From the NCBI GenBank assembly GCA_002162955.1, contig MABD01000037.1, positions 222,031 through 286,030 on the forward strand: a stretch of 64,000 nt of DNA, read 5' to 3'. The stretch comes from Gammaproteobacteria bacterium 45_16_T64 (GTDB taxonomy: Bacteria > Pseudomonadota > Gammaproteobacteria > Pseudomonadales > Ketobacteraceae). How positions within the stretch are numbered: the first letter of the stretch is position 1; each line of letters starts with the position of its first letter. The notes below the pieces were generated by a model. That model had not been told where the DNA came from. It saw only the letters and a program-made list of their open reading frames with translations, and ran no database searches. This document shows positions 1 through 64,000 of this stretch, piece after piece. Made by a program: the position numbers and the translations under genes.

Positions 1-57
1 TTGGGAGTTACCAGTACAATGAGGCTCCAAACCCATCTATCACAAGTTACCCCCTTT

Positions 58-753
58 ATGCGTCTTGATAAATTGCTCAGCAACAGCACAGGCATTAGCC
101 GGACAGAAATCAAAAAAGCCATTAAACAGGGTAAAGCTGTTGTTGACGGAATCGTCGCAAAAAGCGGATCCGCACACGTAAATACCGATCAAGAAATATC
201 CTTATTCGGACAAGCAATCAACGAGGCCTCGCCTCGTTACTTTATGCTCAACAAACCGGAAGGGGTTGTTAGCGCCAATCGGGATGCAGAACACCCAACA
301 GTACTCGATCTACTTATAGACGAGCCGATGTACGAAAAGCTGAATATTGCCGGTCGACTTGATATTGATACCACTGGCTTAGTGTTGCTAACAGATGACG
401 GGAAATGGCTACACAATATAACCAGCCCCAAGAAAAAATGTAACAAACGTTATTTGGCTACAACGAAGGCTCCTATAGATCCCAATTCAGTCGCTCTATT
501 CGAGCAGGGCATTATGCTAAAGGACGAGTTAAAACCCACTCATCCCGCAGTACTCAATATACTTACTGAGAACACCGCTGAACTCATCATTTCAGAAGGG
601 CGTTACCACCAAGTAAAGCGCATGTTCGGTGCGACGAACAACCGAGTCATCGCGCTACACCGCGCTGCCATTGGTCAGATCACACTTGATCCCGACCTTC
701 TTTCAGGCGAATACAGACCCTTAACTCAAGCAGAGATCGACAGCATAAAATGA
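58..753 (+). CDS. rsuA: 16S rRNA pseudouridine(516) synthase RsuA (S4 domain + pseudouridine synthase). The ORF track starts at 1 with TTG, but the MRLDKLL start at 58 matches the canonical RsuA N-terminus.
   Basis: Near-colinear similarity to E. coli RsuA from memory (MRLDK..., PRYFMLNKP.G, AGRLDIDTTGLVL.TDDG, ISEGRYHQVKRMF). Confidence 0.85.
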   Translation: MRLDKLLSNSTGISRTEIKKAIKQGKAVVDGIVAKSGSAHVNTDQEISLFGQAINEASPRYFMLNKPEGVVSANRDAEHPTVLDLLIDEPMYEKLNIAGRLDIDTTGLVLLTDDGKWLHNITSPKKKCNKRYLATTKAPIDPNSVALFEQGIMLKDELKPTHPAVLNILTENTAELIISEGRYHQVKRMFGATNNRVIALHRAAIGQITLDPDLLSGEYRPLTQAEIDSIK

Positions 754-1814
754 CTGACCTAGCCCTACAATTACTCATTCAAACACTCCATGCATCTGAC
801 TCTGCAGCAACATCAAACCTCTGGGTGCTCGACGAGAACTTAACCGCAGCCGATATCTCTGGTGTCACCAAGCGCAGCCCCGTGCCACTGACACTAATGT
901 GTAATCGCTTTGACCTTCAGCAGCAACTTGCCCAAAACAAGGTTGAGTGCACATTTAGCGACTTCGATTTTTCTAAGTTTGAAAATAATTCGGTTGACCA
1001 ATTATTCTATCGCGTCTCGAAAGAAAAGGCGGTGGTTCACCACGTAATCAATCAAGCCTATCGAATCCTTAAGCCCGAGGGTAAGCTAATTATCGCGGGC
1101 TATAAAAATGAAGGCGTGAAGACCTACATTGATAAAGCCAACAAATACCTCAATGGCGGAAGTGAAAAAACAAAGGGCGGTCAATCATCACACCTAGCGA
1201 TCCTTTCAAAAGGAACAGCTGATTCCAGCGCGCGCTTGGATGACAAAGATTACACATCCCTGCGAGAGCTATCTCAAACAGGCCAATCCTTTGTTAGCAA
1301 ACCCGGCCAATTTGGCTGGAATAAAACCGACAAAGGCAGCGAATTCCTAATCCAGCATCTACCTGAATTACTTAATTCATTACACAAACAACCGGAAACG
1401 TTATTAGATTTAGGTTGCGGATACGGCTACCTGTCACTCATGGCAGCATCGCTCACCCCACTAAACAAGATAACCGCAACTGACAATAATGCAGCGGCAC
1501 TCGTGAGTTGCGAACAAAACCTGAAAAGTACCGATGTCGAATATCAGGTAATTGCAGATAATTGCGCCCAATCTATCCGGGGGCGCTTCGACCTAATCCT
1601 GTGTAATCCGCCGTTCCACCAAGGCTTTGCTGTTGAAAATGATCTCACCCAGCTATTCCTCGAGCAAACCCACAAGCACTTGCACGCTAAAGGCAATGCG
1701 CTGTTTGTGGTTAACCAATTTATTCCCTTGGAACGCAAAGCCAACGACCTCTTTGAGAAAGTCCGCGTGCTGGCCAAAAATAGTAGCTTTACACTTATTC
1801 ACTGTAAACGCTAA
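750..1814 (+). CDS. rsmC: 16S rRNA (guanine-N2)-methyltransferase, RsmC-like.
   Basis: 354 aa with SAM-methyltransferase fold and the NPPFH motif (LILCNPPFHQG). Length fits RsmC rather than RlmG. Overlaps the rsuA stop by 4 nt. Confidence 0.6.
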   Translation: MTDLALQLLIQTLHASDSAATSNLWVLDENLTAADISGVTKRSPVPLTLMCNRFDLQQQLAQNKVECTFSDFDFSKFENNSVDQLFYRVSKEKAVVHHVINQAYRILKPEGKLIIAGYKNEGVKTYIDKANKYLNGGSEKTKGGQSSHLAILSKGTADSSARLDDKDYTSLRELSQTGQSFVSKPGQFGWNKTDKGSEFLIQHLPELLNSLHKQPETLLDLGCGYGYLSLMAASLTPLNKITATDNNAAALVSCEQNLKSTDVEYQVIADNCAQSIRGRFDLILCNPPFHQGFAVENDLTQLFLEQTHKHLHAKGNALFVVNQFIPLERKANDLFEKVRVLAKNSSFTLIHCKR

Positions 1815-1834
1815 CGCACAAACATAAACACTGA

Positions 1835-2584
1835 TTACAGTAATTTACGCGTCGTATATTTTAGTAACCCAGAACGCTCTGCTTTCTCCAGCACAGCGTT
1901 CGCAACAATACGCTGGCGTAATGTTGCCAGCACTACACTAGACTTAAAGAAAGCCCCCACCGCGTTGTGGCACAAAGGAGTAGCAAAACGAAAAGCCGAC
2001 GAAAAATGCTGCTCCATAACACCCTCGACCATCAGGCTGGATGCAGCTAACTCTTTACCCGACACCGTATTCACCACCAAGACGCCCTCTCGCCCCAGAT
2101 GAGATAGCAATTGAGTAACCCAAGAACGCGTTAGTGCAACCGCACGAACCGGCTCACCGCCATCATCACCATATAAGTCATCAATAATGAGATCAAAAGG
2201 AGGTCCCTGATAGGCTTTCAACCAAGACACCGCATCGGCACGATGCAGCACTACATTGGACTTGGTTAAACCGAAGAATTTTTTTGCAATATAGAGATGC
2301 TCTTCTGACAATTCAACACCAATAATAATCTCCGGTGAGAGCAAACTATTGAGTTGATGTAACACTGCCCCCCCACCCACACCCAGCACCAAAACACGCT
2401 TGACTTGCTGCTCCGGCACACAGAAAGCTGGAAGCAATAACAAATCCCATACGCTGCCAGTAATCACTTGGCTAGGGTTATATTGACTATGCAGCACGCC
2501 GTTTGTGTATAATCGACAGGTTTTACCCGCGGAGCGTACTTCATAGCGGGTGTCGCCCACCTCTTTCTGCCATAATATAGCCAA
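1835..2584 (-). CDS. Spermidine synthase-like (PABS fold) protein.
   Basis: GxGxG SAM-binding motif (VLGVGGGAVLHQL) and DLIIDDLYGD, as in aminopropyltransferases. 249 aa. Confidence 0.5.
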   Translation of the reverse strand: MAILWQKEVGDTRYEVRSAGKTCRLYTNGVLHSQYNPSQVITGSVWDLLLLPAFCVPEQQVKRVLVLGVGGGAVLHQLNSLLSPEIIIGVELSEEHLYIAKKFFGLTKSNVVLHRADAVSWLKAYQGPPFDLIIDDLYGDDGGEPVRAVALTRSWVTQLLSHLGREGVLVVNTVSGKELAASSLMVEGVMEQHFSSAFRFATPLCHNAVGAFFKSSVVLATLRQRIVANAVLEKAERSGLLKYTTRKLL

Positions 2585-4298
2585 TATAAAGCCTCAAACT
2601 TCAATTACCGTGGACGTCCCATTGAGCACGCTTAACCTTAACCAGCTGCGCCAAGCATTCCCCATACTACAGGAAACCGCCAATGGACATCCATTGGTTT
2701 ACTTTGATAATGCCGCGACGACCCAAAAGCCAACATTGGTTATCGATGCCATTAACCAGTACTACCAACAACACAATGCCAATGTTCACCGTGCCAGCCA
2801 CTTTCTCAGTACGCAAGCGACAGAACAATTTGAACTAGCAAGATCTCAGGTCCAGCACTTCATCAATGCCCGCCATAGTCATGAAATTATTTGGACCAAA
2901 GGCACAACAGAATCAATAAACCTCATCGCCCAAAGTTATGGTCGATCAAATCTATCCCCTGACGACGAAATACTTGTCTCGGTAATGGAGCACCACGCCA
3001 ATATCGTGCCATGGCAAATAGTCGCCGAGCAAACCGGGGCAACACTCAAGGTTATTCCGGTCACTCAAGACAATCAATTGGACCTTTCGGCATTCGAAAC
3101 CCTACTCACACACAAAACCAAAGTGCTCGCTATCTGCCATGCCTCCAATAGCATTGGAACCATCAACCCGGTCAAGGAAATGATCAAACGAGCCAAATCC
3201 GTCGGTGCCACCACACTGATTGATGGCGCCCAAGCGGTCGCGCACTTTGCCATTGATGTGCAAGATATAGATTGCGACTTTTACTGCTTCTCCGGTCACA
3301 AAATGTTTGGACCCACAGGCATTGGCGTACTGTATGGCAAGAGCGAATATCTCAACAATATGCCGCCTTGGCAAGCGGGCGGGGAGATGATTGAAAGAGT
3401 CTCTTTTGACGGTACAACCTTCAACAGACTGCCCTTCAAATTCGAAGCGGGCACACCGAATATTTCTGGCGCAATTGGTCTCGGCGCCGCCATTCGATTT
3501 ATTCAATCGTTGGACAGCGATGCCCGCGTTCAACATGAAGATAATTTACGCGCCATTGCCATAAAAAGGGCCTGTGCCATTCCCAACCTCGAACTAGTAC
3601 GCCAAGTACAACCTACTGTTAGTTTATTATCATTTAACATTAGCGGGTACCACGCCAGTGATATAGGGATGCTATTAGACAAACAAGGCATTGCTGTCCG
3701 CACTGGGCACCACTGCACAATGCCGTTAATGCAGCACTTAGGTCTTGATGGCACACTACGAATGTCATTTTCTTTTTACAATACCGAAGCTGAGGTACAC
3801 CACGGCTTTGACTGCTTGGAAAAAATCCTAGCGGCGGAGAAAACAACAGGAAACGACTCAACACCTGTTCCAGTTAGCACACTACCCGATATCAATGCCC
3901 TAACAGAATCTTTGCTCGCGGCCAGGGGCTGGGAATCACGCTACAGAATGATCATGCAATTAGGAAAGCAGCTGCCCGCCTATCCCGAACACTTGCGCTC
4001 AGAACAACATATAGTGCCTGGCTGTGACAGTACCGTTTGGCTTTCACATACCCAGTCAAATTCAGCGTCTGAGACAATTACGCTTGAGTTTTCAATTGAT
4101 AGCAATGCACGAATAATCAAAGGGCTATCGGTTATCCTACTGAGCTATTATAACGGCCGACAACCTGAAGATATCCTATCCAGCAATGTCGAAACGCTAT
4201 TTGATACCCTTGGGCTAAGCAAGCACCTAAGCCCGTCTCGAAACAACGGACTGCATGCCATTAACCAGCGCATTCTTGCTATTGCTCAGAATCCTTAA
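2550..4298 (+). CDS. csdA: Cysteine desulfurase CsdA/SufS family fused to a C-terminal CsdE/SufE-like sulfur-acceptor domain. An alternative in-frame GTG start at 2610 would remove the head-to-head overlap with the upstream gene.
   Basis: N-terminal about 410 aa is a class V aminotransferase (FPILQ..., VYFDNAATTQKP, SGHKMFGPTGIGVLYGK, RTGHHC). C-terminal about 140 aa has the SufE/CsdE signature around the conserved Cys (VPGCDSTVWLSH). Confidence 0.75.
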   Translation: MSPTSFCHNIANIKPQTSITVDVPLSTLNLNQLRQAFPILQETANGHPLVYFDNAATTQKPTLVIDAINQYYQQHNANVHRASHFLSTQATEQFELARSQVQHFINARHSHEIIWTKGTTESINLIAQSYGRSNLSPDDEILVSVMEHHANIVPWQIVAEQTGATLKVIPVTQDNQLDLSAFETLLTHKTKVLAICHASNSIGTINPVKEMIKRAKSVGATTLIDGAQAVAHFAIDVQDIDCDFYCFSGHKMFGPTGIGVLYGKSEYLNNMPPWQAGGEMIERVSFDGTTFNRLPFKFEAGTPNISGAIGLGAAIRFIQSLDSDARVQHEDNLRAIAIKRACAIPNLELVRQVQPTVSLLSFNISGYHASDIGMLLDKQGIAVRTGHHCTMPLMQHLGLDGTLRMSFSFYNTEAEVHHGFDCLEKILAAEKTTGNDSTPVPVSTLPDINALTESLLAARGWESRYRMIMQLGKQLPAYPEHLRSEQHIVPGCDSTVWLSHTQSNSASETITLEFSIDSNARIIKGLSVILLSYYNGRQPEDILSSNVETLFDTLGLSKHLSPSRNNGLHAINQRILAIAQNP

Positions 4299-5100
4299 GT
4301 GCTTCCTGCGCTTTTCGCTCAGCCGCACGTAGCATTTTTTCTATCACTTTTGAAACCGCAACAAAACCAAACGTTGCGGTCACCATCGCAGCCGCGCCAA
4401 AACCACCTTCGCAATCTAGCTTTGTATCCCCGTCGGCAAAGATCTTTTGCTGACAAATAGAACCATCCGCCTGAGGGTAACGCAATTGTTCGGTCGAATA
4501 AACACACGAAACACCGTAAACACGAGCAGCATTACGAGAAAAACCATAGTGCCGACGCAACGTCGCGCGAAGCTTTCTCATCAGGGGGTCATTAAATGTT
4601 TTATTCACATCGCCAGTGGTCACTTTAGTGGGATCAATCTGCCCACCAGCACCGCCTATGGTAATCACTTTGATTTTATTACGCTTACAGTGAGCCACAA
4701 TCGCGGCTTTTGAGGACACGCCATCAATGGCATCAACGACATAATTAAATCGGTTGGTCAGGTGCTCTGCAACTGTATCCCGCGTCACAAAATCCTCGAT
4801 AATATTAACCTTACATTCGGGATTAATATCAGCAATACGAGCTGCCATCACCTCTATTTTTGACTGACCAACAGTACTCTGCAATGCATGAATCTGACGA
4901 TTAATATTAGTGACACAGATATCATCCATGTCAATCAAAGTAATCTCACCAAAACCTGATCGCGCAAAACCTTCCGCCACCCAAGTACCCACACCACCGA
5001 TACCAATCACGCAAACATGGGCTTGCTTAAAAACTGCGGTGGCATTCGCGCCATACAAACGCGCGATACCACCAAATCGAAGGTCATACTGCTCAGACAT
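4279..5100 (-). CDS. tcdA: tRNA threonylcarbamoyladenosine dehydratase TcdA/CsdL (ThiF/MoeB E1-like).
   Basis: GIGGVGTWVAEGFARSGFGEITLIDMDDICVTNINRQ Rossmann/E1 motif. Convergent with csdA-csdE, as in the E. coli csdAE/csdL locus. Confidence 0.8.
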   Translation of the reverse strand: MSEQYDLRFGGIARLYGANATAVFKQAHVCVIGIGGVGTWVAEGFARSGFGEITLIDMDDICVTNINRQIHALQSTVGQSKIEVMAARIADINPECKVNIIEDFVTRDTVAEHLTNRFNYVVDAIDGVSSKAAIVAHCKRNKIKVITIGGAGGQIDPTKVTTGDVNKTFNDPLMRKLRATLRRHYGFSRNAARVYGVSCVYSTEQLRYPQADGSICQQKIFADGDTKLDCEGGFGAAAMVTATFGFVAVSKVIEKMLRAAERKAQEALKDSEQ

Positions 5101-5232
5101 GTGAACTCACTTTACTTCTCAAGACCCAGACACTGGCTTTTGGGTCGAACTCTGATAAAGCGTGAAGCATACCATTATCCCAAATCTTGCCCTACTACTC
5201 CCACAGAATTTCTCGAAAATTTACCCGAAGGA

Positions 5233-6462
5233 CTATGGGCCTGTGCTGCCACTGTTCTTTAGCGGGCAGCGCTCCATCGCACGCATTCCAAGGTTATACG
5301 TCCACTGCGGCTGAGAATCCAGTAACTCACTGCGCTCCAATCGCTGACACAAACTCAACAATGCTAACTTTGTCTCAAGGCGAGCCAAAGCTGCGCCAGA
5401 ACACAAGTGAATCCCGTGACCAAACGCCAAGTGTCGTGATGCTGAACGATGAATATTAAACCGGTTAGGGTCATCAACAAATGCACCATCACGATTCGCA
5501 GCCCCCATTAATAGCAGCACCCTTTTTCCCGGCAACAAAATCTCATCACCCAGAGTAATAGGCTCCTTCACCAAACGCCCCATACGCTGTACCGGGCTTT
5601 CGTAACGTAAGCATTCCTCAATGGCAGCATCAACCAATCGAGGATCAGCTCTCAGCGCGGCCAATTGCTCAGGGTGCTGTAACAGTGTTAACCAAGCATT
5701 ACCAATTAAGTTGGTGGTTGTTTCGTGCCCTGCGAAAATCAATAAAATACAATTCGCAATAAGGTGCTCATCCGTAAATGACGGTTGTCGACCCTGTAAC
5801 GCTAGCATTTGAGACATAACGTTATCTCTCGGTGAGCTCCGCTCCTGCTGCAGTAAAGTAGCGAAATAGGCCTTCGCCGCCAAAATATCCTGCTGAGCCT
5901 TGGCCACCATAGAAAGGTCAGTTTTCGCACCCAAAAACTGAGCAATGGTAGTAGACCAAGCCTTTATCTTATCCCTATCTTCTACGGGAACACCCAGAAT
6001 TAGCGCAATCACGATCGCAGGCAACGGATAGGCAAAATCGGCTATTAAGTCGCACTCGTCCGCGTTAACAATATCGTCGATCAATTCATCCACAATACTC
6101 TGAATATCCGCCTGCATCGTAGATATCACTTTAGCGGACAGCGCCTGGTTCACCAATTTCCGTATCGGTGTATGTTCTGGTGGGTCTTGAAATAACATCC
6201 ACTTCGACAACGTCGATGTAAGTGGCTCCACCGCCTGGCGCTGCATATCATTTAGATTAGCCACCATGGGCTTCACCCTATCAGAGGATGCTCGCGGGTC
6301 TAAGAATAACGCCTTCACATAGGGCTGATGAGACACATAATAAAACTCTCGCTCTTCACACCAATAGATAGGTGCGTCCGCCAGTAATCTCTCATAAGTT
6401 GGGTAAGGGTTAGCAACAAATTCAGGGGAACTGAGGTCAAACGCTTGGCTTAACTCTGACAT
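5233..6462 (-). CDS. Cytochrome P450.
   Basis: Heme-binding loop FGHGIHLCSGAALARLE (FxxGxHxCxG) and the ETTT I-helix motif (AGHETTTN). 409 aa. Confidence 0.85.
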   Translation of the reverse strand: MSELSQAFDLSSPEFVANPYPTYERLLADAPIYWCEEREFYYVSHQPYVKALFLDPRASSDRVKPMVANLNDMQRQAVEPLTSTLSKWMLFQDPPEHTPIRKLVNQALSAKVISTMQADIQSIVDELIDDIVNADECDLIADFAYPLPAIVIALILGVPVEDRDKIKAWSTTIAQFLGAKTDLSMVAKAQQDILAAKAYFATLLQQERSSPRDNVMSQMLALQGRQPSFTDEHLIANCILLIFAGHETTTNLIGNAWLTLLQHPEQLAALRADPRLVDAAIEECLRYESPVQRMGRLVKEPITLGDEILLPGKRVLLLMGAANRDGAFVDDPNRFNIHRSASRHLAFGHGIHLCSGAALARLETKLALLSLCQRLERSELLDSQPQWTYNLGMRAMERCPLKNSGSTGP

Positions 6463-6534
6463 ATGATTAATAACACTGTCCTTTTATTTCTTAATCAAGG
6501 GTGGATAACTCACCGAATTTCAATCGCGGCAATC

Positions 6535-7170
6535 TCACGGCAAAGAAGCAATAGTACCTATGTTTTCTGCTAAGAATGCTTTTACGGTATCGACGATAAC
6601 CTGTGTCTGCCTATCGATCTCAACATTGACCCGATCCCCAACCCGCTTCATTCCGTGCGTGGTAATTCGCATCGTTTCTGGGATAAGGCATACACTGAAT
6701 TGTGCTAATGCTTTATCAATACTCGCGACCGTAAGGCTACAACCGTTTAAGCCGACAAAGCCCTTACTAAAGACATATGGCATCAACGCAGGGTCAATTT
6801 GATAGGTAATTATATGGTTATTTTCCGGAGTATCTATTGCGACAATTTTCACCGTATTGTCGATATGACCCGACAAAATATGCCCACCAATTTCGACACC
6901 TTGCTTCGCAGAACGCTCTATATTAACGACCGAACCTGTATCCAACTCCCCAAGAGTCGTTAGCGACAACGTTTGCTGCATCACATCAAAAGAGACTGAA
7001 TGATCATCGATAACCGTAACGGTTAAACAGACGCCGTCCATACCAACACTCGCACCAATGACTAGCTCATCCAGCAATTCTACGGGCAAAGATACAGTTA
7101 ACGTGTGCAGCCCCACTTTTCTTTCAACGTGAACAATGGGGCAAGAAGCTTGAACTATTCCGGTATACAC
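6535..7170 (-). CDS. ribE: Riboflavin synthase alpha chain.
   Basis: MYTGIVQ N-terminus and two lumazine-binding repeats (GASVGMDGVCLTV / GLNGCSLTV). 211 aa. Confidence 0.85.
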   Translation of the reverse strand: MYTGIVQASCPIVHVERKVGLHTLTVSLPVELLDELVIGASVGMDGVCLTVTVIDDHSVSFDVMQQTLSLTTLGELDTGSVVNIERSAKQGVEIGGHILSGHIDNTVKIVAIDTPENNHIITYQIDPALMPYVFSKGFVGLNGCSLTVASIDKALAQFSVCLIPETMRITTHGMKRVGDRVNVEIDRQTQVIVDTVKAFLAENIGTIASLP

Positions 7171-7189
7171 AGATTTATTTTCCTAACGC

Positions 7190-7510
7190 TTACTTTTCTT
7201 TTTCATCCATAACATCCGACACATGCTTGCCGTCTTCTACTGCTTCAAACATTTCCGATGCCATCTCGCCTACTTGACGATTGATAGAGCGAATCGCATC
7301 GTAAACGGTACCCACCGTCTTGTGGTGCAGGTCGCGCTTTTCTTGCGCCTCATCAGCATCCAACAAACCGTTGCGTTCCATTTGCTCAATAGGTATTTCA
7401 GCAATCGTACGATGTACGTCTTCGACAGTGGTTGCACCCTTATCAACAGCCTCTTGTACCATATCTTTGAGAAGCTCTAATTTGTCTAACACACCCATAA
7501 TATCCTCCAA
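7190..7510 (-). CDS. Small acidic hypothetical protein; tandem paralog A, possibly phasin-like.
   Basis: 106 aa. Shares ...KDMVQ...V(E)(D/K)VH.TI... with the adjacent 105 aa ORF. No confident family assignment. Confidence 0.4.
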   Translation of the reverse strand: MEDIMGVLDKLELLKDMVQEAVDKGATTVEDVHRTIAEIPIEQMERNGLLDADEAQEKRDLHHKTVGTVYDAIRSINRQVGEMASEMFEAVEDGKHVSDVMDEKEK

Positions 7511-7520
7511 TTACGTTGCT

Positions 7521-7838
7521 TTATGCGCTTTTACTACCATACATCTCATCAACCATCGCGACAACAGATTTACTGCTCTCCAACGACGTAATGAGCTCTG
7601 AAATTGACGTACCAACCTGACTGTTCAAATCCCTAACTAACTGATAGCTATCAGTAACATGGCGATTATGTTGCTCACGAACAGTACGCACCTCATCGCT
7701 GATAGCCCCCACAACCTCTCCACGCCCAATGACGAAATCCGATATCGTGAGATGCACCTTTTCAACCACATCAACCCCACGTCCCAAGCCAATCTGAACC
7801 ATATCTTTATAAAAATCGACCTTACGAAAAATACTCAT
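7521..7838 (-). CDS. Small hypothetical protein; tandem paralog B.
   Basis: 105 aa, paralogous to 7190..7510 (FYKDMVQ, VEKVHLTI). Confidence 0.4.
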   Translation of the reverse strand: MSIFRKVDFYKDMVQIGLGRGVDVVEKVHLTISDFVIGRGEVVGAISDEVRTVREQHNRHVTDSYQLVRDLNSQVGTSISELITSLESSKSVVAMVDEMYGSKSA

Positions 7839-8200
7839 GATAATACGCCTTTATGTGATTAGTGTGAGCCCCCAATACCCATAACCAACAATCCAGTACA
7901 GAGAGGCTCTTGTTTTGTCGGCGAACAACTTAGTGTCCACCCGTACACCGAATATTGATTGAATGGACGCCCACTGTCAACATCCAACCAAACTTTTATT
8001 AAAAGGCGTTATTTTTTAACATGTTACCGACATTTAGAGTAATCACCTCGTAGACAACAGGACACCAAAACTAACGAAGTTCTCTTTTTTTAGGCACAAC
8101 AATCACTTCCGTTGTGATTAAAATACCAATATTCCACAAATAAAGGTACACTTGTGCACAATAACATCATTACCAAGCCAAACTGCAAGATAGTGACCCT

Positions 8201-8818
8201 ATGAGCACACGTAAAGAGAAGAAAGCCCTTACCCGCAGCGCGCTGATAAATGCCGCCCTGCAATTAGTTGAGGAAGGTGGCAACTTTGCGACCATTAGCA
8301 TCCGCGAGATAGCCAAACAAGCAGGCATTGTTCCCACTGCTTTCTATCGACATTTTAAGGATACTAATGAGCTTGGCCTAAACTTAGTTGATGAGCTCAG
8401 CGTCTGTTTACGACAACTGATTCGTTCGGCGCGGGAGCAAAGCGAAAATCACACTCAGTTGATACAAGAGTCCATTAAAAATTTCGATGAACACCTGAAT
8501 AGTCACCGTGAGCTATTTGTATTTATGACTCAGGGGCGTTCCGGGGGCACTCCACCAATAAGAAATGCCATTCGCAATGAACTCAACGTGTTTGCGTTGG
8601 AGATCGTCAACGATTTAGCGCAGCAACAGTCATTTCCAACACTGACCAGCGCCCAACTAAAAATGGTTGCCGATCTTATCGTAAGCACGCTGGCCTATAG
8701 TGCCACTGACCTGCTCGATCTACATAAGAACCCGGTGCTAAAGAATGAGCGCTTAACGCTTCTAGAATCCCAATGCCGCATTATTTTTCTCGGCGCAGCC
8801 GAATGGAAGTCAGCATAA
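8201..8818 (+). CDS. TetR-family transcriptional regulator (FabR-like).
   Basis: N-terminal HTH ISIREIAKQAGIVPTAFYRHFKD. Sits next to a lipid acyltransferase gene. Confidence 0.7.
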   Translation: MSTRKEKKALTRSALINAALQLVEEGGNFATISIREIAKQAGIVPTAFYRHFKDTNELGLNLVDELSVCLRQLIRSAREQSENHTQLIQESIKNFDEHLNSHRELFVFMTQGRSGGTPPIRNAIRNELNVFALEIVNDLAQQQSFPTLTSAQLKMVADLIVSTLAYSATDLLDLHKNPVLKNERLTLLESQCRIIFLGAAEWKSA

Positions 8819-8898
8819 CGGCATGTTATTTAACAAAAAATAGGAAAGATCATACAAGAAACCGGTGCCACTGCTAGCAAACAATGACACCTAACTAA

Positions 8899-9528
8899 CT
8901 ACTTATCGGTTTTCTTTGCTTTAATACTGTCGATTGAAAAGTATTCTGGACGCTTACCTTCCATACCGATATAAAATTCTTTGAGAGTCTCGAAATCCTT
9001 ATCCACATCCCCTGTTGGCGTCAGTGCTAGACCAACACCTCCCACTTTACGACCCCAATCCAAGTAACTGCATACAATCGGTACATTTGCACCCAGCGCC
9101 ATATAATAGAATCCCGTCTTCCATTCACTCACGTGACCCCGGGTTCCCTCTGGCGGTACCGTCAGAATAAGTGAGTCACTTTCTTTGAGCGTATCAATCA
9201 TTTGATCAACAAGATTATTCCTGCTTCGACGATTAACAGGTACGCCACCAAACCAGCGCATAATGGGACCTTTCCAGCCCTTGAACAATGTGTCCTTTCC
9301 CATCCAATAGATCTTCTGGCGTAGTGTAAATGACACCATGACCATATACACAAAATCCCAATTACTCGTATGCGGAACCGCAATCATGACCGCTCGCGGC
9401 ATAGGGGGTTTTTCCCCTTCAACCTTCCAACCCGTCAATCGCAAAACGATGGCAGTTAATAAACGAAAGAAATGAACAACACCCGGTGTATCAAAAACTG
9501 TGTACGGCATAAAAACTAACAGCCTCAA
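8899..9528 (-). CDS. Lysophospholipid/1-acyl-glycerol-3-phosphate acyltransferase family protein (PlsC-like).
   Basis: H(x)4D acyltransferase motif VPHTSNWD and the EGTR motif (PEGTRG). Confidence 0.65.
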   Translation of the reverse strand: MRLLVFMPYTVFDTPGVVHFFRLLTAIVLRLTGWKVEGEKPPMPRAVMIAVPHTSNWDFVYMVMVSFTLRQKIYWMGKDTLFKGWKGPIMRWFGGVPVNRRSRNNLVDQMIDTLKESDSLILTVPPEGTRGHVSEWKTGFYYMALGANVPIVCSYLDWGRKVGGVGLALTPTGDVDKDFETLKEFYIGMEGKRPEYFSIDSIKAKKTDK

Positions 9529-9595
9529 GTAACGCTATAATAGCCCATAAGAAAGGGGGCGATGATAACACGCCCCCTAGGGATTCGCGATGACT

Positions 9596-11146
9596 TTACA
9601 GCCCACTTACTACCGAGAACGACAAAGACGACGCCTTTTCAAAGCCATCTAAGTCCTTAGAGAAAGCTGACTCGGTATCCGCTAGCAAGTGCTGGATATC
9701 CCCAGACACATCATCGTCAGGAATGATCCGATCAGTCACGATTCCCATGCCGATGCGTACCATAAAGTTATTTAACGCCTCTACCGACAGACCAACACGC
9801 AGCTTCGCAAGTCCACCCACTGCTGACTGCGCAAATTCCGCCCTGGAGACAATCCCCTTCCCATCATTGCCTTTCACCGCAACCGTCATAAACTCACGCA
9901 TCAGCTCATCTATATTGGTCGGCAAAAACAGATCGATAAGACCGGTAGGCATAAAGCCAAACGCTGCGCCTTCTACTTCTATTGAAGGGACTGTTGTCAT
10001 TGCAGACTGAATCACCGCTCCCTGGCTATTCGGGTGGTAAACGATAGAAGTATCGATTCCCTTCATGTGTGTCACGACCCCAAGGATATCCATCGTACTG
10101 TCCACTCTGGCAAAAAATCGTCGCTCGCCCCCAGGAGCTTCAGGCGCACTCGTGATCACAACACCGTCCTTATCCACCGGCAAAAAACGCCCATCAGCAA
10201 TATATGCATCAATACTCCCCGTCAGCTTTTCACTATCGATACTTAACTGAACTAACCTACCGTTCTCATCGGAGATTTCTATGTTGGCTGACAGCAAGGA
10301 ATTTAGGCCATCCAAATGATCTGCTAAATCAGGGTACAGCTGCTCCATTTGATCCGGTAGCAAAGTGAAAGACGCTTTCAGGTGTTGATAAGCTCCCTTT
10401 TTATTAGCCTCCATCACGACATCATCCACTCGGCCGAGTTTGGACAATAGGTTCCAACTCTCTGGGAATGCCGCCCACAACGGCGCCAATATCTCAATAT
10501 CACCTTCATTCAAGGCTGGATTCATCGCCTTTACTTTGATTCTATAATCTTGCACCCAGGCCTCTTTGCTCGATTGTGCAAAGCGCTGATCCCCCTCCAC
10601 CGCAAGACGCAGAATTTCTTCACCAGAGCCCAATACGGCATCCCAGCTGAAAGCAGAGATCCCCACCTGAAGGTCATTTTGTATTAAATAACTGGTGCCG
10701 CTACTTTCCGAGGCAATCTCCTTTGCCCTCACATGAGAAACCAAATCACCTAAAGCAACAATACTATCCTCAGAAATATCAGCACTGCTAGGCCCCATCC
10801 GGTATGACTCCCCTTCGCGCCCACCAACAACCGTTAGCTGGCGCCATTCGCCTGACTCTTCTGGCAATATACGATAGAACTTCTTCAGATTAAAACGCTC
10901 AAGTGATGCCCACATATCATCGATAAATTCTTGCGTTTGCGCGTGGTACTCAATATTGGAAAAGACCGCTTGCTGAAGCGCCGCCATCTCTCGCATCTTA
11001 TTCACCGCTAAGCTTGAATCACCAGCACCAGCAAATTCAACAGACGGTTTCCAACCTCGATGAATAACATCAGGAGATACGGCCAAAACAGGGGAGGCAA
11101 TCGCTAACGTAAACGCCAGAGAACTAGCAACGGAGAGCACTTTCAT
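9596..11146 (-). CDS. Secreted/periplasmic hypothetical protein (possibly DUF945/YdgA-like).
   Basis: 516 aa with an N-terminal signal peptide (MKVLSVASSLAFTLAIASPVLA). No catalytic motifs recognised. Confidence 0.4.
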   Translation of the reverse strand: MKVLSVASSLAFTLAIASPVLAVSPDVIHRGWKPSVEFAGAGDSSLAVNKMREMAALQQAVFSNIEYHAQTQEFIDDMWASLERFNLKKFYRILPEESGEWRQLTVVGGREGESYRMGPSSADISEDSIVALGDLVSHVRAKEIASESSGTSYLIQNDLQVGISAFSWDAVLGSGEEILRLAVEGDQRFAQSSKEAWVQDYRIKVKAMNPALNEGDIEILAPLWAAFPESWNLLSKLGRVDDVVMEANKKGAYQHLKASFTLLPDQMEQLYPDLADHLDGLNSLLSANIEISDENGRLVQLSIDSEKLTGSIDAYIADGRFLPVDKDGVVITSAPEAPGGERRFFARVDSTMDILGVVTHMKGIDTSIVYHPNSQGAVIQSAMTTVPSIEVEGAAFGFMPTGLIDLFLPTNIDELMREFMTVAVKGNDGKGIVSRAEFAQSAVGGLAKLRVGLSVEALNNFMVRIGMGIVTDRIIPDDDVSGDIQHLLADTESAFSKDLDGFEKASSLSFSVVSGL

Positions 11147-11429
11147 AATGAGTCCTTTTATTCTTGTTATATCTTGATTTTATTTTTAGTTATTTAGACA
11201 ACAGACCTTACTTATAAAGCGCAAAACAACTTACGTCAATAGGGTTATAGACGAACAGGTAATATCGTCAATAACACCCCCTAAACTGATTATGTTTGTC
11301 CCAACCCTAACCCCCTGTTTTAAAAACGCTTCTTCTAAATGAGGTGGCTTGATTATGACTAGATTCCCTCTCTAAGTTAGCGCATAATGCTCGGCCTTTA
11401 TCATTTTGTCGCCCTCTGGAAACCGAACA

Positions 11430-12341
11430 ATGTGGTTCAAAAATATTCGTCTATATCGCTTCACCAAACCATTTGAATTAACCCCTGAAGAGCTTGAAGA
11501 AAAACTTGCTGAGCACATTTTTCACCCTTGCAGCAAACATGACCAGGCAAAATATGGCTGGGTATCCCCCTTGGGGCGCCACGGTGAAATGCTGACCCAT
11601 GTCACCGGCGACTACATAATGATCTGCGCCCAGAAGCAAGAAAAAATACTGCCAGCCTCAGTGGTCAATGAAGCACTACAAGAGAAGGTTGAAGAACTCG
11701 AAGAAAAACAAAGCCGCAAGGTTTTTCGCAAAGAGAAGCTTCAAATGAAGGATGAAATAACACTTTCATTACTTCCGAAAGCATTTGCGAGAACTAGCAA
11801 GACATTTGCCTACATTGCACCGAAAGACAAACTACTCGTAGTCAATGCTTCCAGCGCCAATAAGGCAGAAGAGCTATTAGGCTATTTACGTACAAGCATT
11901 GAGTCTCTGCCGGTTATTCCCCCCAATGCTAAAAATATACCTAGCGAAGTCATGACACTTTGGCTACAGCATCAAACTGCTGCTGAGGATTTCGAGATTG
12001 ACCAAGAGTGTGAGCTCTACAACCCAGCCGAAGACGGCAACGTTGTTCGCTGTAAAGGCCAAGACTTATACTCCGATGAAATCCAGACACACCTAGCAGC
12101 GGGCAAACAAGTCAAAAAGCTAGGCATGTTATGGAAAGATGCTCTCAGCTGTATTATTGAAGACGACCTCACCATCAAACGCCTAAAGTTCCAAGATATG
12201 ATATTAGAAAAAGCCGGGGAGGCCGATGCTGAAAGTGCTGCCGAGCAGTTTGACCAAGACTTTGCAGTGATGTCTTTGGAACTTTCACGATTTTTTAAAT
12301 CGCTCTTTAAAGCATTCGGTGGTCTACAAAGAAAAATCTAG
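11430..12341 (+). CDS. rdgC: Recombination-associated protein RdgC.
   Basis: MWFKNIRLYRF... N-terminus and about 303 aa length typical of RdgC. The ORF track starts 8 codons earlier at 11406. Confidence 0.85.
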   Translation: MWFKNIRLYRFTKPFELTPEELEEKLAEHIFHPCSKHDQAKYGWVSPLGRHGEMLTHVTGDYIMICAQKQEKILPASVVNEALQEKVEELEEKQSRKVFRKEKLQMKDEITLSLLPKAFARTSKTFAYIAPKDKLLVVNASSANKAEELLGYLRTSIESLPVIPPNAKNIPSEVMTLWLQHQTAAEDFEIDQECELYNPAEDGNVVRCKGQDLYSDEIQTHLAAGKQVKKLGMLWKDALSCIIEDDLTIKRLKFQDMILEKAGEADAESAAEQFDQDFAVMSLELSRFFKSLFKAFGGLQRKI

Positions 12342-12387
12342 ACAACGTCGAGATACTGCACAACTAACTCCAAGCAGTATCTCGATA

Positions 12388-12846
12388 TTAGGACTCACAC
12401 TGCCAATTATTGGCATCGTCTTTCGCTTCGATTCGATCCAATGATTTCTTATCGATAACCATGCGCCACAGGTTATCTTCTTGATAAGGCCATTTGGTAA
12501 TTTGGAATTCCCACTTAGGCGTTAGCGGGAACGTCTGTACTTTTATTTTTTTAGTCGATGCCTTGATAATGGGCATATGCTGAAGGTGCAGCCCACGACT
12601 TTTTTCCCACGTACCATCAGATTCTAGGCACGAAATAAAATGATAACTCGCATAACCTTCTTGGGTAATGTCTAGCGCCATGCGCGTATGTAAAACGCCT
12701 TCAGCTATATTTTCTTTTTGATCATGAAGCCAATAGCCTACCAACTCCGAGTCCCCCAACGGCGTTGGTTCATTTTTTAGCGCACACCCTGCCAACGACA
12801 GCATAATAATGACAACTGCGGTAATGTGTTTAACTGACATATTCAT
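12388..12846 (-). CDS. Hypothetical lipoprotein.
   Basis: Signal peptide with lipobox LSLAGC. 152 aa. Confidence 0.5.
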   Translation of the reverse strand: MNMSVKHITAVVIIMLSLAGCALKNEPTPLGDSELVGYWLHDQKENIAEGVLHTRMALDITQEGYASYHFISCLESDGTWEKSRGLHLQHMPIIKASTKKIKVQTFPLTPKWEFQITKWPYQEDNLWRMVIDKKSLDRIEAKDDANNWQCES

Positions 12847-12852
12847 TCCAAA

Positions 12853-13497
12853 TTAATCATAAGACAAAATAAAAGCAGCAATCTGCTGAATCGCTTTTTC
12901 GATATGCTCTTCATGGCTAAAGCCACTTTTCTTTCTAGGCTTCAAGTCGTGATTTCCATCGTCGAACCAATGAACCCCCACAACATCCGGTAGTTGGTAG
13001 CTCAATACATCCTCCTGCTCGCCCAATGCATCACGGGTACCCTGCAGGATGCAGTGGGCTACTTTCATATCAGGGAAATGATCAATCCGTGTCTTCTCTT
13101 TTTTCCCAACAGGGTAAAAGGGATACCCCAGACAAACCACACCCTGAATACCCAAAGAATCGTCAGCAGCCAATACGCTGGCCATACGCCCCCCCATGGA
13201 TTTACCTCCAATAATACACGCCTCAGCCCCTCCGACTTGCTCTATTGCTTGCTGAAAATGGTCTAGCAGTATCGGAGCTCGATTCGGTGGTCTCTTTTTC
13301 CCGGTGGTACGTCGTTCCTGCATATAAGGAAACTCAAAACGCTGGACCGTAATACCCGCTTCAGCAACGCCTTCTGCAACCAGATTCATGAAATCGGAAT
13401 CCATTGGAGCACCCGCCCCGTGAGCAAACAACCATTGCAGGCGTGTCTTAGGCTCCGCCGCTTGATTTGTAATGAATTCAATATCATTGCTTGTCAT
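12853..13497 (-). CDS. Alpha/beta-hydrolase fold esterase.
   Basis: GxSxG nucleophile elbow GGKSMGGRMAS. 214 aa. Confidence 0.6.
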   Translation of the reverse strand: MTSNDIEFITNQAAEPKTRLQWLFAHGAGAPMDSDFMNLVAEGVAEAGITVQRFEFPYMQERRTTGKKRPPNRAPILLDHFQQAIEQVGGAEACIIGGKSMGGRMASVLAADDSLGIQGVVCLGYPFYPVGKKEKTRIDHFPDMKVAHCILQGTRDALGEQEDVLSYQLPDVVGVHWFDDGNHDLKPRKKSGFSHEEHIEKAIQQIAAFILSYD

Positions 13498-13535
13498 TCT
13501 TTAACTGCCTTTTTCATAGCACGCCGACGTCCACT

Positions 13536-14336
13536 TTAGATCGATTGTTGTAGCAATATCTGAGTTTGCCGGTAAGCGTAGTCATAAGCCACTGGCCCTT
13601 CACTTAATTTATTGGGGCCAACCCTGGGTAAATCCGGAATCGCAATAGACTGCATATTCTCTCGTTGTGGCACCAATAACGAAGCACTATTCTTTCTTCG
13701 CCAGGGCGACTTCGAACTAATATGATGATAGAAAATTCGCTCCCCTGGTTCAGTGCCGTACAAACCCGGTCTATCCTGAATACCACCATCCAAATACCGG
13801 CTATCCGAAAAATGTACTGGCTGAAACAACACAGGGAACGCACAAGATGCTGCAATCGCATCGCCAATGCTCCCCTCGGTGAGAACATCGGTTTGTTTGG
13901 TTGACAGATTATAAGCTGACACCCGTAACGGTATGCGGCAATCTTCCACCTTATCAACTTTGCAAAACTGCGCCAATTGATCTCGAAACAATTGACCTTT
14001 CAGCAAGCCCAAACCCAACCCAGGGTCCCAAAAATCACTTCGCTGTAACGAAAACAGCTGCTGCTTAACCTCCTCAATTGAACAACCTGAGGCATAACAG
14101 CCCCCTACCAATGCACCCGCACTTGATCCCGTCACTTTAACAGGCACTAACGCTAACTCATCTAGAGCAGATAGCATTCCCGCATGTGCAAAAAAACTGA
14201 AAAAACCAGAAGACATTGATAACGTAAAAGGGGATTCTGACAACCATTCATGTAACTTCATCGATATAGTAAACCTAAGAGCCAATCCATTCATAAAGGC
14301 CGATAGTATACCCGAGAAACATAACCGATAAATCAC
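13536..14336 (-). CDS. Patatin-like phospholipase. The true start may be the internal MKLHEW near 14261.
   Basis: Oxyanion hole FFSFFAHAG..., GxSxG (GSSAGALVG) and the DGG catalytic-Asp motif (YLDGGIQD). Confidence 0.7.
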   Translation of the reverse strand: MIYRLCFSGILSAFMNGLALRFTISMKLHEWLSESPFTLSMSSGFFSFFAHAGMLSALDELALVPVKVTGSSAGALVGGCYASGCSIEEVKQQLFSLQRSDFWDPGLGLGLLKGQLFRDQLAQFCKVDKVEDCRIPLRVSAYNLSTKQTDVLTEGSIGDAIAASCAFPVLFQPVHFSDSRYLDGGIQDRPGLYGTEPGERIFYHHISSKSPWRRKNSASLLVPQRENMQSIAIPDLPRVGPNKLSEGPVAYDYAYRQTQILLQQSI

Positions 14337-14360
14337 TTCTTAACACAGTACTCTTTCTCT

Positions 14361-15713
14361 TTAGGGGTCGATTGGCAAGGTAAAAATCACTTCAAGCCCT
14401 TCTCCATTGCGGTTGTTCAGTGACAAGATACCACCCTCTTTTTGCGTTACCCCCTCGGCAATGGCTAACCCCATACCACTACCATCGGGTTTGGTGGTGA
14501 TAAATGGCTGCATCACACGGGATAGTAACAGCTCAGGAATGCCATCCCCATCATCCCGCACAAGCACCTGCAATTGATTCTCCTCAATCGACGTAATCAC
14601 CGAGACCTGCTCTTTGGCGGCGGTAACGGCATTTTCAATCACATTAAAAAGGCCCTGCCCCCATTCTTCCGGTAATAATGGAAAACAACAATCAGACTCC
14701 GACTCACTGATTTGTAGACGCAAGCGCACACCATTTAACAACGCTAAACGCTGCAGGTTATCCACTTCCTCTTTGATTATCTCTCTGTAACTACGCTGGT
14801 CTGACAATTCACCAGAAGGCTCCATATTCAAATCTTCTTTTAGCGTCAGTCGCAATTTGTTTTGTATCTCAAATAGCGAATGGACCTCCTTTCGCATCAT
14901 ATCAATATCCACCTCATCGCCAAGTGGGACCTGTTTATCCAGATGTTCCGTCAAATTGTGTACTGATATCCCCATCAACCCTAATTGATGACGGGTCTGA
15001 TGAATGATTCGCGCCGAATACTCACCCAACGACGCCAACTTTTCTTGAGTTTCCATTTGAGCCAATAAATCTTGCTCACGCACCCGCCACCGTTTTATCA
15101 ACGACGCCATAATAACCCACACCGCCGCGATGGTATTGATGACCAATACAAACTGAGTTATAGCCCAAGAAGGCGAAACCTCACCGTCTTGAAAAGGTAG
15201 AGTAAGAAAAAGAGGTGCGTAACGAATATGACCCGATTGTGTCGCCGCAACAGCGACAATGCTCGCTAAGATCCCAGTAACCAGCGCAAAAAAGACAACT
15301 TTTTGATCTAGTAATGGTAGCGCTAACGCCAACCCTGCGATCAATAGCAAACTATTATTGGACGTGTATGTTCCAGTAATCCACACAGAAGCCAACATAC
15401 CAAACGTATAACCTTGTGCTAGCGTATGTGACAGCAGCGGCCAGCTTCTCCGGTACCTACGCTGCCATAAACCAAGAAGAAAGCATACGCAATTGGCTCC
15501 TAGTGCAACCCAGCACATGGTCCGACAGAATTTCAGCATCGACAGGTCTAAGTAAAAATACAATTCGCTATTCTCGAAAAAATACAGCGAAAACAAAAAA
15601 ACAACCGGTACGTAGTTACTAACAAGTATGAGGAGTAACGTTCTATCTAATCCTCCCCAATCTAACGGATTACCTTTTCTGAGCAACTCTACAATGGATG
15701 GATTCGGCCCCAC
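14361..15713 (-). CDS. Membrane sensor histidine kinase.
   Basis: Multi-TM N-terminus, an H-box region, and HATPase G1/G2 boxes (DDGDGIPE..., TTKPDGSGMGLAIA). Confidence 0.7.
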   Translation of the reverse strand: MGPNPSIVELLRKGNPLDWGGLDRTLLLILVSNYVPVVFLFSLYFFENSELYFYLDLSMLKFCRTMCWVALGANCVCFLLGLWQRRYRRSWPLLSHTLAQGYTFGMLASVWITGTYTSNNSLLLIAGLALALPLLDQKVVFFALVTGILASIVAVAATQSGHIRYAPLFLTLPFQDGEVSPSWAITQFVLVINTIAAVWVIMASLIKRWRVREQDLLAQMETQEKLASLGEYSARIIHQTRHQLGLMGISVHNLTEHLDKQVPLGDEVDIDMMRKEVHSLFEIQNKLRLTLKEDLNMEPSGELSDQRSYREIIKEEVDNLQRLALLNGVRLRLQISESESDCCFPLLPEEWGQGLFNVIENAVTAAKEQVSVITSIEENQLQVLVRDDGDGIPELLLSRVMQPFITTKPDGSGMGLAIAEGVTQKEGGILSLNNRNGEGLEVIFTLPIDP

Positions 15714-15728
15714 TACAATCTCCCCCTT

Positions 15729-16376
15729 CTAGAGCACGTTATATTTGACAAGGGCAAGAGCCAATTTCGTTCGATCAGGCATATTCAATAATTGCAGAAT
15801 ACGCACAACATGATTCTTCGCAGTGCCTTCACTGATATTAAGAGTACGTCCAATACCTTTATTTGACTCTCCTTGGCCTATCAACGCCAGCACTTCTCGA
15901 TGCCTCGCGCTTAGACCACTAACACGCTTTACAAACTCCATTTCATCAGGCTCACGACGTAACGATTGAGCCAATCGAATCGCCAATGATGGATCTAATA
16001 CAGTTTGCCCAGATAATGCATCCATTACCGCTTTGATCAACTCATCAGGGCTCGCGTCTTTGCGAACATACCCCATGGCGCCCGATTCCATTGCTTGTTT
16101 GATTCGCCTTGCATCGTCATACGCCGATAAGATTAGCACGGGTTGCTTTGGCGCTAACCGCGGCAAAGCCTCTAGCCCAGTCTCATTAGGCAGCTCAACG
16201 TCAAGCAAAAGCAGGTCAATCGCCTGTTTCGCCAGCAGCAACTCAAGTTCAGCCACATCCCCAGCCTCATGAATAACCGACAATTTCTCATTTTTCTTGA
16301 GAATGCCCGCAATCCCTGCTCGAAACACAGGGTGATCATCACAGATTGCTATTTGGTATTGGCTCATAAGCGACAT
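15729..16376 (-). CDS. NarL/FixJ (LuxR-type) response regulator.
   Basis: REC domain (IAICDDHP...LLLLDVELP) plus a C-terminal LuxR HTH (EVLALIGQGESNKGIGRTLNISEGTAKNHV). 4..16 nt from the kinase gene. Confidence 0.8.
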   Translation of the reverse strand: MSLMSQYQIAICDDHPVFRAGIAGILKKNEKLSVIHEAGDVAELELLLAKQAIDLLLLDVELPNETGLEALPRLAPKQPVLILSAYDDARRIKQAMESGAMGYVRKDASPDELIKAVMDALSGQTVLDPSLAIRLAQSLRREPDEMEFVKRVSGLSARHREVLALIGQGESNKGIGRTLNISEGTAKNHVVRILQLLNMPDRTKLALALVKYNVL

Positions 16377-16846
16377 ACGACTCTATTTATTATTGTAAGT
16401 AACAACAAGTATACCGATTTTGACTCATTGTTCGTCATTTACCTACCGTGACCACACAGTCACAAGCGTGAGTATGCCAAATGGCATACACCTTCATTCC
16501 GAACGCCATCTACACAACCCATCAACTACCGCACATAATAAGTACCAGGATCATTTGTAATTCTTCAAAACGCCCCATGGCGAGAGTATTGCTTTAGTGG
16601 TAGCAAAGGAGATGCTGGGTGATGTTGAGACTTAAGCCCCCTCAACCCATCCATTGGTATCGACTACACCAGGTTTTAGTAGGAATCTGAGCCTCTAAAG
16701 CAATACTCGATTTTTCTTTCCCCCTCTTCATTTATTTCGCACCACCTAACTAAACTAGCCTACACACCACAATATTCGCGCATCAATCTATTTTTGCCTA
16801 TAGTTTTTAGTACACTAACGGAACAACGCTGTAGGATGCTCATTCC

Positions 16847-19675
16847 TTGCATTTACCCGCCATATTGATACATCACGTTATACTTGTGCTAGTTGGCCTA
16901 TTTTGGGGTCAAGCTGCACTTGCGGGTACAGTATTGACCAACAAAATCGATCATTACCCCTACTCTCTATCTCAAAACATCCAAATCTACGAAGATCACA
17001 CACAGTCGATGTCAGTTACCGACATTATTGAGCTCCCCGACAATCGATGGAAACACGGAGCAAAAGGCACCACCAGTTTTGGCTTCTCTGATAGCGCTTT
17101 TTGGGTAAAGGTGTCTCTTACCAACCAAGGCGCAAGCCTAAAACATTTGAAATTAGAACAGGCATACCCCCTCATGGATTCTGTTCAATTTTTCAGCCCA
17201 AAACCGAGCCGAAACGGGTCCAATGAGGGAATGTACAATAAACATCAGACAGGCGATGCGTTCCGGTTCGCCTCTCGTAATGTTAATCATCATAATTTTG
17301 TCTTTAATGTTGAGTTGCCTTCACTGACAAACCAAGTGTTCTATTTTCGTTTTCTAAGTAGAGACACCATCGAAATCAATCTGAAGCTCTGGGATGATAG
17401 TCATTTTGCAATAAGCGACCATAATAACCAACTGATCTACGGGCTGTTTTACGGTGCAATATTCGTACTTTTTATTTTCAATTTATCGATCTATTTTGCC
17501 CTAAAAGATATTAGTTACCTCTATTATGTCGGTACCATCATTGCCTTTACAGTAGTAGAAGCCAATTTAAACGGCCTTACCTTCGAGTACGTGTTTCCTG
17601 AATTCCCCGAATTTAATAAGCTATCTCGACCGTCGCTTATCTTGATATCGATGGGATTCAACTGCTTATTCACCACAGCGTATTTAGATCTAACAAAAAA
17701 CAATCCTTTGTGCGCCAAAATTTTACAGAAGCTCACCTATCTTTTCTTCGCCGCAAGTGTATTCATCATTCCACTGCCGTTCTATTTGAGCATATCAGTC
17801 GCAATGATATCTGCGTTACTTCTTATTATCATCATAATAACAGCGTCAATAATGGAAGTTCGCAAAGGTAACGTGTCCGCTATTTTTTACCTTTCGGCAT
17901 GGAGCGCACAATCACTAGGCGCCGGGGCTACTATATTAAGGGCATTCACATTCTTGCCCTCGAACAATCTCACCAACTTTGGGGTACAGTTAGGCACACT
18001 CACTTTCGCACTATTTCTTTCCATTGGATTGGGATACCGCATTAATAATGAAAGAAAGGAAAAAATTAAAGCACAGTCTCGCTCATTAATGAATGAGCGC
18101 TTAGCAAGAATCGAACAACAGAGATCAGCGAAAATAGCCCTAGAAGCTCAAAAGAAAGAATCCGAAGCAGAAGCAATCGCACTTGCTGCCACAGCAGAGA
18201 GCAAGGCAAAAAGTGATTTTCTTGCCACCATGAGCCATGAAATCCGAACCCCCATGAACGGGGTGCTTGGCCTATCAGAAATGCTGTTAGATTCCGAATT
18301 GAATAGCGAACAGCGACAACACCTAAAGGCAATACACAGCTCGGGACAATCTCTACTTACTATCCTCAATGATGTTCTAGACTTCTCTAAGATCGAAGCA
18401 GGACGCATGACCTTTGAAGAGATCACCTTCGATCTGGAACAACTGATTGATGAAGTCATTACCATTCTTTCACTTTCCGCGAATGATAAATCCATAATCC
18501 TCACAGCGATCATCCAGGAAAATGTTTCGAGACAAGTGGTTGGTGATCCTACACGCATCAGGCAACTATTGTTAAACCTCATCGGCAATGCTATTAAGTT
18601 CACCAACTATGGCGAAGTTAGTTTACGTATAAGCACATCAGAAAACACCAGTAATCCAATTCGATTTGAAGTGACTGATACCGGCATAGGCATTAGCGAA
18701 AGCCAAAAATCCAACCTTTTTCAAACGTTCTCCCAAGCGGACAAATCCACTACACGAAAGTATGGTGGCACAGGACTGGGGCTTGCAATATGCAAACAGC
18801 TCATCAATCTGATGGGAGGAGAAATAGGGCTAGAAAGCCAGCTAGGTCAAGGGTCTAGATTCTGGTTTACTTTACCCATAAAAATTCCAATAAAACAACA
18901 GCCGGATTACATTCCCGACAGAGAATTATTTCGACACAAGAAATTTTTGATTATCGATAACAACCTAAGATTTCAGGAGTTCGCCAATGAACAAATCGCC
19001 TATTGGGGCGGTGAGTGCACTTTTCTCGATCACACAGATAACAAAATAGTATCTGATGAATTTATGAAGGGTATTGATATCCTGCTTTGTAATGAAGAAT
19101 ACAAGAGCATCTTGCCTAATACAATCAAAGACAGAACATTGTATCTGGGAACGTCATTATCCTCACCCATGGATACAAACATACTCAGCAGGCCCGTCAG
19201 TATCGAATTACTAAAACGCTCGATGTTCGAAATCCTAAAATTGGATTGCCACTTACTGCATCAACCCACAAATGAAAGTTCACAATCTCACAATTTGCAT
19301 GTATTGGTCTCTGAAGATAATATTATTAATCAAACAGTTATCAAGGGAGTTCTCAAAAAATTCGGCGTCATCCCTATAATGAGTAACAATGGATTAGAAG
19401 CAATTTCCAGAATAGAAGAAAGCGAAAAGCAATTTGACCTGATTTTGATGGATTGTGAAATGCCGGAGATGGACGGATATAGTGCGACCCAAGAAATCAG
19501 AAAATTCGAAGATAAGAAAAACCCTCATCTTATTGTTGGATTAAGTGCGCATGCCGTCCAAGAAAGAAAGGACAAAGCCTTCGCATCAGGAATGGATCGA
19601 TATCTAACAAAACCGGTTAAATTTGAGGAAATACGACTATTACTACAAGCCATTTCATCAAGACCACCGTCTTAG
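16847..19675 (+). CDS. Hybrid sensor histidine kinase with 7TMR-DISM sensor module: periplasmic DISMED2 domain + 7 TM, HisKA, HATPase, C-terminal REC.
   Basis: Signal peptide. Seven hydrophobic segments after a roughly 180 aa periplasmic domain. H-box [11 protein letters not shown]-boxes [10 protein letters not shown]. Receiver domain [10 protein letters not shown]...[13 protein letters not shown]. Confidence 0.8.
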
Positions 19676-19703
19676 GGAATTCGCCACTTGTCTACGCTAT
19701 TAA

Positions 19704-20795
19704 CTACAAGATACTACTCACAGTAAAACTCTCACTCAGTCCCGTAAATCGGTCCCTAGTAGTGACGCTTGTTCTTCCATCACCTAAATCAACGATCTGT
19801 ACCATAAAATCAGTCGACGTATACGTTCCAGGCATTAGCTTACCCGAGTTATCTACAATTTTCTCAGACACTGTATTAACAATTTCACTGATTACTGGGT
19901 TGTGTCGGTTAGTTTTCTTATATCTCACCGGCTTAGAATTTGGTGTCGCCGAACGGCTATAGGTTGGTTTTCTCGACTTATTCTGATATGACAACAAGGT
20001 TGGGTGATTCATATCACTTGCATCAGCAACCTGCCAGTGCTTCTCACCAATCCCCGTGACGATTAGACGAATGACCGCAGTCTCGATCGCATCCAGTACT
20101 GCAATCTGAGCAGGTTCATTGGTTGTATAACCAGCCTCGACCTCTAGCAACTCCTTGAATTTTACGAATTTGAAAACACCTGCTGTTGTTTCTTGAGAAA
20201 ATACTTTTTTGGTCGTGGTAACGGAATTCAGTACTAATCCAGAATTAATATCGATGGCTCTAAGGTTTACGGTAACCTGATCAACCCTATATTTTTCCGA
20301 CGACCCAACACCAATATACTTAGCACCTGCACCTCCCGTTTGAATATTACTATCATACCCAACAATGCCACCCTCCAACAATATACTAGCGGAACGTAGC
20401 TGCGGCAATGTACTCGTATTTTCACCATTTGCAGCCCTAATAATTTTTCGTTCGGTCAATAAATTCTGCAACCCTTCTCTTTCTAGCGGTTGAAACCAAC
20501 CAGATTCCCAAAGAGCCTTTACCAAAAGAGAGCTCGCCCCCTGGGTCACTGCAGTAGAAAAAGTACTTGATGGACTGGGCTTATATTGCCCTGTCTGATC
20601 TCTAAAACTGTACACCGAAACGGGAATCTTTCCACTTGGCAAGGGTAGAGAAATCAAATCCGCATGACTTTGGCTTTCCACGTTCCATTCACTACGTTCG
20701 TACCCTGGACCATTTAGTGTGTCTATTGGTGACGTCATCACCTGGCACCCTGTCAATAGTATGATTATCAGAAACGAATATCCGTGAATTTTCAT
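19704..20795 (-). CDS. csgG: Curli secretion channel lipoprotein CsgG, with an atypical C-terminal extension of about 90 aa. The ORF track extends the start to 20843; MKIHGY at 20795 has an AAGGG Shine-Dalgarno sequence.
   Basis: Lipobox LLTGC. CsgG core similarity (VSVYSFRDQTGQYKP..., LLEGGIVGYDSN). Confidence 0.85.
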   Translation of the reverse strand: MKIHGYSFLIIILLTGCQVMTSPIDTLNGPGYERSEWNVESQSHADLISLPLPSGKIPVSVYSFRDQTGQYKPSPSSTFSTAVTQGASSLLVKALWESGWFQPLEREGLQNLLTERKIIRAANGENTSTLPQLRSASILLEGGIVGYDSNIQTGGAGAKYIGVGSSEKYRVDQVTVNLRAIDINSGLVLNSVTTTKKVFSQETTAGVFKFVKFKELLEVEAGYTTNEPAQIAVLDAIETAVIRLIVTGIGEKHWQVADASDMNHPTLLSYQNKSRKPTYSRSATPNSKPVRYKKTNRHNPVISEIVNTVSEKIVDNSGKLMPGTYTSTDFMVQIVDLGDGRTSVTTRDRFTGLSESFTVSSIL

Positions 20796-20808
20796 GGTAA
20801 TACCCTTG

Positions 20809-21234
20809 TTAAATGGAGTTAACAATAAAAGTCGTGGTGCCACCGGTTGCTTTGTCCGTAGTAGTCACGCTAATCGTGCCATCACCTTGGTCAACAATAT
20901 CGACAATAAAATCTGAAGTTTCCAGCGAACCAGGAATAAGGTTACCTTCATCATCAACAATTGAACCCGACAACGTTGACGTGAGTCGACTCAACAATGA
21001 GCGCTGTAAACTGTCGTTAAAATCATCGATCCCTGATCCTGAGTCAAGATCCAATGACTCCGCATCAGGATCTTTAAAAGTATTCTGAGCCTGAGCATTA
21101 TTCAGCAGCATAGTTCCGTTCATTGGATTACCACCGAACGAAGGGTTAACCGGTACATATACCATTTCAGATCCGTGAGTAGTTGAAACTACCGATATGA
21201 ACAGAGTTAAACTAAAGAAATATTTTTTCATCAT
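20809..21234 (-). CDS. csgF: Curli assembly protein CsgF.
   Basis: Matches E. coli CsgF motifs: NPSFGGNPMNGTMLLNNAQAQNTFKDP vs [27 protein letters not shown], and the C-terminal SDFIVDIVDQGDGTISVTTTDKATGGTT. The ATGATG start at 21234/21231 has an AAGGTG Shine-Dalgarno sequence. Confidence 0.85.
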   Translation of the reverse strand: MMKKYFFSLTLFISVVSTTHGSEMVYVPVNPSFGGNPMNGTMLLNNAQAQNTFKDPDAESLDLDSGSGIDDFNDSLQRSLLSRLTSTLSGSIVDDEGNLIPGSLETSDFIVDIVDQGDGTISVTTTDKATGGTTTFIVNSI

Positions 21235-21241
21235 ATTCACC

Positions 21242-21640
21242 TTAAATTTCATCATCGGATAGATCAGGCGACCCACTTGCCAACATTTGTAATACCACTT
21301 GCTGCACCTGATAACGCACATTATTGGACGCTTCTGACGCGAGCTTGGAATAATCGGGCGATCGAGACATCGAGGTTTGAAATAAAACGCGATGATTGTA
21401 AGACACACTAATAACATGGCCGCCGCGCGCACTTCTACTTTCAGACATAACAAGAACATACTGGAGTTCATGACTATACTCTTCCCACGCCATTGAAAAT
21501 TCCTGATAAAATTCTTGGCCTTTGTGAGATAACGTTTTATCGACAATAATACTGTTCAACTCTGATGCTTTTGCACTAATGCAGACCACCATCAATACGA
21601 ATATGAACATTGCATTCTTAAGATTAATCATCGCAGTCAC
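21242..21640 (-). CDS. csgE: Curli secretion specificity factor CsgE.
   Basis: GQEFYQEFSMAWEE, ESRSARGGHVISVSYNHRVLFQT and a C-terminal PDLSDDEI, colinear with E. coli CsgE ([44 protein letters not shown]). Confidence 0.8.
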   Translation of the reverse strand: MTAMINLKNAMFIFVLMVVCISAKASELNSIIVDKTLSHKGQEFYQEFSMAWEEYSHELQYVLVMSESRSARGGHVISVSYNHRVLFQTSMSRSPDYSKLASEASNNVRYQVQQVVLQMLASGSPDLSDDEI

Positions 21641-21658
21641 TTTCCCATATAAAACGAA

Positions 21659-22111
21659 TTAAAAATCTCGATACATCCTGGCCTGCATATTATTCCCATT
21701 CTGTATAATAGTACTCTGCAGATCATTGCCTCTTTGATCGACATAAACTCGATTATTCCTACCGCGTTGAAATACATTAACCGAGTTTTTTATTCCGGCC
21801 TGCAAAACAGTGGATTGGTTTTGGAATCCGACCTGCTTGGATTGACTGGTATTGCTCACACCATATTGGGTATTGATGGATCGATTTTGAATACCCAGCT
21901 GTCTAAGTTCAATATCTTGGTAGTGACCTTGTTGATTCACATTCGCAAGGTTACCTTTCGCAAAGGCAGACGCCGTATTTGCCAACTCATTAAACGACGA
22001 TATATCTCCGGCAATTGCACTGCTTAAAAATGACAACGAAGTAATCCATACAATAGGCAGTAAAAAAACCACAACCTTTAGATGCTTACTGAATGGCTTA
22101 GTAATCTTCAT
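21659..22111 (-). CDS. csgB: Curlin subunit, CsgB-like (nucleator-type) by size and a basic last repeat.
   Basis: 150 aa with a signal peptide, then about five imperfect Q-x-G-x-x-N-x-x-x-x-Q curlin repeats (VNQQGHYQD..., TQYGVSNTSQ..., FQNQSTVLQAGIKNS..., QRGNDLQSTIIQNG...). C-terminus is Arg-rich. Confidence 0.75.
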   Translation of the reverse strand: MKITKPFSKHLKVVVFLLPIVWITSLSFLSSAIAGDISSFNELANTASAFAKGNLANVNQQGHYQDIELRQLGIQNRSINTQYGVSNTSQSKQVGFQNQSTVLQAGIKNSVNVFQRGRNNRVYVDQRGNDLQSTIIQNGNNMQARMYRDF

Positions 22112-22203
22112 GATGATCTCTTCTTATTAGTGACAATGATTCACACTGCTTGGGTGACGTAATTCACATTTATATAAGCAGTCAGCATGCCAAATATGAA
22201 TTT

Positions 22204-22218
22204 TGTGATTTTTTCACA
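22204..22218. promoter_or_regulatory. CRP-like dyad TGTGA-tttttt-CACA, about 95 bp upstream of the curlin start.
   Basis: Inverted repeat read directly. Spacing is N5/N6 ambiguous relative to the CRP consensus TGTGA-N6-TCACA. Lies in the 505 bp AT-rich leader of the curli operon. Confidence 0.3.
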
Positions 22219-22616
22219 AAAAAACACCTGTTATTTATTAAGATCACAGTACAAAAGCGAAGATTCAGCCTATTTATTACTAAACGATAAGATTTCATCC
22301 CTGCGCTATCGCTCTTATCTATTAACAGACACATCTAAAGACCAATCACGACATAACATTCGATAAATAGTGCTGACGAATTTTGTCGATGACTAAAATG
22401 TATTAACGAGTCCTTTCACATAGCATCACAGACTAAGTAGTGGGAAAATTACCATTCCACGCTCTTGCGCTAGATAAACGATGACGGATGAATGATTTAT
22501 GGTTCTATCAACCAATAAGAACACAGCTTTTTCACCCTAAGAATACGTGCTGCTCCCGCTAGCCCCTCGACACAAACTGCCACCCGTGACAAAAAACGTC
22601 ACGAGTGGCAGTAAAC

Positions 22617-23531
22617 TCAACCTTGAAGTACCGCACCACAATCAACACTATCTTTTGCACTTTCAGGCAGACGCCTCTTCACTACCACCGATGGGATTAG
22701 CGGAGGCATATCCTCAAGGTGAGATCGCACATTGTGAATCCATTGCATGATCTCCGGGTATTCCGTAATCTCCTCCGCGTTATGTAAACCGACCATATAA
22801 GGTGCCACAAACTGAGGGTAAGCCCCTAGATCCGCCAGCGTTGGCTTTTTCATTCCACCTAAAAACGGCCCCTCTGCCAGATGTGCAATAAACTCCTCGC
22901 GCAACACCTGATTGGCAACCTCCAGCGGTAAATGCTTATCCGTCATATCCCTCATTTCTTTTAAAAAACCTAATTGGCTTAACACCAGGGGCCAGCTTGC
23001 CTGAAAAAGCCAAGGAATACCGCCATGAGAGGTCTTATGTAATACCTGCCCTAAGCGCCAACCATTATACACGCGGCGCATATTGACCCCGCTGCCAGGG
23101 TAATTCCTAAAATTCCCAGGAATAAGACGATGCGTGACCCATTGATCAATTGCCAATACCTTCACTCTCTCCTCCTGATTAGCCGGCAACAAGGAGGGGC
23201 TATCTGGAAACATCTCATCGAGCCATATCCCTATATCAGAAGACTCTGCACGACTTTCACTACCGACTGTGAGCGCCGGAACCTGTGTTCCCACAGGCAG
23301 GTCCTTTTTTAACCTCAGAGGGTTAATATAGAAACACTGAAAAGGCAGCTGCTTATACTGCAGATAACAATGCACTTTCTCTGCATAGGGGCTCATGGTG
23401 AATGTATATAGAGTAATATTGGGAGTTGTTTTCGACGCTTGAATTCTTTTTTGGTTACTCATTATGCCTGCCTCGGACGTTAGACTTTCGACGTTAGGTG
23501 TGAACAACACACATAACTGAACTATATTCAT
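22617..23531 (-). CDS. Glutathione S-transferase-like protein. The true start is probably the internal MSNQKRI.
   Basis: N-terminal thioredoxin-fold GST signature (ITLYTFTMSPYAEKVHCYL..., VPALTV) followed by a helical C-domain. Confidence 0.5.
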   Translation of the reverse strand: MNIVQLCVLFTPNVESLTSEAGIMSNQKRIQASKTTPNITLYTFTMSPYAEKVHCYLQYKQLPFQCFYINPLRLKKDLPVGTQVPALTVGSESRAESSDIGIWLDEMFPDSPSLLPANQEERVKVLAIDQWVTHRLIPGNFRNYPGSGVNMRRVYNGWRLGQVLHKTSHGGIPWLFQASWPLVLSQLGFLKEMRDMTDKHLPLEVANQVLREEFIAHLAEGPFLGGMKKPTLADLGAYPQFVAPYMVGLHNAEEITEYPEIMQWIHNVRSHLEDMPPLIPSVVVKRRLPESAKDSVDCGAVLQG

Positions 23532-23607
23532 AATTGACTATTAATCATTTATTGATAGAATACAACCATTATTAACATCAAAAGCCAGCAGCTAATAGAG
23601 ATCTACT

Positions 23608-24693
23608 ATGGAACAATATGAGCAAATCATGTCTATTGAGGCGGTGATTCCCTTTGTCTTTGGTTATACACTGCACGGCGTATTCGCCGGGATTCAGATC
23701 GGCTTCGCCAGCGTCCTATTGCTCTCCTGCGGCATCAACTTATTCTCCGACAAAGATATCGCTTGGCTACGTTTTGTTGGCATCACAACGAATATATCCT
23801 TACCCTCTCGGCGTTCAATTGCGTTGTTTCAATTGACGGCAAGCTCTCTTCTTCTGCTGCCGCTTTTCTTTGAGACGCCCTTTCTATTAACGGTGGCGAT
23901 ATTTATCGCAATCGCCACGTTCTATTTCATCTATCCACGATTACCACGCCATAGCTCGAATCCATTAAGCTATTTCATCTGCTATGCAGCCGTTTTACTT
24001 AGTTTGCTCGCGGCAGGTATGACAGGGTACGAGGAGCGCTCGCCATTACTCTCGATGGTCGATATCGCACAAGATATAACAACCTTCCGGCCTCAAGAGC
24101 AGGCATGGCAAAACAAACACGATGTGGATGCACCAAAAGTGGGAGATTCCGCCCCTAACTTTTCCTTACCCTCATCCAATGGCTCTTCGTCTTATTCTCT
24201 GGATGAAATACGCAGTGATAAGCTCACAGTGCTGTTTCTCGGGGCCAATAGCTGCCCAGTCTTTAGTGCTGGTATGGAAGACATGAATCGCCTGTATTCG
24301 AAATACAATGAACAGGTTAACTTTCTCGGCGTTTATGTTAGCGAACCCCATGCAGTCGACGAATGGCCCCTAGCGAGAACTCATATGCTCAAATTCATCA
24401 CCTCGTCATCGGCACATCCAGTTGCGATTGACCTAAAACAACAAGCAACATTTGCCGATCGCCACTGGGCAGCTTCACGGTTTAAGAACACCTTGCTCAA
24501 CAAGAACATCCCACTATTGGTTGACCGAATGGACAATGCAATCAACAACACATGGGTTGGTCGTCCAGCAAGGCTTTACCTCATCAGCCAATCCGGTGAA
24601 ATACTCTACAACCCAGGAAAAGGTCCCTATAGTTTTAACCCATCTCACCTGGAACCTATTATTGACCAGTACCTGTCAAAGCAACATTTATGA
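23608..24693 (+). CDS. Iodothyronine-deiodinase-like thioredoxin-fold protein with an N-terminal 4-TM membrane domain. Cys sits at the position of deiodinase Sec.
   Basis: LTVLFLGANSCPVF ... YSKYNEQVNFLGVYVSEPHAVDEW parallels the deiodinase core (LVLNFGSCT-U-PPF ... YIDEAHPSDGW). Confidence 0.55.
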   Translation: MEQYEQIMSIEAVIPFVFGYTLHGVFAGIQIGFASVLLLSCGINLFSDKDIAWLRFVGITTNISLPSRRSIALFQLTASSLLLLPLFFETPFLLTVAIFIAIATFYFIYPRLPRHSSNPLSYFICYAAVLLSLLAAGMTGYEERSPLLSMVDIAQDITTFRPQEQAWQNKHDVDAPKVGDSAPNFSLPSSNGSSSYSLDEIRSDKLTVLFLGANSCPVFSAGMEDMNRLYSKYNEQVNFLGVYVSEPHAVDEWPLARTHMLKFITSSSAHPVAIDLKQQATFADRHWAASRFKNTLLNKNIPLLVDRMDNAINNTWVGRPARLYLISQSGEILYNPGKGPYSFNPSHLEPIIDQYLSKQHL

Positions 24694-24759
24694 CCTAAGT
24701 ATTTACTCCCAACAACAGAAGGGGCTAAGCTAAAGAGTATATCCATACAGGACATACGA

Positions 24760-25779
24760 ATGCTTATGACTAAAGTCGGTGCAAGAGATATTTTTTTATG
24801 CTTTTTATTCGCTAGCCTTACCGCCACAAGCTACGCGCAAATAAATATCAAGCACACGTGTTTACGTCTTCTCGAACAGTCCGCATCTGATTTGAAAAAG
24901 TGCCTCGTCAAGCAACGTACTGAAGGCGAGTGCACTTCCAAGAACTCGATTTTGGAAGCACAAATAGGTCGCTGTAACACCCAACAATTCACCACTGAAG
25001 ATATTAGTTACGCAATCAGATCGGGAGAATCAGAGGTCGCAGGTGATAAGAATTACAGCCCTTTCGCAAAGAAGGTACTTAAGAACAAGTTAAATCTGAA
25101 TGCCACCCGCGGAAACCGGCTGAATTTTTCTCAGCAATTCCCCAAATATTCGAAGTCTCACCCTAAACGATTGCCGCACATTCAGTCGCTCAACTACGAT
25201 ACCAAAGGGTGTAAAAATCAATATTATGCGACAACCAATCGGTTGGCCTATTCAGGAAAGTATACCGCTAAACGCTACATACTACCGACAGTAGAATCAG
25301 ATGCGACAACAGATACCGATCAACACCCCCAAAGTACGATCCACTATTTTTCACGTATGACGCAGGGAAAGTGCTACCAGCCACCAAAAGAAAATGAACG
25401 ACTCATTAGCGGCGAATTAAAGATCGTGAATATTCCATCTGTCGTTCTGACGGAGCTATCACCTAAAAATTCGCGCACACGAACCATTATTTGTGAATCA
25501 GAAAAGTCCTGCAAACAAAAAAAGGAGGAGTTATTAAGCTGGAAGTTAAAATACCAAAAGGCCTATTTATCCTATAAACGAATCCACCACTGCCTAGAAA
25601 AAGAAAGCGATAACGCTTTCTTTCATCGAATACATCGAAAAGGCTTTTCAAAATTACCTTTACCTGAATATTGCCCAAAAAATAATATTAAGCAGCACTT
25701 AGAAAATCAGGAGTTATTGGTTAAAGAAATAGCATTGGCGATATTTGGACCCACAAAATCCATAACAGATAATGGATGA
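24760..25779 (+). CDS. Secreted Lys/Cys-rich hypothetical protein.
   Basis: Signal peptide (FLCFLFASLTATSYAQ), many Cys and Lys, no recognisable domain. The 3' end overlaps the convergent Rhs-like gene by 73 nt. Confidence 0.4.
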   Translation: MLMTKVGARDIFLCFLFASLTATSYAQINIKHTCLRLLEQSASDLKKCLVKQRTEGECTSKNSILEAQIGRCNTQQFTTEDISYAIRSGESEVAGDKNYSPFAKKVLKNKLNLNATRGNRLNFSQQFPKYSKSHPKRLPHIQSLNYDTKGCKNQYYATTNRLAYSGKYTAKRYILPTVESDATTDTDQHPQSTIHYFSRMTQGKCYQPPKENERLISGELKIVNIPSVVLTELSPKNSRTRTIICESEKSCKQKKEELLSWKLKYQKAYLSYKRIHHCLEKESDNAFFHRIHRKGFSKLPLPEYCPKNNIKQHLENQELLVKEIALAIFGPTKSITDNG

Positions 25780-28700
25780 CCGACCGCCAAGCTAGATTCT
25801 CCTACGCAACGGTCCGATTCAAACTCGATTGAAAGGCCCACATCCTCAACGGCAGTTCCGTGCCAGTCACTCCATATACCGCTTCCCACATGATTAAAAT
25901 AGAGATTGTTCCCCTCAATTAAAATTAATGCCGTATTATCAACAGGATCAAAAATAACAATTTTTTCAGCGTGATATGCTTCGATACCATCACGCTGACA
26001 CAGCCCCAATGCATTCAATTCACTCATGAGTCGACCCGGTAGCGGAAACGCGCCTAGCCGATAAATAAGATCTAAGCTACCCAAGAGCTGTTCGTTATCG
26101 GGGGTAGCTAATTGCTCAACTGCAGCAGAAACCCAGCGGCTATACTGCTTATCGATGTAAGATTTCACATGAAACTGCAAGGTTCGTATACTCATAGCAC
26201 CGAAATTTCGATATTCTTCCACTCCCGCGCTATTACGTACAATCGAAAACACTTGATTTTCGTTAATACAAATACTCTCCAACAAACCAATTGAGGCATA
26301 TTTATATTCGACCACATACCCCTGAGAAAACGTCGTTTTTCTCCGAAAACCGTGCTCATCATATTCGTGTTCCAATTGAGTATTAGCCGTACTACTTACA
26401 CAGGAATACGATTCGATTTTTCCGCATGTATGATAACCAAGAACTTCAGCCTTTTTCTTATCCACTCGTTCGACCACACGTCCTAACCCATCATATTGAA
26501 TCCTTATTTCATCATTTTCTGCTAATCGATAAATTTGACGTCCCACGCCATCATATTGCCATTCCGTTACAACGTTTTTTGGATCACTTTCAGCTTCCAG
26601 CTCCTCCCCAAGATAACTCAAGGAACAAGATGCCAGTTGATTTATGGCATCGAAAGTCAGCTGATAATGCTGCGTATTATCGACAATGAGCGCAACAGGA
26701 ACCGCGCTAGCAGCGTACTCAAATCGCACATAATGCTGATTCCCAAGCGTTATCATACTGATACGATCCCGGCTATCATATTCGATAGACAATCCATCCA
26801 AACCGGTTTCATGCCACCCACAAAGTCGACCGGCCTTGAACAACATTGCAACCTGTTGATCACCTGCATCAATACTTTCGATCAAACCCACCGCAGTGTA
26901 ATTCAATGACAATCCGCTGCCGACATCGGTGCCTATAGAGACAAGTCGTTTGTATAGATCGTACTGGTATCGAATCAAGCTCAGCTCTCTATCACGTAAT
27001 TCGACAAGATCACCTTCGTCGTCATACGTGGCTTGATTAATCAGGCCATTACTCGCATCAACAGTAATGCTGCCACGGCTATTTCTCTGCCAATATCGGT
27101 GCCAATGATGCCCCCCACTCTCTGTACTTATGGATACAGGCTTTCCGTCAAGGCAATTAAGCCGGTAAGCGCTGCCCTGAGGGTTAACCACAGATGTTAT
27201 TTGATGCTTATTATCATATTCACACCCCCAACTTTCTCCAAGGGCATTGCTAAATTCAACAAGGTTACCGCTGGAATCAAAGGCAGCACTATAACCACCA
27301 CCTGCAGGGTCAACCCACCCACTCAAACCCCCATCAGGCATATAGCGATATTGCCACCGATTACCGAGTGCATTTGTCACGCTGACTAACTGTCCATTCT
27401 TACTATACCCATAAGCAACTGAACTCTCATCACCCATACGTTTTTCAATAACCCGACCACAAAGGTCAAACAACCAACTTGTACGCATCCCTATGGTTTT
27501 ACGATCTCGACCTTCGACCTCCTGCATCATCGACGTCCGCGTTGACATATCCCAGTGAAAACTCCAGCACTGTGTCGGTGTTTTCTTGGCCAAGCAGCGC
27601 CAATGGTTTCCCATCATGTCCCACTGAAATTCTACGATTTTTCCCGCTGTCGACGCCATCGAAGCCAATAACATGGATGGGGGATGACTCTCTTCTTCAG
27701 CACGATAATCATAACGCCATTCGTCACCTTGACGATCCACCGCGAGTAGTCGTGCCTCTTCACTCCATTGATACGTCACTAAGACCCTAGGGTGCTGAGA
27801 CGGGACTCGCTTAGCAACAGAGGTGATATTCCCGTTGGCATCTCGACTGATAACTATTGATTCCCCCCAACTACTGCTGAGCTCAACCAAACACAAGTCT
27901 TGATAGATGAAATTCCAATACTGGTGATAGTTATTTCGAATCTGGACCAACGGGATCTCTTCATTCATAAGTTCTGGCATATCGGCAAACACACCAGTAA
28001 GACCATTTACCACTGGCTGAATTGTTGAATGCTCTCCGCTAAAATGTCGATCCGCGTCTCCCTGCGACTTAATCACAAATACACTAAAAAACACACGGTG
28101 CAGTGATATGCCCGCCGCCGCATTCACCGCATACTTTCCAATCGGGGGTAAGTCGAACATCACAATAAGACTACTTTCTTGTTGATAAGCAACCTTACCC
28201 TGAGTTATTTTGAGCTTTTCATCCGACAGAAAACTCCAACCTTTTACATTCGAAGAACGATAATAACGTCGCCAGGTTATCGGGACAGGACCAGCAAGGG
28301 TAAAGTCGTCTTCAGAGATAACGACCTCACCAGTTGCCCCAAATACCTGCCCACTATCAATACAGTCTCCACCACTCTCAACGTATAAGGGCATACTCGA
28401 AACATGCTGCCCGCTAAGGTTGGTTGTCGGAGCAAGGTGAGTGGCGAAATGATCCAAACAGCGTTGCTGAACAGGAGGCTCTCGCCATTCGACCTTCATA
28501 TCAGTACCCGTTCGCCCCCTTACTTTTCTGCTCATCTTGGTTTGGGCAAATAACTGCAGCAACTCCCCATAAACCGCACGCAGCTCAAATAACAATAGAT
28601 CGATTGCCGGATACAGCACCCTGCATTGCTCTAAAGCGCTATTCTCCTTGATCTCAACCTCAGCAGTTTCTACACCCTGCGTGGTCTCTGAGTCTAACGT

Positions 28701-29471
28701 AACCTGCAGCACCAGCCCGTTCACTACATCCATCACAAATGCTTTAGCATATGCCGCAGCAGGATGGCATAGCCAAATAGTGTGCAAGAAATCAAGTAAC
28801 CCTTGTATTAACAATTTATCTGAACAGAACAGATACGCCTTCGCCTTCATCTCTGGAGTTAGCCGATGACGAGTCGCAATCTCACTCAGCACTTTAGCTG
28901 GATCAAACACCTCAAGATGAGACAGTAATAGCGGTGTTATTCCAAAGCTTTGTTCTTTATTCTGGGCCGCCAAACTTGCAGCGTTTTCAGAAATCCAAGC
29001 CGCGTAATACTGCCAACTGGATTGAGGTAACCGTAGTACGATCTCAGCATGATTCAATGGTATGGAATAGGGTAAATATTCTTTCAGCGGACTGACCGAG
29101 AGCATATTGTTGATGCCTTCTAACTGAGACGAAAGTAACATCACCAAGCTATCCAAGCTTTGCCCTATCTTTTCCCGCAGCTTTTCAACCGCCATGCTAT
29201 CCACGGTGACATCCTCAGGCCCTAAGAATACTTCAACCGGCCCAGGAATCAGTCCATCGATGACGGCCTGACCCGATGCGTCCAACTCACCGCGATACTC
29301 CACCAACCCATCTTGCAGGCTCAACACTCGATATTCGATACCACCAATAGGTAAAACATCACTCCTGGAATACGCGTATTCGATCGAAAGAGTATGATGG
29401 GAAGGAATGTCTTCCATCAACCAGTCGGCTAACGCGGCTGGTGTATTATTGGGCTCTATTGTTGCTGACAC
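25707..29471 (-). CDS. YD/Rhs-repeat-containing large protein (1254 aa).
   Basis: Rhs shell entry motif (VFGATGEV...DFTLAGPVPITWRRYYRSS) and multiple YD repeats (AYGYSKNGQLVSVTNALGNRWQYRY, GNLVEFSNALGESWGCEYD, ATYDDEGDLVEL, WQYDGVGRQIYRL, IQYDGLGRVVERVD). No DPxGL cleavage motif seen. Confidence 0.7.
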   Translation of the reverse strand: MSATIEPNNTPAALADWLMEDIPSHHTLSIEYAYSRSDVLPIGGIEYRVLSLQDGLVEYRGELDASGQAVIDGLIPGPVEVFLGPEDVTVDSMAVEKLREKIGQSLDSLVMLLSSQLEGINNMLSVSPLKEYLPYSIPLNHAEIVLRLPQSSWQYYAAWISENAASLAAQNKEQSFGITPLLLSHLEVFDPAKVLSEIATRHRLTPEMKAKAYLFCSDKLLIQGLLDFLHTIWLCHPAAAYAKAFVMDVVNGLVLQVTLDSETTQGVETAEVEIKENSALEQCRVLYPAIDLLLFELRAVYGELLQLFAQTKMSRKVRGRTGTDMKVEWREPPVQQRCLDHFATHLAPTTNLSGQHVSSMPLYVESGGDCIDSGQVFGATGEVVISEDDFTLAGPVPITWRRYYRSSNVKGWSFLSDEKLKITQGKVAYQQESSLIVMFDLPPIGKYAVNAAAGISLHRVFFSVFVIKSQGDADRHFSGEHSTIQPVVNGLTGVFADMPELMNEEIPLVQIRNNYHQYWNFIYQDLCLVELSSSWGESIVISRDANGNITSVAKRVPSQHPRVLVTYQWSEEARLLAVDRQGDEWRYDYRAEEESHPPSMLLASMASTAGKIVEFQWDMMGNHWRCLAKKTPTQCWSFHWDMSTRTSMMQEVEGRDRKTIGMRTSWLFDLCGRVIEKRMGDESSVAYGYSKNGQLVSVTNALGNRWQYRYMPDGGLSGWVDPAGGGYSAAFDSSGNLVEFSNALGESWGCEYDNKHQITSVVNPQGSAYRLNCLDGKPVSISTESGGHHWHRYWQRNSRGSITVDASNGLINQATYDDEGDLVELRDRELSLIRYQYDLYKRLVSIGTDVGSGLSLNYTAVGLIESIDAGDQQVAMLFKAGRLCGWHETGLDGLSIEYDSRDRISMITLGNQHYVRFEYAASAVPVALIVDNTQHYQLTFDAINQLASCSLSYLGEELEAESDPKNVVTEWQYDGVGRQIYRLAENDEIRIQYDGLGRVVERVDKKKAEVLGYHTCGKIESYSCVSSTANTQLEHEYDEHGFRRKTTFSQGYVVEYKYASIGLLESICINENQVFSIVRNSAGVEEYRNFGAMSIRTLQFHVKSYIDKQYSRWVSAAVEQLATPDNEQLLGSLDLIYRLGAFPLPGRLMSELNALGLCQRDGIEAYHAEKIVIFDPVDNTALILIEGNNLYFNHVGSGIWSDWHGTAVEDVGLSIEFESDRCVGESSLAVGHPLSVMDFVGPNIANAISLTNNS

Positions 29472-29630
29472 TGAGATTCTTCACCTATTGCATGTAGGGG
29501 CTTCGATTACAGATTTTACAAATCCAGAATCTGCAAACGAAGTTTGATCCCATAAAGACAACAAGCAGGCAAAGATCTCGCGCAAATGACCCCGTAAGCT
29601 TATCTACCGACCCACACGCTAAGGTTTTCT

Positions 29631-30473
29631 CTACAATCCATTCTCAGTAGCTACGCGCAAATACTCCTCTGGCTCAGGCCTTACCCGGTAGTTACTGGTT
29701 TGATCCGAATACACGATTTTACCTTCGGCATTGATAAATAGTGCCGTAGGCAGCACGGTATCTTGATCGTATCCCAACACTTCCATACCCAACGGCAAAC
29801 CGTCAGGCATTGCAATTTTCAGTTGCTCAGCAGCAGCATTCGCCTTATCTACTAAGAACAGGAAAGGCACATCAAATTTATCTGACAGCTTCTTGCTGTG
29901 GGACTCAGGTTGCGGGCTTATTAGCAGGATCTTAATGCCCTTATCTGCCATTTCCTTGTATTGAGCCGCTATTTCACGAATCTGCGCCATACACAATGGA
30001 CACCAATTCCCTCGATAAAACAGGATCAAAGCCGGGCTTCCTGCCAGCTCGCGAGAGGAAAAGACACTGCCATCGGTTCGATACACACTAAATTCCGGTA
30101 GCAATTGCCCTTCTTGTAAAAGAGGACTCTCTACCCGCGCCAAGTTAGAGTACCAACGATTATAGAGTTGAAAACCCACAAAACCGACGACCGCACTCAA
30201 CACCGGCAACAACGTGTCAACGCTAAAGCTTCCATATCCAGCGATCACAATGCCCACAACACCCAGCCCCGTGAATAGCGGTAAAGTTTCAGAAGTACGC
30301 GCTAGATTTGAAAACAGAAAAGCGCGAGCCAACATTAACTGTAGCGGCAATACCACCAACAATACCCCGCTCCAACCAATAGGATTGGCCATAAAATCAT
30401 AGATCGCGTACCCAGCAATACCACACAACGCAGTGAGGAATACACTCACATAGATAGATTTAAGTTTGTTCAT
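29631..30473 (-). CDS. Membrane-anchored redoxin (AhpC/TSA/thioredoxin-like) protein.
   Basis: 4 TM segments followed by a thioredoxin fold with WCPLC (ILFYRGNWCPLCMAQ). Confidence 0.6.
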   Translation of the reverse strand: MNKLKSIYVSVFLTALCGIAGYAIYDFMANPIGWSGVLLVVLPLQLMLARAFLFSNLARTSETLPLFTGLGVVGIVIAGYGSFSVDTLLPVLSAVVGFVGFQLYNRWYSNLARVESPLLQEGQLLPEFSVYRTDGSVFSSRELAGSPALILFYRGNWCPLCMAQIREIAAQYKEMADKGIKILLISPQPESHSKKLSDKFDVPFLFLVDKANAAAEQLKIAMPDGLPLGMEVLGYDQDTVLPTALFINAEGKIVYSDQTSNYRVRPEPEEYLRVATENGL

Positions 30474-30667
30474 ACAAGCACCGTTATATTTCTAAATGAT
30501 CGGTTTGATATTAATTATATCTAAACGATCAGTCAACATTATTCAGCCACTATATTTGACATGCGCCACCTGAGCGGTAAAATTTATAAACAATCAGTTT
30601 GAAATGGATAACACTCGTACATACCAGCAACGGGTGAAACCATGGGTAGAGGTAATAGACAGAAGCA

Positions 30668-31258
30668 ATGGGAAGAAATAAGACATTTGATCCGGATGAC
30701 GTATTAGATAAAGCCATGAACCTGTTTTGGCAACAAGGTTATGAAGCAACGTCGATGAGCCAACTAGAAAAGGCCTTGGGAATCAATAAGTTCAGTATCT
30801 ACAACAGCTTTGGCAACAAACATACGCTATTTCTGCAGGCACTGACACGGTACCGGGAGCAGCGATTCGGACTCATGATGCTATGTTTAACGCAGAATAA
30901 TCAGGGCCTTAGCAATATCGAGTTGTTTTTTAACACCTTGCTTATGTTTCTCGGCAGCCAAGACAACAATATCGGCTGCTTTATGACGAACACTAGCCTG
31001 GAATTGAGCCACAAAGACCCAGAAGCAAAACAGCAAGTATTGCTCACCTACGGCATGCTAGAAGACGGTTTTTACCAGTGTTTGCAAATCGCGCAGAAAA
31101 AACAAGACATCTCGCCCCAGCTGCATTTACAGGATACCGCTCGCTTTCTACTGACCAGTGCTCAAGGGTTACTCACGTTGGGTAAATGCACTGAAGATAA
31201 CCGCATATTGCAAAGCAGCGTACGCTTTATACTTGCCAGTTTGAAGAGCCGCAGCTAA
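30668..31258 (+). CDS. TetR-family transcriptional regulator.
   Basis: HTH in the first 50 aa (SMSQLEKALGINKFSIYNSFGNKHTLF). Confidence 0.7.
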   Translation: MGRNKTFDPDDVLDKAMNLFWQQGYEATSMSQLEKALGINKFSIYNSFGNKHTLFLQALTRYREQRFGLMMLCLTQNNQGLSNIELFFNTLLMFLGSQDNNIGCFMTNTSLELSHKDPEAKQQVLLTYGMLEDGFYQCLQIAQKKQDISPQLHLQDTARFLLTSAQGLLTLGKCTEDNRILQSSVRFILASLKSRS

Positions 31259-31288
31259 GTGCCGCTCTTCAAACCATGCATGCGTGAA

Positions 31289-32713
31289 TTAGCGCTTGCT
31301 TCCTTTCTCTTGTGACATATCCCTGTCATAACTCAAACGCTGCGCAGCATCCAAGGTTAACATTTGCATAAATGCTTTCACCTCTCCGTCGCCACCCACC
31401 GGTACAGAGCCACCACTTGCCCCAAACACATTCGTAGGCACGCTACGCTTCGCATAGGCTTGCGACCACAATTGATGAATTTTGATTTCAGCATCCAACT
31501 TTTGCGCTAACGCATTATCCGCTTTTAGAATGACGCGCTTTTGATACGCCTCTGCATCCGCTAACGTTTGCTTCGTTTCCGCTTCGATACGGGCTTTTTC
31601 AAGATTAATTTGCGCAGTTTCCTTAGAAATATGGGCCTGCTCTTTGAACTTAAGCGCTTCCGTAATCGCTAGCTGCTTTTCCGTTTCAGCTTCAGTGGTA
31701 CGTTGGATTTGAGTCACCTTCGCTTGCGCCTGACGCTGCGCCACTTCACGCTCACCTTTCGCGATGGCCAACAAACGCTGCTCTTCTTCCTGGATACGCT
31801 GCTCTCGAGCGATAGCACGATCTGCCGACGCTTTTTGTTTTAACCGCATTCGTTCAACAAATTTGGTATTAGGCCGCATATCGGTCACCCGAGCATCAAT
31901 CACTGAGACCCCGTAGTTGGTAAACTTTTGTAGCTTGCGTAAAGGTACTCCAGCTTCGTCAACCCTCTTAATCACCTCAAAGGTCACTTTTACATCCTCT
32001 CCATACTCCTCTTGATCCCTTCCCAACGCAGCATTAGCAGAACCTAATCGCTTCTTTGTCACTCGGGTAATCACCTCTTCCCGATGAACCACGTACATAC
32101 CTCCGCTCATCTGCTTTTCAAACTCAGAATTAAACTCGGTACGTCCACCAGAGTAGTATTCCTCTGCACTCATTAACGACCCTGTCGATTGCAGCGTCTC
32201 TTTAAACGCTGGAATTAACGCAGTACGTAGCAGATTCTCAGGAGAGCGATACTCATGGGCCATCTTCAAAAAGGACTCTTGATCCAACGGCATTGAAAAT
32301 CGTACCGATGCCTCCGCATTAGCATCAACCTGATCCAAGAAAATAATATTCATCGAGCCTAAATTGGCACTGGTTTCAGAAGACTCTTTCTCCGCATGCA
32401 TCGACGCCTTCCCCCCTTGTGCTTGCACTGTCATTGCCCGTTTCCATGAGTTATAACGCCCAAATAGGTGCACGTTATACCCTACATCGCTCACGACCTT
32501 TTCAACACCAGCGATAGTACGCACATGATATATATAACCCGGCTCAGCATAGAACCAGATTTTATTAAACAAGCCAAATGCAAACCCCACCACGGAGATC
32601 ATGATTAACAGTAACTTGAGCGGCCCTGCGGCTTCTTCTTTTCCTTTAGAGAAACTCACAAATATTAATCCTATAAACGCCAAACATCCCACTAACAACC
32701 CGATGGTCGCCAT
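31289..32713 (-). CDS. Flotillin-like SPFH/band-7 protein (YqiK family).
   Basis: N-terminal TM, an SPFH domain, then a long EA-rich coiled coil (REQRIQEEEQRLLAIAKGEREVAQRQAQAKV...). 474 aa. Confidence 0.7.
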   Translation of the reverse strand: MATIGLLVGCLAFIGLIFVSFSKGKEEAAGPLKLLLIMISVVGFAFGLFNKIWFYAEPGYIYHVRTIAGVEKVVSDVGYNVHLFGRYNSWKRAMTVQAQGGKASMHAEKESSETSANLGSMNIIFLDQVDANAEASVRFSMPLDQESFLKMAHEYRSPENLLRTALIPAFKETLQSTGSLMSAEEYYSGGRTEFNSEFEKQMSGGMYVVHREEVITRVTKKRLGSANAALGRDQEEYGEDVKVTFEVIKRVDEAGVPLRKLQKFTNYGVSVIDARVTDMRPNTKFVERMRLKQKASADRAIAREQRIQEEEQRLLAIAKGEREVAQRQAQAKVTQIQRTTEAETEKQLAITEALKFKEQAHISKETAQINLEKARIEAETKQTLADAEAYQKRVILKADNALAQKLDAEIKIHQLWSQAYAKRSVPTNVFGASGGSVPVGGDGEVKAFMQMLTLDAAQRLSYDRDMSQEKGSKR

Positions 32714-32898
32714 ATACTACTCCTTTTAATATACATACTATTGAATCCGCCGCTCCATGATACCCAACTCATTTAGGGAAATACAATGAGAGCCGATTAG
32801 CGATGCTATCCTATCACCGCTACAAAAATTTACTCACGGAAATGGGAGAGTTTGCTATATTAAAAGAGTCTATTCTGATTGATTCCTAACGAATTTTT

Positions 32899-34155
32899 AT
32901 GGCCGATTTTGAGCAGGACCTACAGAAGTATCGGCGGCAAATGGATATCGGTTTTAGGAACCTATCCTTCCCCCCCGAGATGGAAGCTGAGTACATATCG
33001 CAGTATTTCGAACGCAACATTGCTAAGCAACGCACCGCTCTGTGGGTGTCGTCCATCCTTGTACTCATGTTAACGCCATTTGACCTTTTTCTGCTATCAG
33101 GCAAACCTCAAGAATTTTACACGTTAATTCGTGTTGGCATGGTCATTCCACTGCTGGTGGTCGCTTATATCTGCACATACATTGATGTATTCCAACGGCA
33201 TTTCCAAGCACTGGCATTTCTAATGGTGCTTTTCATTGGCTTATCAACCAACCTCTGCGTCGCCTACGCCGCCAAACTGGGGCAGACGCTTCCCGCCCAA
33301 GGACTCATACTGATCATTTTTGTAGGCTTCTTATTGGCTGGCCTACGCTTTCGACATTCACTATCATCCGCTTGCATTCTCTTTATAAGCTATTGTTTAC
33401 TCGCAATTTTCTATATGCCGAGGCATCCTCTCTGGATTCATGAAATCATATTTATATTTGGCAGCTGCTTGATTGGCGGTGCATCCGCATTTACCTTGGA
33501 ATATCAATCCAGGCTTGGTTTTTTGCAAAAAGGTGCACTGAGGTCTGCCGCTAAGATTGACCCTCTTACCAACCTCCTGAACAGAGGCGCAATTAACCAG
33601 CAACTTGAGATCATCATGGATTACGCATTTCGCGAGAAAAAATTCATCACCATGGTCCTGCTAGATGTCGATTACTTCAAACGTTATAACGATAATTATG
33701 GCCACTTAGCGGGGGATGCCTGCCTTATCGAAGTGGCAAAGGCGCTATCAAAAGGCTGCCGCCGCTCGCTGGACTTTGCTGGCCGCTACGGGGGGGAAGA
33801 ATTTATCTTGGTATGGTTTGATACTAAACCCGAAGAAATGGACAGATTAAGTACGCTTATTTCTAGCCAAATTGAAGCGTTGAATATTCCCCATGAAAAA
33901 TCCAAGGTCGCTGAATACATTACGTTATCAGGCGGCATGGTCACCGGTATTCCCTCGGAAGCACTCACGTCCAACGTATACATCCAGAAAGCCGACGACC
34001 TGCTATATGAATCCAAAAATCGCGGCCGCAGCCGTATTTTGTGCTACACCTTCCCAGCAGAGTTGTCGGAGCTTACGCAAGCATCCAACACACCATCGTG
34101 CAACGACCAGTCTTCAGCCAAGATACCCGTTAGTAGTAACGAAATCCCCCAATAA
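32899..34155 (+). CDS. Membrane diguanylate cyclase (multi-TM sensor + GGDEF).
   Basis: About 6 TM, then GGDEF with an intact active site (RYGGEEFILV) and a characteristic DVDYFKRYNDNYGHLAGD. Confidence 0.8.
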   Translation: MADFEQDLQKYRRQMDIGFRNLSFPPEMEAEYISQYFERNIAKQRTALWVSSILVLMLTPFDLFLLSGKPQEFYTLIRVGMVIPLLVVAYICTYIDVFQRHFQALAFLMVLFIGLSTNLCVAYAAKLGQTLPAQGLILIIFVGFLLAGLRFRHSLSSACILFISYCLLAIFYMPRHPLWIHEIIFIFGSCLIGGASAFTLEYQSRLGFLQKGALRSAAKIDPLTNLLNRGAINQQLEIIMDYAFREKKFITMVLLDVDYFKRYNDNYGHLAGDACLIEVAKALSKGCRRSLDFAGRYGGEEFILVWFDTKPEEMDRLSTLISSQIEALNIPHEKSKVAEYITLSGGMVTGIPSEALTSNVYIQKADDLLYESKNRGRSRILCYTFPAELSELTQASNTPSCNDQSSAKIPVSSNEIPQ

Positions 34156-34256
34156 GTTCCGACCTAGCAAGCTTTAGAATACCCACTATACTAAAGTTAA
34201 TTTTCTTGATTAGGTGAAGAACACTGTCCTGCCTTCGAGTTATTCTACAACCCGTC

Positions 34257-36200
34257 ATTGGGCAAATACCTAGCGCGCCGCTACTGCTGGCTATACTGAT
34301 ATTTTATAGCACCCAGAGCTTTGGTATCGGTACACTTCCACTGTCCTCAAGCCAAAGTAAATATATTCTATCTCCCTATATAGAATATTTTGAAGACCCC
34401 AGTAATGAAATCGATCTTCATGATCTACTCTACCCTGCGGCGGGGATCACCTGGAAAAATAACGAAGAGAATAGTGACACCATCAATTTTGGCTACACGG
34501 CATCAACCTATTGGGTTCGACTTGATGTAACCAACCCAAGCCAAGAGCTAGACGAACGTTACCTCGAAATTGCTTACGCTGTATTAGATCACGTTAATCT
34601 TTACATACTTTCAGACGGGCAACTTCCCAAAAGCATTGAGTTGGGCGATAAAATACCGTTCAAATACCGTCCCCTCAACCATCGTAACTACGTTGTCCCG
34701 ATCACTTGGAAACCTCAACAAACCATTAGTATCTATATTCAAGTAAAAACCAGCAGCTCTATGCAGATCCCGTTACTGCTTTGGAAAACAAAAACCTTTA
34801 TCGAGGCTACCCAAGGGGAGCTTCTCGGCTTGGGTATGTACTACGGCAGTATGCTGGTAATGGTGCTATACAACCTCTTTGTATTCTTATCCGTACGGGA
34901 GAGAAACTACTTATATTACGTATTATTTGTCGGTTCTTCTGCATTATTTATCGCAAGCCTAAACGGGATTAGCTTTCAGTTTCTCTGGCCTAACGCTACA
35001 CGCTGGAATGACCAAGCCATTATTATTTTTCTACTGGGTATAGTGCTATTTGGTTCGTTATTTACTCGAGATTTTTTACAGCTAAGAATAGCTATCCCAT
35101 TACTTTCACGAATAGCGAATATCATCGCAGTCATGACACTGGGTAGCATGGTGCTTACTGCATTTCTGCCTTATTCAACCATGATTATGGCTTCCATCGT
35201 GATAGCAGTCATCGCGATTGGATTGTCAATCACTGCAGGTACAATGCGTTGGGCGGAAGGTGATACCTCAGCAAGATACTATACCGTTGCCTGGTTTTCA
35301 TTATTGGTTGGCGGCGTAATATTGGCACTCAATAAAATAGACATTCTACCGCGAAACTTCATTACTGAAAATGCAACACAAATAGGATCGGCCCTAGAAG
35401 TCATCCTGCTTTCATTTGCCCTTGCTGATCGATTAAACGTAGAAAAGAAAAAACGCTTCGAAGCCCAGGTCAACGCATTAGAACATGAAAAAGTCGCCCG
35501 CATCGCCCAAACCGAAGCCCTCAGCCAAGAAAAAAATGCACGCCATGCTCAAGAAAAAGCGCTAGAACATGAACGAGAAGCCAGAGAAGCACAAGCCAGC
35601 GCGCTGGAGATCCAGCGTAGAGCCAATGAAACATTAGAGCGACGGGTAAAAGAACGCACCAACGAACTGGAGCAAGCCAACAAACAACTGGAAAACCTAT
35701 CCCTTACCGATGGTCTAACCGGCATTCGCAATCGACGCTATCTTAACAAAGCACTATCCAGCGAATTCAGCAGAGCCTACAGAGAGAAAGAACCCCTTGG
35801 CATATTGCTTATCGACATTGATTTTTTCAAAAATTTTAATGATCAGTACGGACACTTAATTGGAGACGACTGCCTGCGACAAGTCGCATCAACTATCAGC
35901 ATGCAAACCCATCGAGATAATGATGTTGTCGCTCGATTTGGTGGCGAAGAGTTTTGTTTACTGCTACCCAATACTGATACAGATGGCAGCTTGCATGTGG
36001 CCGAACAAGTTCGCCAAAGCGTCGAAGCCATTCGTTTTATTGTTGATGACAAGCACGTTGCAATCACCATTAGCATTGGTGTCACCTCCCTAATTCCCGA
36101 TACAGAAATGGAACAGGAAAAAATGGTTGCGTTAGCGGATGCAGCGCTGTACAAAGCCAAAGAAAACGGCCGTAACCAAGTGATGCTATGCAATACCTAA
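34257..36200 (+). CDS. 7TMR-DISM-sensor diguanylate cyclase (DISMED2 + 7TM + coiled coil + GGDEF). The start is uncertain: the ORF track begins at 34641, but the frame is open back to 34209.
   Basis: My translation of 34209..34640 in frame gives a signal peptide (APLLLAILIFYSTQSFG) and a DISMED2-like domain continuous with the 7TM region. No in-frame ATG; TTG at 34257 is the candidate start. GGDEF is RFGGEEFCLLL. Confidence 0.7.
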   Translation: MGQIPSAPLLLAILIFYSTQSFGIGTLPLSSSQSKYILSPYIEYFEDPSNEIDLHDLLYPAAGITWKNNEENSDTINFGYTASTYWVRLDVTNPSQELDERYLEIAYAVLDHVNLYILSDGQLPKSIELGDKIPFKYRPLNHRNYVVPITWKPQQTISIYIQVKTSSSMQIPLLLWKTKTFIEATQGELLGLGMYYGSMLVMVLYNLFVFLSVRERNYLYYVLFVGSSALFIASLNGISFQFLWPNATRWNDQAIIIFLLGIVLFGSLFTRDFLQLRIAIPLLSRIANIIAVMTLGSMVLTAFLPYSTMIMASIVIAVIAIGLSITAGTMRWAEGDTSARYYTVAWFSLLVGGVILALNKIDILPRNFITENATQIGSALEVILLSFALADRLNVEKKKRFEAQVNALEHEKVARIAQTEALSQEKNARHAQEKALEHEREAREAQASALEIQRRANETLERRVKERTNELEQANKQLENLSLTDGLTGIRNRRYLNKALSSEFSRAYREKEPLGILLIDIDFFKNFNDQYGHLIGDDCLRQVASTISMQTHRDNDVVARFGGEEFCLLLPNTDTDGSLHVAEQVRQSVEAIRFIVDDKHVAITISIGVTSLIPDTEMEQEKMVALADAALYKAKENGRNQVMLCNT

Positions 36201-36224
36201 ACCGTAGGTTCACTCGCTGAAAAT

Positions 36225-36256
36225 AAAAAAGGTCGCTCATGCGACCTTTTTTATTG
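36225..36256. terminator. Bidirectional Rho-independent terminator between convergent genes.
   Basis: aaaaaaGGTCGCtcatGCGACCtttttt: a perfect 6 bp GC-rich stem flanked by A and T tracts. Confidence 0.65.
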
Positions 36257-36288
36257 CTACCTTTTGTTAGTATTAAATATTCGTGCAA

Positions 36289-38694
36289 CTAGCCGGCGAT
36301 CGTAAAAGCTTCCTCTGCACAGTCACTGCTTTCCGCTAACTCAGCATCTCTAGCACAAACTTCCAACGAGTGGTCTCCCGTTAATACACGGTATAACGTT
36401 ACATCATCACGCTGTTTCCATGTAGACCAGGCACCACCATCAAGACGGTAACGCGTTTGCACAGACTCTCCATCTTCATCAGACCCGGCCACGCTAAAGG
36501 TCACTTGTTCCCCAGAAGTAACAGTACTACTGCCCAATGACACCCGCATCGCCGACATGGTGTCAGCACCGGAGGCAGATAGATCCGCAGAGGCCGTTAC
36601 CAGTGACGATGCCTGCACGCCAGACACCATATTACCGGCAAGCCCTAGATATCCAGAATTTGCTTGCCATAATTCAACAGGCGCAAAGGTATACCCTTCG
36701 ATCGTAGGTATTGCGATGGACGCGATGCCTTCAGCCAGATAAGGCATCACATTAGGTAGGACCCAGTCAACTAGCGAAGTCGCTTGATCCGTGCTTAGAG
36801 TTAGGCCTAATACATTCATGCTCAATACAGAGAATGTCGGCAAGGTTTCAATAGCGACATCTAATTTACTATCACCACTGACTCCCACGCTAACCGGTAC
36901 CGACGCATTCACCGTAGTTTCGAATAACATGGATGAAGTGTCACTACCTGCGGGCTTGAGACTCACAACCAACGTCATATCTTGGATCGCTAGGCTCAAC
37001 AGCTCACCACTTCCAGTCAACGTCACTGCAGGAGCAGACGCCGGCGAGACTGCGACAGAAATCTGATCTTCACCTGCCAATGCGTCACCGAGAACTTCGG
37101 ACAAATCCGTAGCACTATACACAAGCTCATCCACATTCATCACACCGGCTTCAAAAGCCGCCAATAACGCTCGATTAAGAATGTTATTTGATACCACAGC
37201 ACCTACATGAAAACTGCTGCCATCAGGTGTTGTGGAGAAACCCAGTGAAGGCATAGCAGTGCTATCGTACAATGAACCTAACCCCGTACTCTCTATTGTT
37301 TCCGCATGAGCTCCCGTATTCACCACGGCCGTCAATGCACCACTACTGCCACTAAAGCTATCCACCTCACCTTCAATCACAAGGTTCTTGCCGAGAATCG
37401 CCACTGTTGCCCCTGTTGGTACCAGTTGGGTATATTGCTCAAGCAAATCAGGTAGCATGCTGCCGAGCTGGCTCTCTAATTGATCTTCCACCACGCCATT
37501 AATCGCGTCTTTGACTGTGTTGGTAAGACCGCCTAATCCAATAACATCCAATACGGTATCAACGGTGTTCAGTGCACTCTCTAGAGCACCAAGATCAATA
37601 TCCAAATTGATGTTCATGCTTTGTAGTGTCGCCGCCACGCCACCATCATTCGCGCTGTCTAATGCTAAACTCGCAGCAGCGGTAACATCATCAGCGGTCA
37701 CCGTCACATCAAACAACCCATAATCAATACCGGGAGTATGCGCGTCTGGATCAAGCCCAATGCTAATAGAATCTAACGTTGCAGTAACATCCACCACATT
37801 AGAGTTATTTCTAGGTACCACCTCTAAGCTTATAGTACCCAATGATAGCCACTCAGCATTCACTCGAACCCAAACAGAACCTAAGCTCACGCAGATCCCC
37901 CAAACACATTCTTTGAGTTCCTTGCTTTCATATACTAACGGATTTTGTGCCAGCAACACGGATTCCAAGTCAATGGTACTAATAACGGCAACCGCTTCGT
38001 CTTCAATAAAGTTAAGGCCACTATCATTAATTCTTGCGCCGATACCTGATTTTAATGAAGCGCTATCCCCTAGCACTTTATCATTAATGTCATCACTCAC
38101 TTCAATATCAGTAGTACTGCTAAAACCAAACGAATCCTCTGCGCTGAATGACAAACGGGCCGAATCAGAGAAATTGGCAGTATTACTATTGGATCCCCAG
38201 GTGAAGGTTTTATCTTCCGCCACGGCAATGGTTTCTGAACCATTTAAGCTTATCTCCGTCACCGCAGAATAATCTTCAATGTAACCGCTATAGCTCACTA
38301 CCGCTGGACCACAATCTCCACAGGTTTCAACAGAGGTAATATGGACCACTGGACCACTGATATCCCAAATAAAATCCACGCTATGCTCTTCCGGTGCGCT
38401 TACCGCCATATCATTTTCACCATCAACAAGAGAAGCACTTAGATCCGCTAGGGTCGCTACAGCCTCGGTATCACCGACCACAAACTGACTGGTTACATCA
38501 GCACCGTTGAGCAATAACACCAGCTCACTGGTCTCAATACCGCTATAGGTAATAGTCACTTGTGTATCAGAGGTCGACGTACTGTAGACGCCATTTTCAT
38601 CGGGTGACGTGATAGAAATTTTATCACCACCACAACCCACGAGAGAGAGGATCACCACCCCTGCGGACAATGGTTTGTATATCGCATTAAACAT
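36289..38694 (-). CDS. Large (801 aa) surface/secreted lipoprotein, possibly an adhesin.
   Basis: Lipobox LSLVGCGG. Ser/Thr/Asp/Val-rich and low-complexity beta-rich composition. No enzymatic motif recognised. Confidence 0.5.
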   Translation of the reverse strand: MFNAIYKPLSAGVVILSLVGCGGDKISITSPDENGVYSTSTSDTQVTITYSGIETSELVLLLNGADVTSQFVVGDTEAVATLADLSASLVDGENDMAVSAPEEHSVDFIWDISGPVVHITSVETCGDCGPAVVSYSGYIEDYSAVTEISLNGSETIAVAEDKTFTWGSNSNTANFSDSARLSFSAEDSFGFSSTTDIEVSDDINDKVLGDSASLKSGIGARINDSGLNFIEDEAVAVISTIDLESVLLAQNPLVYESKELKECVWGICVSLGSVWVRVNAEWLSLGTISLEVVPRNNSNVVDVTATLDSISIGLDPDAHTPGIDYGLFDVTVTADDVTAAASLALDSANDGGVAATLQSMNINLDIDLGALESALNTVDTVLDVIGLGGLTNTVKDAINGVVEDQLESQLGSMLPDLLEQYTQLVPTGATVAILGKNLVIEGEVDSFSGSSGALTAVVNTGAHAETIESTGLGSLYDSTAMPSLGFSTTPDGSSFHVGAVVSNNILNRALLAAFEAGVMNVDELVYSATDLSEVLGDALAGEDQISVAVSPASAPAVTLTGSGELLSLAIQDMTLVVSLKPAGSDTSSMLFETTVNASVPVSVGVSGDSKLDVAIETLPTFSVLSMNVLGLTLSTDQATSLVDWVLPNVMPYLAEGIASIAIPTIEGYTFAPVELWQANSGYLGLAGNMVSGVQASSLVTASADLSASGADTMSAMRVSLGSSTVTSGEQVTFSVAGSDEDGESVQTRYRLDGGAWSTWKQRDDVTLYRVLTGDHSLEVCARDAELAESSDCAEEAFTIAG

Positions 38695-38986
38695 GCTGCA
38701 ATCTCCTGCATTATTTTTTTTGTGAGAATGCCAAGTCCTTGAATTGCCCTACTGCTACCCCAGCATTAACGCTCCATCTATTGATACCCAAAGTATTGGG
38801 GGCTCGGATATCATGGGGCAGTGCATTTCATGACAATTAATAAACATATAAGCCAATTATGTTTACTGGAAAACAAATATGGCACGGATGTGCCAGTAAA
38901 GAAAAGTAATATGTGAAGTATTTGGACAATTAGGCCTAAACTGATTATTTCTAAGGGAAAATTGGCCTAGAAGAACCTTTTCAACC

Positions 38987-39487
38987 TTAAACCCACTCAC
39001 GATCCCTAGAAATAAAATCCTTCCGGTCACGGGCCAATCCAAAACAAGCAGCCCCAACAGCAACCACAAAGGCCGCGTAGATATTCCCTCTTAATAACCC
39101 AAACACACCAACGGCCACAATCAAAACGCCCGACACCCTAAGGCCTATCGGTCCTAGAAAACCTTTCCTTGATCGTCGAGGGGAGGCAAATAACAACAGT
39201 CCTGCCATATAAATTAGGTACAGCCCGCTTAACATCAACGGTGACAGCAGACCCAGTCCGTAAATATCAAACTGCCCATCCTGAATAGGAGATCGAATCC
39301 ACACCGCGATAACTATGCGATATAGCACATAAACACCCGACACAGACAAACCTAGCGCCAAACAGACTCTTGCCCAGGGATGGCGAATCTCCGCCCGACT
39401 GTGTTTTGCCACAACATGATGTTGATGGATGAATTGCTTTAGCATGATCGACTTTCGCTCCCTGCCCTCCTCAAGATTATACGTCAC
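38987..39487 (-). CDS. Hypothetical inner-membrane protein (likely start MLKQ at about 39445).
   Basis: Three or four hydrophobic helices. 150 to 166 aa. Confidence 0.4.
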   Translation of the reverse strand: MTYNLEEGRERKSIMLKQFIHQHHVVAKHSRAEIRHPWARVCLALGLSVSGVYVLYRIVIAVWIRSPIQDGQFDIYGLGLLSPLMLSGLYLIYMAGLLLFASPRRSRKGFLGPIGLRVSGVLIVAVGVFGLLRGNIYAAFVVAVGAACFGLARDRKDFISRDREWV

Positions 39488-39569
39488 TTTTCCCCCGCAT
39501 TGCCGTCCTCACCACCGCAATGTAAAAATATCACAGGATAATTCATTATTGATGTTTATACTTTAATCG

Positions 39570-40724
39570 ATGAGTACTTATAGCCATGACATCAGCACCT
39601 ACCAACAACAATTAGAGACCGGGTTTCGCCTACTTAGGTTCCCCTCCTCATTGGAAATTGAGTATCGTGATCTGCACCGCGCCAATAACAAGGTCCGCCA
39701 ATGGGCGTCCATTGCCATCGGGTTAATAACGCTTATTTCATTGATTCCCATCGATGTTCAGGATATGCCAGAGAGGATCAAGGGGCTCTACTATTTGATC
39801 CGCGTCGCTGTTGCTATTCCACTGCTAGTCATGGTCTTCAGCTTCCACTTTATTCCGTCAATGATCCGTTTTATTCAGCCAGCGTCAGTGATGGCAATTT
39901 TGTGGATCGGGGTAGGAAATGTCGTTCTGGATGTCGCCAGTGCCCATGTTTCTTTCAACTTTGCTTACGAAGGCGTATTTATCGTGATTATGATCAGCCT
40001 CTTTATGGCCGGTTTACGCTTTCAAATCGCCTGTGTAGGGCCAATAATCATTGTGCTTTCGACCTGGGTGGCAACCCAGTATTTCCTACCGGAATCGAGG
40101 CACACCTCACTGAAGTTATTTTATATAACCGCTATTTCATTCTGCGGAATGGTCGGCGCATATACCATTGAATACCAGTTCCGAAAGAGTTTTATTCAAC
40201 ATGCCATAGTGCAACATATGGCGATAAAGGACGGTCTTACGGGATTATTTAACCGCTCCGAAGCGATGAATAAATTAAGTTTTCTATTGGATTACGCTCG
40301 CCGAGAACAGAAACCGATTACCTTATTGTTAGCCGATGTTGATCACTTCAAACTGTACAACGATCATTACGGCCATCTAAAAGGAGATGAGTGCCTTCGT
40401 TTGATTGGTCAAGCACTACAAGGTTGCTGCAAGAGGCCTTTGGATTTTGCTGCACGTATGGGGGGAGAAGAATTCTTAATGGTATGGTTTGACTCTAGTA
40501 CCGAGGACGAAGGCAACCTTTCCCAGCAGGTCCACCAAGCCATCTCTGCGCTGGCCATTCCGCACGACGCATCCAAGACAGATCCCTTAGTCACGTTATC
40601 AGCGGGGTTCTCCACCAGTATTCCCACTCATGACAACACCATTAATCAGTTAATTAATGCGGTAGACGAAGCTCTCTACCATGCAAAAAATACAGGCCGT
40701 AATAGAACCGCAGTAGCCTCCTAG
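39570..40724 (+). CDS. Membrane diguanylate cyclase, paralog of 32899..34155.
   Basis: Same N-terminal motif as the paralog (Q.QL..GFR.L.FP...E.EY vs MADFEQDLQKYRRQMDIGFRNLSFPPEMEAEY). GGDEF RMGGEEFLMV. Confidence 0.8.
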   Translation: MSTYSHDISTYQQQLETGFRLLRFPSSLEIEYRDLHRANNKVRQWASIAIGLITLISLIPIDVQDMPERIKGLYYLIRVAVAIPLLVMVFSFHFIPSMIRFIQPASVMAILWIGVGNVVLDVASAHVSFNFAYEGVFIVIMISLFMAGLRFQIACVGPIIIVLSTWVATQYFLPESRHTSLKLFYITAISFCGMVGAYTIEYQFRKSFIQHAIVQHMAIKDGLTGLFNRSEAMNKLSFLLDYARREQKPITLLLADVDHFKLYNDHYGHLKGDECLRLIGQALQGCCKRPLDFAARMGGEEFLMVWFDSSTEDEGNLSQQVHQAISALAIPHDASKTDPLVTLSAGFSTSIPTHDNTINQLINAVDEALYHAKNTGRNRTAVAS

Positions 40725-40889
40725 TAATCCGCCTGAATTCGTATGCAATCACAATGCAGCGACCTGTCGCACCTACCCACTACCCCCATCAAAACAGCGA
40801 TTACTTATATTTGCAGTTTTATTCATTTAGTGTAATGATTACTTAAATATTCATATTTTGCAAAACAAAGTAATTCACTAGAGAGACCA

Positions 40890-41738
40890 ATGCCAATAGA
40901 GTGCCGACAACTAAGCCCCAAGCATGTCATCACGGATATCCTGCGTATCGCCGGTACCAAGCCCTTTCCCAATGACGCCTTGATAGAGATTGGAGACCTT
41001 TTTGCTTTCAGCGCCAATGCTATGCGTGTTGCTCTGAATCGATTGGAGAACAGTAACATCATTGAAAAGGCCATCTCCAGCACAGCAGGCACTGGTAACG
41101 CCACGCTACATTTTCAACTATGCTCTTCCACTAATCTTCTTAGTGATTTTATTGAAGAATGGAAAGGTGGCGCAGAACGGGTCAAACCCTGGAACAACAA
41201 TCACTGGTTGGTGTGCCATTTGCCGAAAAAGCCCGACAGATCCATGCGCACTCGCTCAATTCGTGCCCTCGGCTTACTCGGATTTCACCCATCAGCCGAT
41301 AACCTTTGGGTACGCCCCGACAACCTAAGCACTGGCTTTGAACGGGTTAATCAGCAGCTTCTTCACTTTGGATTAGAGCCTGACGCTTATGTATTGGGCT
41401 CAACACAAATGTCACCACAACTCTCCGAGCAATGGCAATCCCAATGGCTAAGTCCAGAAAATAAAGAGGCATACGAAATCCACTACCCCGATATGATTGC
41501 GTCGCTAAAACAAAGCCAACAACGCTTAGCGGAGTTATCCACCAAGGATGCAATGATTGAGACATTCCAACTGGGCAGTAACACCATCCACATGCTGACT
41601 AAGGACCCTTTGGTACCCGAGCAACTGCTTCCTAACAACTCCCGCAACACACTTTGCCACACCATGCTGGAGTATGACGCCGCGGGTCGCAAGATTTGGC
41701 TGCAAAAAATCGATGACATAATAAACCGAACCCTTTAG
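40890..41738 (+). CDS. PaaX-family transcriptional regulator-like protein.
   Basis: N-terminal wHTH and a C-terminal LTKDPLVPEQLLP matching the PaaX KDPLLPEELLP motif (from memory). Confidence 0.5.
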   Translation: MPIECRQLSPKHVITDILRIAGTKPFPNDALIEIGDLFAFSANAMRVALNRLENSNIIEKAISSTAGTGNATLHFQLCSSTNLLSDFIEEWKGGAERVKPWNNNHWLVCHLPKKPDRSMRTRSIRALGLLGFHPSADNLWVRPDNLSTGFERVNQQLLHFGLEPDAYVLGSTQMSPQLSEQWQSQWLSPENKEAYEIHYPDMIASLKQSQQRLAELSTKDAMIETFQLGSNTIHMLTKDPLVPEQLLPNNSRNTLCHTMLEYDAAGRKIWLQKIDDIINRTL

Positions 41739-41759
41739 CCACCTTTCACAGGATTCAAC

Positions 41760-42695
41760 ATGGATATTAAATCGCAACTCAAACCAGAAGAAATACAATA
41801 TTTTACCGCAAAGAGTGATACCTCTGGGCTTCTGGTCATCTTACTAAACTGGTCACTTATTATCGCGGCTTTCGCTATCGCAGGACTCTGGCCATCAGCA
41901 TTAACCATTATTGTCAGCATGATACTACTAGCAGGACGACAGCTAGGATTGAGTGTGTTGATGCATGAATGTGGGCATAGATCCCTTTTTAAGAGCCGAC
42001 AGCTGAATGAGTCTATTGGACGTTGGCTTACCGCAGCACCACTATTTTTGGATATGAATAGCTACGCCAAAGGCCACCTAGTTCACCACAGAAATGCCGG
42101 TACCGAACAAGACCCTGATCTAAACAACTACCGCAATTACCCTATCCAAAGTCGTAGTTTAGTGAGAAAGTTCTGGCGTGATATTACGGGCCAAACGGCT
42201 TTGCGTTTAATTAATGCCGCACACAGTACTAAGAGCAATGTAATGAACTCCCCGACCCGAGATCCCGATTCGCTCGTGGTGCGCTCAAATACTACCGTCA
42301 AAGATGGGCTCATCGTCAATGGCGCCTTACTACTCGCGCTCTCCTTGTGTGGCGCACCCTGGCTATATGCCCTATGGGTTATCGCGTATTTCACATTCTA
42401 CATGCTGTTTCTTCGAATTCGCCAAATTGCGGAGCACGCTGCCGTACCGAACCTCTTTGATCAAGACCCCAGAAAAAATACCCGTACGACCTATGCCAAT
42501 ATCCTTGAGCGCTTGCTGGTCGCGCCTAATCGCGTTAATTATCACTTGGAACACCACATCTTAGCCTCAGTACCCATCTATAAATTACCGGAGTTTCATC
42601 AGCACCTGCTTTCACAGGGGCACTACAAAGAGACGCCCATTGCTCCAAATTATCTTGCTGTACTCAAACAAATAACCACACCCGCCACAACGTAG
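41760..42695 (+). CDS. Membrane fatty-acid desaturase family protein.
   Basis: Three His boxes: HECGHRS, HLVHHR, HLEHHI. Confidence 0.8.
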   Translation: MDIKSQLKPEEIQYFTAKSDTSGLLVILLNWSLIIAAFAIAGLWPSALTIIVSMILLAGRQLGLSVLMHECGHRSLFKSRQLNESIGRWLTAAPLFLDMNSYAKGHLVHHRNAGTEQDPDLNNYRNYPIQSRSLVRKFWRDITGQTALRLINAAHSTKSNVMNSPTRDPDSLVVRSNTTVKDGLIVNGALLLALSLCGAPWLYALWVIAYFTFYMLFLRIRQIAEHAAVPNLFDQDPRKNTRTTYANILERLLVAPNRVNYHLEHHILASVPIYKLPEFHQHLLSQGHYKETPIAPNYLAVLKQITTPATT

Positions 42696-42726
42696 AGTCA
42701 CCCTTTCACCAGTAGGAGGTGTAAAC

Positions 42727-43149
42727 ATGACACCCGTATTAACCGCAGAAGAAATACAGGCATTTTTATTATCTGTGTTTCCTAAATTACCATCCAAAGT
42801 CATTAGCATTGCCCCTGGCCAACTCGTTATGGAGCATGTCACTCGCCCCTACGATATTCGTCCTGGAGGCACTATTTCTGGCCCGACCATGATGACGCTG
42901 GTAGATACCGTTATGTACGCGGTGTTATTAGGCCACATTGGTACGGTGGCCATGGCAGTAACCACCAACCTTAATATCAACTTTTTACGCAAGCCAGAGC
43001 CAGGAGTACTTAAAGCGGAAGCTAAACTGTTGAAATTAGGCAAACAACTTGCCGTGGGTGAGGTCACCATTACCTGTAATGACGACCCAACTCCCGTTGC
43101 TCATGCCACCTGCACCTATTCCATTCCACCTTCACAAAGCGCAAAATAG
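42727..43149 (+). CDS. PaaI/4HBT hotdog-fold thioesterase.
   Basis: 140 aa with the GGTISGPTMMTLVDTV hotdog motif. Confidence 0.7.
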   Translation: MTPVLTAEEIQAFLLSVFPKLPSKVISIAPGQLVMEHVTRPYDIRPGGTISGPTMMTLVDTVMYAVLLGHIGTVAMAVTTNLNINFLRKPEPGVLKAEAKLLKLGKQLAVGEVTITCNDDPTPVAHATCTYSIPPSQSAK

Positions 43150-43229
43150 TCCTTTTGAACCATGTACTCACGGACATGGTTCCTTATACTTCCCTCCATA
43201 ATGATAATACGAACACTAAGAGAAAGACT

Positions 43230-43778
43230 ATGAGCGCTGCTGATTGGAAATTAGAAAAACAAAGCCAAGGTATCACTGCTTACACCAGAGCTTTTGCCGG
43301 ATCTGATTTTCGCGAATTTAAAGTTGAAACGACTATTGCAACAACCGTTGATGCATTAATAAAGATGCAGCGTGACGTAAAGAATCACACCCAATGGATC
43401 GATAGCGTAAAAACAGCAGAACTTATTAAAGAAGATGCCGACAATTACTACACCCATACCGTCGCAAACGCACCGTGGCCGGTAAAAAACAGAGACTCCG
43501 CTGTACGTAATACCATTTCTCGTACAGACGGCGACGCAACGATCGACTTCCAATCCGACAACAGCTTAGCAGCAGTGAAGAAAGGCTGTGAAAGAGTCGG
43601 CGCAGTGACAGGCTCCTGGCAGTTTAATGCCGTTGACGATAAAAACGTCGCCGTTATTTATAGCGCACACATTGAACCTGGTGGAAAAATCCCAGCGGTA
43701 CTAGCCAATAAATTTTCGATCGACCAGCCTTTCAACACCATCAAATCGCTGGTAAAACACGTTAAAAAATATGCTTAA
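43230..43778 (+). CDS. START/SRPBCC lipid-binding domain protein.
   Basis: About 180 aa with a START-like beta-grip pattern. The ORF track starts at 43155, but MSAAD at 43230 is more likely. Confidence 0.45.
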   Translation: MSAADWKLEKQSQGITAYTRAFAGSDFREFKVETTIATTVDALIKMQRDVKNHTQWIDSVKTAELIKEDADNYYTHTVANAPWPVKNRDSAVRNTISRTDGDATIDFQSDNSLAAVKKGCERVGAVTGSWQFNAVDDKNVAVIYSAHIEPGGKIPAVLANKFSIDQPFNTIKSLVKHVKKYA

Positions 43779-43816
43779 GACTCAACAGTAAATGTGCCGA
43801 CTCTTTAAGCTACTTT

Positions 43817-43849
43817 CGACCCAAGCATTTTGCTTGGGTTTTTTTATGC
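43817..43849 (+). terminator. Rho-independent terminator after the desaturase, thioesterase and START genes.
   Basis: CCCAAGCAttttGCTTGGG followed by a T7 tract. Confidence 0.6.
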
Positions 43850-43918
43850 TTCTTTATACATTTTCCAAAGCGCTTTCTTTAGGGAATGCGCAAAAGCGCT
43901 ATGTCACAAAAAACTTTA

Positions 43919-45511
43919 TCAAAAATGTGTCAAAAAACTCATCTCAAATAAATACGCTGTCACACTCGTCGTCACGTCATACCCCGCATAAGGGTTGTAA
44001 ATAAGGTCCGATGGATCTTCGCTATTTACATTAGAACTACTCCCGCTGGGGATATCCACATCGGACTGCAACATACCAACGCCAACATCCATCAACGTAT
44101 CTTTATCCCATTGATAAGAAAATCCAAAACCCACTAAATATGCAGCCCCAAAAGGTGCCAATAGATCCGCCTTGTCGGTAGGGATTGCGCTGGGTCGGTC
44201 CTCATAACCCGCTCGCAATGCCAAGCGATCACTCCATTCATACTCAACACCAAGCGCCCAACTCCACGTGCTTTCGTAGCCCCTTGGAAACGTGATGCTT
44301 CGCGCAGAAACATGTTCTTTATCCAACAAACTCAATATCGCCAAAAAATCCACATCGGTATCAAACTCAATTTTAAACTCTTCCCACGCAGCTGTATCGG
44401 TCCATTTTGCATCAACATTTACCTTAATACGCGGAAGTACTTGCAGGCTAATTCCTGTCGAAAAATGGGCAGGAATAGTAAAATCTAAAGTAGCACCACC
44501 CTCATCAACTGGCACTCCCTTCGGAATTGGCAATCCGGCAACGAAAAATCCGGCAACCGTATCTGGACTACCTAGACCTTGAAAAAAATCGACCCATTTC
44601 TCTTCGTAAGTAAATTCGAACTCCCCCTTTAACTGCGCTTTAGCTTCACTTTGATACACCGCCCCCCAGCTAAACCATGGAACAGGCTCCCAGAGAAAAC
44701 CGATGTTGATTGACGGATTAAACCCTTCTTCTACTTCCAGATATAGATTGCCAATAGAATCAAATGGACCAATATTGCCGTCACATAAATTAATAAATAC
44801 ATTCGCCGCTAAACCAGCATCATCGGTTTCACAAGAGTTATTTAACGTATCAAGCGCCGCTAAAATAGGTAACGGCACCCGCATATCAAGATCCAACCCC
44901 ACCCCTGTATAGCTGAAAATAATACCCGCCCCAACGGAAAATGTATCCGTCACTTTGAACCCTAGAGACGGTGTAAAATACGATAAATGGGTAAAGCCCA
45001 ATGCGTTGCCATGGTATCGCGCATTGCTCTCATCCTCTCGCGTAAAGCCAACAATCATTGGGGCGTACACTGCATTTGCAAAGGTCAACCTATTGTCTGG
45101 ACTGGATATCGAGATCCCGCCTAACGGCGCAAGCAAAACAGGCAATTCTGTGAGGCCAAAAAAAGGCAACATAACAGAAACCGTTCCCGCAATGGCCTCT
45201 CCCTCTTCGATGGTTTCTTCAAGGCCGTATTGATCGATCACATCGTTAATAAAATCTGTTCTTTCGATCTCGCTTGCAATCGTAAATTGCCCAGCGACGA
45301 TTTTAAGGTTGCGCTGCCTGCCTTTTAGCCGCGTTAAACCGGCTGGATTAAAATGGATCGCATCAATACCGGGTGGATCAGCAGTAACAGCATTGGCCAG
45401 GGCTAACGCTTTTGCGTTGCCAATCGTTAAGTTCTGAGCAAGTTGGCCAAAAGATGAGGCCGAGAGCGTCATACTTACCCCAAGGAATATCCATTTCATT
45501 AGGCTTTTCAT
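43919..45511 (-). CDS. FadL/TodX-family outer-membrane hydrophobic-compound transporter (copy 1).
   Basis: Signal peptide, an N-terminal hatch (LAQNLTIGNAKALALANAVTADPPGIDAIHFNPAGL), beta-strand-rich sequence and a C-terminal aromatic residue (…THF). Confidence 0.75.
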   Translation of the reverse strand: MKSLMKWIFLGVSMTLSASSFGQLAQNLTIGNAKALALANAVTADPPGIDAIHFNPAGLTRLKGRQRNLKIVAGQFTIASEIERTDFINDVIDQYGLEETIEEGEAIAGTVSVMLPFFGLTELPVLLAPLGGISISSPDNRLTFANAVYAPMIVGFTREDESNARYHGNALGFTHLSYFTPSLGFKVTDTFSVGAGIIFSYTGVGLDLDMRVPLPILAALDTLNNSCETDDAGLAANVFINLCDGNIGPFDSIGNLYLEVEEGFNPSINIGFLWEPVPWFSWGAVYQSEAKAQLKGEFEFTYEEKWVDFFQGLGSPDTVAGFFVAGLPIPKGVPVDEGGATLDFTIPAHFSTGISLQVLPRIKVNVDAKWTDTAAWEEFKIEFDTDVDFLAILSLLDKEHVSARSITFPRGYESTWSWALGVEYEWSDRLALRAGYEDRPSAIPTDKADLLAPFGAAYLVGFGFSYQWDKDTLMDVGVGMLQSDVDIPSGSSSNVNSEDPSDLIYNPYAGYDVTTSVTAYLFEMSFLTHF

Positions 45512-45721
45512 GATTTCCACTTTTATTATTATGGTTTTTTGTATTACTTCAGCAGCAATAGCGCAATGCCATTGTCAAAGCACAGGACAAATGCCAAAAG
45601 GCGTCATGATTGCAAAAGCAACCTGACAACAATATAAAACAGTCGTTTGTTTTGATAAAGGCATAAATTTTAGAAGCTAGTCTATTCGGACTAATTTCTT
45701 ACTATGAATAGAGAAATGGAC

Positions 45722-46336
45722 CTAGGATTCATCCTGAGTAGCAAAAACAAAGCTTCCCGCAAGGATAACGTTCAGCTGAATCTCGAGCTTTCGCTCCAGC
45801 CTTTTTCGATCGTTCTTCGGCAAGTCTAACGCCTCAACGCCACCCTGAAAAACGAGGTTAACCATCATTTCAGATATGATGGGGAAATGCTCAGGCAAAG
45901 CGATGGTTTGCCCATCACTCGCTAAATCAATCGCTAACTCATCGACAAAGCGCTGCTTTTCTTTAAATATCTCCTGACGTAAGGCCCTAGGCCCTCCTGT
46001 CAGGTCTCCCATTAGCAGTCGAAACAATTCAGAATTCTGCTCAAGAAACTGCATATACGTCTCGATCGAGGTCGTCACTAAGCTACCTTCAATCCTCACG
46101 CGGGTACGCGCCTGACGCATTAGTTGACGCAGCTTCAAACCTGCTTGGTCCACTAGGGTCAGCTGTAATTCTTCCATGTCTGTGAAGTATCGATAAAAGG
46201 TCGCTGGAGCCACGCCTGCCTCACGGGTGACTTCCCGTAAGCTTAGCGAAGGCAAGCCTCTCTCGGAGCTCAGGCTAAGGGCCGCTTGTATAATTGCCTG
46301 CCTAGTTTTCTCGCGCTGTTCCGAGCGTGTTGCCAT
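45722..46336 (-). CDS. TetR-family regulator, immediately upstream of FadL/TodX copy 1.
   Basis: HTH SLREVTREAGVAPATFYRYFTDMEEL. Similar to the TetR at 8201 (FabR-like). Confidence 0.75.
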   Translation of the reverse strand: MATRSEQREKTRQAIIQAALSLSSERGLPSLSLREVTREAGVAPATFYRYFTDMEELQLTLVDQAGLKLRQLMRQARTRVRIEGSLVTTSIETYMQFLEQNSELFRLLMGDLTGGPRALRQEIFKEKQRFVDELAIDLASDGQTIALPEHFPIISEMMVNLVFQGGVEALDLPKNDRKRLERKLEIQLNVILAGSFVFATQDES

Positions 46337-46658
46337 GAAGTGATCGCCAAAGTAAAAACGCTATTTTAGCAATATTTCAATCCTATGGCAGTCCCAAAAG
46401 CACCACAAAAGTACAAAGATATCACTAGACCACGCAGTCAACGCTACGAAATGGCATTTTTATCGCACAATAAGCACAAAAAAAGCCCAATGCTAATAAC
46501 AAAGGGCTTTCTATATTTCAAGGGGAGTGTTTTTTAACTTAGATTTCTTGGGTAGGTTGCTGATGTCTAAGCTCTCCGATTACGGCAGTTACGGTAAGTA
46601 AGCCAACAATAAATAGAATATTCATAATATCTTCCTCTGTAGGTTTGTCGGATTCGCA

Positions 46659-46712
46659 GTTACTTGCAAATCACAAGTAATACATTACATAGGTAACTTG
46701 CTTTTTGCAAGT
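46659..46712. promoter_or_regulatory. Two adjacent dyad operator-like sites, TTACTTG-N7-CAAGTAA and ACTTGC-N5-GCAAGT, 40 to 100 bp upstream of the HxlR-type regulator gene.
   Basis: Inverted repeats read directly. They share the ACTTG half-site. Confidence 0.4.
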
Positions 46713-46757
46713 AACAATGTAAAATTATTGTCAAACTATACAAACAGGCTCACTTTG

Positions 46758-47117
46758 ATGACTTCTATCCTTGAATACCGTTCAGATTGCCCCTTAGCCA
46801 AGACACTGGAAGTCATCGGGGATCGCTGGTCTTTAATTATCATTAGAGACTTAGCCTACGGTGCCAAAACGTATGGGCAGCTCGAAAACTCCGCAGAGAA
46901 AATCACAACAAATATATTGGCGAATAGACTTAAACGCCTCACCACATTCGGAATTATCGAAAAAACGCTGTATCAAGAAAAGCCGAAACGATACACATAC
47001 GGCCTAACCCACAAAGGCAAATGCTTAATACCCGTGTTATTGGAGCTGGTAAAGTGGGGTGAAGAGCACATTGATAACCTTTGTGATCACATACCCGCAG
47101 AAGCCCTAAGCAAGTAA
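46758..47117 (+). CDS. HxlR-family (MarR-like) transcriptional regulator.
   Basis: CPLAKTLEVIGDRWSLIIIRDL signature. The ORF track starts at 46698 with TTG, but ATG at 46758 gives a typical 119 aa protein. Confidence 0.75.
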   Translation: MTSILEYRSDCPLAKTLEVIGDRWSLIIIRDLAYGAKTYGQLENSAEKITTNILANRLKRLTTFGIIEKTLYQEKPKRYTYGLTHKGKCLIPVLLELVKWGEEHIDNLCDHIPAEALSK

Positions 47118-47126
47118 CGACGCACT

Positions 47127-47747
47127 ATGTTACCTCACCCTAACCACTCATATCGTATCCCCCTGCCTACCGAAGAGGTGGTATACGAAATCAAGAAGAG
47201 CCGCTTTATCGCTAGAGTTGGCAATATTTCCAATAAGGCCGCGGCAAAGATATTTCTCGACCAATCGAAGCAGGACTATCCTGACGCAAGACACCATTGC
47301 TGGGCGTACCAATTTGGCCCACCTCAATCTCCTATCAGCGCAGCGATGTCAGATGATGGCGAACCCAGCGGTACCGCAGGTAAACCTATCCTGAATGTAC
47401 TTCAACACAAGGATATTGGGGATATCATGATAGTGATTATCCGATATTTTGGTGGGATTAAGCTGGGTGCAGGCGGACTAGTAAGGGCTTATTCTAGCGC
47501 CACGCAATTGGCTATTGACCATCTGCCGACAGAATTAAGAATTGCCAAAACTCGTGTGAACATTCACTGTGATTTCGGCCAGGAACAGCCAGTTCGACAT
47601 CGCCTAGCGCAATGCGACGCTAGCGATATTTCCGCGGAATATCTCGAACAGGTCACCTTGGTCGCGGACTTACCCCAGACAAGCATCCCTCAATTCATCC
47701 TTCAGTGCGAACCTCTTGGGGTCATTATCACACTACCTGAGACATAA
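47127..47747 (+). CDS. yigZ: IMPACT/YigZ family protein.
   Basis: HHCWAY and DDGEPSGTAG conserved motifs. 206 aa. Confidence 0.75.
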   Translation: MLPHPNHSYRIPLPTEEVVYEIKKSRFIARVGNISNKAAAKIFLDQSKQDYPDARHHCWAYQFGPPQSPISAAMSDDGEPSGTAGKPILNVLQHKDIGDIMIVIIRYFGGIKLGAGGLVRAYSSATQLAIDHLPTELRIAKTRVNIHCDFGQEQPVRHRLAQCDASDISAEYLEQVTLVADLPQTSIPQFILQCEPLGVIITLPET

Positions 47748-48051
47748 TATTCGTTCCTTCCAATAGATCTTCCAACTCCAACATCTCAACATCGGTAAGC
47801 AACGCATGGTATTCACGTAAAAGCGCGTGCACCTCTTTTAAAGCGGGAGGCTCTTTCTCACATAGCAATAAGACAGTCTCGATATCTTGCAGCGCTTTCA
47901 ATTCCTCTTCCAGCCCCGTTTCTAGCACACCTAACAACTCAACCAATCCAATATCCAAGTCAGCCAACACCCCATCAGACACAGCACGCACCAGGCATGC
48001 AATAAAGGGCAGCAACCTATCTGAGACGCTATGTTGCACTAGCACTCTCAT
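47728..48051 (-). CDS. Hypothetical acidic helical protein, last gene of the minus-strand operon.
   Basis: 107 aa, Leu/Glu-rich, no motif. Overlaps the upstream gene by 23 nt. Confidence 0.3.
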   Translation of the reverse strand: MRVLVQHSVSDRLLPFIACLVRAVSDGVLADLDIGLVELLGVLETGLEEELKALQDIETVLLLCEKEPPALKEVHALLREYHALLTDVEMLELEDLLEGTNIMSQVV

Positions 48052-48568
48052 CTGACTTAGAGAGCACTAAACCATCGTCTAACAAAGACTTCATATAAGA
48101 GTGTGATTTCTCAAGACGACCTTTGATAGTCCACAAGAAGAACGGCTGCACAAATAAACGAGAGATAATACCCTTATTACCAATCGTCACACTGTAGTGA
48201 AATTCCGTTTTATTCTCATCAATTGCACGCATTTCGTAATTCCAATGAGGCTGTAGATTTAAGATATCCGTGGTCATAACAAAGCGCTTATTCGGTTCAA
48301 ATACCAAACACTCTTCAGGTTTCTTTAGGTTAAACAAGCGAAAAGGCATAGCCATTGTTCTAAAATACCGCTTACCCAACCACAAACCGTAACCTTCATA
48401 ACCTGGTTGAGCGACAACCCGCCGACATCCATCCATCCAAACTGAAGCGTTTTCAAACGTGTGGCCTAAATAATAAAACACCTCGTTAACGGGTCGGTGA
48501 ATAATTAATTTGTGTCCATATATTTTTCTCATATCACTCTCCTTACATATCTCAAATTTTTCTTGCAC
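48029..48568 (-). CDS. SRPBCC (polyketide-cyclase/Bet v1-like) family protein.
   Basis: About 165 aa beta-grip-like pattern. The start is probably MRKIYGHK. Confidence 0.4.
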   Translation of the reverse strand: MQEKFEICKESDMRKIYGHKLIIHRPVNEVFYYLGHTFENASVWMDGCRRVVAQPGYEGYGLWLGKRYFRTMAMPFRLFNLKKPEECLVFEPNKRFVMTTDILNLQPHWNYEMRAIDENKTEFHYSVTIGNKGIISRLFVQPFFLWTIKGRLEKSHSYMKSLLDDGLVLSKSDESASAT

Positions 48569-48628
48569 CCCTACCCTTTCATCTCATGAGAAGTCATAAG
48601 ACTCGGTAAGAAACTAATAACAACGTTT

Positions 48629-49591
48629 CTACAAGCATGCTTGATAACGAAAGGGTTGTTCCGCAGCGTCCGACCCAGAACGTTCTTTAACACTGCCGTT
48701 ATGGTTCAGGTGTGTAACATTAGGCCGTCTGAAATATTCGACCGCGTAATCTATAAATGAACGTACCTTTCCAGGAGCTCCCTGATTGGAAGAATAGACG
48801 GCGTACACGTCCCTTATAGGAAATACTGTTTCCAATGGAATTTCAATCAATCTGCCAGCTCGAATATCATCCATCACCATATAGTCAGGTAAAAATCCGA
48901 CACCGATACCTGCAATTACAGATTTCCTAATACCGCCCAGATTATTGACTGTCATCACTTCATTTCGAAAGCTCTTTTCGACCATGCCCATTGAACGCAT
49001 AAAAGAGCGAATAATATCTTTGTCATTGATGAGTACAATATCCTGATCCAACGCATCTACTGCATTCACGATATTGTGCTGCCGATGAAATTCTGGGGAG
49101 GCGCACATCAACACCCGATATCCTGACAACCTCCTAGCCAACAAATTACTATCTTTAAGCTGCCCTTCTCTGATCGCAATGTCGATTCCATTCTTAACAA
49201 TATCCTCTGTTTTCCCTGTAAGGGTAAGTTCGATCTTAATATCGGGATACTTTTTCTTAAAGCCCGCGATAATATCAATCATATGGTATTCACCAAATCC
49301 AGGCGTCGATGTTAACCTCAAGGTTCCAGTAGGCGTATGCTGAAAACGACTAATCTCACTCTCTATTTCACGACGTTTTTGTATCATTGAGCACGCTTTT
49401 TCATAGCAAAACGTTCCAGAGTCGGTCAGAGCTAATGATCGCGTAGTTCTGGCAAATAGCTGGACACCGAGCTTTTTCTCAAGTCGACTAATTTGTTTAC
49501 TCACAGCAGATGAAGTGAAACCCATTTTTTTGGCCGCTGAGGAAAAACTGCCACTTTCTGCAACCGTGATAAATACTTCATAAATATCCAT
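48629..49591 (-). CDS. LysR-family transcriptional regulator.
   Basis: N-terminal HTH FSSAAKKMGFTSSAVSKQISRLEKKLGVQLFARTTRSL plus a substrate-binding domain. 320 aa. Confidence 0.85.
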   Translation of the reverse strand: MDIYEVFITVAESGSFSSAAKKMGFTSSAVSKQISRLEKKLGVQLFARTTRSLALTDSGTFCYEKACSMIQKRREIESEISRFQHTPTGTLRLTSTPGFGEYHMIDIIAGFKKKYPDIKIELTLTGKTEDIVKNGIDIAIREGQLKDSNLLARRLSGYRVLMCASPEFHRQHNIVNAVDALDQDIVLINDKDIIRSFMRSMGMVEKSFRNEVMTVNNLGGIRKSVIAGIGVGFLPDYMVMDDIRAGRLIEIPLETVFPIRDVYAVYSSNQGAPGKVRSFIDYAVEYFRRPNVTHLNHNGSVKERSGSDAAEQPFRYQACL

Positions 49592-49638
49592 TGTTCTCGA
49601 CCTCTACGTAGGGTTGATAATTAGACTAATCTCATGAA

Positions 49639-50475
49639 TTATACGAATCCAAATAGACGTTTATTTTTGGTTTTAGTGAAGAACTTCGTGATTCTAAAAA
49701 ATATCATTATCATCGCAGGTTCGTAATCTACCAGCCCCTCTTGAAAACTTCTACGCTCTTTAGACCGCTCGTACCAAGCAAGAATATTGGGATAACCTGT
49801 CAACGGAAAACCCATCAAATCTAAACGATGAATATTTACCATCCAAGCTACATCTGCCAATGAAAATCCACTGTCTACCATCCACTCTTGATTAGTCAAA
49901 CAAGCTTCCAACAAGCGGCATTTTCCGTGCATGCTATCAATCGCTTCCTGCACCTCCGATACCGTAAACTCGTTATTAGCGAATCGACGTTTAAATTTAA
50001 CCAATTCACTATTACCGTGCTGATCACTGAATTTTTTCAATGTCATCTTTACGATAAAGCGTTGTGGCTTTGCAAGAAAATAATGCGTTAATAGTTTGAT
50101 TTCTGACTGAACACCATCTGCCAGTTCGATAATGGCATTCATTGAATCTAGTGCCTCAATATCTTTCGGTTGTAACGGGCTGGTTGTATCCATGCTTTCC
50201 AAGTAGCGAATAATATCCACAGATTCTGTCACTATATTCCCATTATCACTCAAGACTGGAACCAATCCTTTAGGGTTTATTTTCTGGAACCATTCTTTTG
50301 AATGCTCGTTCAACAACAAATTAACGGGGCGACTACGCCAATCGATTCCCTTTTCAATCAAACATATTCTTACCCTCTGCGAACAGTTGCTAAAATCAAA
50401 ATGAAAGAGATGCACCCCGTGCTGTATCTCATCAAAAATTTGGCTTTGATCGTTTAATGAAAGAGTCTTAAACAT
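49639..50475 (-). CDS. Glutathione S-transferase with an N-terminal S-x-C motif, a candidate thiol-dependent reductive dehalogenase or isomerase.
   Basis: GST N-domain HLFHFDFSNCSQRVRICLIEKGIDW...INPKGLVPVL...TESVDIIRYLE. Paralogous to both halves of the next gene. Confidence 0.6.
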   Translation of the reverse strand: MFKTLSLNDQSQIFDEIQHGVHLFHFDFSNCSQRVRICLIEKGIDWRSRPVNLLLNEHSKEWFQKINPKGLVPVLSDNGNIVTESVDIIRYLESMDTTSPLQPKDIEALDSMNAIIELADGVQSEIKLLTHYFLAKPQRFIVKMTLKKFSDQHGNSELVKFKRRFANNEFTVSEVQEAIDSMHGKCRLLEACLTNQEWMVDSGFSLADVAWMVNIHRLDLMGFPLTGYPNILAWYERSKERRSFQEGLVDYEPAMIMIFFRITKFFTKTKNKRLFGFV

Positions 50476-50540
50476 AACTTCTGCCTTATCTATCGGAATC
50501 TGATTATTGTTTCATTTATCGTAGAGTAATCGTCATAGAA

Positions 50541-52184
50541 TCATGCAGATTCAGCCTTCGATTTTCGCTTTTTTCTTACGCTTTTTTTCTTATCTTGACC
50601 TTTTACGTGTAGAGAGATACTTTTCATCCATTCGGAAATACCGTCTAATGAATTGATACACTCATCTATGCCTAGCTCAGAAAATGACGCAAGTCTTGTA
50701 AACAATAATAGATCGGCATAGGTTACCCGATCAGTAACAAGAAAATCTCTGTCCGATAGCTGATCATTCAAATAGCGCATCTTCTCAGACAATATTTCAA
50801 GGCAACGTGACCTTTCCAAAGAACTCAGATTTTCACCATTAATGTGGGCAAAGAAAATTGGCCGATACTCCTTTCTCATTCCCATATCAAATGCATTCCA
50901 CATTCTTATACTCGCCTGTTCCTGGCTATCTTTGGAGAAATATTCATGCTTAATCGAGCGAGTAGATTTTGCATAGTGACACAGATATTCAGCGATAAAT
51001 AATGAATCGTGTACAACCGTATCTCCATGTAGAAGCAAGGGCAATTCGCTGGATGGATTCAAATATTTATAGGGTGGCTTAGTATGCTCCATACTCTTCA
51101 TATCGATCTCAATATGTGAGTATTCAACATCCAATAATCGACACAATGTCACGACACGATCGCTTACCGGGGATCCAGTATATCCATAAAACATCAGCGG
51201 TTCCTTTAATGTAGAATCATCTATTTTCAACGCCCTCGATTTTGCCGATAAATCAGCATCCTGTGGAGAGGATTCCAAAAACTCCATTTTCCTCTTATTT
51301 TTTATCAACAGAGATTCACTTATTTTTAGTTTATTTCGTAAAATTGGCTTAAGTGCCTTAACGCACAGCCTATCCATCATTGATAGCTCAGAACGTTTAT
51401 ACAGAATACGGTTGATTAGTTTAGTTATACCCATATCGGATAGCTTCTTCATGCTTTTTTCCGACTCGGTATACGTCATTCTGATAGATCGTCTCTGGCT
51501 AATCCGCTCTATCCAAGCAGTGACATTAGGGTAGGTATACTTATTGATTTTAATGCCGATCAAGGGGATCATCGTTAGCCTTGGATATACCGATACGTCA
51601 GCTGAACCAAATCGCTCATCAATGAGGTATGTTCTGTTTTCCAATCTGCGCTCGACCAAATCAACAAACTGGGCCAGTTTCTTTTGATGCTCCGCCTGCT
51701 CTTCCAAAGTAAGTACTTTTAGATCCCATACTTTTTCTTGCCACGCAAGGTACGCGCCGTTATCTGTGGCCTGAGCAGAAATCTCAAGAAACTCTTGCTT
51801 TGTACACGCCAAATGGTGAAGCGGCCCCATAAATCGAGAATACATAAGCGGGCGATAGACATTCGCCATGGCAAGCTCGTAGTTCTCCCATTTTTTCGCT
51901 TCAATCTTGCCCGCCACCGTGGCGGGAATAATCGTCACTTTAGGGAAAAGGTCTTCGATATAATCGTTTATTACAGACGATTCAAAAATCACTTTACCGT
52001 TATGGCTTAGTGCAGGAACCAATCCATTCGGATTTATCTCCAGGTATTCGGGACTTTTTTGCTCCATCTTTGACAAATTGACTATTTGCGTTCGAAAGGG
52101 GATTCCTTTTTCAATCAGAAATATCTTTACTCGTCTAGCGCAAGGAGATCCCTCATAATCATATAATACGATATCATGCTTCAT
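50541..52184 (-). CDS. Tandem GST-GST fusion protein (two complete GST modules in 547 aa).
   Basis: Module 1 is VLYDYEGSPCARRVKIFLIEKGIPF...NPNGLVPAL...ESSVINDYIE. Module 2 is MFYGYTGSPVSDRVVTLCRLLDVEY...ELPLLLHGDTVVHDSLFIAEYL. Each has its own helical C-domain. Confidence 0.65.
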   Translation of the reverse strand: MKHDIVLYDYEGSPCARRVKIFLIEKGIPFRTQIVNLSKMEQKSPEYLEINPNGLVPALSHNGKVIFESSVINDYIEDLFPKVTIIPATVAGKIEAKKWENYELAMANVYRPLMYSRFMGPLHHLACTKQEFLEISAQATDNGAYLAWQEKVWDLKVLTLEEQAEHQKKLAQFVDLVERRLENRTYLIDERFGSADVSVYPRLTMIPLIGIKINKYTYPNVTAWIERISQRRSIRMTYTESEKSMKKLSDMGITKLINRILYKRSELSMMDRLCVKALKPILRNKLKISESLLIKNKRKMEFLESSPQDADLSAKSRALKIDDSTLKEPLMFYGYTGSPVSDRVVTLCRLLDVEYSHIEIDMKSMEHTKPPYKYLNPSSELPLLLHGDTVVHDSLFIAEYLCHYAKSTRSIKHEYFSKDSQEQASIRMWNAFDMGMRKEYRPIFFAHINGENLSSLERSRCLEILSEKMRYLNDQLSDRDFLVTDRVTYADLLLFTRLASFSELGIDECINSLDGISEWMKSISLHVKGQDKKKSVRKKRKSKAESA

Positions 52185-52211
52185 TTATTTACCCTCACTC
52201 AATTAGTATTA

Positions 52212-53903
52212 CTACGCTAAGCTCAGTTTTATTTTTTGCCCGACCTCTAGAGAAGACAAATATTTTCCAACCGCGCTATCGAATCGTTCTGGGCTTTCGC
52301 ATACTACAATCATTTTATCGGGGCGAATTAGCACACATTTTTTCCCGCTATCAAATTTGTCTCGATAATATCCATCCACATCCCAAACCACAGTTTCACC
52401 GGTTTTACGGGATATTTCTTCCACTCGAGATAAGTCATGGCCGCCTTTTATCACGCAGTATTCAGAGTCAATTTCTGAAAGTCGGGATTTGGTATCGTCG
52501 CTTAAATTTGATTGCGCACTTTTCTCGTAACTAATCACTGCAAAATTTCCAGAAAGGCAATCATCAATAAGCGAAGATTGTTTATCCACGCCACCCGTTT
52601 TTGCAACAAATCTAGTCTCTACTATAGATTGAAGAAATTCATAACCCACGGTTAATTCCGACACATCACCTAGCCCAAGCATCAGTGACCGCATACCAAG
52701 AATACTATTTGGTGTTTTTTTGATGCTTGCAACATCACTCCTTCCACTAATCCTATTTAACGTACGAAACACAACATTTCTAACTTTAGAAAACCATTTG
52801 CTCTGGGGTAATACAAGCATTCCCATGGCGCGGGCAGTATTGACGATAATAACCGCTTGAGGTCTACGTTCTGAATGATACGTATCCAACACCCTATCAG
52901 ACAAAGTACCTTTTAATACTTGCGCCAATTTCCAGCTGATATTGTATGAATCTCGCAAACCAGCCATCAAACCCTGCCCCGCAAATGGCGGCGTTAAATG
53001 GGCTGCATCACCCAGAAGAAAAACATTACCGACTCGAAATTTTTTCGCTATTCTAGCGTGAAAGGTATAAATGGTTTTTCGAATGACATTCATCTCTGAC
53101 ACATCACCCCAGGGCTTAAGTAATTCCTTAACCGCAGCATCCGACGATATATACTCGTTAGATTCATCGTTCTTTACCACGAATTCCCATCGACGTGTGT
53201 TATTTGGCGTAGGCAGCGTGACGCCCGGGCGGTTGGGATCACACATAAAATAGACCAAATCCCGATCGTTAGTTTTCCCCTCTTTATGCTGATTATGGGT
53301 ATGTACTGAAGGATCATTTTCAACATCCAAAATCAACCAATCCTGCGCATAGGTATGACCAGTAAATCCAACGTTCATCATTTTTCTTATGTTACTTCTT
53401 CCGCCATCACACCCTAGTACATAGCGGCAAGAAATAGTACGGTATTCATCACCATTTGTTACCACGCGGCAAAGCACTTCATTACCTCGATCTTCGATTT
53501 GTAAGCATTCTGTGCTTTTCCAAAAATCTACATTGTCGTATCGATCCAACCCATCCCGCATGCATTGCTCTAGCGCCGGTTGGTACAGCGTTCGAAGAAT
53601 AGGAAACCCATTGACTTCCTCAGCACAATCAAAACTAAAAAATGGCTCTAATGATGCACAACGAAATTGAACCTGAGCCGCATCAAGCAATGTTGGCTCG
53701 AAACTCTCCATTAATCCAGCAGCATTGATAATTCTCGAGCCTTCGTTACATAATCCAACCGCTCTAGGGGTTTTCACGATATCGTCCTCTTTGTCGACCA
53801 AGAGGACTTTAACGCCATATTTTCCCAATAGATTAGCGGACAACGCCCCTGCTGGACCGGCACCGACAATCAATACATCATAGATAGAACTTTCGTTGCT
53901 CAT
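52212..53903 (-). CDS. FAD-dependent aromatic-ring monooxygenase (MhpA/PcpB-like phenol hydroxylase family).
   Basis: YDVLIVGAGPAGALSANLLGKYGVKVLLVDKE dinucleotide-binding motif, an FLLGDAAH second FAD motif and a roughly 560 aa two-domain size. Confidence 0.8.
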   Translation of the reverse strand: MSNESSIYDVLIVGAGPAGALSANLLGKYGVKVLLVDKEDDIVKTPRAVGLCNEGSRIINAAGLMESFEPTLLDAAQVQFRCASLEPFFSFDCAEEVNGFPILRTLYQPALEQCMRDGLDRYDNVDFWKSTECLQIEDRGNEVLCRVVTNGDEYRTISCRYVLGCDGGRSNIRKMMNVGFTGHTYAQDWLILDVENDPSVHTHNQHKEGKTNDRDLVYFMCDPNRPGVTLPTPNNTRRWEFVVKNDESNEYISSDAAVKELLKPWGDVSEMNVIRKTIYTFHARIAKKFRVGNVFLLGDAAHLTPPFAGQGLMAGLRDSYNISWKLAQVLKGTLSDRVLDTYHSERRPQAVIIVNTARAMGMLVLPQSKWFSKVRNVVFRTLNRISGRSDVASIKKTPNSILGMRSLMLGLGDVSELTVGYEFLQSIVETRFVAKTGGVDKQSSLIDDCLSGNFAVISYEKSAQSNLSDDTKSRLSEIDSEYCVIKGGHDLSRVEEISRKTGETVVWDVDGYYRDKFDSGKKCVLIRPDKMIVVCESPERFDSAVGKYLSSLEVGQKIKLSLA

Positions 53904-53916
53904 GTCTTATCCCCTT

Positions 53917-54879
53917 CTATACTACGCGATTTTCTTGTGTACCAAGATCAACAACACCATCCAAACTACGTATAGTTGCCCTAACTACATCTCCAGCGTT
54001 TAAGTATTGTGACCGACGCCCTTGTGTCTTCTTGAACATTTTCCACTTAGTTTTTTCTGGTAATAGGGCACCAATTTTTGTCACAAGGGGAGACGGTATG
54101 CGGAGAGCACAACCAGCAGGGGTTCCCGTGAGCACAAGGTCACCAACTCTCATGTCGCTAACTTGTGAAAGCTCAGTTAATGTTTCATCCGGCTTAAATA
54201 CAAGGTTTCGGGTATTGTCTTGTTGTCTCAGTTCGTCATTTACCGTTAACGTGAGCTCCAGGTCATCCAAGTAACTCAGCTCCTCTTTTGAGAGCAAACA
54301 AAGCACAGGGCCAACAGGACAAAAACTACGATAGCTTTTCCCCTTGAAAAATTGCATTTGAGGTACCTGCACGTCACGTGCAGAAACGTCATTTCCTATC
54401 ACAACTCCCGCGACATAATCTCCAATATTTCGACGTGATATTTTTTCTTCCGACGTAATATTTTTTCCAATAACCAACCCCAATTCGACTTCGTAATCCA
54501 GTAGACTGACATGGTTGGGTTTTATGATATCGTCGGAAGGACCACTGATTGAGGCAGCGGATTTGTTAAAGAACATATTGAAATTTTTGTCATCAGGGTT
54601 CATTCCTGATTCGATCATATGCTCTCTATAATTTGCCCCCTGACACAATACCAAGCAGGGCTTTGTTACTGGAGACAATAACGTAACCTCAAAAAGAGAA
54701 ATTGTGTTCTTCGATTTTTTACTAGGGTCTATCGATAAAGCCTCTTCTTTTCCTTCGTTAAGGAATTCGGCAGTAGATTGATAATCACCTGATAGAGGAA
54801 AGATAGTCTCGCTAAACAATACTCCCCAACCCGTTTGACTTTGATTGTTCTTGCTATATCTCACTACATTACACACCAT
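53917..54879 (-). CDS. Fumarylacetoacetate hydrolase (FAH) family hydrolase.
   Basis: FAH-fold C-terminal core (LDYEVELGLVIGK, GDYVAGVVIGNDVSARD, GDLVLTGTPAG). Confidence 0.7.
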   Translation of the reverse strand: MVCNVVRYSKNNQSQTGWGVLFSETIFPLSGDYQSTAEFLNEGKEEALSIDPSKKSKNTISLFEVTLLSPVTKPCLVLCQGANYREHMIESGMNPDDKNFNMFFNKSAASISGPSDDIIKPNHVSLLDYEVELGLVIGKNITSEEKISRRNIGDYVAGVVIGNDVSARDVQVPQMQFFKGKSYRSFCPVGPVLCLLSKEELSYLDDLELTLTVNDELRQQDNTRNLVFKPDETLTELSQVSDMRVGDLVLTGTPAGCALRIPSPLVTKIGALLPEKTKWKMFKKTQGRRSQYLNAGDVVRATIRSLDGVVDLGTQENRVV

Positions 54880-54909
54880 GACATACTCTCCGATATTTAT
54901 TGCTATACA

Positions 54910-56046
54910 TTAAATGGCTTTTATCATCTTCGCTAAACGTCTGATACTCAGATCATCATTCGAGGGTATGCGCCGCAACACACTCTTGAAGGTATTCCAA
55001 GGACGGTTTAACCCTTTAAACTCCGCTGTCATGTCTGGCCCCCATTGATGTTGCGCCGAGCCATTAAATAGATGGTATCCCGTATTTTTTTCGCGGTTAA
55101 AAAGATCACCATCAGCATAATGTTCAAATAGGTCTCCGTAAGGATCACGCCAATAGTCAAATACCTGACTACCCAGAATGTGTCTTCCAATCCCCCATCC
55201 ATGTTTGTATTGCATCTCCGACGCCCTTTTGGACATCCAGTGACCCGCTACTGCAACCTCTTCAAACGTATCCATTTCAAACGCGGAGTGTATGTGGCCC
55301 AACTCTGGCGTAATACCAAACCCCAACGTATGATGGTCAGTCGGCACCTCCCCCCTATCAACACGCATGAATACAACAATCGGATTTTCGTCACCAGGAA
55401 GGAACTGAAAGTCGGAAACAATAAATCCAAAGGTATCCTGATACCAATGCACTGTTTTTTTAATGTTGGCCACACTATGCAAACTATGGCCTAACTTTCG
55501 AACTGTCACTGGTGAGATGACGTTTCTAACCGATTCATTTTTCCGGGTCTTTTCATCACCGGTATTCCAATTACTCTCACACGGTACTTTATCGATAGGT
55601 AATAATGTCGATAGATTACAATTGACCTCCACCACTAGCCCGTCCGGATCCTTAAGCGATACATATTGGCCACCCATTTGAGTCGGATGTGCCTGGATTG
55701 TTTGATCATAGTGATGAGCAAGACGCTGCACATCACCTTCACTCGCCTTAAGCCCGATGGTCGTCAACGCTTGAGGACCTTTTTCAATAATAATGAGGTG
55801 ATGCTCTGCGCTAACCCCACGTAAATAGATTCTCTTTTCCGTTCTAATATCTAATAGCAGTCCGTAATCCACAAAAAACTTCGCTGCTTTTTCTATGTCA
55901 GGCCGTATAAGCACCAAATAGGCAAGGCCCTCTACCTTCGTCAACGGATCGCTACAACACTCTTTCACCTGGCATTCACGCCGTAGTTTCTCTAGTTCTC
56001 GATTTACTGTGTTTTCAGAGCCCGTCGTCGTCATAAAAGTCACCAT
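54910..56046 (-). CDS. Two-domain VOC-superfamily extradiol-type ring-cleavage dioxygenase (hydroquinone/chlorohydroquinone dioxygenase PcpA/LinE-like).
   Basis: Two glyoxalase/VOC modules (GLAYLVLIRPD...HHLIIIEKG; LGHSLHSVANIKKTVHWYQDTFGF...HTLGFG). 378 aa. Confidence 0.55.
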   Translation of the reverse strand: MVTFMTTTGSENTVNRELEKLRRECQVKECCSDPLTKVEGLAYLVLIRPDIEKAAKFFVDYGLLLDIRTEKRIYLRGVSAEHHLIIIEKGPQALTTIGLKASEGDVQRLAHHYDQTIQAHPTQMGGQYVSLKDPDGLVVEVNCNLSTLLPIDKVPCESNWNTGDEKTRKNESVRNVISPVTVRKLGHSLHSVANIKKTVHWYQDTFGFIVSDFQFLPGDENPIVVFMRVDRGEVPTDHHTLGFGITPELGHIHSAFEMDTFEEVAVAGHWMSKRASEMQYKHGWGIGRHILGSQVFDYWRDPYGDLFEHYADGDLFNREKNTGYHLFNGSAQHQWGPDMTAEFKGLNRPWNTFKSVLRRIPSNDDLSIRRLAKMIKAI

Positions 56047-56072
56047 GCGTTAAGTTGATGAAATCAGCATAA

Positions 56073-56105
56073 CTGAATATAATTCATATTAGAAGATAAT
56101 TCATA
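56073..56105. promoter_or_regulatory. Operator-like motif CTGAATAT-AATTC-ATATTAGAA, with a second ATAATTCATA half-copy, in the divergent promoter between the catabolic operon and the TetR gene.
   Basis: The same motif recurs at 58479..58513 (see findings). Confidence 0.45.
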
Positions 56106-56174
56106 GATAGAATGAGATTCTTTTTTGAGCTATCATCTACCTATTAGTTATATGAATGACCAAAGGATATGTAG

Positions 56175-56858
56175 ATGGACTCCACTGAGGCAGCCGCTAA
56201 ACCCAATAGGACCTCTAGAAGAAAGCAAAAAACCAAAGATAAGCTGTTGAAAGCAATACAAATATTGGTTTTGGAAAGAGGGTTGAACGAGATCTCTATT
56301 AACGACATCACAGAACAGGCCGATGTTGGATTAGGGACGTTTTATAACTATTTCGATTCGAAAGAATCTCTCATTCAGGCCACTAGTGAGCTATTGCTCG
56401 CGTATTACCATCAGGATATTGATGCGGTAACAGAAGGCCTCACCGACCCTGCAGAAATAATGGCCGCCTCAATTATGCATACATTGTCCAAAGCCGTGGA
56501 TGGTACGCAATGGGGGAAATTTATCTTCGAATCAAACGTACCGATAGAAGCTTACGCGATGAATATGCGCATGCGTGGCATGAGGGATATTCGACGCGGT
56601 ATCGACGAAGGCCGGTTCGAAGCCGATGAACCAGAGATAATCCTCAGCATGTTTACCGGTTTTGCACTTGCCGTCGCTGGCGATGTGTACTTTGGCTTCT
56701 TGCCCAAGACAGCCATAGTTAAATCCACCGCAAAGATTCTCACTCTTCTCGGCATAAAAGAAGAAGCAGCCAAAGAAATTGCCCAAAAGAAATACCCGAC
56801 CGTAAAGCCCGTGGAATTACCTATATCTGTATTCGACTTAGAACAAGACGAGGCTTAA
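56175..56858 (+). CDS. TetR-family regulator, divergent from the catabolic operon and convergent with FadL/TodX copy 2.
   Basis: HTH INDITEQADVGLGTFYNYFDSKESL. Confidence 0.8.
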   Translation: MDSTEAAAKPNRTSRRKQKTKDKLLKAIQILVLERGLNEISINDITEQADVGLGTFYNYFDSKESLIQATSELLLAYYHQDIDAVTEGLTDPAEIMAASIMHTLSKAVDGTQWGKFIFESNVPIEAYAMNMRMRGMRDIRRGIDEGRFEADEPEIILSMFTGFALAVAGDVYFGFLPKTAIVKSTAKILTLLGIKEEAAKEIAQKKYPTVKPVELPISVFDLEQDEA

Positions 56859-58408
56859 AACTCAGAGCGATAACTGAGCTCCAACATAACCATGCTGAGC
56901 TCAGTTTTTACATCCAACCCCGCATAAGGGTTATACAAAAAATTATCCGCTCGAGTATCGTTACCATTAGTGCTGCTGCCAACAGGTATATCCTGAACAC
57001 TTTTGGCATACCCCAAAGAAACATCAAAGACCGACGTACTATCCGGTAGATAACTGAAACCGATAGCATATAGATCCATATCGCCAATGGGTAAGAAAAA
57101 ATCACGCTTATCTTCCGGTATACCTGACTTTCTCGGTTCATACCCTACACGCAATGCCAGCACATCCGAATAGGCATATTCAATACCAATCGCCCAATTC
57201 ATACTATTTTCATAGCCCCTAGGGAAAATCAACTTATCCTCCTCAATACCTTCAATAAAGTTACCCATGATGCCTAACATAGGATCAGGTTCATCTAATT
57301 CAAACACTAATTCATCCCATACCGATGTTTCTGTCCATTTAAGATCCACATTAACTTTAATGTCTGGCAACAGCTGCAGGCTCACACCAAGCGCAATATG
57401 TTGGGCCGTTTCTATTTCGGTTGAGCCTTTTGTTTCAATCACTTTTGCTTGCGCAGGAATATCAATAGTCTCGCTAACACCTTCGGTAAAGCCGATCAAT
57501 CCATCGCTGTAGGTCATTACCAGATCACCCTCCACTTTGTCAGTACTGGGGCTCTGCCATACCATACCAACAGTAAACCAAGGAGTAACATCCCATAAAA
57601 AGCCAACATTCATCGTTAATGAAAAAGGGTTGTTCAAATCCATTTGCATATTAATCAGTGTTTCATAGGGGTTAATTTCCCCACCACACACATTGATAGG
57701 TAGCGAGTCGGGATCTTCGTTAGCACAAATTTCATTAAACATGCCCTGTGTTCTAGCTAACCCATAATTCGACGCCCTGAAATCCAAGTCAATCCCAACG
57801 CCCACATAGGAAAAACCGACAGAAACACCCACAGCAAAAGTCTCCGTCATTTGCACACCAATCGATGGGGAAAAATACGTCAGCCGAGTAATCGCCAACT
57901 CTCGCCCAACAAACCGACCAGGGTCATCATCATCACGCGCCATTCCCATCATAAACGGTGCATACACCCCCGTCGCAAACGTCACATTGGAGCCCGGTTT
58001 CTGTACCGAAATTCCACCAAGAGGTGCAACCGTAACCGGCAGCTCCGTAAAACCAGCACCAGGAATATAAGCAGCGAAACTATTAATATCACTTTCGGTA
58101 TTAGCGACCGAATCATAGATTCCTGTCTCTTCCTGAAGCGCATCAAATTCTTCAGTGGAAGTGAATTCTGCCGTTATGCTTGCATCTGCGGCGATAATTT
58201 TTAACTCTCGCTGCCTTCCTTTTAGACGCGCCAAACCCGCAGGGTTAAAATGAATAGAATCAATACCAGGAGGATCTGCAGTAACCGCATGCCCTAGTGC
58301 TAACGCTTTTGGATTTCCTATCATCAAGTTCTGAGCAAGTTGCGCAGTCGCATTTTGACTAAGCAGAACACTAAAAAAACCTAGAAAACACAGAGAAAGG
58401 TACTGCAT
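56855..58408 (-). CDS. FadL/TodX-family outer-membrane transporter (copy 2).
   Basis: Paralog of 43919..45511 (LAQNLMIGNPKALALGHAVTADPPGIDSIHFNPAGLARLKGRQRELKII; C-terminal ...SEF). The ATG at 58408 has an AAGGAG Shine-Dalgarno sequence; the ORF track extends to 58492. Confidence 0.75.
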   Translation of the reverse strand: MQYLSLCFLGFFSVLLSQNATAQLAQNLMIGNPKALALGHAVTADPPGIDSIHFNPAGLARLKGRQRELKIIAADASITAEFTSTEEFDALQEETGIYDSVANTESDINSFAAYIPGAGFTELPVTVAPLGGISVQKPGSNVTFATGVYAPFMMGMARDDDDPGRFVGRELAITRLTYFSPSIGVQMTETFAVGVSVGFSYVGVGIDLDFRASNYGLARTQGMFNEICANEDPDSLPINVCGGEINPYETLINMQMDLNNPFSLTMNVGFLWDVTPWFTVGMVWQSPSTDKVEGDLVMTYSDGLIGFTEGVSETIDIPAQAKVIETKGSTEIETAQHIALGVSLQLLPDIKVNVDLKWTETSVWDELVFELDEPDPMLGIMGNFIEGIEEDKLIFPRGYENSMNWAIGIEYAYSDVLALRVGYEPRKSGIPEDKRDFFLPIGDMDLYAIGFSYLPDSTSVFDVSLGYAKSVQDIPVGSSTNGNDTRADNFLYNPYAGLDVKTELSMVMLELSYRSEF

Positions 58409-58478
58409 GCGTATAGTCTCCTTTATTTTATTCTTATTTGCAGACTTAACACAGCGGACGATAACCAAGACGTCCAAC

Positions 58479-58513
58479 TGAATATTCCTCATATTAGAAT
58501 ATAATTCATATAT
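58479..58513. promoter_or_regulatory. Two tandem copies of the TGAATAT-N5-ATATTAG operator-like motif in the divergent FadL2 / GST-like promoter region.
   Basis: CTGAATAT-TCCTC-ATATTAGAATATAATTCATATATTG read directly. The 3' part is 15/15 identical to 56075..56089. Confidence 0.45.
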
Positions 58514-58825
58514 TGAGCAATAGCATTTTGATTAAAATAAGACCAAGCCGTAAAGGTAATTACATTAGAAGCGTCGCAACACAACAGGGGAGCCCTCTAT
58601 CTTATTGTTTTTAATGAAAATATATGAGAGTCCATGTTCATTCCTCATGACTTAAAAGCGCTCTGTACTTTCTTTATTTCCCCTAAGTCAGGAATCAAAT
58701 CGCTTTTCCGTAACCTCTCTTTCACACATGAATCATTGTCACAAGTTATGTTCCCTGCAAAACTGTCGGCTTCTCTATATGATGGAATCAACACAATCTA
58801 ACCGATAATCTCGGGGGCTCGAATT

Positions 58826-59941
58826 ATGACAAATCAACCACTGCACAGGTTTCAGCTTATCGGTACAGAGTCCTCGTTATTTACCGGGAAGGTACGAGGC
58901 TATCTACGATATAAAAAAATTCCTTTTACCGAACAAATATCATCCCTTCAGGTGTACCGAAAGGTCATCGTGCCGCGAACCGGCAAACAAATGATTCCAG
59001 TGTTACTCACACCCGACGATGAGTGCATTCAAGACACAACGTGCATAATAGATCACTTAGAAAAGGACTACCCTGAGCATTCGGTTTATCCAGAAACCCC
59101 AAAGCAGCGACTCGCATCAATTCTACTCGAGTGTTATGGCGATGAATGGCTGGTAATGCCAGCGATGCACTATCGCTGGCAATTTAAACGTTATAATTTA
59201 CCTTTTATCTTAAAAGAATTTGGCCAAACTGCCATGCCTCAGCTTCCTGGACCACTGCAATACGTCATTGGTAGCATTCCGGCATTTGCTTTTGGTGGGC
59301 GCTATAAACCCTACTTTGGTGTCACCAAAAATATGGAAAGCGCAATAGAAAGCAGCTACGAATCCCTATTAGCCGACCTAGAAACACACTTCTCTCAATA
59401 CCCATACTTGCTTGGTAACCGACCTAGCATCGGCGATTACGGTTTCTTGGGCCCGTTCTATGCGCATCTTTATCGCGACCCCTATCCCAAAAAACTCATG
59501 CAACAGAAGGCCCCCAATGTTCTAAAATGGGTCGAACGCATGCAATTTTCAACCGACGCTCGATACGGTGACTTTCTTGATAATGATGAGATCCCAGAGA
59601 CTCTGTTACCTATTTTGCAACGTATGACTCGTGAGCAATTCCCTGTATTGGAAGATACCGGTATTCGATTGGACAAGTGGACTCTTACTCACCCAGAAAA
59701 ACGCCAGATAAAGCGCATCATTGGCAGCCACACATTTTCTATAGAGGGAGAATCCTCAACACGGGCAGTCACACCCTTTTCGTATTGGATGTTTCAAAGA
59801 GCATTAAAAATATATAACGATGCAACGACTGAGAAGAATAACCTGGATGGATTCTTAAAGGATATACAAGGTGAGAGTGCATTTTTAAATCAGTCGAAGA
59901 CAGTATTGGAATACACAAAATATCGACTTAATGTTGCGTAA
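58826..59941 (+). CDS. GST-N-domain-containing protein (371 aa).
   Basis: Thioredoxin-fold GST N-domain (FQLIGTESSLFTGKVRGYL...IPVLL...DTTCIIDHLE) followed by a long helical region. Confidence 0.45.
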   Translation: MTNQPLHRFQLIGTESSLFTGKVRGYLRYKKIPFTEQISSLQVYRKVIVPRTGKQMIPVLLTPDDECIQDTTCIIDHLEKDYPEHSVYPETPKQRLASILLECYGDEWLVMPAMHYRWQFKRYNLPFILKEFGQTAMPQLPGPLQYVIGSIPAFAFGGRYKPYFGVTKNMESAIESSYESLLADLETHFSQYPYLLGNRPSIGDYGFLGPFYAHLYRDPYPKKLMQQKAPNVLKWVERMQFSTDARYGDFLDNDEIPETLLPILQRMTREQFPVLEDTGIRLDKWTLTHPEKRQIKRIIGSHTFSIEGESSTRAVTPFSYWMFQRALKIYNDATTEKNNLDGFLKDIQGESAFLNQSKTVLEYTKYRLNVA

Positions 59942-59992
59942 TTAGCCTCGACTTATTAAGACCCTGTCACCTGATGATGACAGGGTTAAATT

Positions 59993-60652
59993 TTATATCG
60001 CCAACTGAGGAATTATGCCAGAACCCCAAATAATGATTGTCGCTCCCATGGTACCGACCAAGGTGCAAAGTCCCACGGTTAGAATAGACGACGAGAAGAT
60101 AAACCCCCGCTCTTCGGGAATATCCATATAAATTGGAACGCCGACATATAACAAATATAGGCTGTAGCTAACCGCGCATAACACCACGAGCACATTCACC
60201 CAAAGCACTGGAAACAACCCGATAAGACCCACGAAGAACATAGGCGTCGCAGTAAAACTGATAAACGTTAAGCAGCGCTGGAAGCTAGCATCCACACCAA
60301 ACGTCTTTTCCATCCAGAATGTCGCGTAAGCCATAATCGCTATCCCCACAAGCATAGCGCCATAGAATGCAAAAGATAAGGGTACCGCTCGTTCAACTGA
60401 TAGCTTCGTATACTCGTCGCCGGTTAAACTCCATCCCACCTGAGTCATTCCTAAATACAGCGATATCGCAGGAATCGCCGCGAGAAAAGCCAAATGCATC
60501 AGGTACACATGACTCATACTATAATTTTCAGTCTTTATTGAGTTCCACTCGCGATGTGGATGTGAAAACAAACCATAGAGGTGTTGTAAATACATATATC
60601 TGCATCCTTTTTTGTTTCCCCCATTGTAGGCATATGCAGAAAAATTCCGCAA
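59993..60652 (-). CDS. Yip1-domain multi-pass membrane protein.
   Basis: Five hydrophobic helices. 200 to 219 aa. Confidence 0.45.
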   Translation of the reverse strand: MRNFSAYAYNGGNKKGCRYMYLQHLYGLFSHPHREWNSIKTENYSMSHVYLMHLAFLAAIPAISLYLGMTQVGWSLTGDEYTKLSVERAVPLSFAFYGAMLVGIAIMAYATFWMEKTFGVDASFQRCLTFISFTATPMFFVGLIGLFPVLWVNVLVVLCAVSYSLYLLYVGVPIYMDIPEERGFIFSSSILTVGLCTLVGTMGATIIIWGSGIIPQLAI

Positions 60653-60760
60653 ACGCCTGCTTATGGGGTTTTGCTCTATTATTCTTGTTTTTTAGAAGCA
60701 AAAGAATACAACACCACTTCTCTACAACGCCTCAACTCTCTCATGGCCAGTGTATCCGAC

Positions 60761-61294
60761 TTAGCCTATTTGAGACACTTTTAATAACCAAAGAATATCA
60801 GCCAATATTTCTTTCCCACTAATTTCTGGGGAAAAACGTATGACTAAATTACCTAGGGGGTCTATCAGCCATATACTATTATCATCCGCCGGCAACTGGT
60901 TTTGAGTCAACCACAGAGCCATCTCTTCTGTCACTTGAGTCATCTCTTGCGGCTCGTTAGTAGGCGGGAATAATTCGTGATCGCTTTTCTTCAACCAAAT
61001 GGACTGCAATCGATTAAATTCCTTGCCCAGTGCTTTATGCACCTGCTGCATGACAACCAACTGCTCTTTACAATCTTTTTCGCACTCCTGTCCAACCAAC
61101 ATCAACCCCCATCGTCCATGCTGAAGATCCGATAACCCTTTCGGTACGACTAGCCCAGACGACATTAACTGACCATTATTTTTTGTTCCGTCAGGCAACC
61201 CAAACCCTGTACCCGCAATAAACCACGCCAGTAATGCCGGGCCAAAGCCAATAATAAAGAGTATTTTAAGTTGCCAATTCTTGCTGATTTTCAT
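60761..61294 (-). CDS. Cytochrome-oxidase-cluster-associated hypothetical protein (N-terminal TM).
   Basis: Position immediately downstream of SURF1 in the cox cluster. No motif. Confidence 0.4.
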   Translation of the reverse strand: MKISKNWQLKILFIIGFGPALLAWFIAGTGFGLPDGTKNNGQLMSSGLVVPKGLSDLQHGRWGLMLVGQECEKDCKEQLVVMQQVHKALGKEFNRLQSIWLKKSDHELFPPTNEPQEMTQVTEEMALWLTQNQLPADDNSIWLIDPLGNLVIRFSPEISGKEILADILWLLKVSQIG

Positions 61295-62006
61295 TTTTCA
61301 CCCGACTTATTGATATTTTTATGAAGAGGATAAGACATGCTATTCCGATCAGTGCCCACTGCAAAGCATATCCGAGATGCATGTGATATTTATTTTTAAA
61401 ATGAACAATTGGCAAGGGCCAGTCTGATATTTTAACCGTTGAATAGACCACAGCAGGATAGTAACGTAAACCTCTATGATCTTCTAACAACGAAATTTCA
61501 ATGTGCTGGAGTAATTCTGGCCAAGCAGGATCAAGCTTTGCATCTTGCAACATAAACCCTTCACTTGGAAACTTCGTCATCCCATCAATCGCGACCCATT
61601 TCGGGATTTCATAGGTAGGTATCAGCCCTTCGACTCGAGGTTGCCAACCAATATTGATCAATACACGGTCATAAGGTACATCGCTTTCTGGAATTTCTAT
61701 ATCGACTAGCACTTCCCTACCAGGGACACCGTGCCTGGTACGATTATCCAATAGATACCAATCGACAACACTCCCCGCCACCAATACTCGCTGGTATTCC
61801 TCGGGCACAAATGGTAGCGCTACGGGCGAAAATGCATTTTTTTCTTGCTGTAATATATTACGTTCATTCGCTGAAACACCGCGTTGCCACTGCCATATAG
61901 CCAAAACAAGACACAACATAATAGCGCTAAGTGTAAATAAGAAAAAATAGATTCCTGAAGAAAACTGGCATTGGCCGAAACGAAAACTCAGGTTATAGTG
62001 CCTCAA
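61266..62006 (-). CDS. SURF1-family cytochrome oxidase assembly protein.
   Basis: Two TM segments flanking a periplasmic domain. Typical position after coxC. Confidence 0.7.
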   Translation of the reverse strand: MRHYNLSFRFGQCQFSSGIYFFLFTLSAIMLCLVLAIWQWQRGVSANERNILQQEKNAFSPVALPFVPEEYQRVLVAGSVVDWYLLDNRTRHGVPGREVLVDIEIPESDVPYDRVLINIGWQPRVEGLIPTYEIPKWVAIDGMTKFPSEGFMLQDAKLDPAWPELLQHIEISLLEDHRGLRYYPAVVYSTVKISDWPLPIVHFKNKYHMHLGYALQWALIGIACLILFIKISISRVKNENQQELAT

Positions 62007-62035
62007 TCAATTCTTTCCTTACTAAGGCGCGAACT

Positions 62036-62221
62036 ATGTCATTTAAACTACTCATCGTCATTGGACTCATCATAGTTGTTATTAGTTTGTTCTATAGTTT
62101 CTTCCATTTAGTTACGTCAGAAAAAACTGGCAACAAAGTTCTCGTACCTCTTGCGTTCCGTGTTATAGCCAGTATCGCTGCATTGATACTGGCCTATCTT
62201 CAACTAAGTCAAAAAACATAA
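62036..62221 (+). CDS. Small two-TM protein (DUF2909-like), encoded antisense between coxC and SURF1.
   Basis: 61 aa with two hydrophobic helices. The minus-strand frames here are closed. Confidence 0.4.
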   Translation: MSFKLLIVIGLIIVVISLFYSFFHLVTSEKTGNKVLVPLAFRVIASIAALILAYLQLSQKT

Positions 62222-63099
62222 ACCAACATAAACAACATTAACCAAACCACATCAACAAAGTGCCAATACCAGGCCCCCGCTTCAAAGGCGAAATGATTGT
62301 CTGCGGTAAAATGTCCTTTCAGCACCCGAACAAAGACAACAAGTAGAATAATAGTTCCGACGGTTACGTGGGCACCATGAAACCCAGTTAACAAGAAGAA
62401 GGTTGATGCATACACCCCCGTTTCAAGCGTAAGATTCAGGTGATTGTAAGCCTCCATATATTCATAGGCCTGAAACCCCAAGAAAGTTATACCTAGAGCT
62501 AGTGTAACCAGCATAAACAGTTTTATTTTTGCACGATTCCCTGCTTTTAACGCATGATGAGCAAAGGTTAGGGTAAAACTAGAGGTCACCAATAGAATAG
62601 TATTGAGTAGCGGTATATGCCAAGGATCAATTATCGCATCAGGACTTGGGAATTTTTCTGGATCGGGGTTCACCAAAAGCGGCCATTGGGCAGCAAAATC
62701 TGGCCACAACATATGAGCCATTCCTTTATCCCCTTCACCACCGATCCACGGTATAGACAATACCCTGACATAAAATAACACGCCGAAGAATGCGGCAAAG
62801 AACATGACTTCTGAAAAGATAAACCATCCCATTCCTTTTCGAAATGAGGCTGTCAATTGATTCGAATATAAACCCTCGTGGCTTTCCGATATCACATTAC
62901 CGAACCAACCAGCGAACATATACGCCATCACTAAGGAGCCCACTAGGAAGACCCCCAAACTTAGCCCCATATCTTGATTTTGGCGCATATCTGAAAGCAC
63001 CATCGCTAGACCACCCAGCGTCAAAAATATGCCAGTAGCAGCAACAATTGGCCAATGACTTTGCTGTGGAACATAATATTCTTGATGTGTACCCATCAC
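62209..63099 (-). CDS. coxC: Cytochrome c oxidase subunit III.
   Basis: 7-TM COX3 pattern ending in ...HFVDVVWLMLF. Confidence 0.85.
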   Translation of the reverse strand: MMGTHQEYYVPQQSHWPIVAATGIFLTLGGLAMVLSDMRQNQDMGLSLGVFLVGSLVMAYMFAGWFGNVISESHEGLYSNQLTASFRKGMGWFIFSEVMFFAAFFGVLFYVRVLSIPWIGGEGDKGMAHMLWPDFAAQWPLLVNPDPEKFPSPDAIIDPWHIPLLNTILLVTSSFTLTFAHHALKAGNRAKIKLFMLVTLALGITFLGFQAYEYMEAYNHLNLTLETGVYASTFFLLTGFHGAHVTVGTIILLVVFVRVLKGHFTADNHFAFEAGAWYWHFVDVVWLMLFMLVYVF

Positions 63100-63175
63100 T
63101 AAATCCTATGGTTAGCCGATGTTAATTTAACAGTATCTTATTATTTATATTTTGATCGTATACCTTGCCACAGCA

Positions 63176-63709
63176 TTATCGTTGCGCCAGAGAATCGGCC
63201 TCTGGCGTGACATCAAACAAAGTATAGGACAATGTGAGTTTTGTAATATGCTCAGGCAAATCGGAATCTACAAAAAACAAGAGAGGCATATTTTTATTTT
63301 CACCCGCAAGTAGATCTTGCTGCTCAAAACAAAAACACTCTATTTTATGTAGAAACGGGGCGGCCTCTGAAGGTGCAACACTCGGCACCGCTTGAGCAAC
63401 TACAGGAGCGTTGGTTGGGTTTATTACATTAAACATCACTTGACGTTTCTCCCCCAATTTCACGCTCACCTGCTCTTCTACTGGTTTAAACGGCCAACCC
63501 AAATTTGCATTGTGATTGCTAACAAACTGAACCTTTATCGTTCGTTCCTCGACATTAAGTTCAGCAGTGGAGGCTTCATAGGCGCCGGATGTTTTTCCAT
63601 TGATACCTGTCCACTCGCAAAAAACCGTGTAGATAGGCACCAACAGAAATCCAAATCCAAACATTGCAACGCAAATGAGAGCCAGTGGTAATGGTCTGGC
63701 AAGCTTCAT
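63176..63709 (-). CDS. ctaG: Cytochrome c oxidase assembly protein CtaG/Cox11.
   Basis: N-terminal TM and the copper-binding CFCF motif (KIECFCFEQQ). Confidence 0.8.
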   Translation of the reverse strand: MKLARPLPLALICVAMFGFGFLLVPIYTVFCEWTGINGKTSGAYEASTAELNVEERTIKVQFVSNHNANLGWPFKPVEEQVSVKLGEKRQVMFNVINPTNAPVVAQAVPSVAPSEAAPFLHKIECFCFEQQDLLAGENKNMPLLFFVDSDLPEHITKLTLSYTLFDVTPEADSLAQR

Positions 63710-63712
63710 CAG

Positions 63713-64000
63713 TTAATCCACCTTAGGCGGTGTCGCGAATGTATGATATGGCGCAGGGGAAGGAATTGTCCACTCTAGGCCTTCTGCACTTTCCCAAGGG
63801 CTTTGAGGGGCTGCTTTTCCGCTGCGCAATGTTTTGATAAGGATAAAGACAAAGATCAGCTGGCTAGTTCCAAACAAGAACGCTCCAACACTCACTATCA
63901 TATTAAAATCGGCAAACTGTAGCGGATAATCTGGTATCCGCCTTGGCATGCCCGCCAATCCAACAAAGTGCATTGGGAAGAACGTCAGATTTAGACCCAC
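63713..64000 (-). CDS. coxA: Cytochrome c oxidase subunit I, C-terminal end (truncated by the window edge).
   Basis: GLNLTFFPMHFVGLAGMPRRIPDYP is the conserved COX1 C-terminal region. Confidence 0.85.
   Translation of the reverse strand: MGLNLTFFPMHFVGLAGMPRRIPDYPLQFADFNMIVSVGAFLFGTSQLIFVFILIKTLRSGKAAPQSPWESAEGLEWTIPSPAPYHTFATPPKVD

Follow-up and report, generated by a model that had tools for sequence, protein, structure and literature searches.

The closest described relative of the locus analyzed here is the CsgG-CsgF complex of the Escherichia coli type VIII secretion (curli) system, represented by structures of the complex (6L7A, 6SI7, and 6LQH) and by an NMR structure of CsgF (5M1U). 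On the CsgG side, the first six residues of CsgA dock in a crevice to which L236, W237, and D238 contribute and which is described as lying outside the periplasmic chamber of the channel (PMC6957492), and the eyelet of the channel is about 12 Å wide (PMC7304575). CsgF reaches the cell surface by passing through CsgG (PMC7304575), and its C-terminal part, which is located outside the cell, interacts with CsgB and not with CsgG (PMC6957492, PMC7304575). A fragment comprising mature residues 37-119 of E. coli CsgF pulls down CsgB, not CsgG or CsgA (PMC6957492), and the contact with CsgB has been attributed partly to the disordered last 11 residues of the protein (PMC10133297). The folded domain of CsgF remains poorly understood, being invisible in the cryo-EM structures of two published studies and known only to pull down CsgB.

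The locus in our window (the whole 64-kb stretch of DNA analyzed, from Gammaproteobacteria bacterium 45_16_T64) is a standard type VIII (curli) operon that differs only in domain architecture, in that the folded domain of CsgF is joined to CsgG. It encodes the same partners, CsgE, CsgF, and curlin, around the same CsgG core (47% identity to E. coli CsgG), and the local CsgF keeps the N-terminal barrel-binding motif as well as the folded C-domain. Whereas the CsgF folded domain of E. coli is found on CsgF only and is extracellular, the window carries a second copy covalently attached to the periplasmic C-terminus of CsgG. The original prediction called this arrangement topologically puzzling, and the published work concurs, placing the C-terminal part of CsgF outside the cell and the CsgG C-terminus beside the periplasmic CsgA-N6 crevice (PMC6957492, PMC7304575). 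Our literature searches found no description of a CsgG with a CsgF-like C-terminal extension, and a survey of curli diversity makes no mention of a CsgG-CsgF fusion (PMC3521004). The periplasmic adaptor or cap CsgE, which handles curli subunits at the CsgG entrance (PMC6957492), offers a functional analogy only: it is a separate, unrelated protein capping the chamber, whereas the tail is part of CsgG. Since csgE is still present in the window, the tail does not replace it.

The curli operon and its CsgG core

The four genes lie on the minus strand in the order curlin-csgE-csgF-csgG, an order shared by the related loci. The first is a single curlin gene (21659-22111; 150 aa; Curlin_rpt, E 1e-8), which is CsgB-like: its best matches are the first (CsgB-position) curlins of related operons, with 61% identity to the first curlin of the closest relative, L008, and the 64-kb window holds no second ORF with curlin repeats. 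Next come csgE (21242-21640; Pfam CsgE, E 4e-18) and a full-length csgF (20809-21234; 141 aa; Pfam CsgF, E 6e-31), whose product matches the E. coli CsgF chains of 6L7A and 5M1U over its full length (E 4e-20) and retains the CsgG-binding segment at its N-terminus as well as the C-terminal domain, which spans residues 80-141 (20812-20997). The csgF ORF as delimited mechanically (20809-21546, minus strand) begins 104 codons upstream of the true start (MMKKYFF, 21234) and shares part of its length with csgE, in a different frame; the match to CsgF is limited to the 141-aa product.

The combination of csgE, full-length csgF (132-145 aa), and a csgG with the tail recurs in seven related loci (L001, L003, L005, L006, L008, L010, and L011), most of the related loci having two curlin genes upstream; in more distant relatives, two curlin genes (163-190 aa and 222-266 aa) lie upstream of csgE. 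Because the related loci keep a full-length csgF, the fusion adds to CsgF and is not a replacement for it. One divergent csgG with the tail (P0056; L007:1266-2327) stands alone on a 4.8-kb contig, on which no csgB, csgA, csgE, or csgF lies between it and the upstream divergent gene. This CsgG has an insertion in the constriction-loop region (QQKPASQTSIEAGITTTPTTITQG), and its tail shares 79% identity with the tail of P0009.

On the other side of csgG in the window, a 942-aa hybrid histidine kinase (16847-19675, plus strand) converges on it, with 28 bp from stop to stop; the equivalent neighbors in L008 and L001 carry 7TMR-DISM Pfam domains. Just beyond are a histidine-kinase-like ORF (14361-15713, minus strand) and a LuxR/CsgD-like response regulator (15729-16376, minus strand), both judged from sequence only. 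These kinases and the LuxR/CsgD-like protein may regulate the curli operon of the window.

The csgG gene itself (19704-20795, minus strand; 363 codons plus stop) encodes a lipoprotein curli channel with a C-terminal extension, as judged from the ORF, the Pfam CsgG match, the alignment with E. coli CsgG, and an AlphaFold2 model of the core. The containing ORF (19704-20843, minus strand) yields 363 aa when read from MKIHGYSFLIIILLTGC, the signal peptide and lipobox (residues 1-17; 20745-20795, minus strand; read from the sequence), whose C17 is invariant in a 44-sequence alignment. The core that follows (residues 18-277; 19965-20744, minus strand) corresponds to mature E. coli CsgG in a residue-by-residue alignment. 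Pfam CsgG (PF03783) matches residues 50-256 (E 3e-77; 259 bits, cutoff 20.8), the NCBIfam equivalog for CsgG reaches 264 bits, under its strict 505-bit cutoff, and residues 11-277 align with the 277-aa E. coli protein (E 2e-73), the alignment stopping within two residues of the E. coli C-terminus. The modeled core superposes on E. coli CsgG (4UV2) with a target-normalized TM score of 0.87, E 5e-28, and 47% identity. W254 (codon 20034-20036, minus strand), which aligns with W237 of the E. coli CsgA-N6 recognition crevice (L236/W237/D238; PMC6957492), is invariant in the alignment. By these comparisons the core is a genuine CsgG. A database entry 100% identical to the window protein (P0001, "hypothetical protein A9Q99_16715") is 344 aa long and starts at Met20, dropping the lipoprotein signal peptide and lipobox (20739-20795 of the window, minus strand); because that start removes both elements, it is probably a start-codon mis-call.

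Homology, ancestry and selection of the tail

Since E. coli CsgG aligns through residue 277, the extension comprises residues 278-363. The original prediction, that this CsgG of about 363 aa extends beyond the 277 of its E. coli counterpart, is thus upheld, and the interval singled out there (19704-19990) runs from the stop codon through the tail domain and the linker into the final few core residues. The extension consists of a basic, disordered linker (residues 278-300; 19896-19964, minus strand), recognized by charge, pLDDT, and dN, and a CsgF-C-like folded domain of one helix and four beta strands (residues 301-363; 19707-19895, minus strand), recognized by BLASTP, hhalign, pLDDT, and dN. 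In the AlphaFold2 model, linker residues 279-299 have pLDDT below 50 and are disordered, and the domain is a confident fold (pLDDT from 83 up to 92-94). The 23-residue linker (TYSRSATPNSKPVRYKKTNRHNP) was predicted to be basic, as it is (residues 272-300 have a net charge of +9), but its long form is specific to the window genome and its closest relative, L008, and nearly absent elsewhere, most clade members having only about 4-10 residues past the E. coli-equivalent end.

The tail matches the neighboring CsgF without a gap, with 30 identities over 62 residues (48%; BLASTP E 5e-18), and the match begins at the helix (VISEIVNTVSEKIVD against LLSRLTSTLSGSIVD). The homology to the C-terminus of the adjacent CsgF that had been proposed is therefore real, but the proposal quoted about 17 residues too few on the upstream side, the helix among them. 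The resemblance lies in position and not in composition: ungapped, the alignment has a BLOSUM62 score of 152, against -38 +/- 17 for composition-preserving shuffles (n = 20,000; z = 11). A profile of ten tails, compared by hhalign with an alignment of 27 CsgF family sequences, matches its last 65 columns with 99.5% probability (E 2.5e-22), and tails and CsgF C-domains can be aligned gaplessly over 68 columns, of which 11 are invariant (G23, P27, G28, F35, G43, G45, T50, T51, D53, G57, and F62); the conservation of these residues could be purely structural. Across the clade, tails are 34-46% identical to CsgF and have lost the LQRSLLSRL helix motif that is conserved in CsgFs. Their net charge is -2.7, against -7.1 for the cognate CsgFs, so that the surface of the tail has diverged.

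Pfam CsgF (PF10614) does not reach its gathering cutoff of 25.8 bits on the tail, scoring 18.0 with the whole protein and 21.1 with the tail alone, over profile positions 46-131 of 132; it matches seven of the ten tails, in the correct register and every time under the gathering threshold, which would explain why precomputed Pfam annotation reports CsgG alone. The tail lacks the N-terminal CsgG-barrel-binding segment (NPxFGGNPxNG...AQAQN), which makes it a CsgF-domain paralogue, not a CsgF, and Pfam finds no SPOR domain (PF05036) on the window CsgG. Compared directly with E. coli CsgF, the tail profile gives E of about 1, in the correct register, and a phmmer search of PDB sequences with the tail returned chance matches only. 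The link to E. coli CsgF is transitive, running through the local CsgF in these alignments. This bears on the original suggestion of homology to the E. coli CsgF domain that contacts CsgB, which holds by this indirect route but not by direct comparison, and then for the folded "middle" domain of E. coli CsgF, not for the 11-residue disordered C-terminus (PMC10133297). Taken on its alignments and profiles, the tail is paralogous to the folded domain of CsgF.

Could the second copy be a product of assembly? At the DNA level, the csgG tail and csgF are only 57% identical, match at 25 of 62 third codon positions, and have no exact run in common longer than 9 nt, and so no DNA repeat is involved. 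Nine further proteins (P0002-P0009 and P0056; 45-82% identity) have this tail, always in frame and always ending in ...SS(V/I/M)L. In all, the fused CsgG is represented by at least 10 distinct proteins from several independent assemblies (Ketobacteraceae and other Pseudomonadales MAGs), and it occurs in three GTDB genomes, two Ketobacteraceae MAGs and one Pseudomonadales MAG. An assembly duplication, the artifact against which the original prediction had cautioned, is ruled out, and its question about other CsgG homologues is answered by these proteins and genomes.

The fusion occurs only in a small marine clade. When 1.84 billion cluster representatives were searched exhaustively with a profile, 54 proteins with the tail domain were recovered, among which only the cluster of the window protein and one 126-aa fragment are linked to CsgG; most of the others have the length of a CsgF or are shorter fragments, and a few long, repetitive proteins with weak scores resemble chance matches. 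A scan of JGI metagenomes gave 19 loci, all of them ordinary CsgF genes and none a fused CsgG. A word-indexed protein search with the tail alone gave no match, and the relatives were found with the full-length query and by the exhaustive profile search.

In a neighbor-joining tree of the CsgG core only, the ten proteins with the tail group as a single clade. The domain tree likewise unites the tails in one clade, sister to a group of the cognate CsgFs and two other CsgFs, and the branching within the tail clade is the same as that of the CsgG cores. Together, the two trees point to one duplication-fusion event in the shared ancestor, inherited vertically since then. Between the window and L008, a comparison in which dS is saturated, dN is 0.083 for the core, 0.115 for the CsgF-like domain, and 0.51 for the linker; read from these substitutions, the tail domain is under purifying selection and constrained like the channel core, while the linker drifts. 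The tails evolve faster than the C-domains of their cognate CsgFs (mean identity 52% vs. 75%). We hold it near-certain that the fusion exists, that it has this ancestry, and that it is under selection.

The CsgG C-terminus as a site for added modules

The natural C-terminus of CsgG lies 25 residues past W254, and it is there that the extension begins, with the tail domain about 25-45 residues from the W237-equivalent tryptophan. Given that the linker of most clade members is far too short to pass the pore, the tail domain probably stays in the periplasm, as inspection of linker lengths and of related CsgGs suggests. We infer that nine copies of the tail would be arrayed around the outside of the CsgG ring, beside the substrate-docking crevices.

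The related CsgGs in question are those with other C-terminal additions. Among the 120 closest CsgGs, 24 (P0013, P0017-P0025, P0027-P0029, P0032, P0034, P0036, P0040, P0069, P0072, P0082, P0087, P0107, P0111, and P0116) have C-terminal extensions of 180-270 aa with a basic or proline-rich linker, many of them with a SPOR-like domain, the matches to PF05036 often being near or under threshold. SPOR domains bind peptidoglycan in the periplasm. The presence of SPOR-like domains at the same position in sister CsgGs supports a periplasmic tail. These proteins, from related marine gammaproteobacteria, carry their module at the same natural C-terminus and through a basic or proline-rich linker, but the module is SPOR-like, whereas that of the window CsgG is a CsgF paralogue, and at least three core-tree clades other than the CsgF-tail clade contain them. 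Our literature searches found no paper on CsgG-SPOR fusions. The comparison shows that the CsgG C-terminus is a site for added periplasmic modules, both CsgF-like and SPOR-like.

Candidate roles of the tail

These observations are best explained by a genuine and inherited domain fusion. In the ancestor of a small marine Pseudomonadales clade (Ketobacteraceae and relatives), a second copy of the 3' half of csgF, encoding the helix-plus-beta-sheet domain, became joined to the neighboring csgG at its 3' end, the original csgF being kept. The tail, attached at the natural CsgG C-terminus after the crevice tryptophan, would act as a tethered periplasmic module that binds CsgB-type curlin and enriches or orients this amyloid-prone subunit at the mouth of the channel, mirroring in the periplasm the CsgF head on the surface. 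We favor such a docking role, at somewhat short of an even chance, because the homologous part of E. coli CsgF binds CsgB, and the only curlin of the window operon is CsgB-like. Several points weigh against it. The tails have diverged from CsgF in identity, helix motif, and charge, such that the ligand specificity may have changed; the last 11 residues of E. coli CsgF are absent from both the tail and the local CsgF; L007 keeps its tail with no csgB, csgA, csgE, or csgF immediately upstream on its 4.8-kb contig; and a nucleator-binding site in the periplasm risks premature amyloid formation. A bolder version, in which matched docking paralogues on either side of the outer membrane would catch the nucleator at the periplasmic rim and, once it is threaded, pass it to the surface CsgF head, strikes us as unlikely; the literature searched contains no description of such a two-sided relay for any secretion channel.

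Alternatively, the partner of the tail may be another component of the machinery. The tail could bind the CsgF C-domain homotypically, or CsgE, in the periplasm, and thereby recruit CsgF before its export or set a 9:9 stoichiometry. The paralogous domains are encoded side by side and kept together in the related loci as in the window, and CsgF must cross CsgG (PMC7304575), at whose periplasmic entrance region the tail is located; the literature examined does not, however, report self-association of the CsgF folded domain, the E. coli CsgF C-domain does not bind CsgG, and the surface charge of the tail has diverged from that of CsgF. We consider this recruitment role improbable. Doubtful, too, is the idea that the tail has lost any curlin-related binding and serves as a generic periplasmic anchor or stabilizer that, like the SPOR-like tails, positions or braces the nonamer. 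In favor of such an anchor, added modules are frequent at the CsgG C-terminus (24 of the 120 closest homologues), the tails change faster than the cognate CsgF domains, and L007 has kept its tail on a short contig where csgG has no further csg gene upstream; yet the CsgF fold has no known peptidoglycan-binding or oligomerization function, and the residues invariant between tails and CsgFs have been retained, even if perhaps for structural reasons.

It is also conceivable that the tail reaches the cell surface by threading through the channel or around it, adding to or replacing the CsgF head as nucleator anchor, given that the homologous CsgF domain works outside the cell and that the linker of the window genome and L008 is longer (23 residues) and disordered. 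Threading is unlikely, as the shorter linkers of most members have too few residues to cross the periplasmic chamber and the barrel, and a threaded tail would plug the narrow eyelet (PMC7304575); a complete CsgF with its barrel-binding N-terminus is also retained, and we attach very little probability to a surface-exposed anchor of this kind. Finally, an artifact or non-functional relic, be it an assembly duplication, a frameshifted read-through, or a decaying csgF remnant, might be suspected in a metagenome-type assembly whose tail falls below the Pfam CsgF threshold, but it is scarcely credible, being refuted by the divergence of the two DNA copies, the in-frame recurrence of the architecture across independent assemblies, and the strong constraint that holds for the domain and is lacking in the linker.

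The fusion would not overturn the current model of curli secretion. As a second copy of the CsgF domain, maintained under selection and probably on the other side of the membrane, it amounts to a natural experiment and implies a periplasmic client or partner. Covalently tethered and present at 9:9 stoichiometry, the domain may also be easier to see by cryo-EM. More broadly, added C-terminal modules are relevant to curli in marine biofilms and to the engineering of CsgG nanopores, and the fusion provides a handle on the role of the least understood part of CsgF.

Follow-up and report, generated by a model that had tools for sequence, protein, structure and literature searches.

The stretch of DNA analysed here (the window, 64,000 nucleotides) carries a row of eight minus-strand open reading frames (ORFs), all of which an earlier sequence-only reading had located correctly (Table 1). 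The genes are separated by 30 nt (VOC–FAH), 13 nt (FAH–monooxygenase), 27 nt (monooxygenase–tandem GST), 65 nt (tandem GST–GST278), 47 nt (GST278–LysR) and 60 nt (LysR–179-aa ORF). The range of 13 to 65 nt given by that reading thus holds as far as the 179-aa ORF, but the last two ORFs (179 aa and 107 aa) have no gap and overlap by 23 nt. Domain profiles matched its family calls for VOC, FAH, class-A flavin monooxygenase, GST-GST, GST and LysR, the call of SRPBCC being probable. Spacing and synteny suggest that the row is co-transcribed; promoter and terminator scans of the locus returned fewer sites than shuffled controls.

Table 1. Genes and features of the locus and of the associated distal island, in order of position in the window.
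Feature	Position	Strand	Domains and remarks
GST304, GST_N_3 protein	22617..23531	-	PF13417
Membrane-anchored iodothyronine-deiodinase-like thiol oxidoreductase	23608..24693	+	PF00837, 86 bits
Second FadL/TodX outer-membrane channel	43919..45520	-	PF03349, 209 bits
Second TetR, other flank	45722-46336
Orphan 107-aa ORF, doubtful gene	47728..48051	-
Probable SRPBCC / Bet v1-like small-ligand-binding protein, 167 aa from M13	48029..48532	-
LysR-type regulator, within gene row	48629..49591	-	HTH_1 plus LysR_substrate
GST278, zeta / GDAP1 / LinD-like GST, 278 aa	49639..50475	-	GST_N and GST_C domains
Tandem GST-GST fusion, 547 aa	50541..52184	-	two complete GST_N + GST_C pairs
Class-A FAD monooxygenase, MhpA-like, 563 aa	52212..53903	-	PF01494, 216 bits
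FAH-superfamily C-C hydrolase, 320 aa	53917..54879	-	PF01557, 181 bits
MhqB-family two-domain extradiol (VOC) ring-cleavage dioxygenase, 378 aa	54910..56046	-	PF00903
Putative divergent promoter/operator region	56047..56174	.	box ATAATTCATA, repeated twice
Divergent TetR-family regulator	56175..56858	+	TetR_N plus TetR_C_40
FadL/TodX outer-membrane channel, adjacent	56855..58492	-	PF03349, 164 bits
GST371, long Ser-type GST-like protein, island accessory	58826..59941	+	GST_N_3 and GST_C_2

Judged by its sequence, the dioxygenase belongs to the MhqB family and is of the classical extradiol kind, with a C-domain His-His-Glu site. In an alignment of 30 family members, H187, H238/H239, H253, H289, Y298 and E308 are invariant, while no His is conserved in the N-domain. 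The C-terminal domain thereby holds the full classical catechol-type set of metal ligands and second-sphere residues, which lines up with the ligands of BphC and 3b59 and does not tell catechols from benzenetriols. The family profile retrieved classical extradiol dioxygenases from the PDB (top match 79 bits), and weak HpaD and catechol 2,3-dioxygenase matches were also obtained. The AF2 model (pLDDT 89) has 3b59, LapB, XylE and HPCD as its nearest structures, so that the predicted fold appears closest to catechol-type extradiol enzymes. The VOC protein encoded beside mhqA in Burkholderia YI23 shares 32% identity (E = 8e-51), and profile scores reached 266 bits for this protein and 133 bits for the related, fenitrothion-induced MhqB of SFA1, although identity to the Burkholderia Mhq dioxygenases is no more than 27–32%. 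LinE scored 0.4 bits and showed no detectable similarity by BLASTP (E = 7.9), and PcpA was never among the PDB matches in sequence, profile or model searches. The sequence-only reading had taken the enzyme for a PcpA/LinE-type dioxygenase and had itself named intact catechol-type residues as evidence to the contrary; these residues are present and, together with the LinE and PcpA results, rule this assignment out.

The FAH-superfamily protein is proposed to be a 2,4-diketo-acid (trioxo-acid/acylpyruvate) hydrolase. Among NCBIfam models, that for 2,4-didehydro-3-deoxy-L-rhamnonate hydrolase scored highest (134 bits, under the cut-off of that model), and its relatives in the PDB include diketo-rhamnonate hydrolase, maleylpyruvate hydrolase and FAHD1 acylpyruvase. 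This kinship with 2,4-diketo-acid hydrolases and acylpyruvases supports a C–C hydrolysis step. Identity to the FAH genes of the mhq clusters is 36% (YI23) and 29% (SFA1). The monooxygenase, a proposed hydroxylase that would yield a benzenetriol, scored best against the MhpA-type model NF004831 (428 bits, cut-off 546) and reached 378 bits against NF004829 (cut-off 390). It is not an orthologue of MhqA, to which it is only 25–27% identical. MhpA hydroxylates meta-substituted phenols between the hydroxyl group and the side chain, as does orcinol hydroxylase.

Together with the TetR gene, these three genes form a module conserved in at least 597 genomes from Gammaproteobacteria, Actinobacteria, Myxococcota and others. 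In a sample of 89 loci, for which 8 kb around the VOC gene were considered, FAH adjoins VOC in 85, the monooxygenase lies within 8 kb in 78 and a TetR homologue in 65, typically divergent and about 100–400 bp upstream of VOC. GSTs occur in only 7 of the 89, all from marine gammaproteobacteria, and are missing from about 92%; three fully annotated GST-free loci hold no thiol-dependent isomerase of any kind. Actinobacteria, which use mycothiol in place of glutathione, are among the lineages without them. GSTs missing from most module loci are add-ons rather than core, and the comparison indicates that the GSTs, LysR and SRPBCC are additions specific to the marine gammaproteobacterial lineage. 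The Maricurvus locus has VOC–FAH–GST without the monooxygenase, and two close relatives of the present locus (L007 and L012) possess the tandem GST and lack a GST278 orthologue. An acyl-CoA ligase lies downstream of FAH in about 28 loci, the YI23 locus adds a thiolase, and in Pseudomonas loci the module is followed by an unrelated FadL; these partners fit a lipophilic substrate whose breakdown sets free a (3-oxo)fatty acid. Further accessory genes vary with lineage, including OYE in Pseudomonas, NmrA in Bermanella and Zn-ADH/QOR in 8 loci.

We therefore regard the locus as an aromatic-compound degradation operon of a marine bacterium that is not of the pentachlorophenol/lindane type. Its core (VOC, FAH and monooxygenase) is a module that occurs widely and has been little studied, and it is related to the methylhydroquinone (Mhq) pathway of pesticide-degrading Burkholderia. 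The broader notion of an aromatic catabolic operon of quinol type with a divergent TetR has thus been borne out, Mhq being its nearest experimentally supported relative.

The divergent TetR would probably act as the repressor of this operon. The putative operator region beside it holds inverted repeats and shares 53 invariant columns with loci L002, L010 and L011, the proteins of which are only about 65% identical. Orthologues of the LysR regulator (62% identity) hold the equivalent position in L002 and L011. A LinR/PcpR-type regulator had been suggested here, but BLASTP against LinR returned nothing at E ≤ 10, and a LinR-type LysR is ruled out. Domain matches agree with the TetR and FadL/TodX genes reported on both flanks. 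The adjacent channel, which has orthologues in the equivalent position in L002, L010, L011 and L007, is proposed to take up a hydrophobic substrate; TetR, HxlR and UPF0029 genes lie between the second channel and the operon, and its association with the latter is uncertain.

As for the GSTs, module 1 of the tandem fusion carries S13-P-C15 within a motif, SPC[AS]RRVKI, kept in 6 orthologues, and GST278 carries S29-N-C31-S-Q-R-V-R, kept across its orthologues as S[NY]CSQRVRI. The S-x-C noted earlier in two of the three modules is therefore real and conserved, and module 2 of this lineage lacks a Cys. The top PDB match of module 1 is the LigF beta-etherase (full-length alignment, E = 1.4e-18), and module 2 gave only weak matches to tau/delta GSTs. 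Full-length clusters of the tandem type number only about 22, and they occur on the same contigs as VOC homologues. GST278 reached 80.5 bits against the maiA model (cut-off 171) and matched GDAP1 (1e-20), zeta GSTs (4e-16 to 7e-13), LigF (2e-14) and NagL (1e-9) in the PDB. The proposed PcpC/LinD likeness survives in part: GST278 has almost the same N-terminal motif as LinD and aligns with it weakly over 294 aa (24% identity, E = 1.8e-9), but it scores better against GDAP1 and zeta GSTs, and module 1 matches LinD at E = 0.018. Most likely, the three modules serve thiol chemistry of quinol or quinone forms, via reduction, deglutathionylation, isomerisation or dehalogenation. The S-x-C motif, the likeness of GST278 to LinD and zeta GSTs and the island linkage described below make a thiol-dependent dehalogenation front end possible, if unproven.

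Comparative genomics places the GSTs in a single island with SRPBCC and the distal deiodinase-like gene. GST304 lies 24 kb from the operon, and its link to the module comes from orthologues (44–64% identity) located directly upstream of VOC in L012, beside SRPBCC in L096 and L097, and also in L034. Divergent from GST304 is the deiodinase-like gene, the product of which scored 124 bits against NF038285 (cut-off 250), matched the catalytic domains of Dio3 and Dio2 (E = 3e-13 and 1e-11), has Cys216 (GANSCPVF) at the Sec/Cys position and is 35% identical to a copy within the L096 island. GST371 shares 45% identity with an L007 GST adjoining an SDR gene, and 30–35% with an L012 protein and the GST408-type proteins of L096/L098, whose gene sits in an SDR–GST–acyltransferase–deiodinase row, an order that recurs in L098. 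The common theme suggested for the distal GST and deiodinase-like genes gains support from this physical linkage of their orthologues to the module in other genomes.

With moderate confidence, we propose that the operon is catabolic, is repressed by TetR and serves to degrade a hydrophobic dihydroxybenzene via a benzenetriol, extradiol cleavage and FAH C–C hydrolysis. The substrate would be a hydroquinone or resorcinol that bears an alkyl or prenyl group and possibly a halogen; it would enter through the adjacent FadL/TodX channel and be hydroxylated by the MhpA-like flavin monooxygenase to a substituted 1,2,4-benzenetriol. The MhqB-family dioxygenase, with Fe/Mn on H187, H253 and E308, would cut the ring beside the vicinal diol, and the product would tautomerise to a 2,4,6-trioxo acid because a third hydroxyl is present. 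The FAH-family enzyme would then hydrolyse a C–C bond of this beta-diketo acid to pyruvate and a 3-oxo acid, or to an acylpyruvate and a carboxylic acid, which could pass to central metabolism or beta-oxidation. The orcinol and Burkholderia Mhq pathways follow this logic. The latter is drawn in PMC8571283 as running from methylhydroquinone through trihydroxytoluene to 2,4,6-trioxoheptanoate, with the adjacent FAH-family gene BSFA1_83730 and hydrolase 83700 proposed for the last two steps. It counts against the proposed route that the window lacks a nearby gene for an acyl-CoA ligase, a quinone reductase or a thiolase.

A gentisate/homogentisate-style route is unlikely, though coherent: the monooxygenase would make a para-hydroquinone, VOC would cleave between C-OH and the substituted carbon to a maleyl-ketone or -aldehyde, GST278 would use GSH to isomerise it to the fumaryl form, and FAH would release fumarate and a ketone or aldehyde. 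GST278 has the zeta motif SNCSQRVRI and matches zeta GSTs, maleylacetoacetate isomerase and maleylpyruvate isomerase. Its orthologues adjoin a FAH gene in Maricurvus (locus L004) and L096, which hints at an isomerase–hydrolase couple, unneeded in a triketo-acid route, and maiA–FAH pairing is already known as an arrangement. Maricurvus nonylphenolicus is by name a nonylphenol degrader, and nonylphenol breakdown often proceeds via hydroquinone. On the other hand, 82 of the 89 loci do without GSTs and the three fully annotated ones without a thiol-dependent isomerase, L007 and L012 lack GST278 despite their tandem GST, GST278 stays below the maiA cut-off, and VOC retains a second sphere of the catechol type and has no relationship to LinE, the known VOC hydroquinone dioxygenase.

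It is improbable that the locus is a quinone/electrophile detoxification regulon with a role like Bacillus Mhq/YodB, in which TetR and LysR would sense quinones and the GSTs, dioxygenase and hydrolase would destroy toxic quinols. The two regulators, the many GSTs of the island and the lineage-varying accessories, all of which resemble quinone reductases, would suit such a role. However, the enzyme chain reaches central metabolites without a break, the CoA ligase, thiolase and FadL partners indicate carbon assimilation, and in Burkholderia the homologues serve growth on fenitrothion (PMC8571283).

Alkylcatechol meta-cleavage likewise carries a low probability. Here the MhpA-like enzyme would ortho-hydroxylate a 3-alkylphenol to a 3-alkylcatechol, VOC would form a 2-hydroxy-6-oxo-dienoate, and the FAH-fold protein would be a hydratase, isomerase or decarboxylase like MhpD, XylI or HpaG. 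The top curated matches (MhpA, HpaD, catechol 2,3-dioxygenase), the structural neighbours LapB and AphC, which are alkylcatechol dioxygenases, and HpaG domains among the FAH matches point this way. Yet the module never occurs with a meta-cleavage-product hydrolase or dehydrogenase, nor with the required aldolase and acetaldehyde dehydrogenase, the top scores of FAH are to diketo-acid hydrolases and not hydratases, and the nearest characterised context is Mhq, no catechol pathway.

The fit favoured by the sequence-only reading, a PCP/gamma-HCH-like lower pathway for halogenated hydroquinones (PcpB-like hydroxylase, PcpC/LinD-like GSTs, PcpA/LinE-type dioxygenase, LinR/PcpR-type regulator), is very improbable despite the conserved S-x-C, the GST278–LinD similarity and the linked deiodinase-like and GST genes, since its dioxygenase and regulator parts are already refuted, the conserved N-domain His is absent, module 1 barely resembles LinD, the maleylacetate reductase that PCP and HCH lower pathways require is missing with FAH in its place, and the core is conserved GST-free in soil Actinobacteria and Pseudomonas.

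At the far end of the row, the eighth gene, described before as a small helical protein, exists as an ORF and is unsupported as a gene: it matches no family, tblastn against the related loci gave no homologue at E ≤ 1, and both neighbours overlap it, SRPBCC by 23 nt and the convergently oriented UPF0029 gene by 20 nt. The 179-aa ORF (listed start 48568) probably begins at M13, at 48532. It gave no Pfam or NCBIfam match even at E ≤ 10; its homologues form five clusters, one named SRPBCC. The name is probable, given that NCBI applies it to a 53%-identical homologue and that the predicted model (pLDDT 58) matched, weakly, only SRPBCC/START folds. The gene is 82–83% identical in L002 and L011, and in L096 and L097 it lies within the island, between the genes for a TonB receptor and a GST304-type protein.

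Pfam and NCBIfam searches bore out the family assignments that the sequence-only reading had given to six of the genes (VOC, FAH, monooxygenase, tandem GST, GST and LysR), and family searches also confirmed both flanking FadL/TodX genes and the second TetR, so that TetR regulators and FadL/TodX channels do stand on both sides of the row. Adjacent genes of the row, whose coordinates are collected in the table with those of the other features, are spaced by 13-65 nt, and the final two overlap by 23 nt. The VOC protein (378 aa) has two domains, the FAH-family protein (320 aa) covers the full PF01557 profile with 181 bits, and the monooxygenase (563 aa) is of the class-A FAD type, scoring 216 bits against PF01494 and falling below the cut-offs of the MhpA-type models (NF004831, 428 vs 546; NF004829, 378 vs 390). 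The 547-aa protein comprises two complete GST modules and the 278-aa protein (GST278) a single one, and the LysR ORF belongs to its family by Pfam. Promoter and terminator scans returned fewer sites than shuffled controls and were uninformative.

Coordinates of features in the window and in the homologous loci compared with it (L-numbers)
Feature	Sequence	Position	Strand	Remarks
Curli secretion genes (CsgG, CsgF, curlin repeat) and gene for a 1254-aa RHS-repeat protein	window	19704-22111, 25707-29471		flank the GST304/deiodinase islet
GST304 gene	window	22617-23531	-	GST-like (GST_N_3 protein); confirmed by family search
Deiodinase-like gene	window	23608-24693	+	PF00837, 86 bits vs cut-off 27; divergent from the GST304 gene, small islet
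339-aa ORF	window	24760-25779		no family match
AhpC/TSA-Redoxin protein	window	29631-30473	-	~120-aa N-terminal extension
Gene row	window	47728-56046	-	eight ORFs
107-aa ORF (P107)	window	47728-48051	-	overlaps both neighbouring genes
Site compared with L002, L011 and L097	window	48568-48629		Zn-ADH and SDR genes missing
TetR-VOC intergenic region	window	56047-56174		direct repeat of ATAATTCATA
Divergent TetR gene	window	56175-56858	+	TetR_C_40 domain
GST371 gene	window	58826-59941		GST-like; confirmed by family search
Tandem GST	L002	13946-15633		called as two genes, 332 and 218 aa
FAH homologue (Pseudomonas jessenii)	L041	11133-12254		N-terminus MSGNSTRYGRRDVLKAGAVIAGGSL
Second dioxygenase (SFA1 plasmid p4)	L090	9004-9948		47% identical to YI23 VOC
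PlsC/DAGAT-type acyltransferase	L008	17570-18406		
PlsC/DAGAT-type acyltransferase	L096	15672-16499		
PlsC/DAGAT-type acyltransferase	L098	1509-2336		

The dioxygenase had been likened to PcpA and LinE, and this likeness did not hold. Against LinE, which was taken together with LinD and LinR from Sphingobium plasmid pCHQ1 for direct comparison, BLASTP gave E = 7.9, and the family profile scored LinE at 0.4 bits. PcpA was absent from the PDB matches of the VOC protein at E ≤ 1, by sequence as well as by profile, and from the top 50 Foldseek matches. The first metal-binding histidine of PcpA (His11) comes from the N-terminal domain, whereas the candidate metal ligands of the window enzyme (H187, H253 and E308) are all C-terminal. 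In an alignment of 30 family members, no invariant histidine was found in the N-terminal domain, and the invariant residues H187, H238/H239, H253, H289, Y298 and E308 are confined to the C-terminal domain, where they align with the metal ligands and the second-sphere His/His/Tyr of BphC, HPCD and 3b59. With two VOC domains, a C-terminal His-His-Glu triad and this second sphere, the protein is a classical type I two-domain extradiol dioxygenase. Its only matches among all PDB sequences were weak ones, to homoprotocatechuate 2,3-dioxygenase and to 3b59, a deposited structure that has no function assigned to it; the family profile placed 3b59 first (2.7e-21), followed by HPCD, BphC, HsaC and XylE, and the structural neighbours of its AF2 model (pLDDT 89) were 3b59, LapB, XylE, HPCD and AphC.

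Much closer matches came from the mhq clusters of Burkholderia. The window enzyme is 32% identical over 311 aa (E = 8e-51; family profile 266 bits) to the VOC protein encoded beside mhqA in strain YI23, with which it has the family-specific motif WGxGRHxLGSQVFDYW...EH in common, and 27% identical (E = 1.7e-26; profile 133 bits) to mhqB of strain SFA1 (BSFA1_83710). VOC, monooxygenase and FAH genes cluster in the window, in YI23 and in SFA1 alike, as expected of the MhqB type. The name MhqB itself covers two paralogous lineages, because the SFA1 protein and the YI23 "MhqB" are just 22% identical. SFA1 plasmid p4 carries a second dioxygenase, near two gentisate 1,2-dioxygenase genes, one GST and another FAH-family gene.

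In the Burkholderia Mhq pathway, 2-methylhydroquinone is converted via trihydroxytoluene to 2,4,6-trioxoheptanoate (PMC8571283, citing Tago 2005 and Chapman & Ribbons). Plasmid 2 of SFA1 carries genes for an FAH (83730), mhqA (83720), mhqB (83710) and a hydrolase (83700); the FAH and the hydrolase have been proposed for the two undetermined last Mhq steps, and mhqA, mhqB and the hydrolase are listed in the expression table of the 2021 SFA1 study (PMC8571283). On YI23 plasmid byi_3p, a thiolase, an acyl-CoA ligase, MhqA, a VOC dioxygenase and an FAH-family protein are encoded. The Mhq clusters of fenitrothion-degrading Burkholderia (NF100 mhqAB, SFA1 BSFA1_83700-83730, YI23 byi_3p) thus combine a class-A flavin monooxygenase, a two-domain VOC protein and an FAH, as the window does. 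Their FAHs are 36% (YI23) and 29% (SFA1) identical to that of the window, and the DYEVELG and NDVSARD blocks of the latter, which we take to be the metal site with its acidic residues, align with the YI23 protein. The differences lie elsewhere. The Mhq monooxygenase is MhqA/TfdB-like and that of the window MhpA-like (25-27% identity, generic relatives); the regulator is GntR or LysR rather than TetR_C_40; and the window dioxygenase has a longer N-terminus and a ~35-residue C-terminal extension beyond the aligned region. Mhq clusters, which are found on plasmids in Betaproteobacteria, are also devoid of GSTs, SRPBCC and FadL of the window type. Because the VOC and FAH proteins are related to those of Mhq and the monooxygenase is a generic relative only, the core is a variant of the Mhq/orcinol type with a different hydroxylase, and the benzenetriol meta-cleavage inferred for it is about as likely to be right as wrong.

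In such a pathway, the monooxygenase would convert a dihydroxybenzene to a 1,2,4-benzenetriol, and the product of extradiol cleavage would tautomerise, owing to the third hydroxyl, to a 2,4,6-trioxo acid, which the FAH would then hydrolyse to pyruvate and a 3-oxo acid, or to an acylpyruvate and an acid. As a beta-diketone, the trioxo acid belongs to the compounds on which FAH-fold hydrolases act, and the best matches of the window FAH are 2,4-diketo-acid hydrolases and acylpyruvases. Its best solved relative, B. subtilis YisK (8SKY), is an oxaloacetate decarboxylase and was rejected as a guide to specificity. MhpA-type regiochemistry is that of orcinol hydroxylase. In the orcinol route, a flavin hydroxylase yields 2,3,5-trihydroxytoluene, whose ring is cleaved to 2,4,6-trioxoheptanoate, followed by the action of beta-diketone hydrolases. 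The orcinol/resorcinol pathway of Pseudomonas putida (Chapman & Ribbons 1976, as cited in PMC8571283) has the same proposed chemistry; it is defined biochemically, and gene assignments were not found in the literature. If the FAH were assigned as a trioxo-acid hydrolase, this would supply genes for the second half of the 50-year-old orcinol pathway, and the frequent but uninformative annotation of a "VOC family protein" beside an "FAH family protein" would be accounted for.

The module extends far beyond the window. The VOC family, which is large and unnamed, comprises 3097 clusters at E < 1e-5 and is represented in at least 597 species-level genomes, with Streptomyces, Mycobacterium, Pseudomonas and marine gammaproteobacteria among the carriers of the module. 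In 89 loci compared, the VOC gene is accompanied by FAH in 85, by the monooxygenase in 78 and by TetR in 65; GST (7/89), LysR (6/89) and FadL (5/89) are found next to it in few. Annotated contexts have TetR_C_40 divergent from VOC-FAH-FAD monooxygenase in organisms as different as a marine gammaproteobacterium, Fluviicoccus, a Polyangiales MAG and Mycolicibacterium rhodesiae. An acyl-CoA ligase gene (~630-660 aa) follows FAH in ~28 loci, with a FadL channel after it and an OYE reductase close by in Pseudomonas; at the thresholds used, no acyl-CoA ligase, Zn-ADH/QOR or SDR partner was detected in the window. The recurrent CoA ligase, the YI23 thiolase and the FadL channels together suggest a lipophilic side chain, which may be recovered as acyl-CoA, with alkyl- or prenyl-hydroquinones or 5-alkylresorcinols as possible substrates. 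The literature yielded nothing directly relevant beyond the Mhq papers on a VOC+FAH+GST+TetR cluster, on maleylacetone or methylhydroquinone cleavage, or on genes of alkylresorcinol catabolism.

Two side observations concern this wider distribution. The FAH homologue of Pseudomonas jessenii begins with a stretch resembling a twin-arginine (Tat) signal, which would suggest a periplasmic FAH in the Pseudomonas lineage. VOC homologues with 34-37% identity also occur on plasmids of clinical actinobacteria, namely Prescottella equi (human isolates; H7, H8) and Mycobacterium riyadhense (H19).

The region between the TetR and VOC genes is conserved far beyond the flanking proteins (~65% identical) in three relatives (L002, L010, L011), with 53 invariant columns, and its ATAATTCATA repeat is a candidate operator.

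Among the rival explanations, a quinol route of the gentisate/homogentisate style is the likeliest, though improbable. There, too, a flavin hydroxylase and a ring-cleaving dioxygenase are followed by a zeta-like GST and an FAH hydrolase, and the GST278-type genes that adjoin FAH in Maricurvus and in locus L096 may reflect an isomerase-hydrolase pairing. GST278 scores better against GDAP1 (1e-20) and zeta GSTs than against LinD, and it also resembles LigF and NagL. The dioxygenase of the gentisate and homogentisate pathways, however, is a cupin and that of the window a VOC protein; moreover, both GSTs fall short of the cut-off of 171 in the maiA model TIGR01262 (GST278, 80.5 bits; tandem GST, 95.8 bits with the two modules summed), and most members of the module have no GST.

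The PCP/gamma-HCH lower pathway likewise joins a VOC-superfamily dioxygenase, a GST and a LysR regulator on quinol-type substrates, and it had been the model of the sequence-only reading, whose observation was confirmed and whose interpretation is partly supported. Quinol-type catabolism with Cys-GSTs survives; a PcpA/LinE/LinR-type system does not, since neither LinE nor LinR similarity was found. Maleylacetate reductase belongs to the PCP/gamma-HCH pathway, and the window has FAH in that place. The LysR protein, taken to be of the LinR/PcpR type, gave no BLASTP alignment to LinR at E ≤ 10. As to the GSTs, the S-x-C noted in two modules (GSPCAR, SNCSQR) is conserved in orthologues, both in tandem module 1 (GSPCARRVK) and in GST278, in which FSNCSQRVR matches FSVCSQKVR of LinD (S-x-C-S-Q-[KR]-V-R in both). 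This motif is common to zeta GSTs in general and is not diagnostic of PcpC or LinD. In overall sequence, GST278 aligns with LinD at 24% identity over 294 aa (E = 1.8e-9, a weak signal) and stands nearer to GDAP1 and zeta GSTs, and the tandem GST reaches just E = 0.018-0.085.

The Lig beta-etherase system (Sphingobium LigD/F/E/G) resembles the window in its several GSTs, and related islands have SDR genes; its similarity is low, and the window possesses neither SDR nor a Lig-type operon context. The sorgoleone srg cluster was rejected as an explanation.

The GSTs stand outside the core and are additions of marine gammaproteobacteria, along with LysR and SRPBCC. In the tandem protein, module 1 has LigF as its best solved relative (full-length, E = 1.4e-18), and module 2, from which the Cys has been lost, shows a weak tau/delta likeness. 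The fusion forms a small unnamed family of ~22 full-length clusters, and it looks specific to the module because it shares contigs with VOC homologues. In the closest named relative, L002 (Gammaproteobacteria bacterium 42_54_T18), where tblastn places the start of module 2 at the end of the first of two called genes, the split is either real or a frameshift.

Neither the 179-aa ORF nor P107 matched any family in Pfam or NCBIfam even at E ≤ 10. For the former, the SRPBCC candidate, the AF2 model is of low confidence (pLDDT 58, from an input alignment of 5 sequences) and its top Foldseek matches, all SRPBCC/START, are weak (E ~6e-3, TM 0.25-0.44); homologues are few, and one with 53% identity is named SRPBCC by NCBI. 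P107, the small helical protein of the sequence-only reading, is an orphan ORF that has no homologue in any related locus. Relatives have an SDR gene at its position, after the SRPBCC gene; P107 as a remnant of this gene was discarded, the two having no similarity.

Comparison of related loci ties several distal genes of the window to a larger island. In L096 and L097, the SRPBCC gene lies between the genes for a TonB receptor and a GST304-type protein, and the island also has VOC, FAH, monooxygenase, tandem GST, TetR_C_40 and Zn-ADH. Orthologues of GST304 are found beside SRPBCC in these two loci, directly upstream of VOC in L012, and in L034, and GST371 belongs to the GST408 type of L096 and L098. 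PF00837 confirms the deiodinase-like protein, which the sequence-only reading had placed in a "halogen and thiol theme". It has a membrane anchor and a catalytic domain, matches Dio3 (E = 2.9e-13) with Cys216 (GANSCPVF) at the Sec/Cys position, and misses the cut-off of the NCBIfam deiodinase_rel model (124 vs 250). The GST-rich island of L096 contains a copy with 35% identity, and L096 and L098 agree in the order SDR, GST408-type, acyltransferase, deiodinase; a metagenome scan for relatives gave only one good locus (L098), so that, apart from the window, two loci support the association. Two GST types thus link the deiodinase-like gene to the module, which lends the theme comparative support short of proof. 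Beside LysR or TetR, relatives (L002, L011, L097) have a Zn-ADH/quinone-oxidoreductase-type gene (ADH_N_2), and their SRPBCC gene is followed by one for an SDR; lacking both, the window seems to be a trimmed form of the island.

A bolder reading, which we consider improbable, is that the marine module forms the back end of a new thiol-dependent catabolic island for halophenols or haloquinols, with the Cys-GSTs and the deiodinase homologue as a predicted dehalogenating front end. The SRPBCC protein and FadL/TonB channels would deliver a halogenated substrate; tandem module 1, the LinD-like GST278 and the membrane-anchored deiodinase homologue would strip Br, I or Cl reductively from halogenated quinols or phenolic lipids that occur naturally in the sea; and hydroxylation of the halogen-free quinol would be followed by ring cleavage through the MhqB-type dioxygenase and by hydrolysis through FAH. 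Dehalogenation by these GSTs or by the deiodinase-like protein is unproven. If true, this would be the first physiological role for bacterial deiodinase homologues and for the module-specific tandem GST fusion, and if the marine accessories act on halogenated phenolics, they bear on organohalogen turnover in the sea; otherwise, this is one more aromatic catabolic operon.

The case is one of an Mhq/orcinol-type pathway in a widespread, experimentally unstudied module, with an unusual marine accretion of GST, SRPBCC and deiodinase genes. The module of TetR, MhqB-type dioxygenase, FAH and flavin monooxygenase is without an assigned function, the Burkholderia mhq clusters being its only studied relatives. 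Its marine variant represents a natural experiment in pathway extension, in which one core is surrounded by SRPBCC, a deiodinase homologue, as many as five GST types and a fusion GST that is almost confined to the module.

Some further observations concern the surroundings of the module and of the deiodinase-like gene. A PlsC/DAGAT-type acyltransferase recurs near one or the other (L008, L015, L096, L098), which may point to a substrate or product resembling a lipid. Within a few kb of the deiodinase-like gene, the AhpC/TSA-Redoxin protein adds a second thiol enzyme with a thioredoxin fold.
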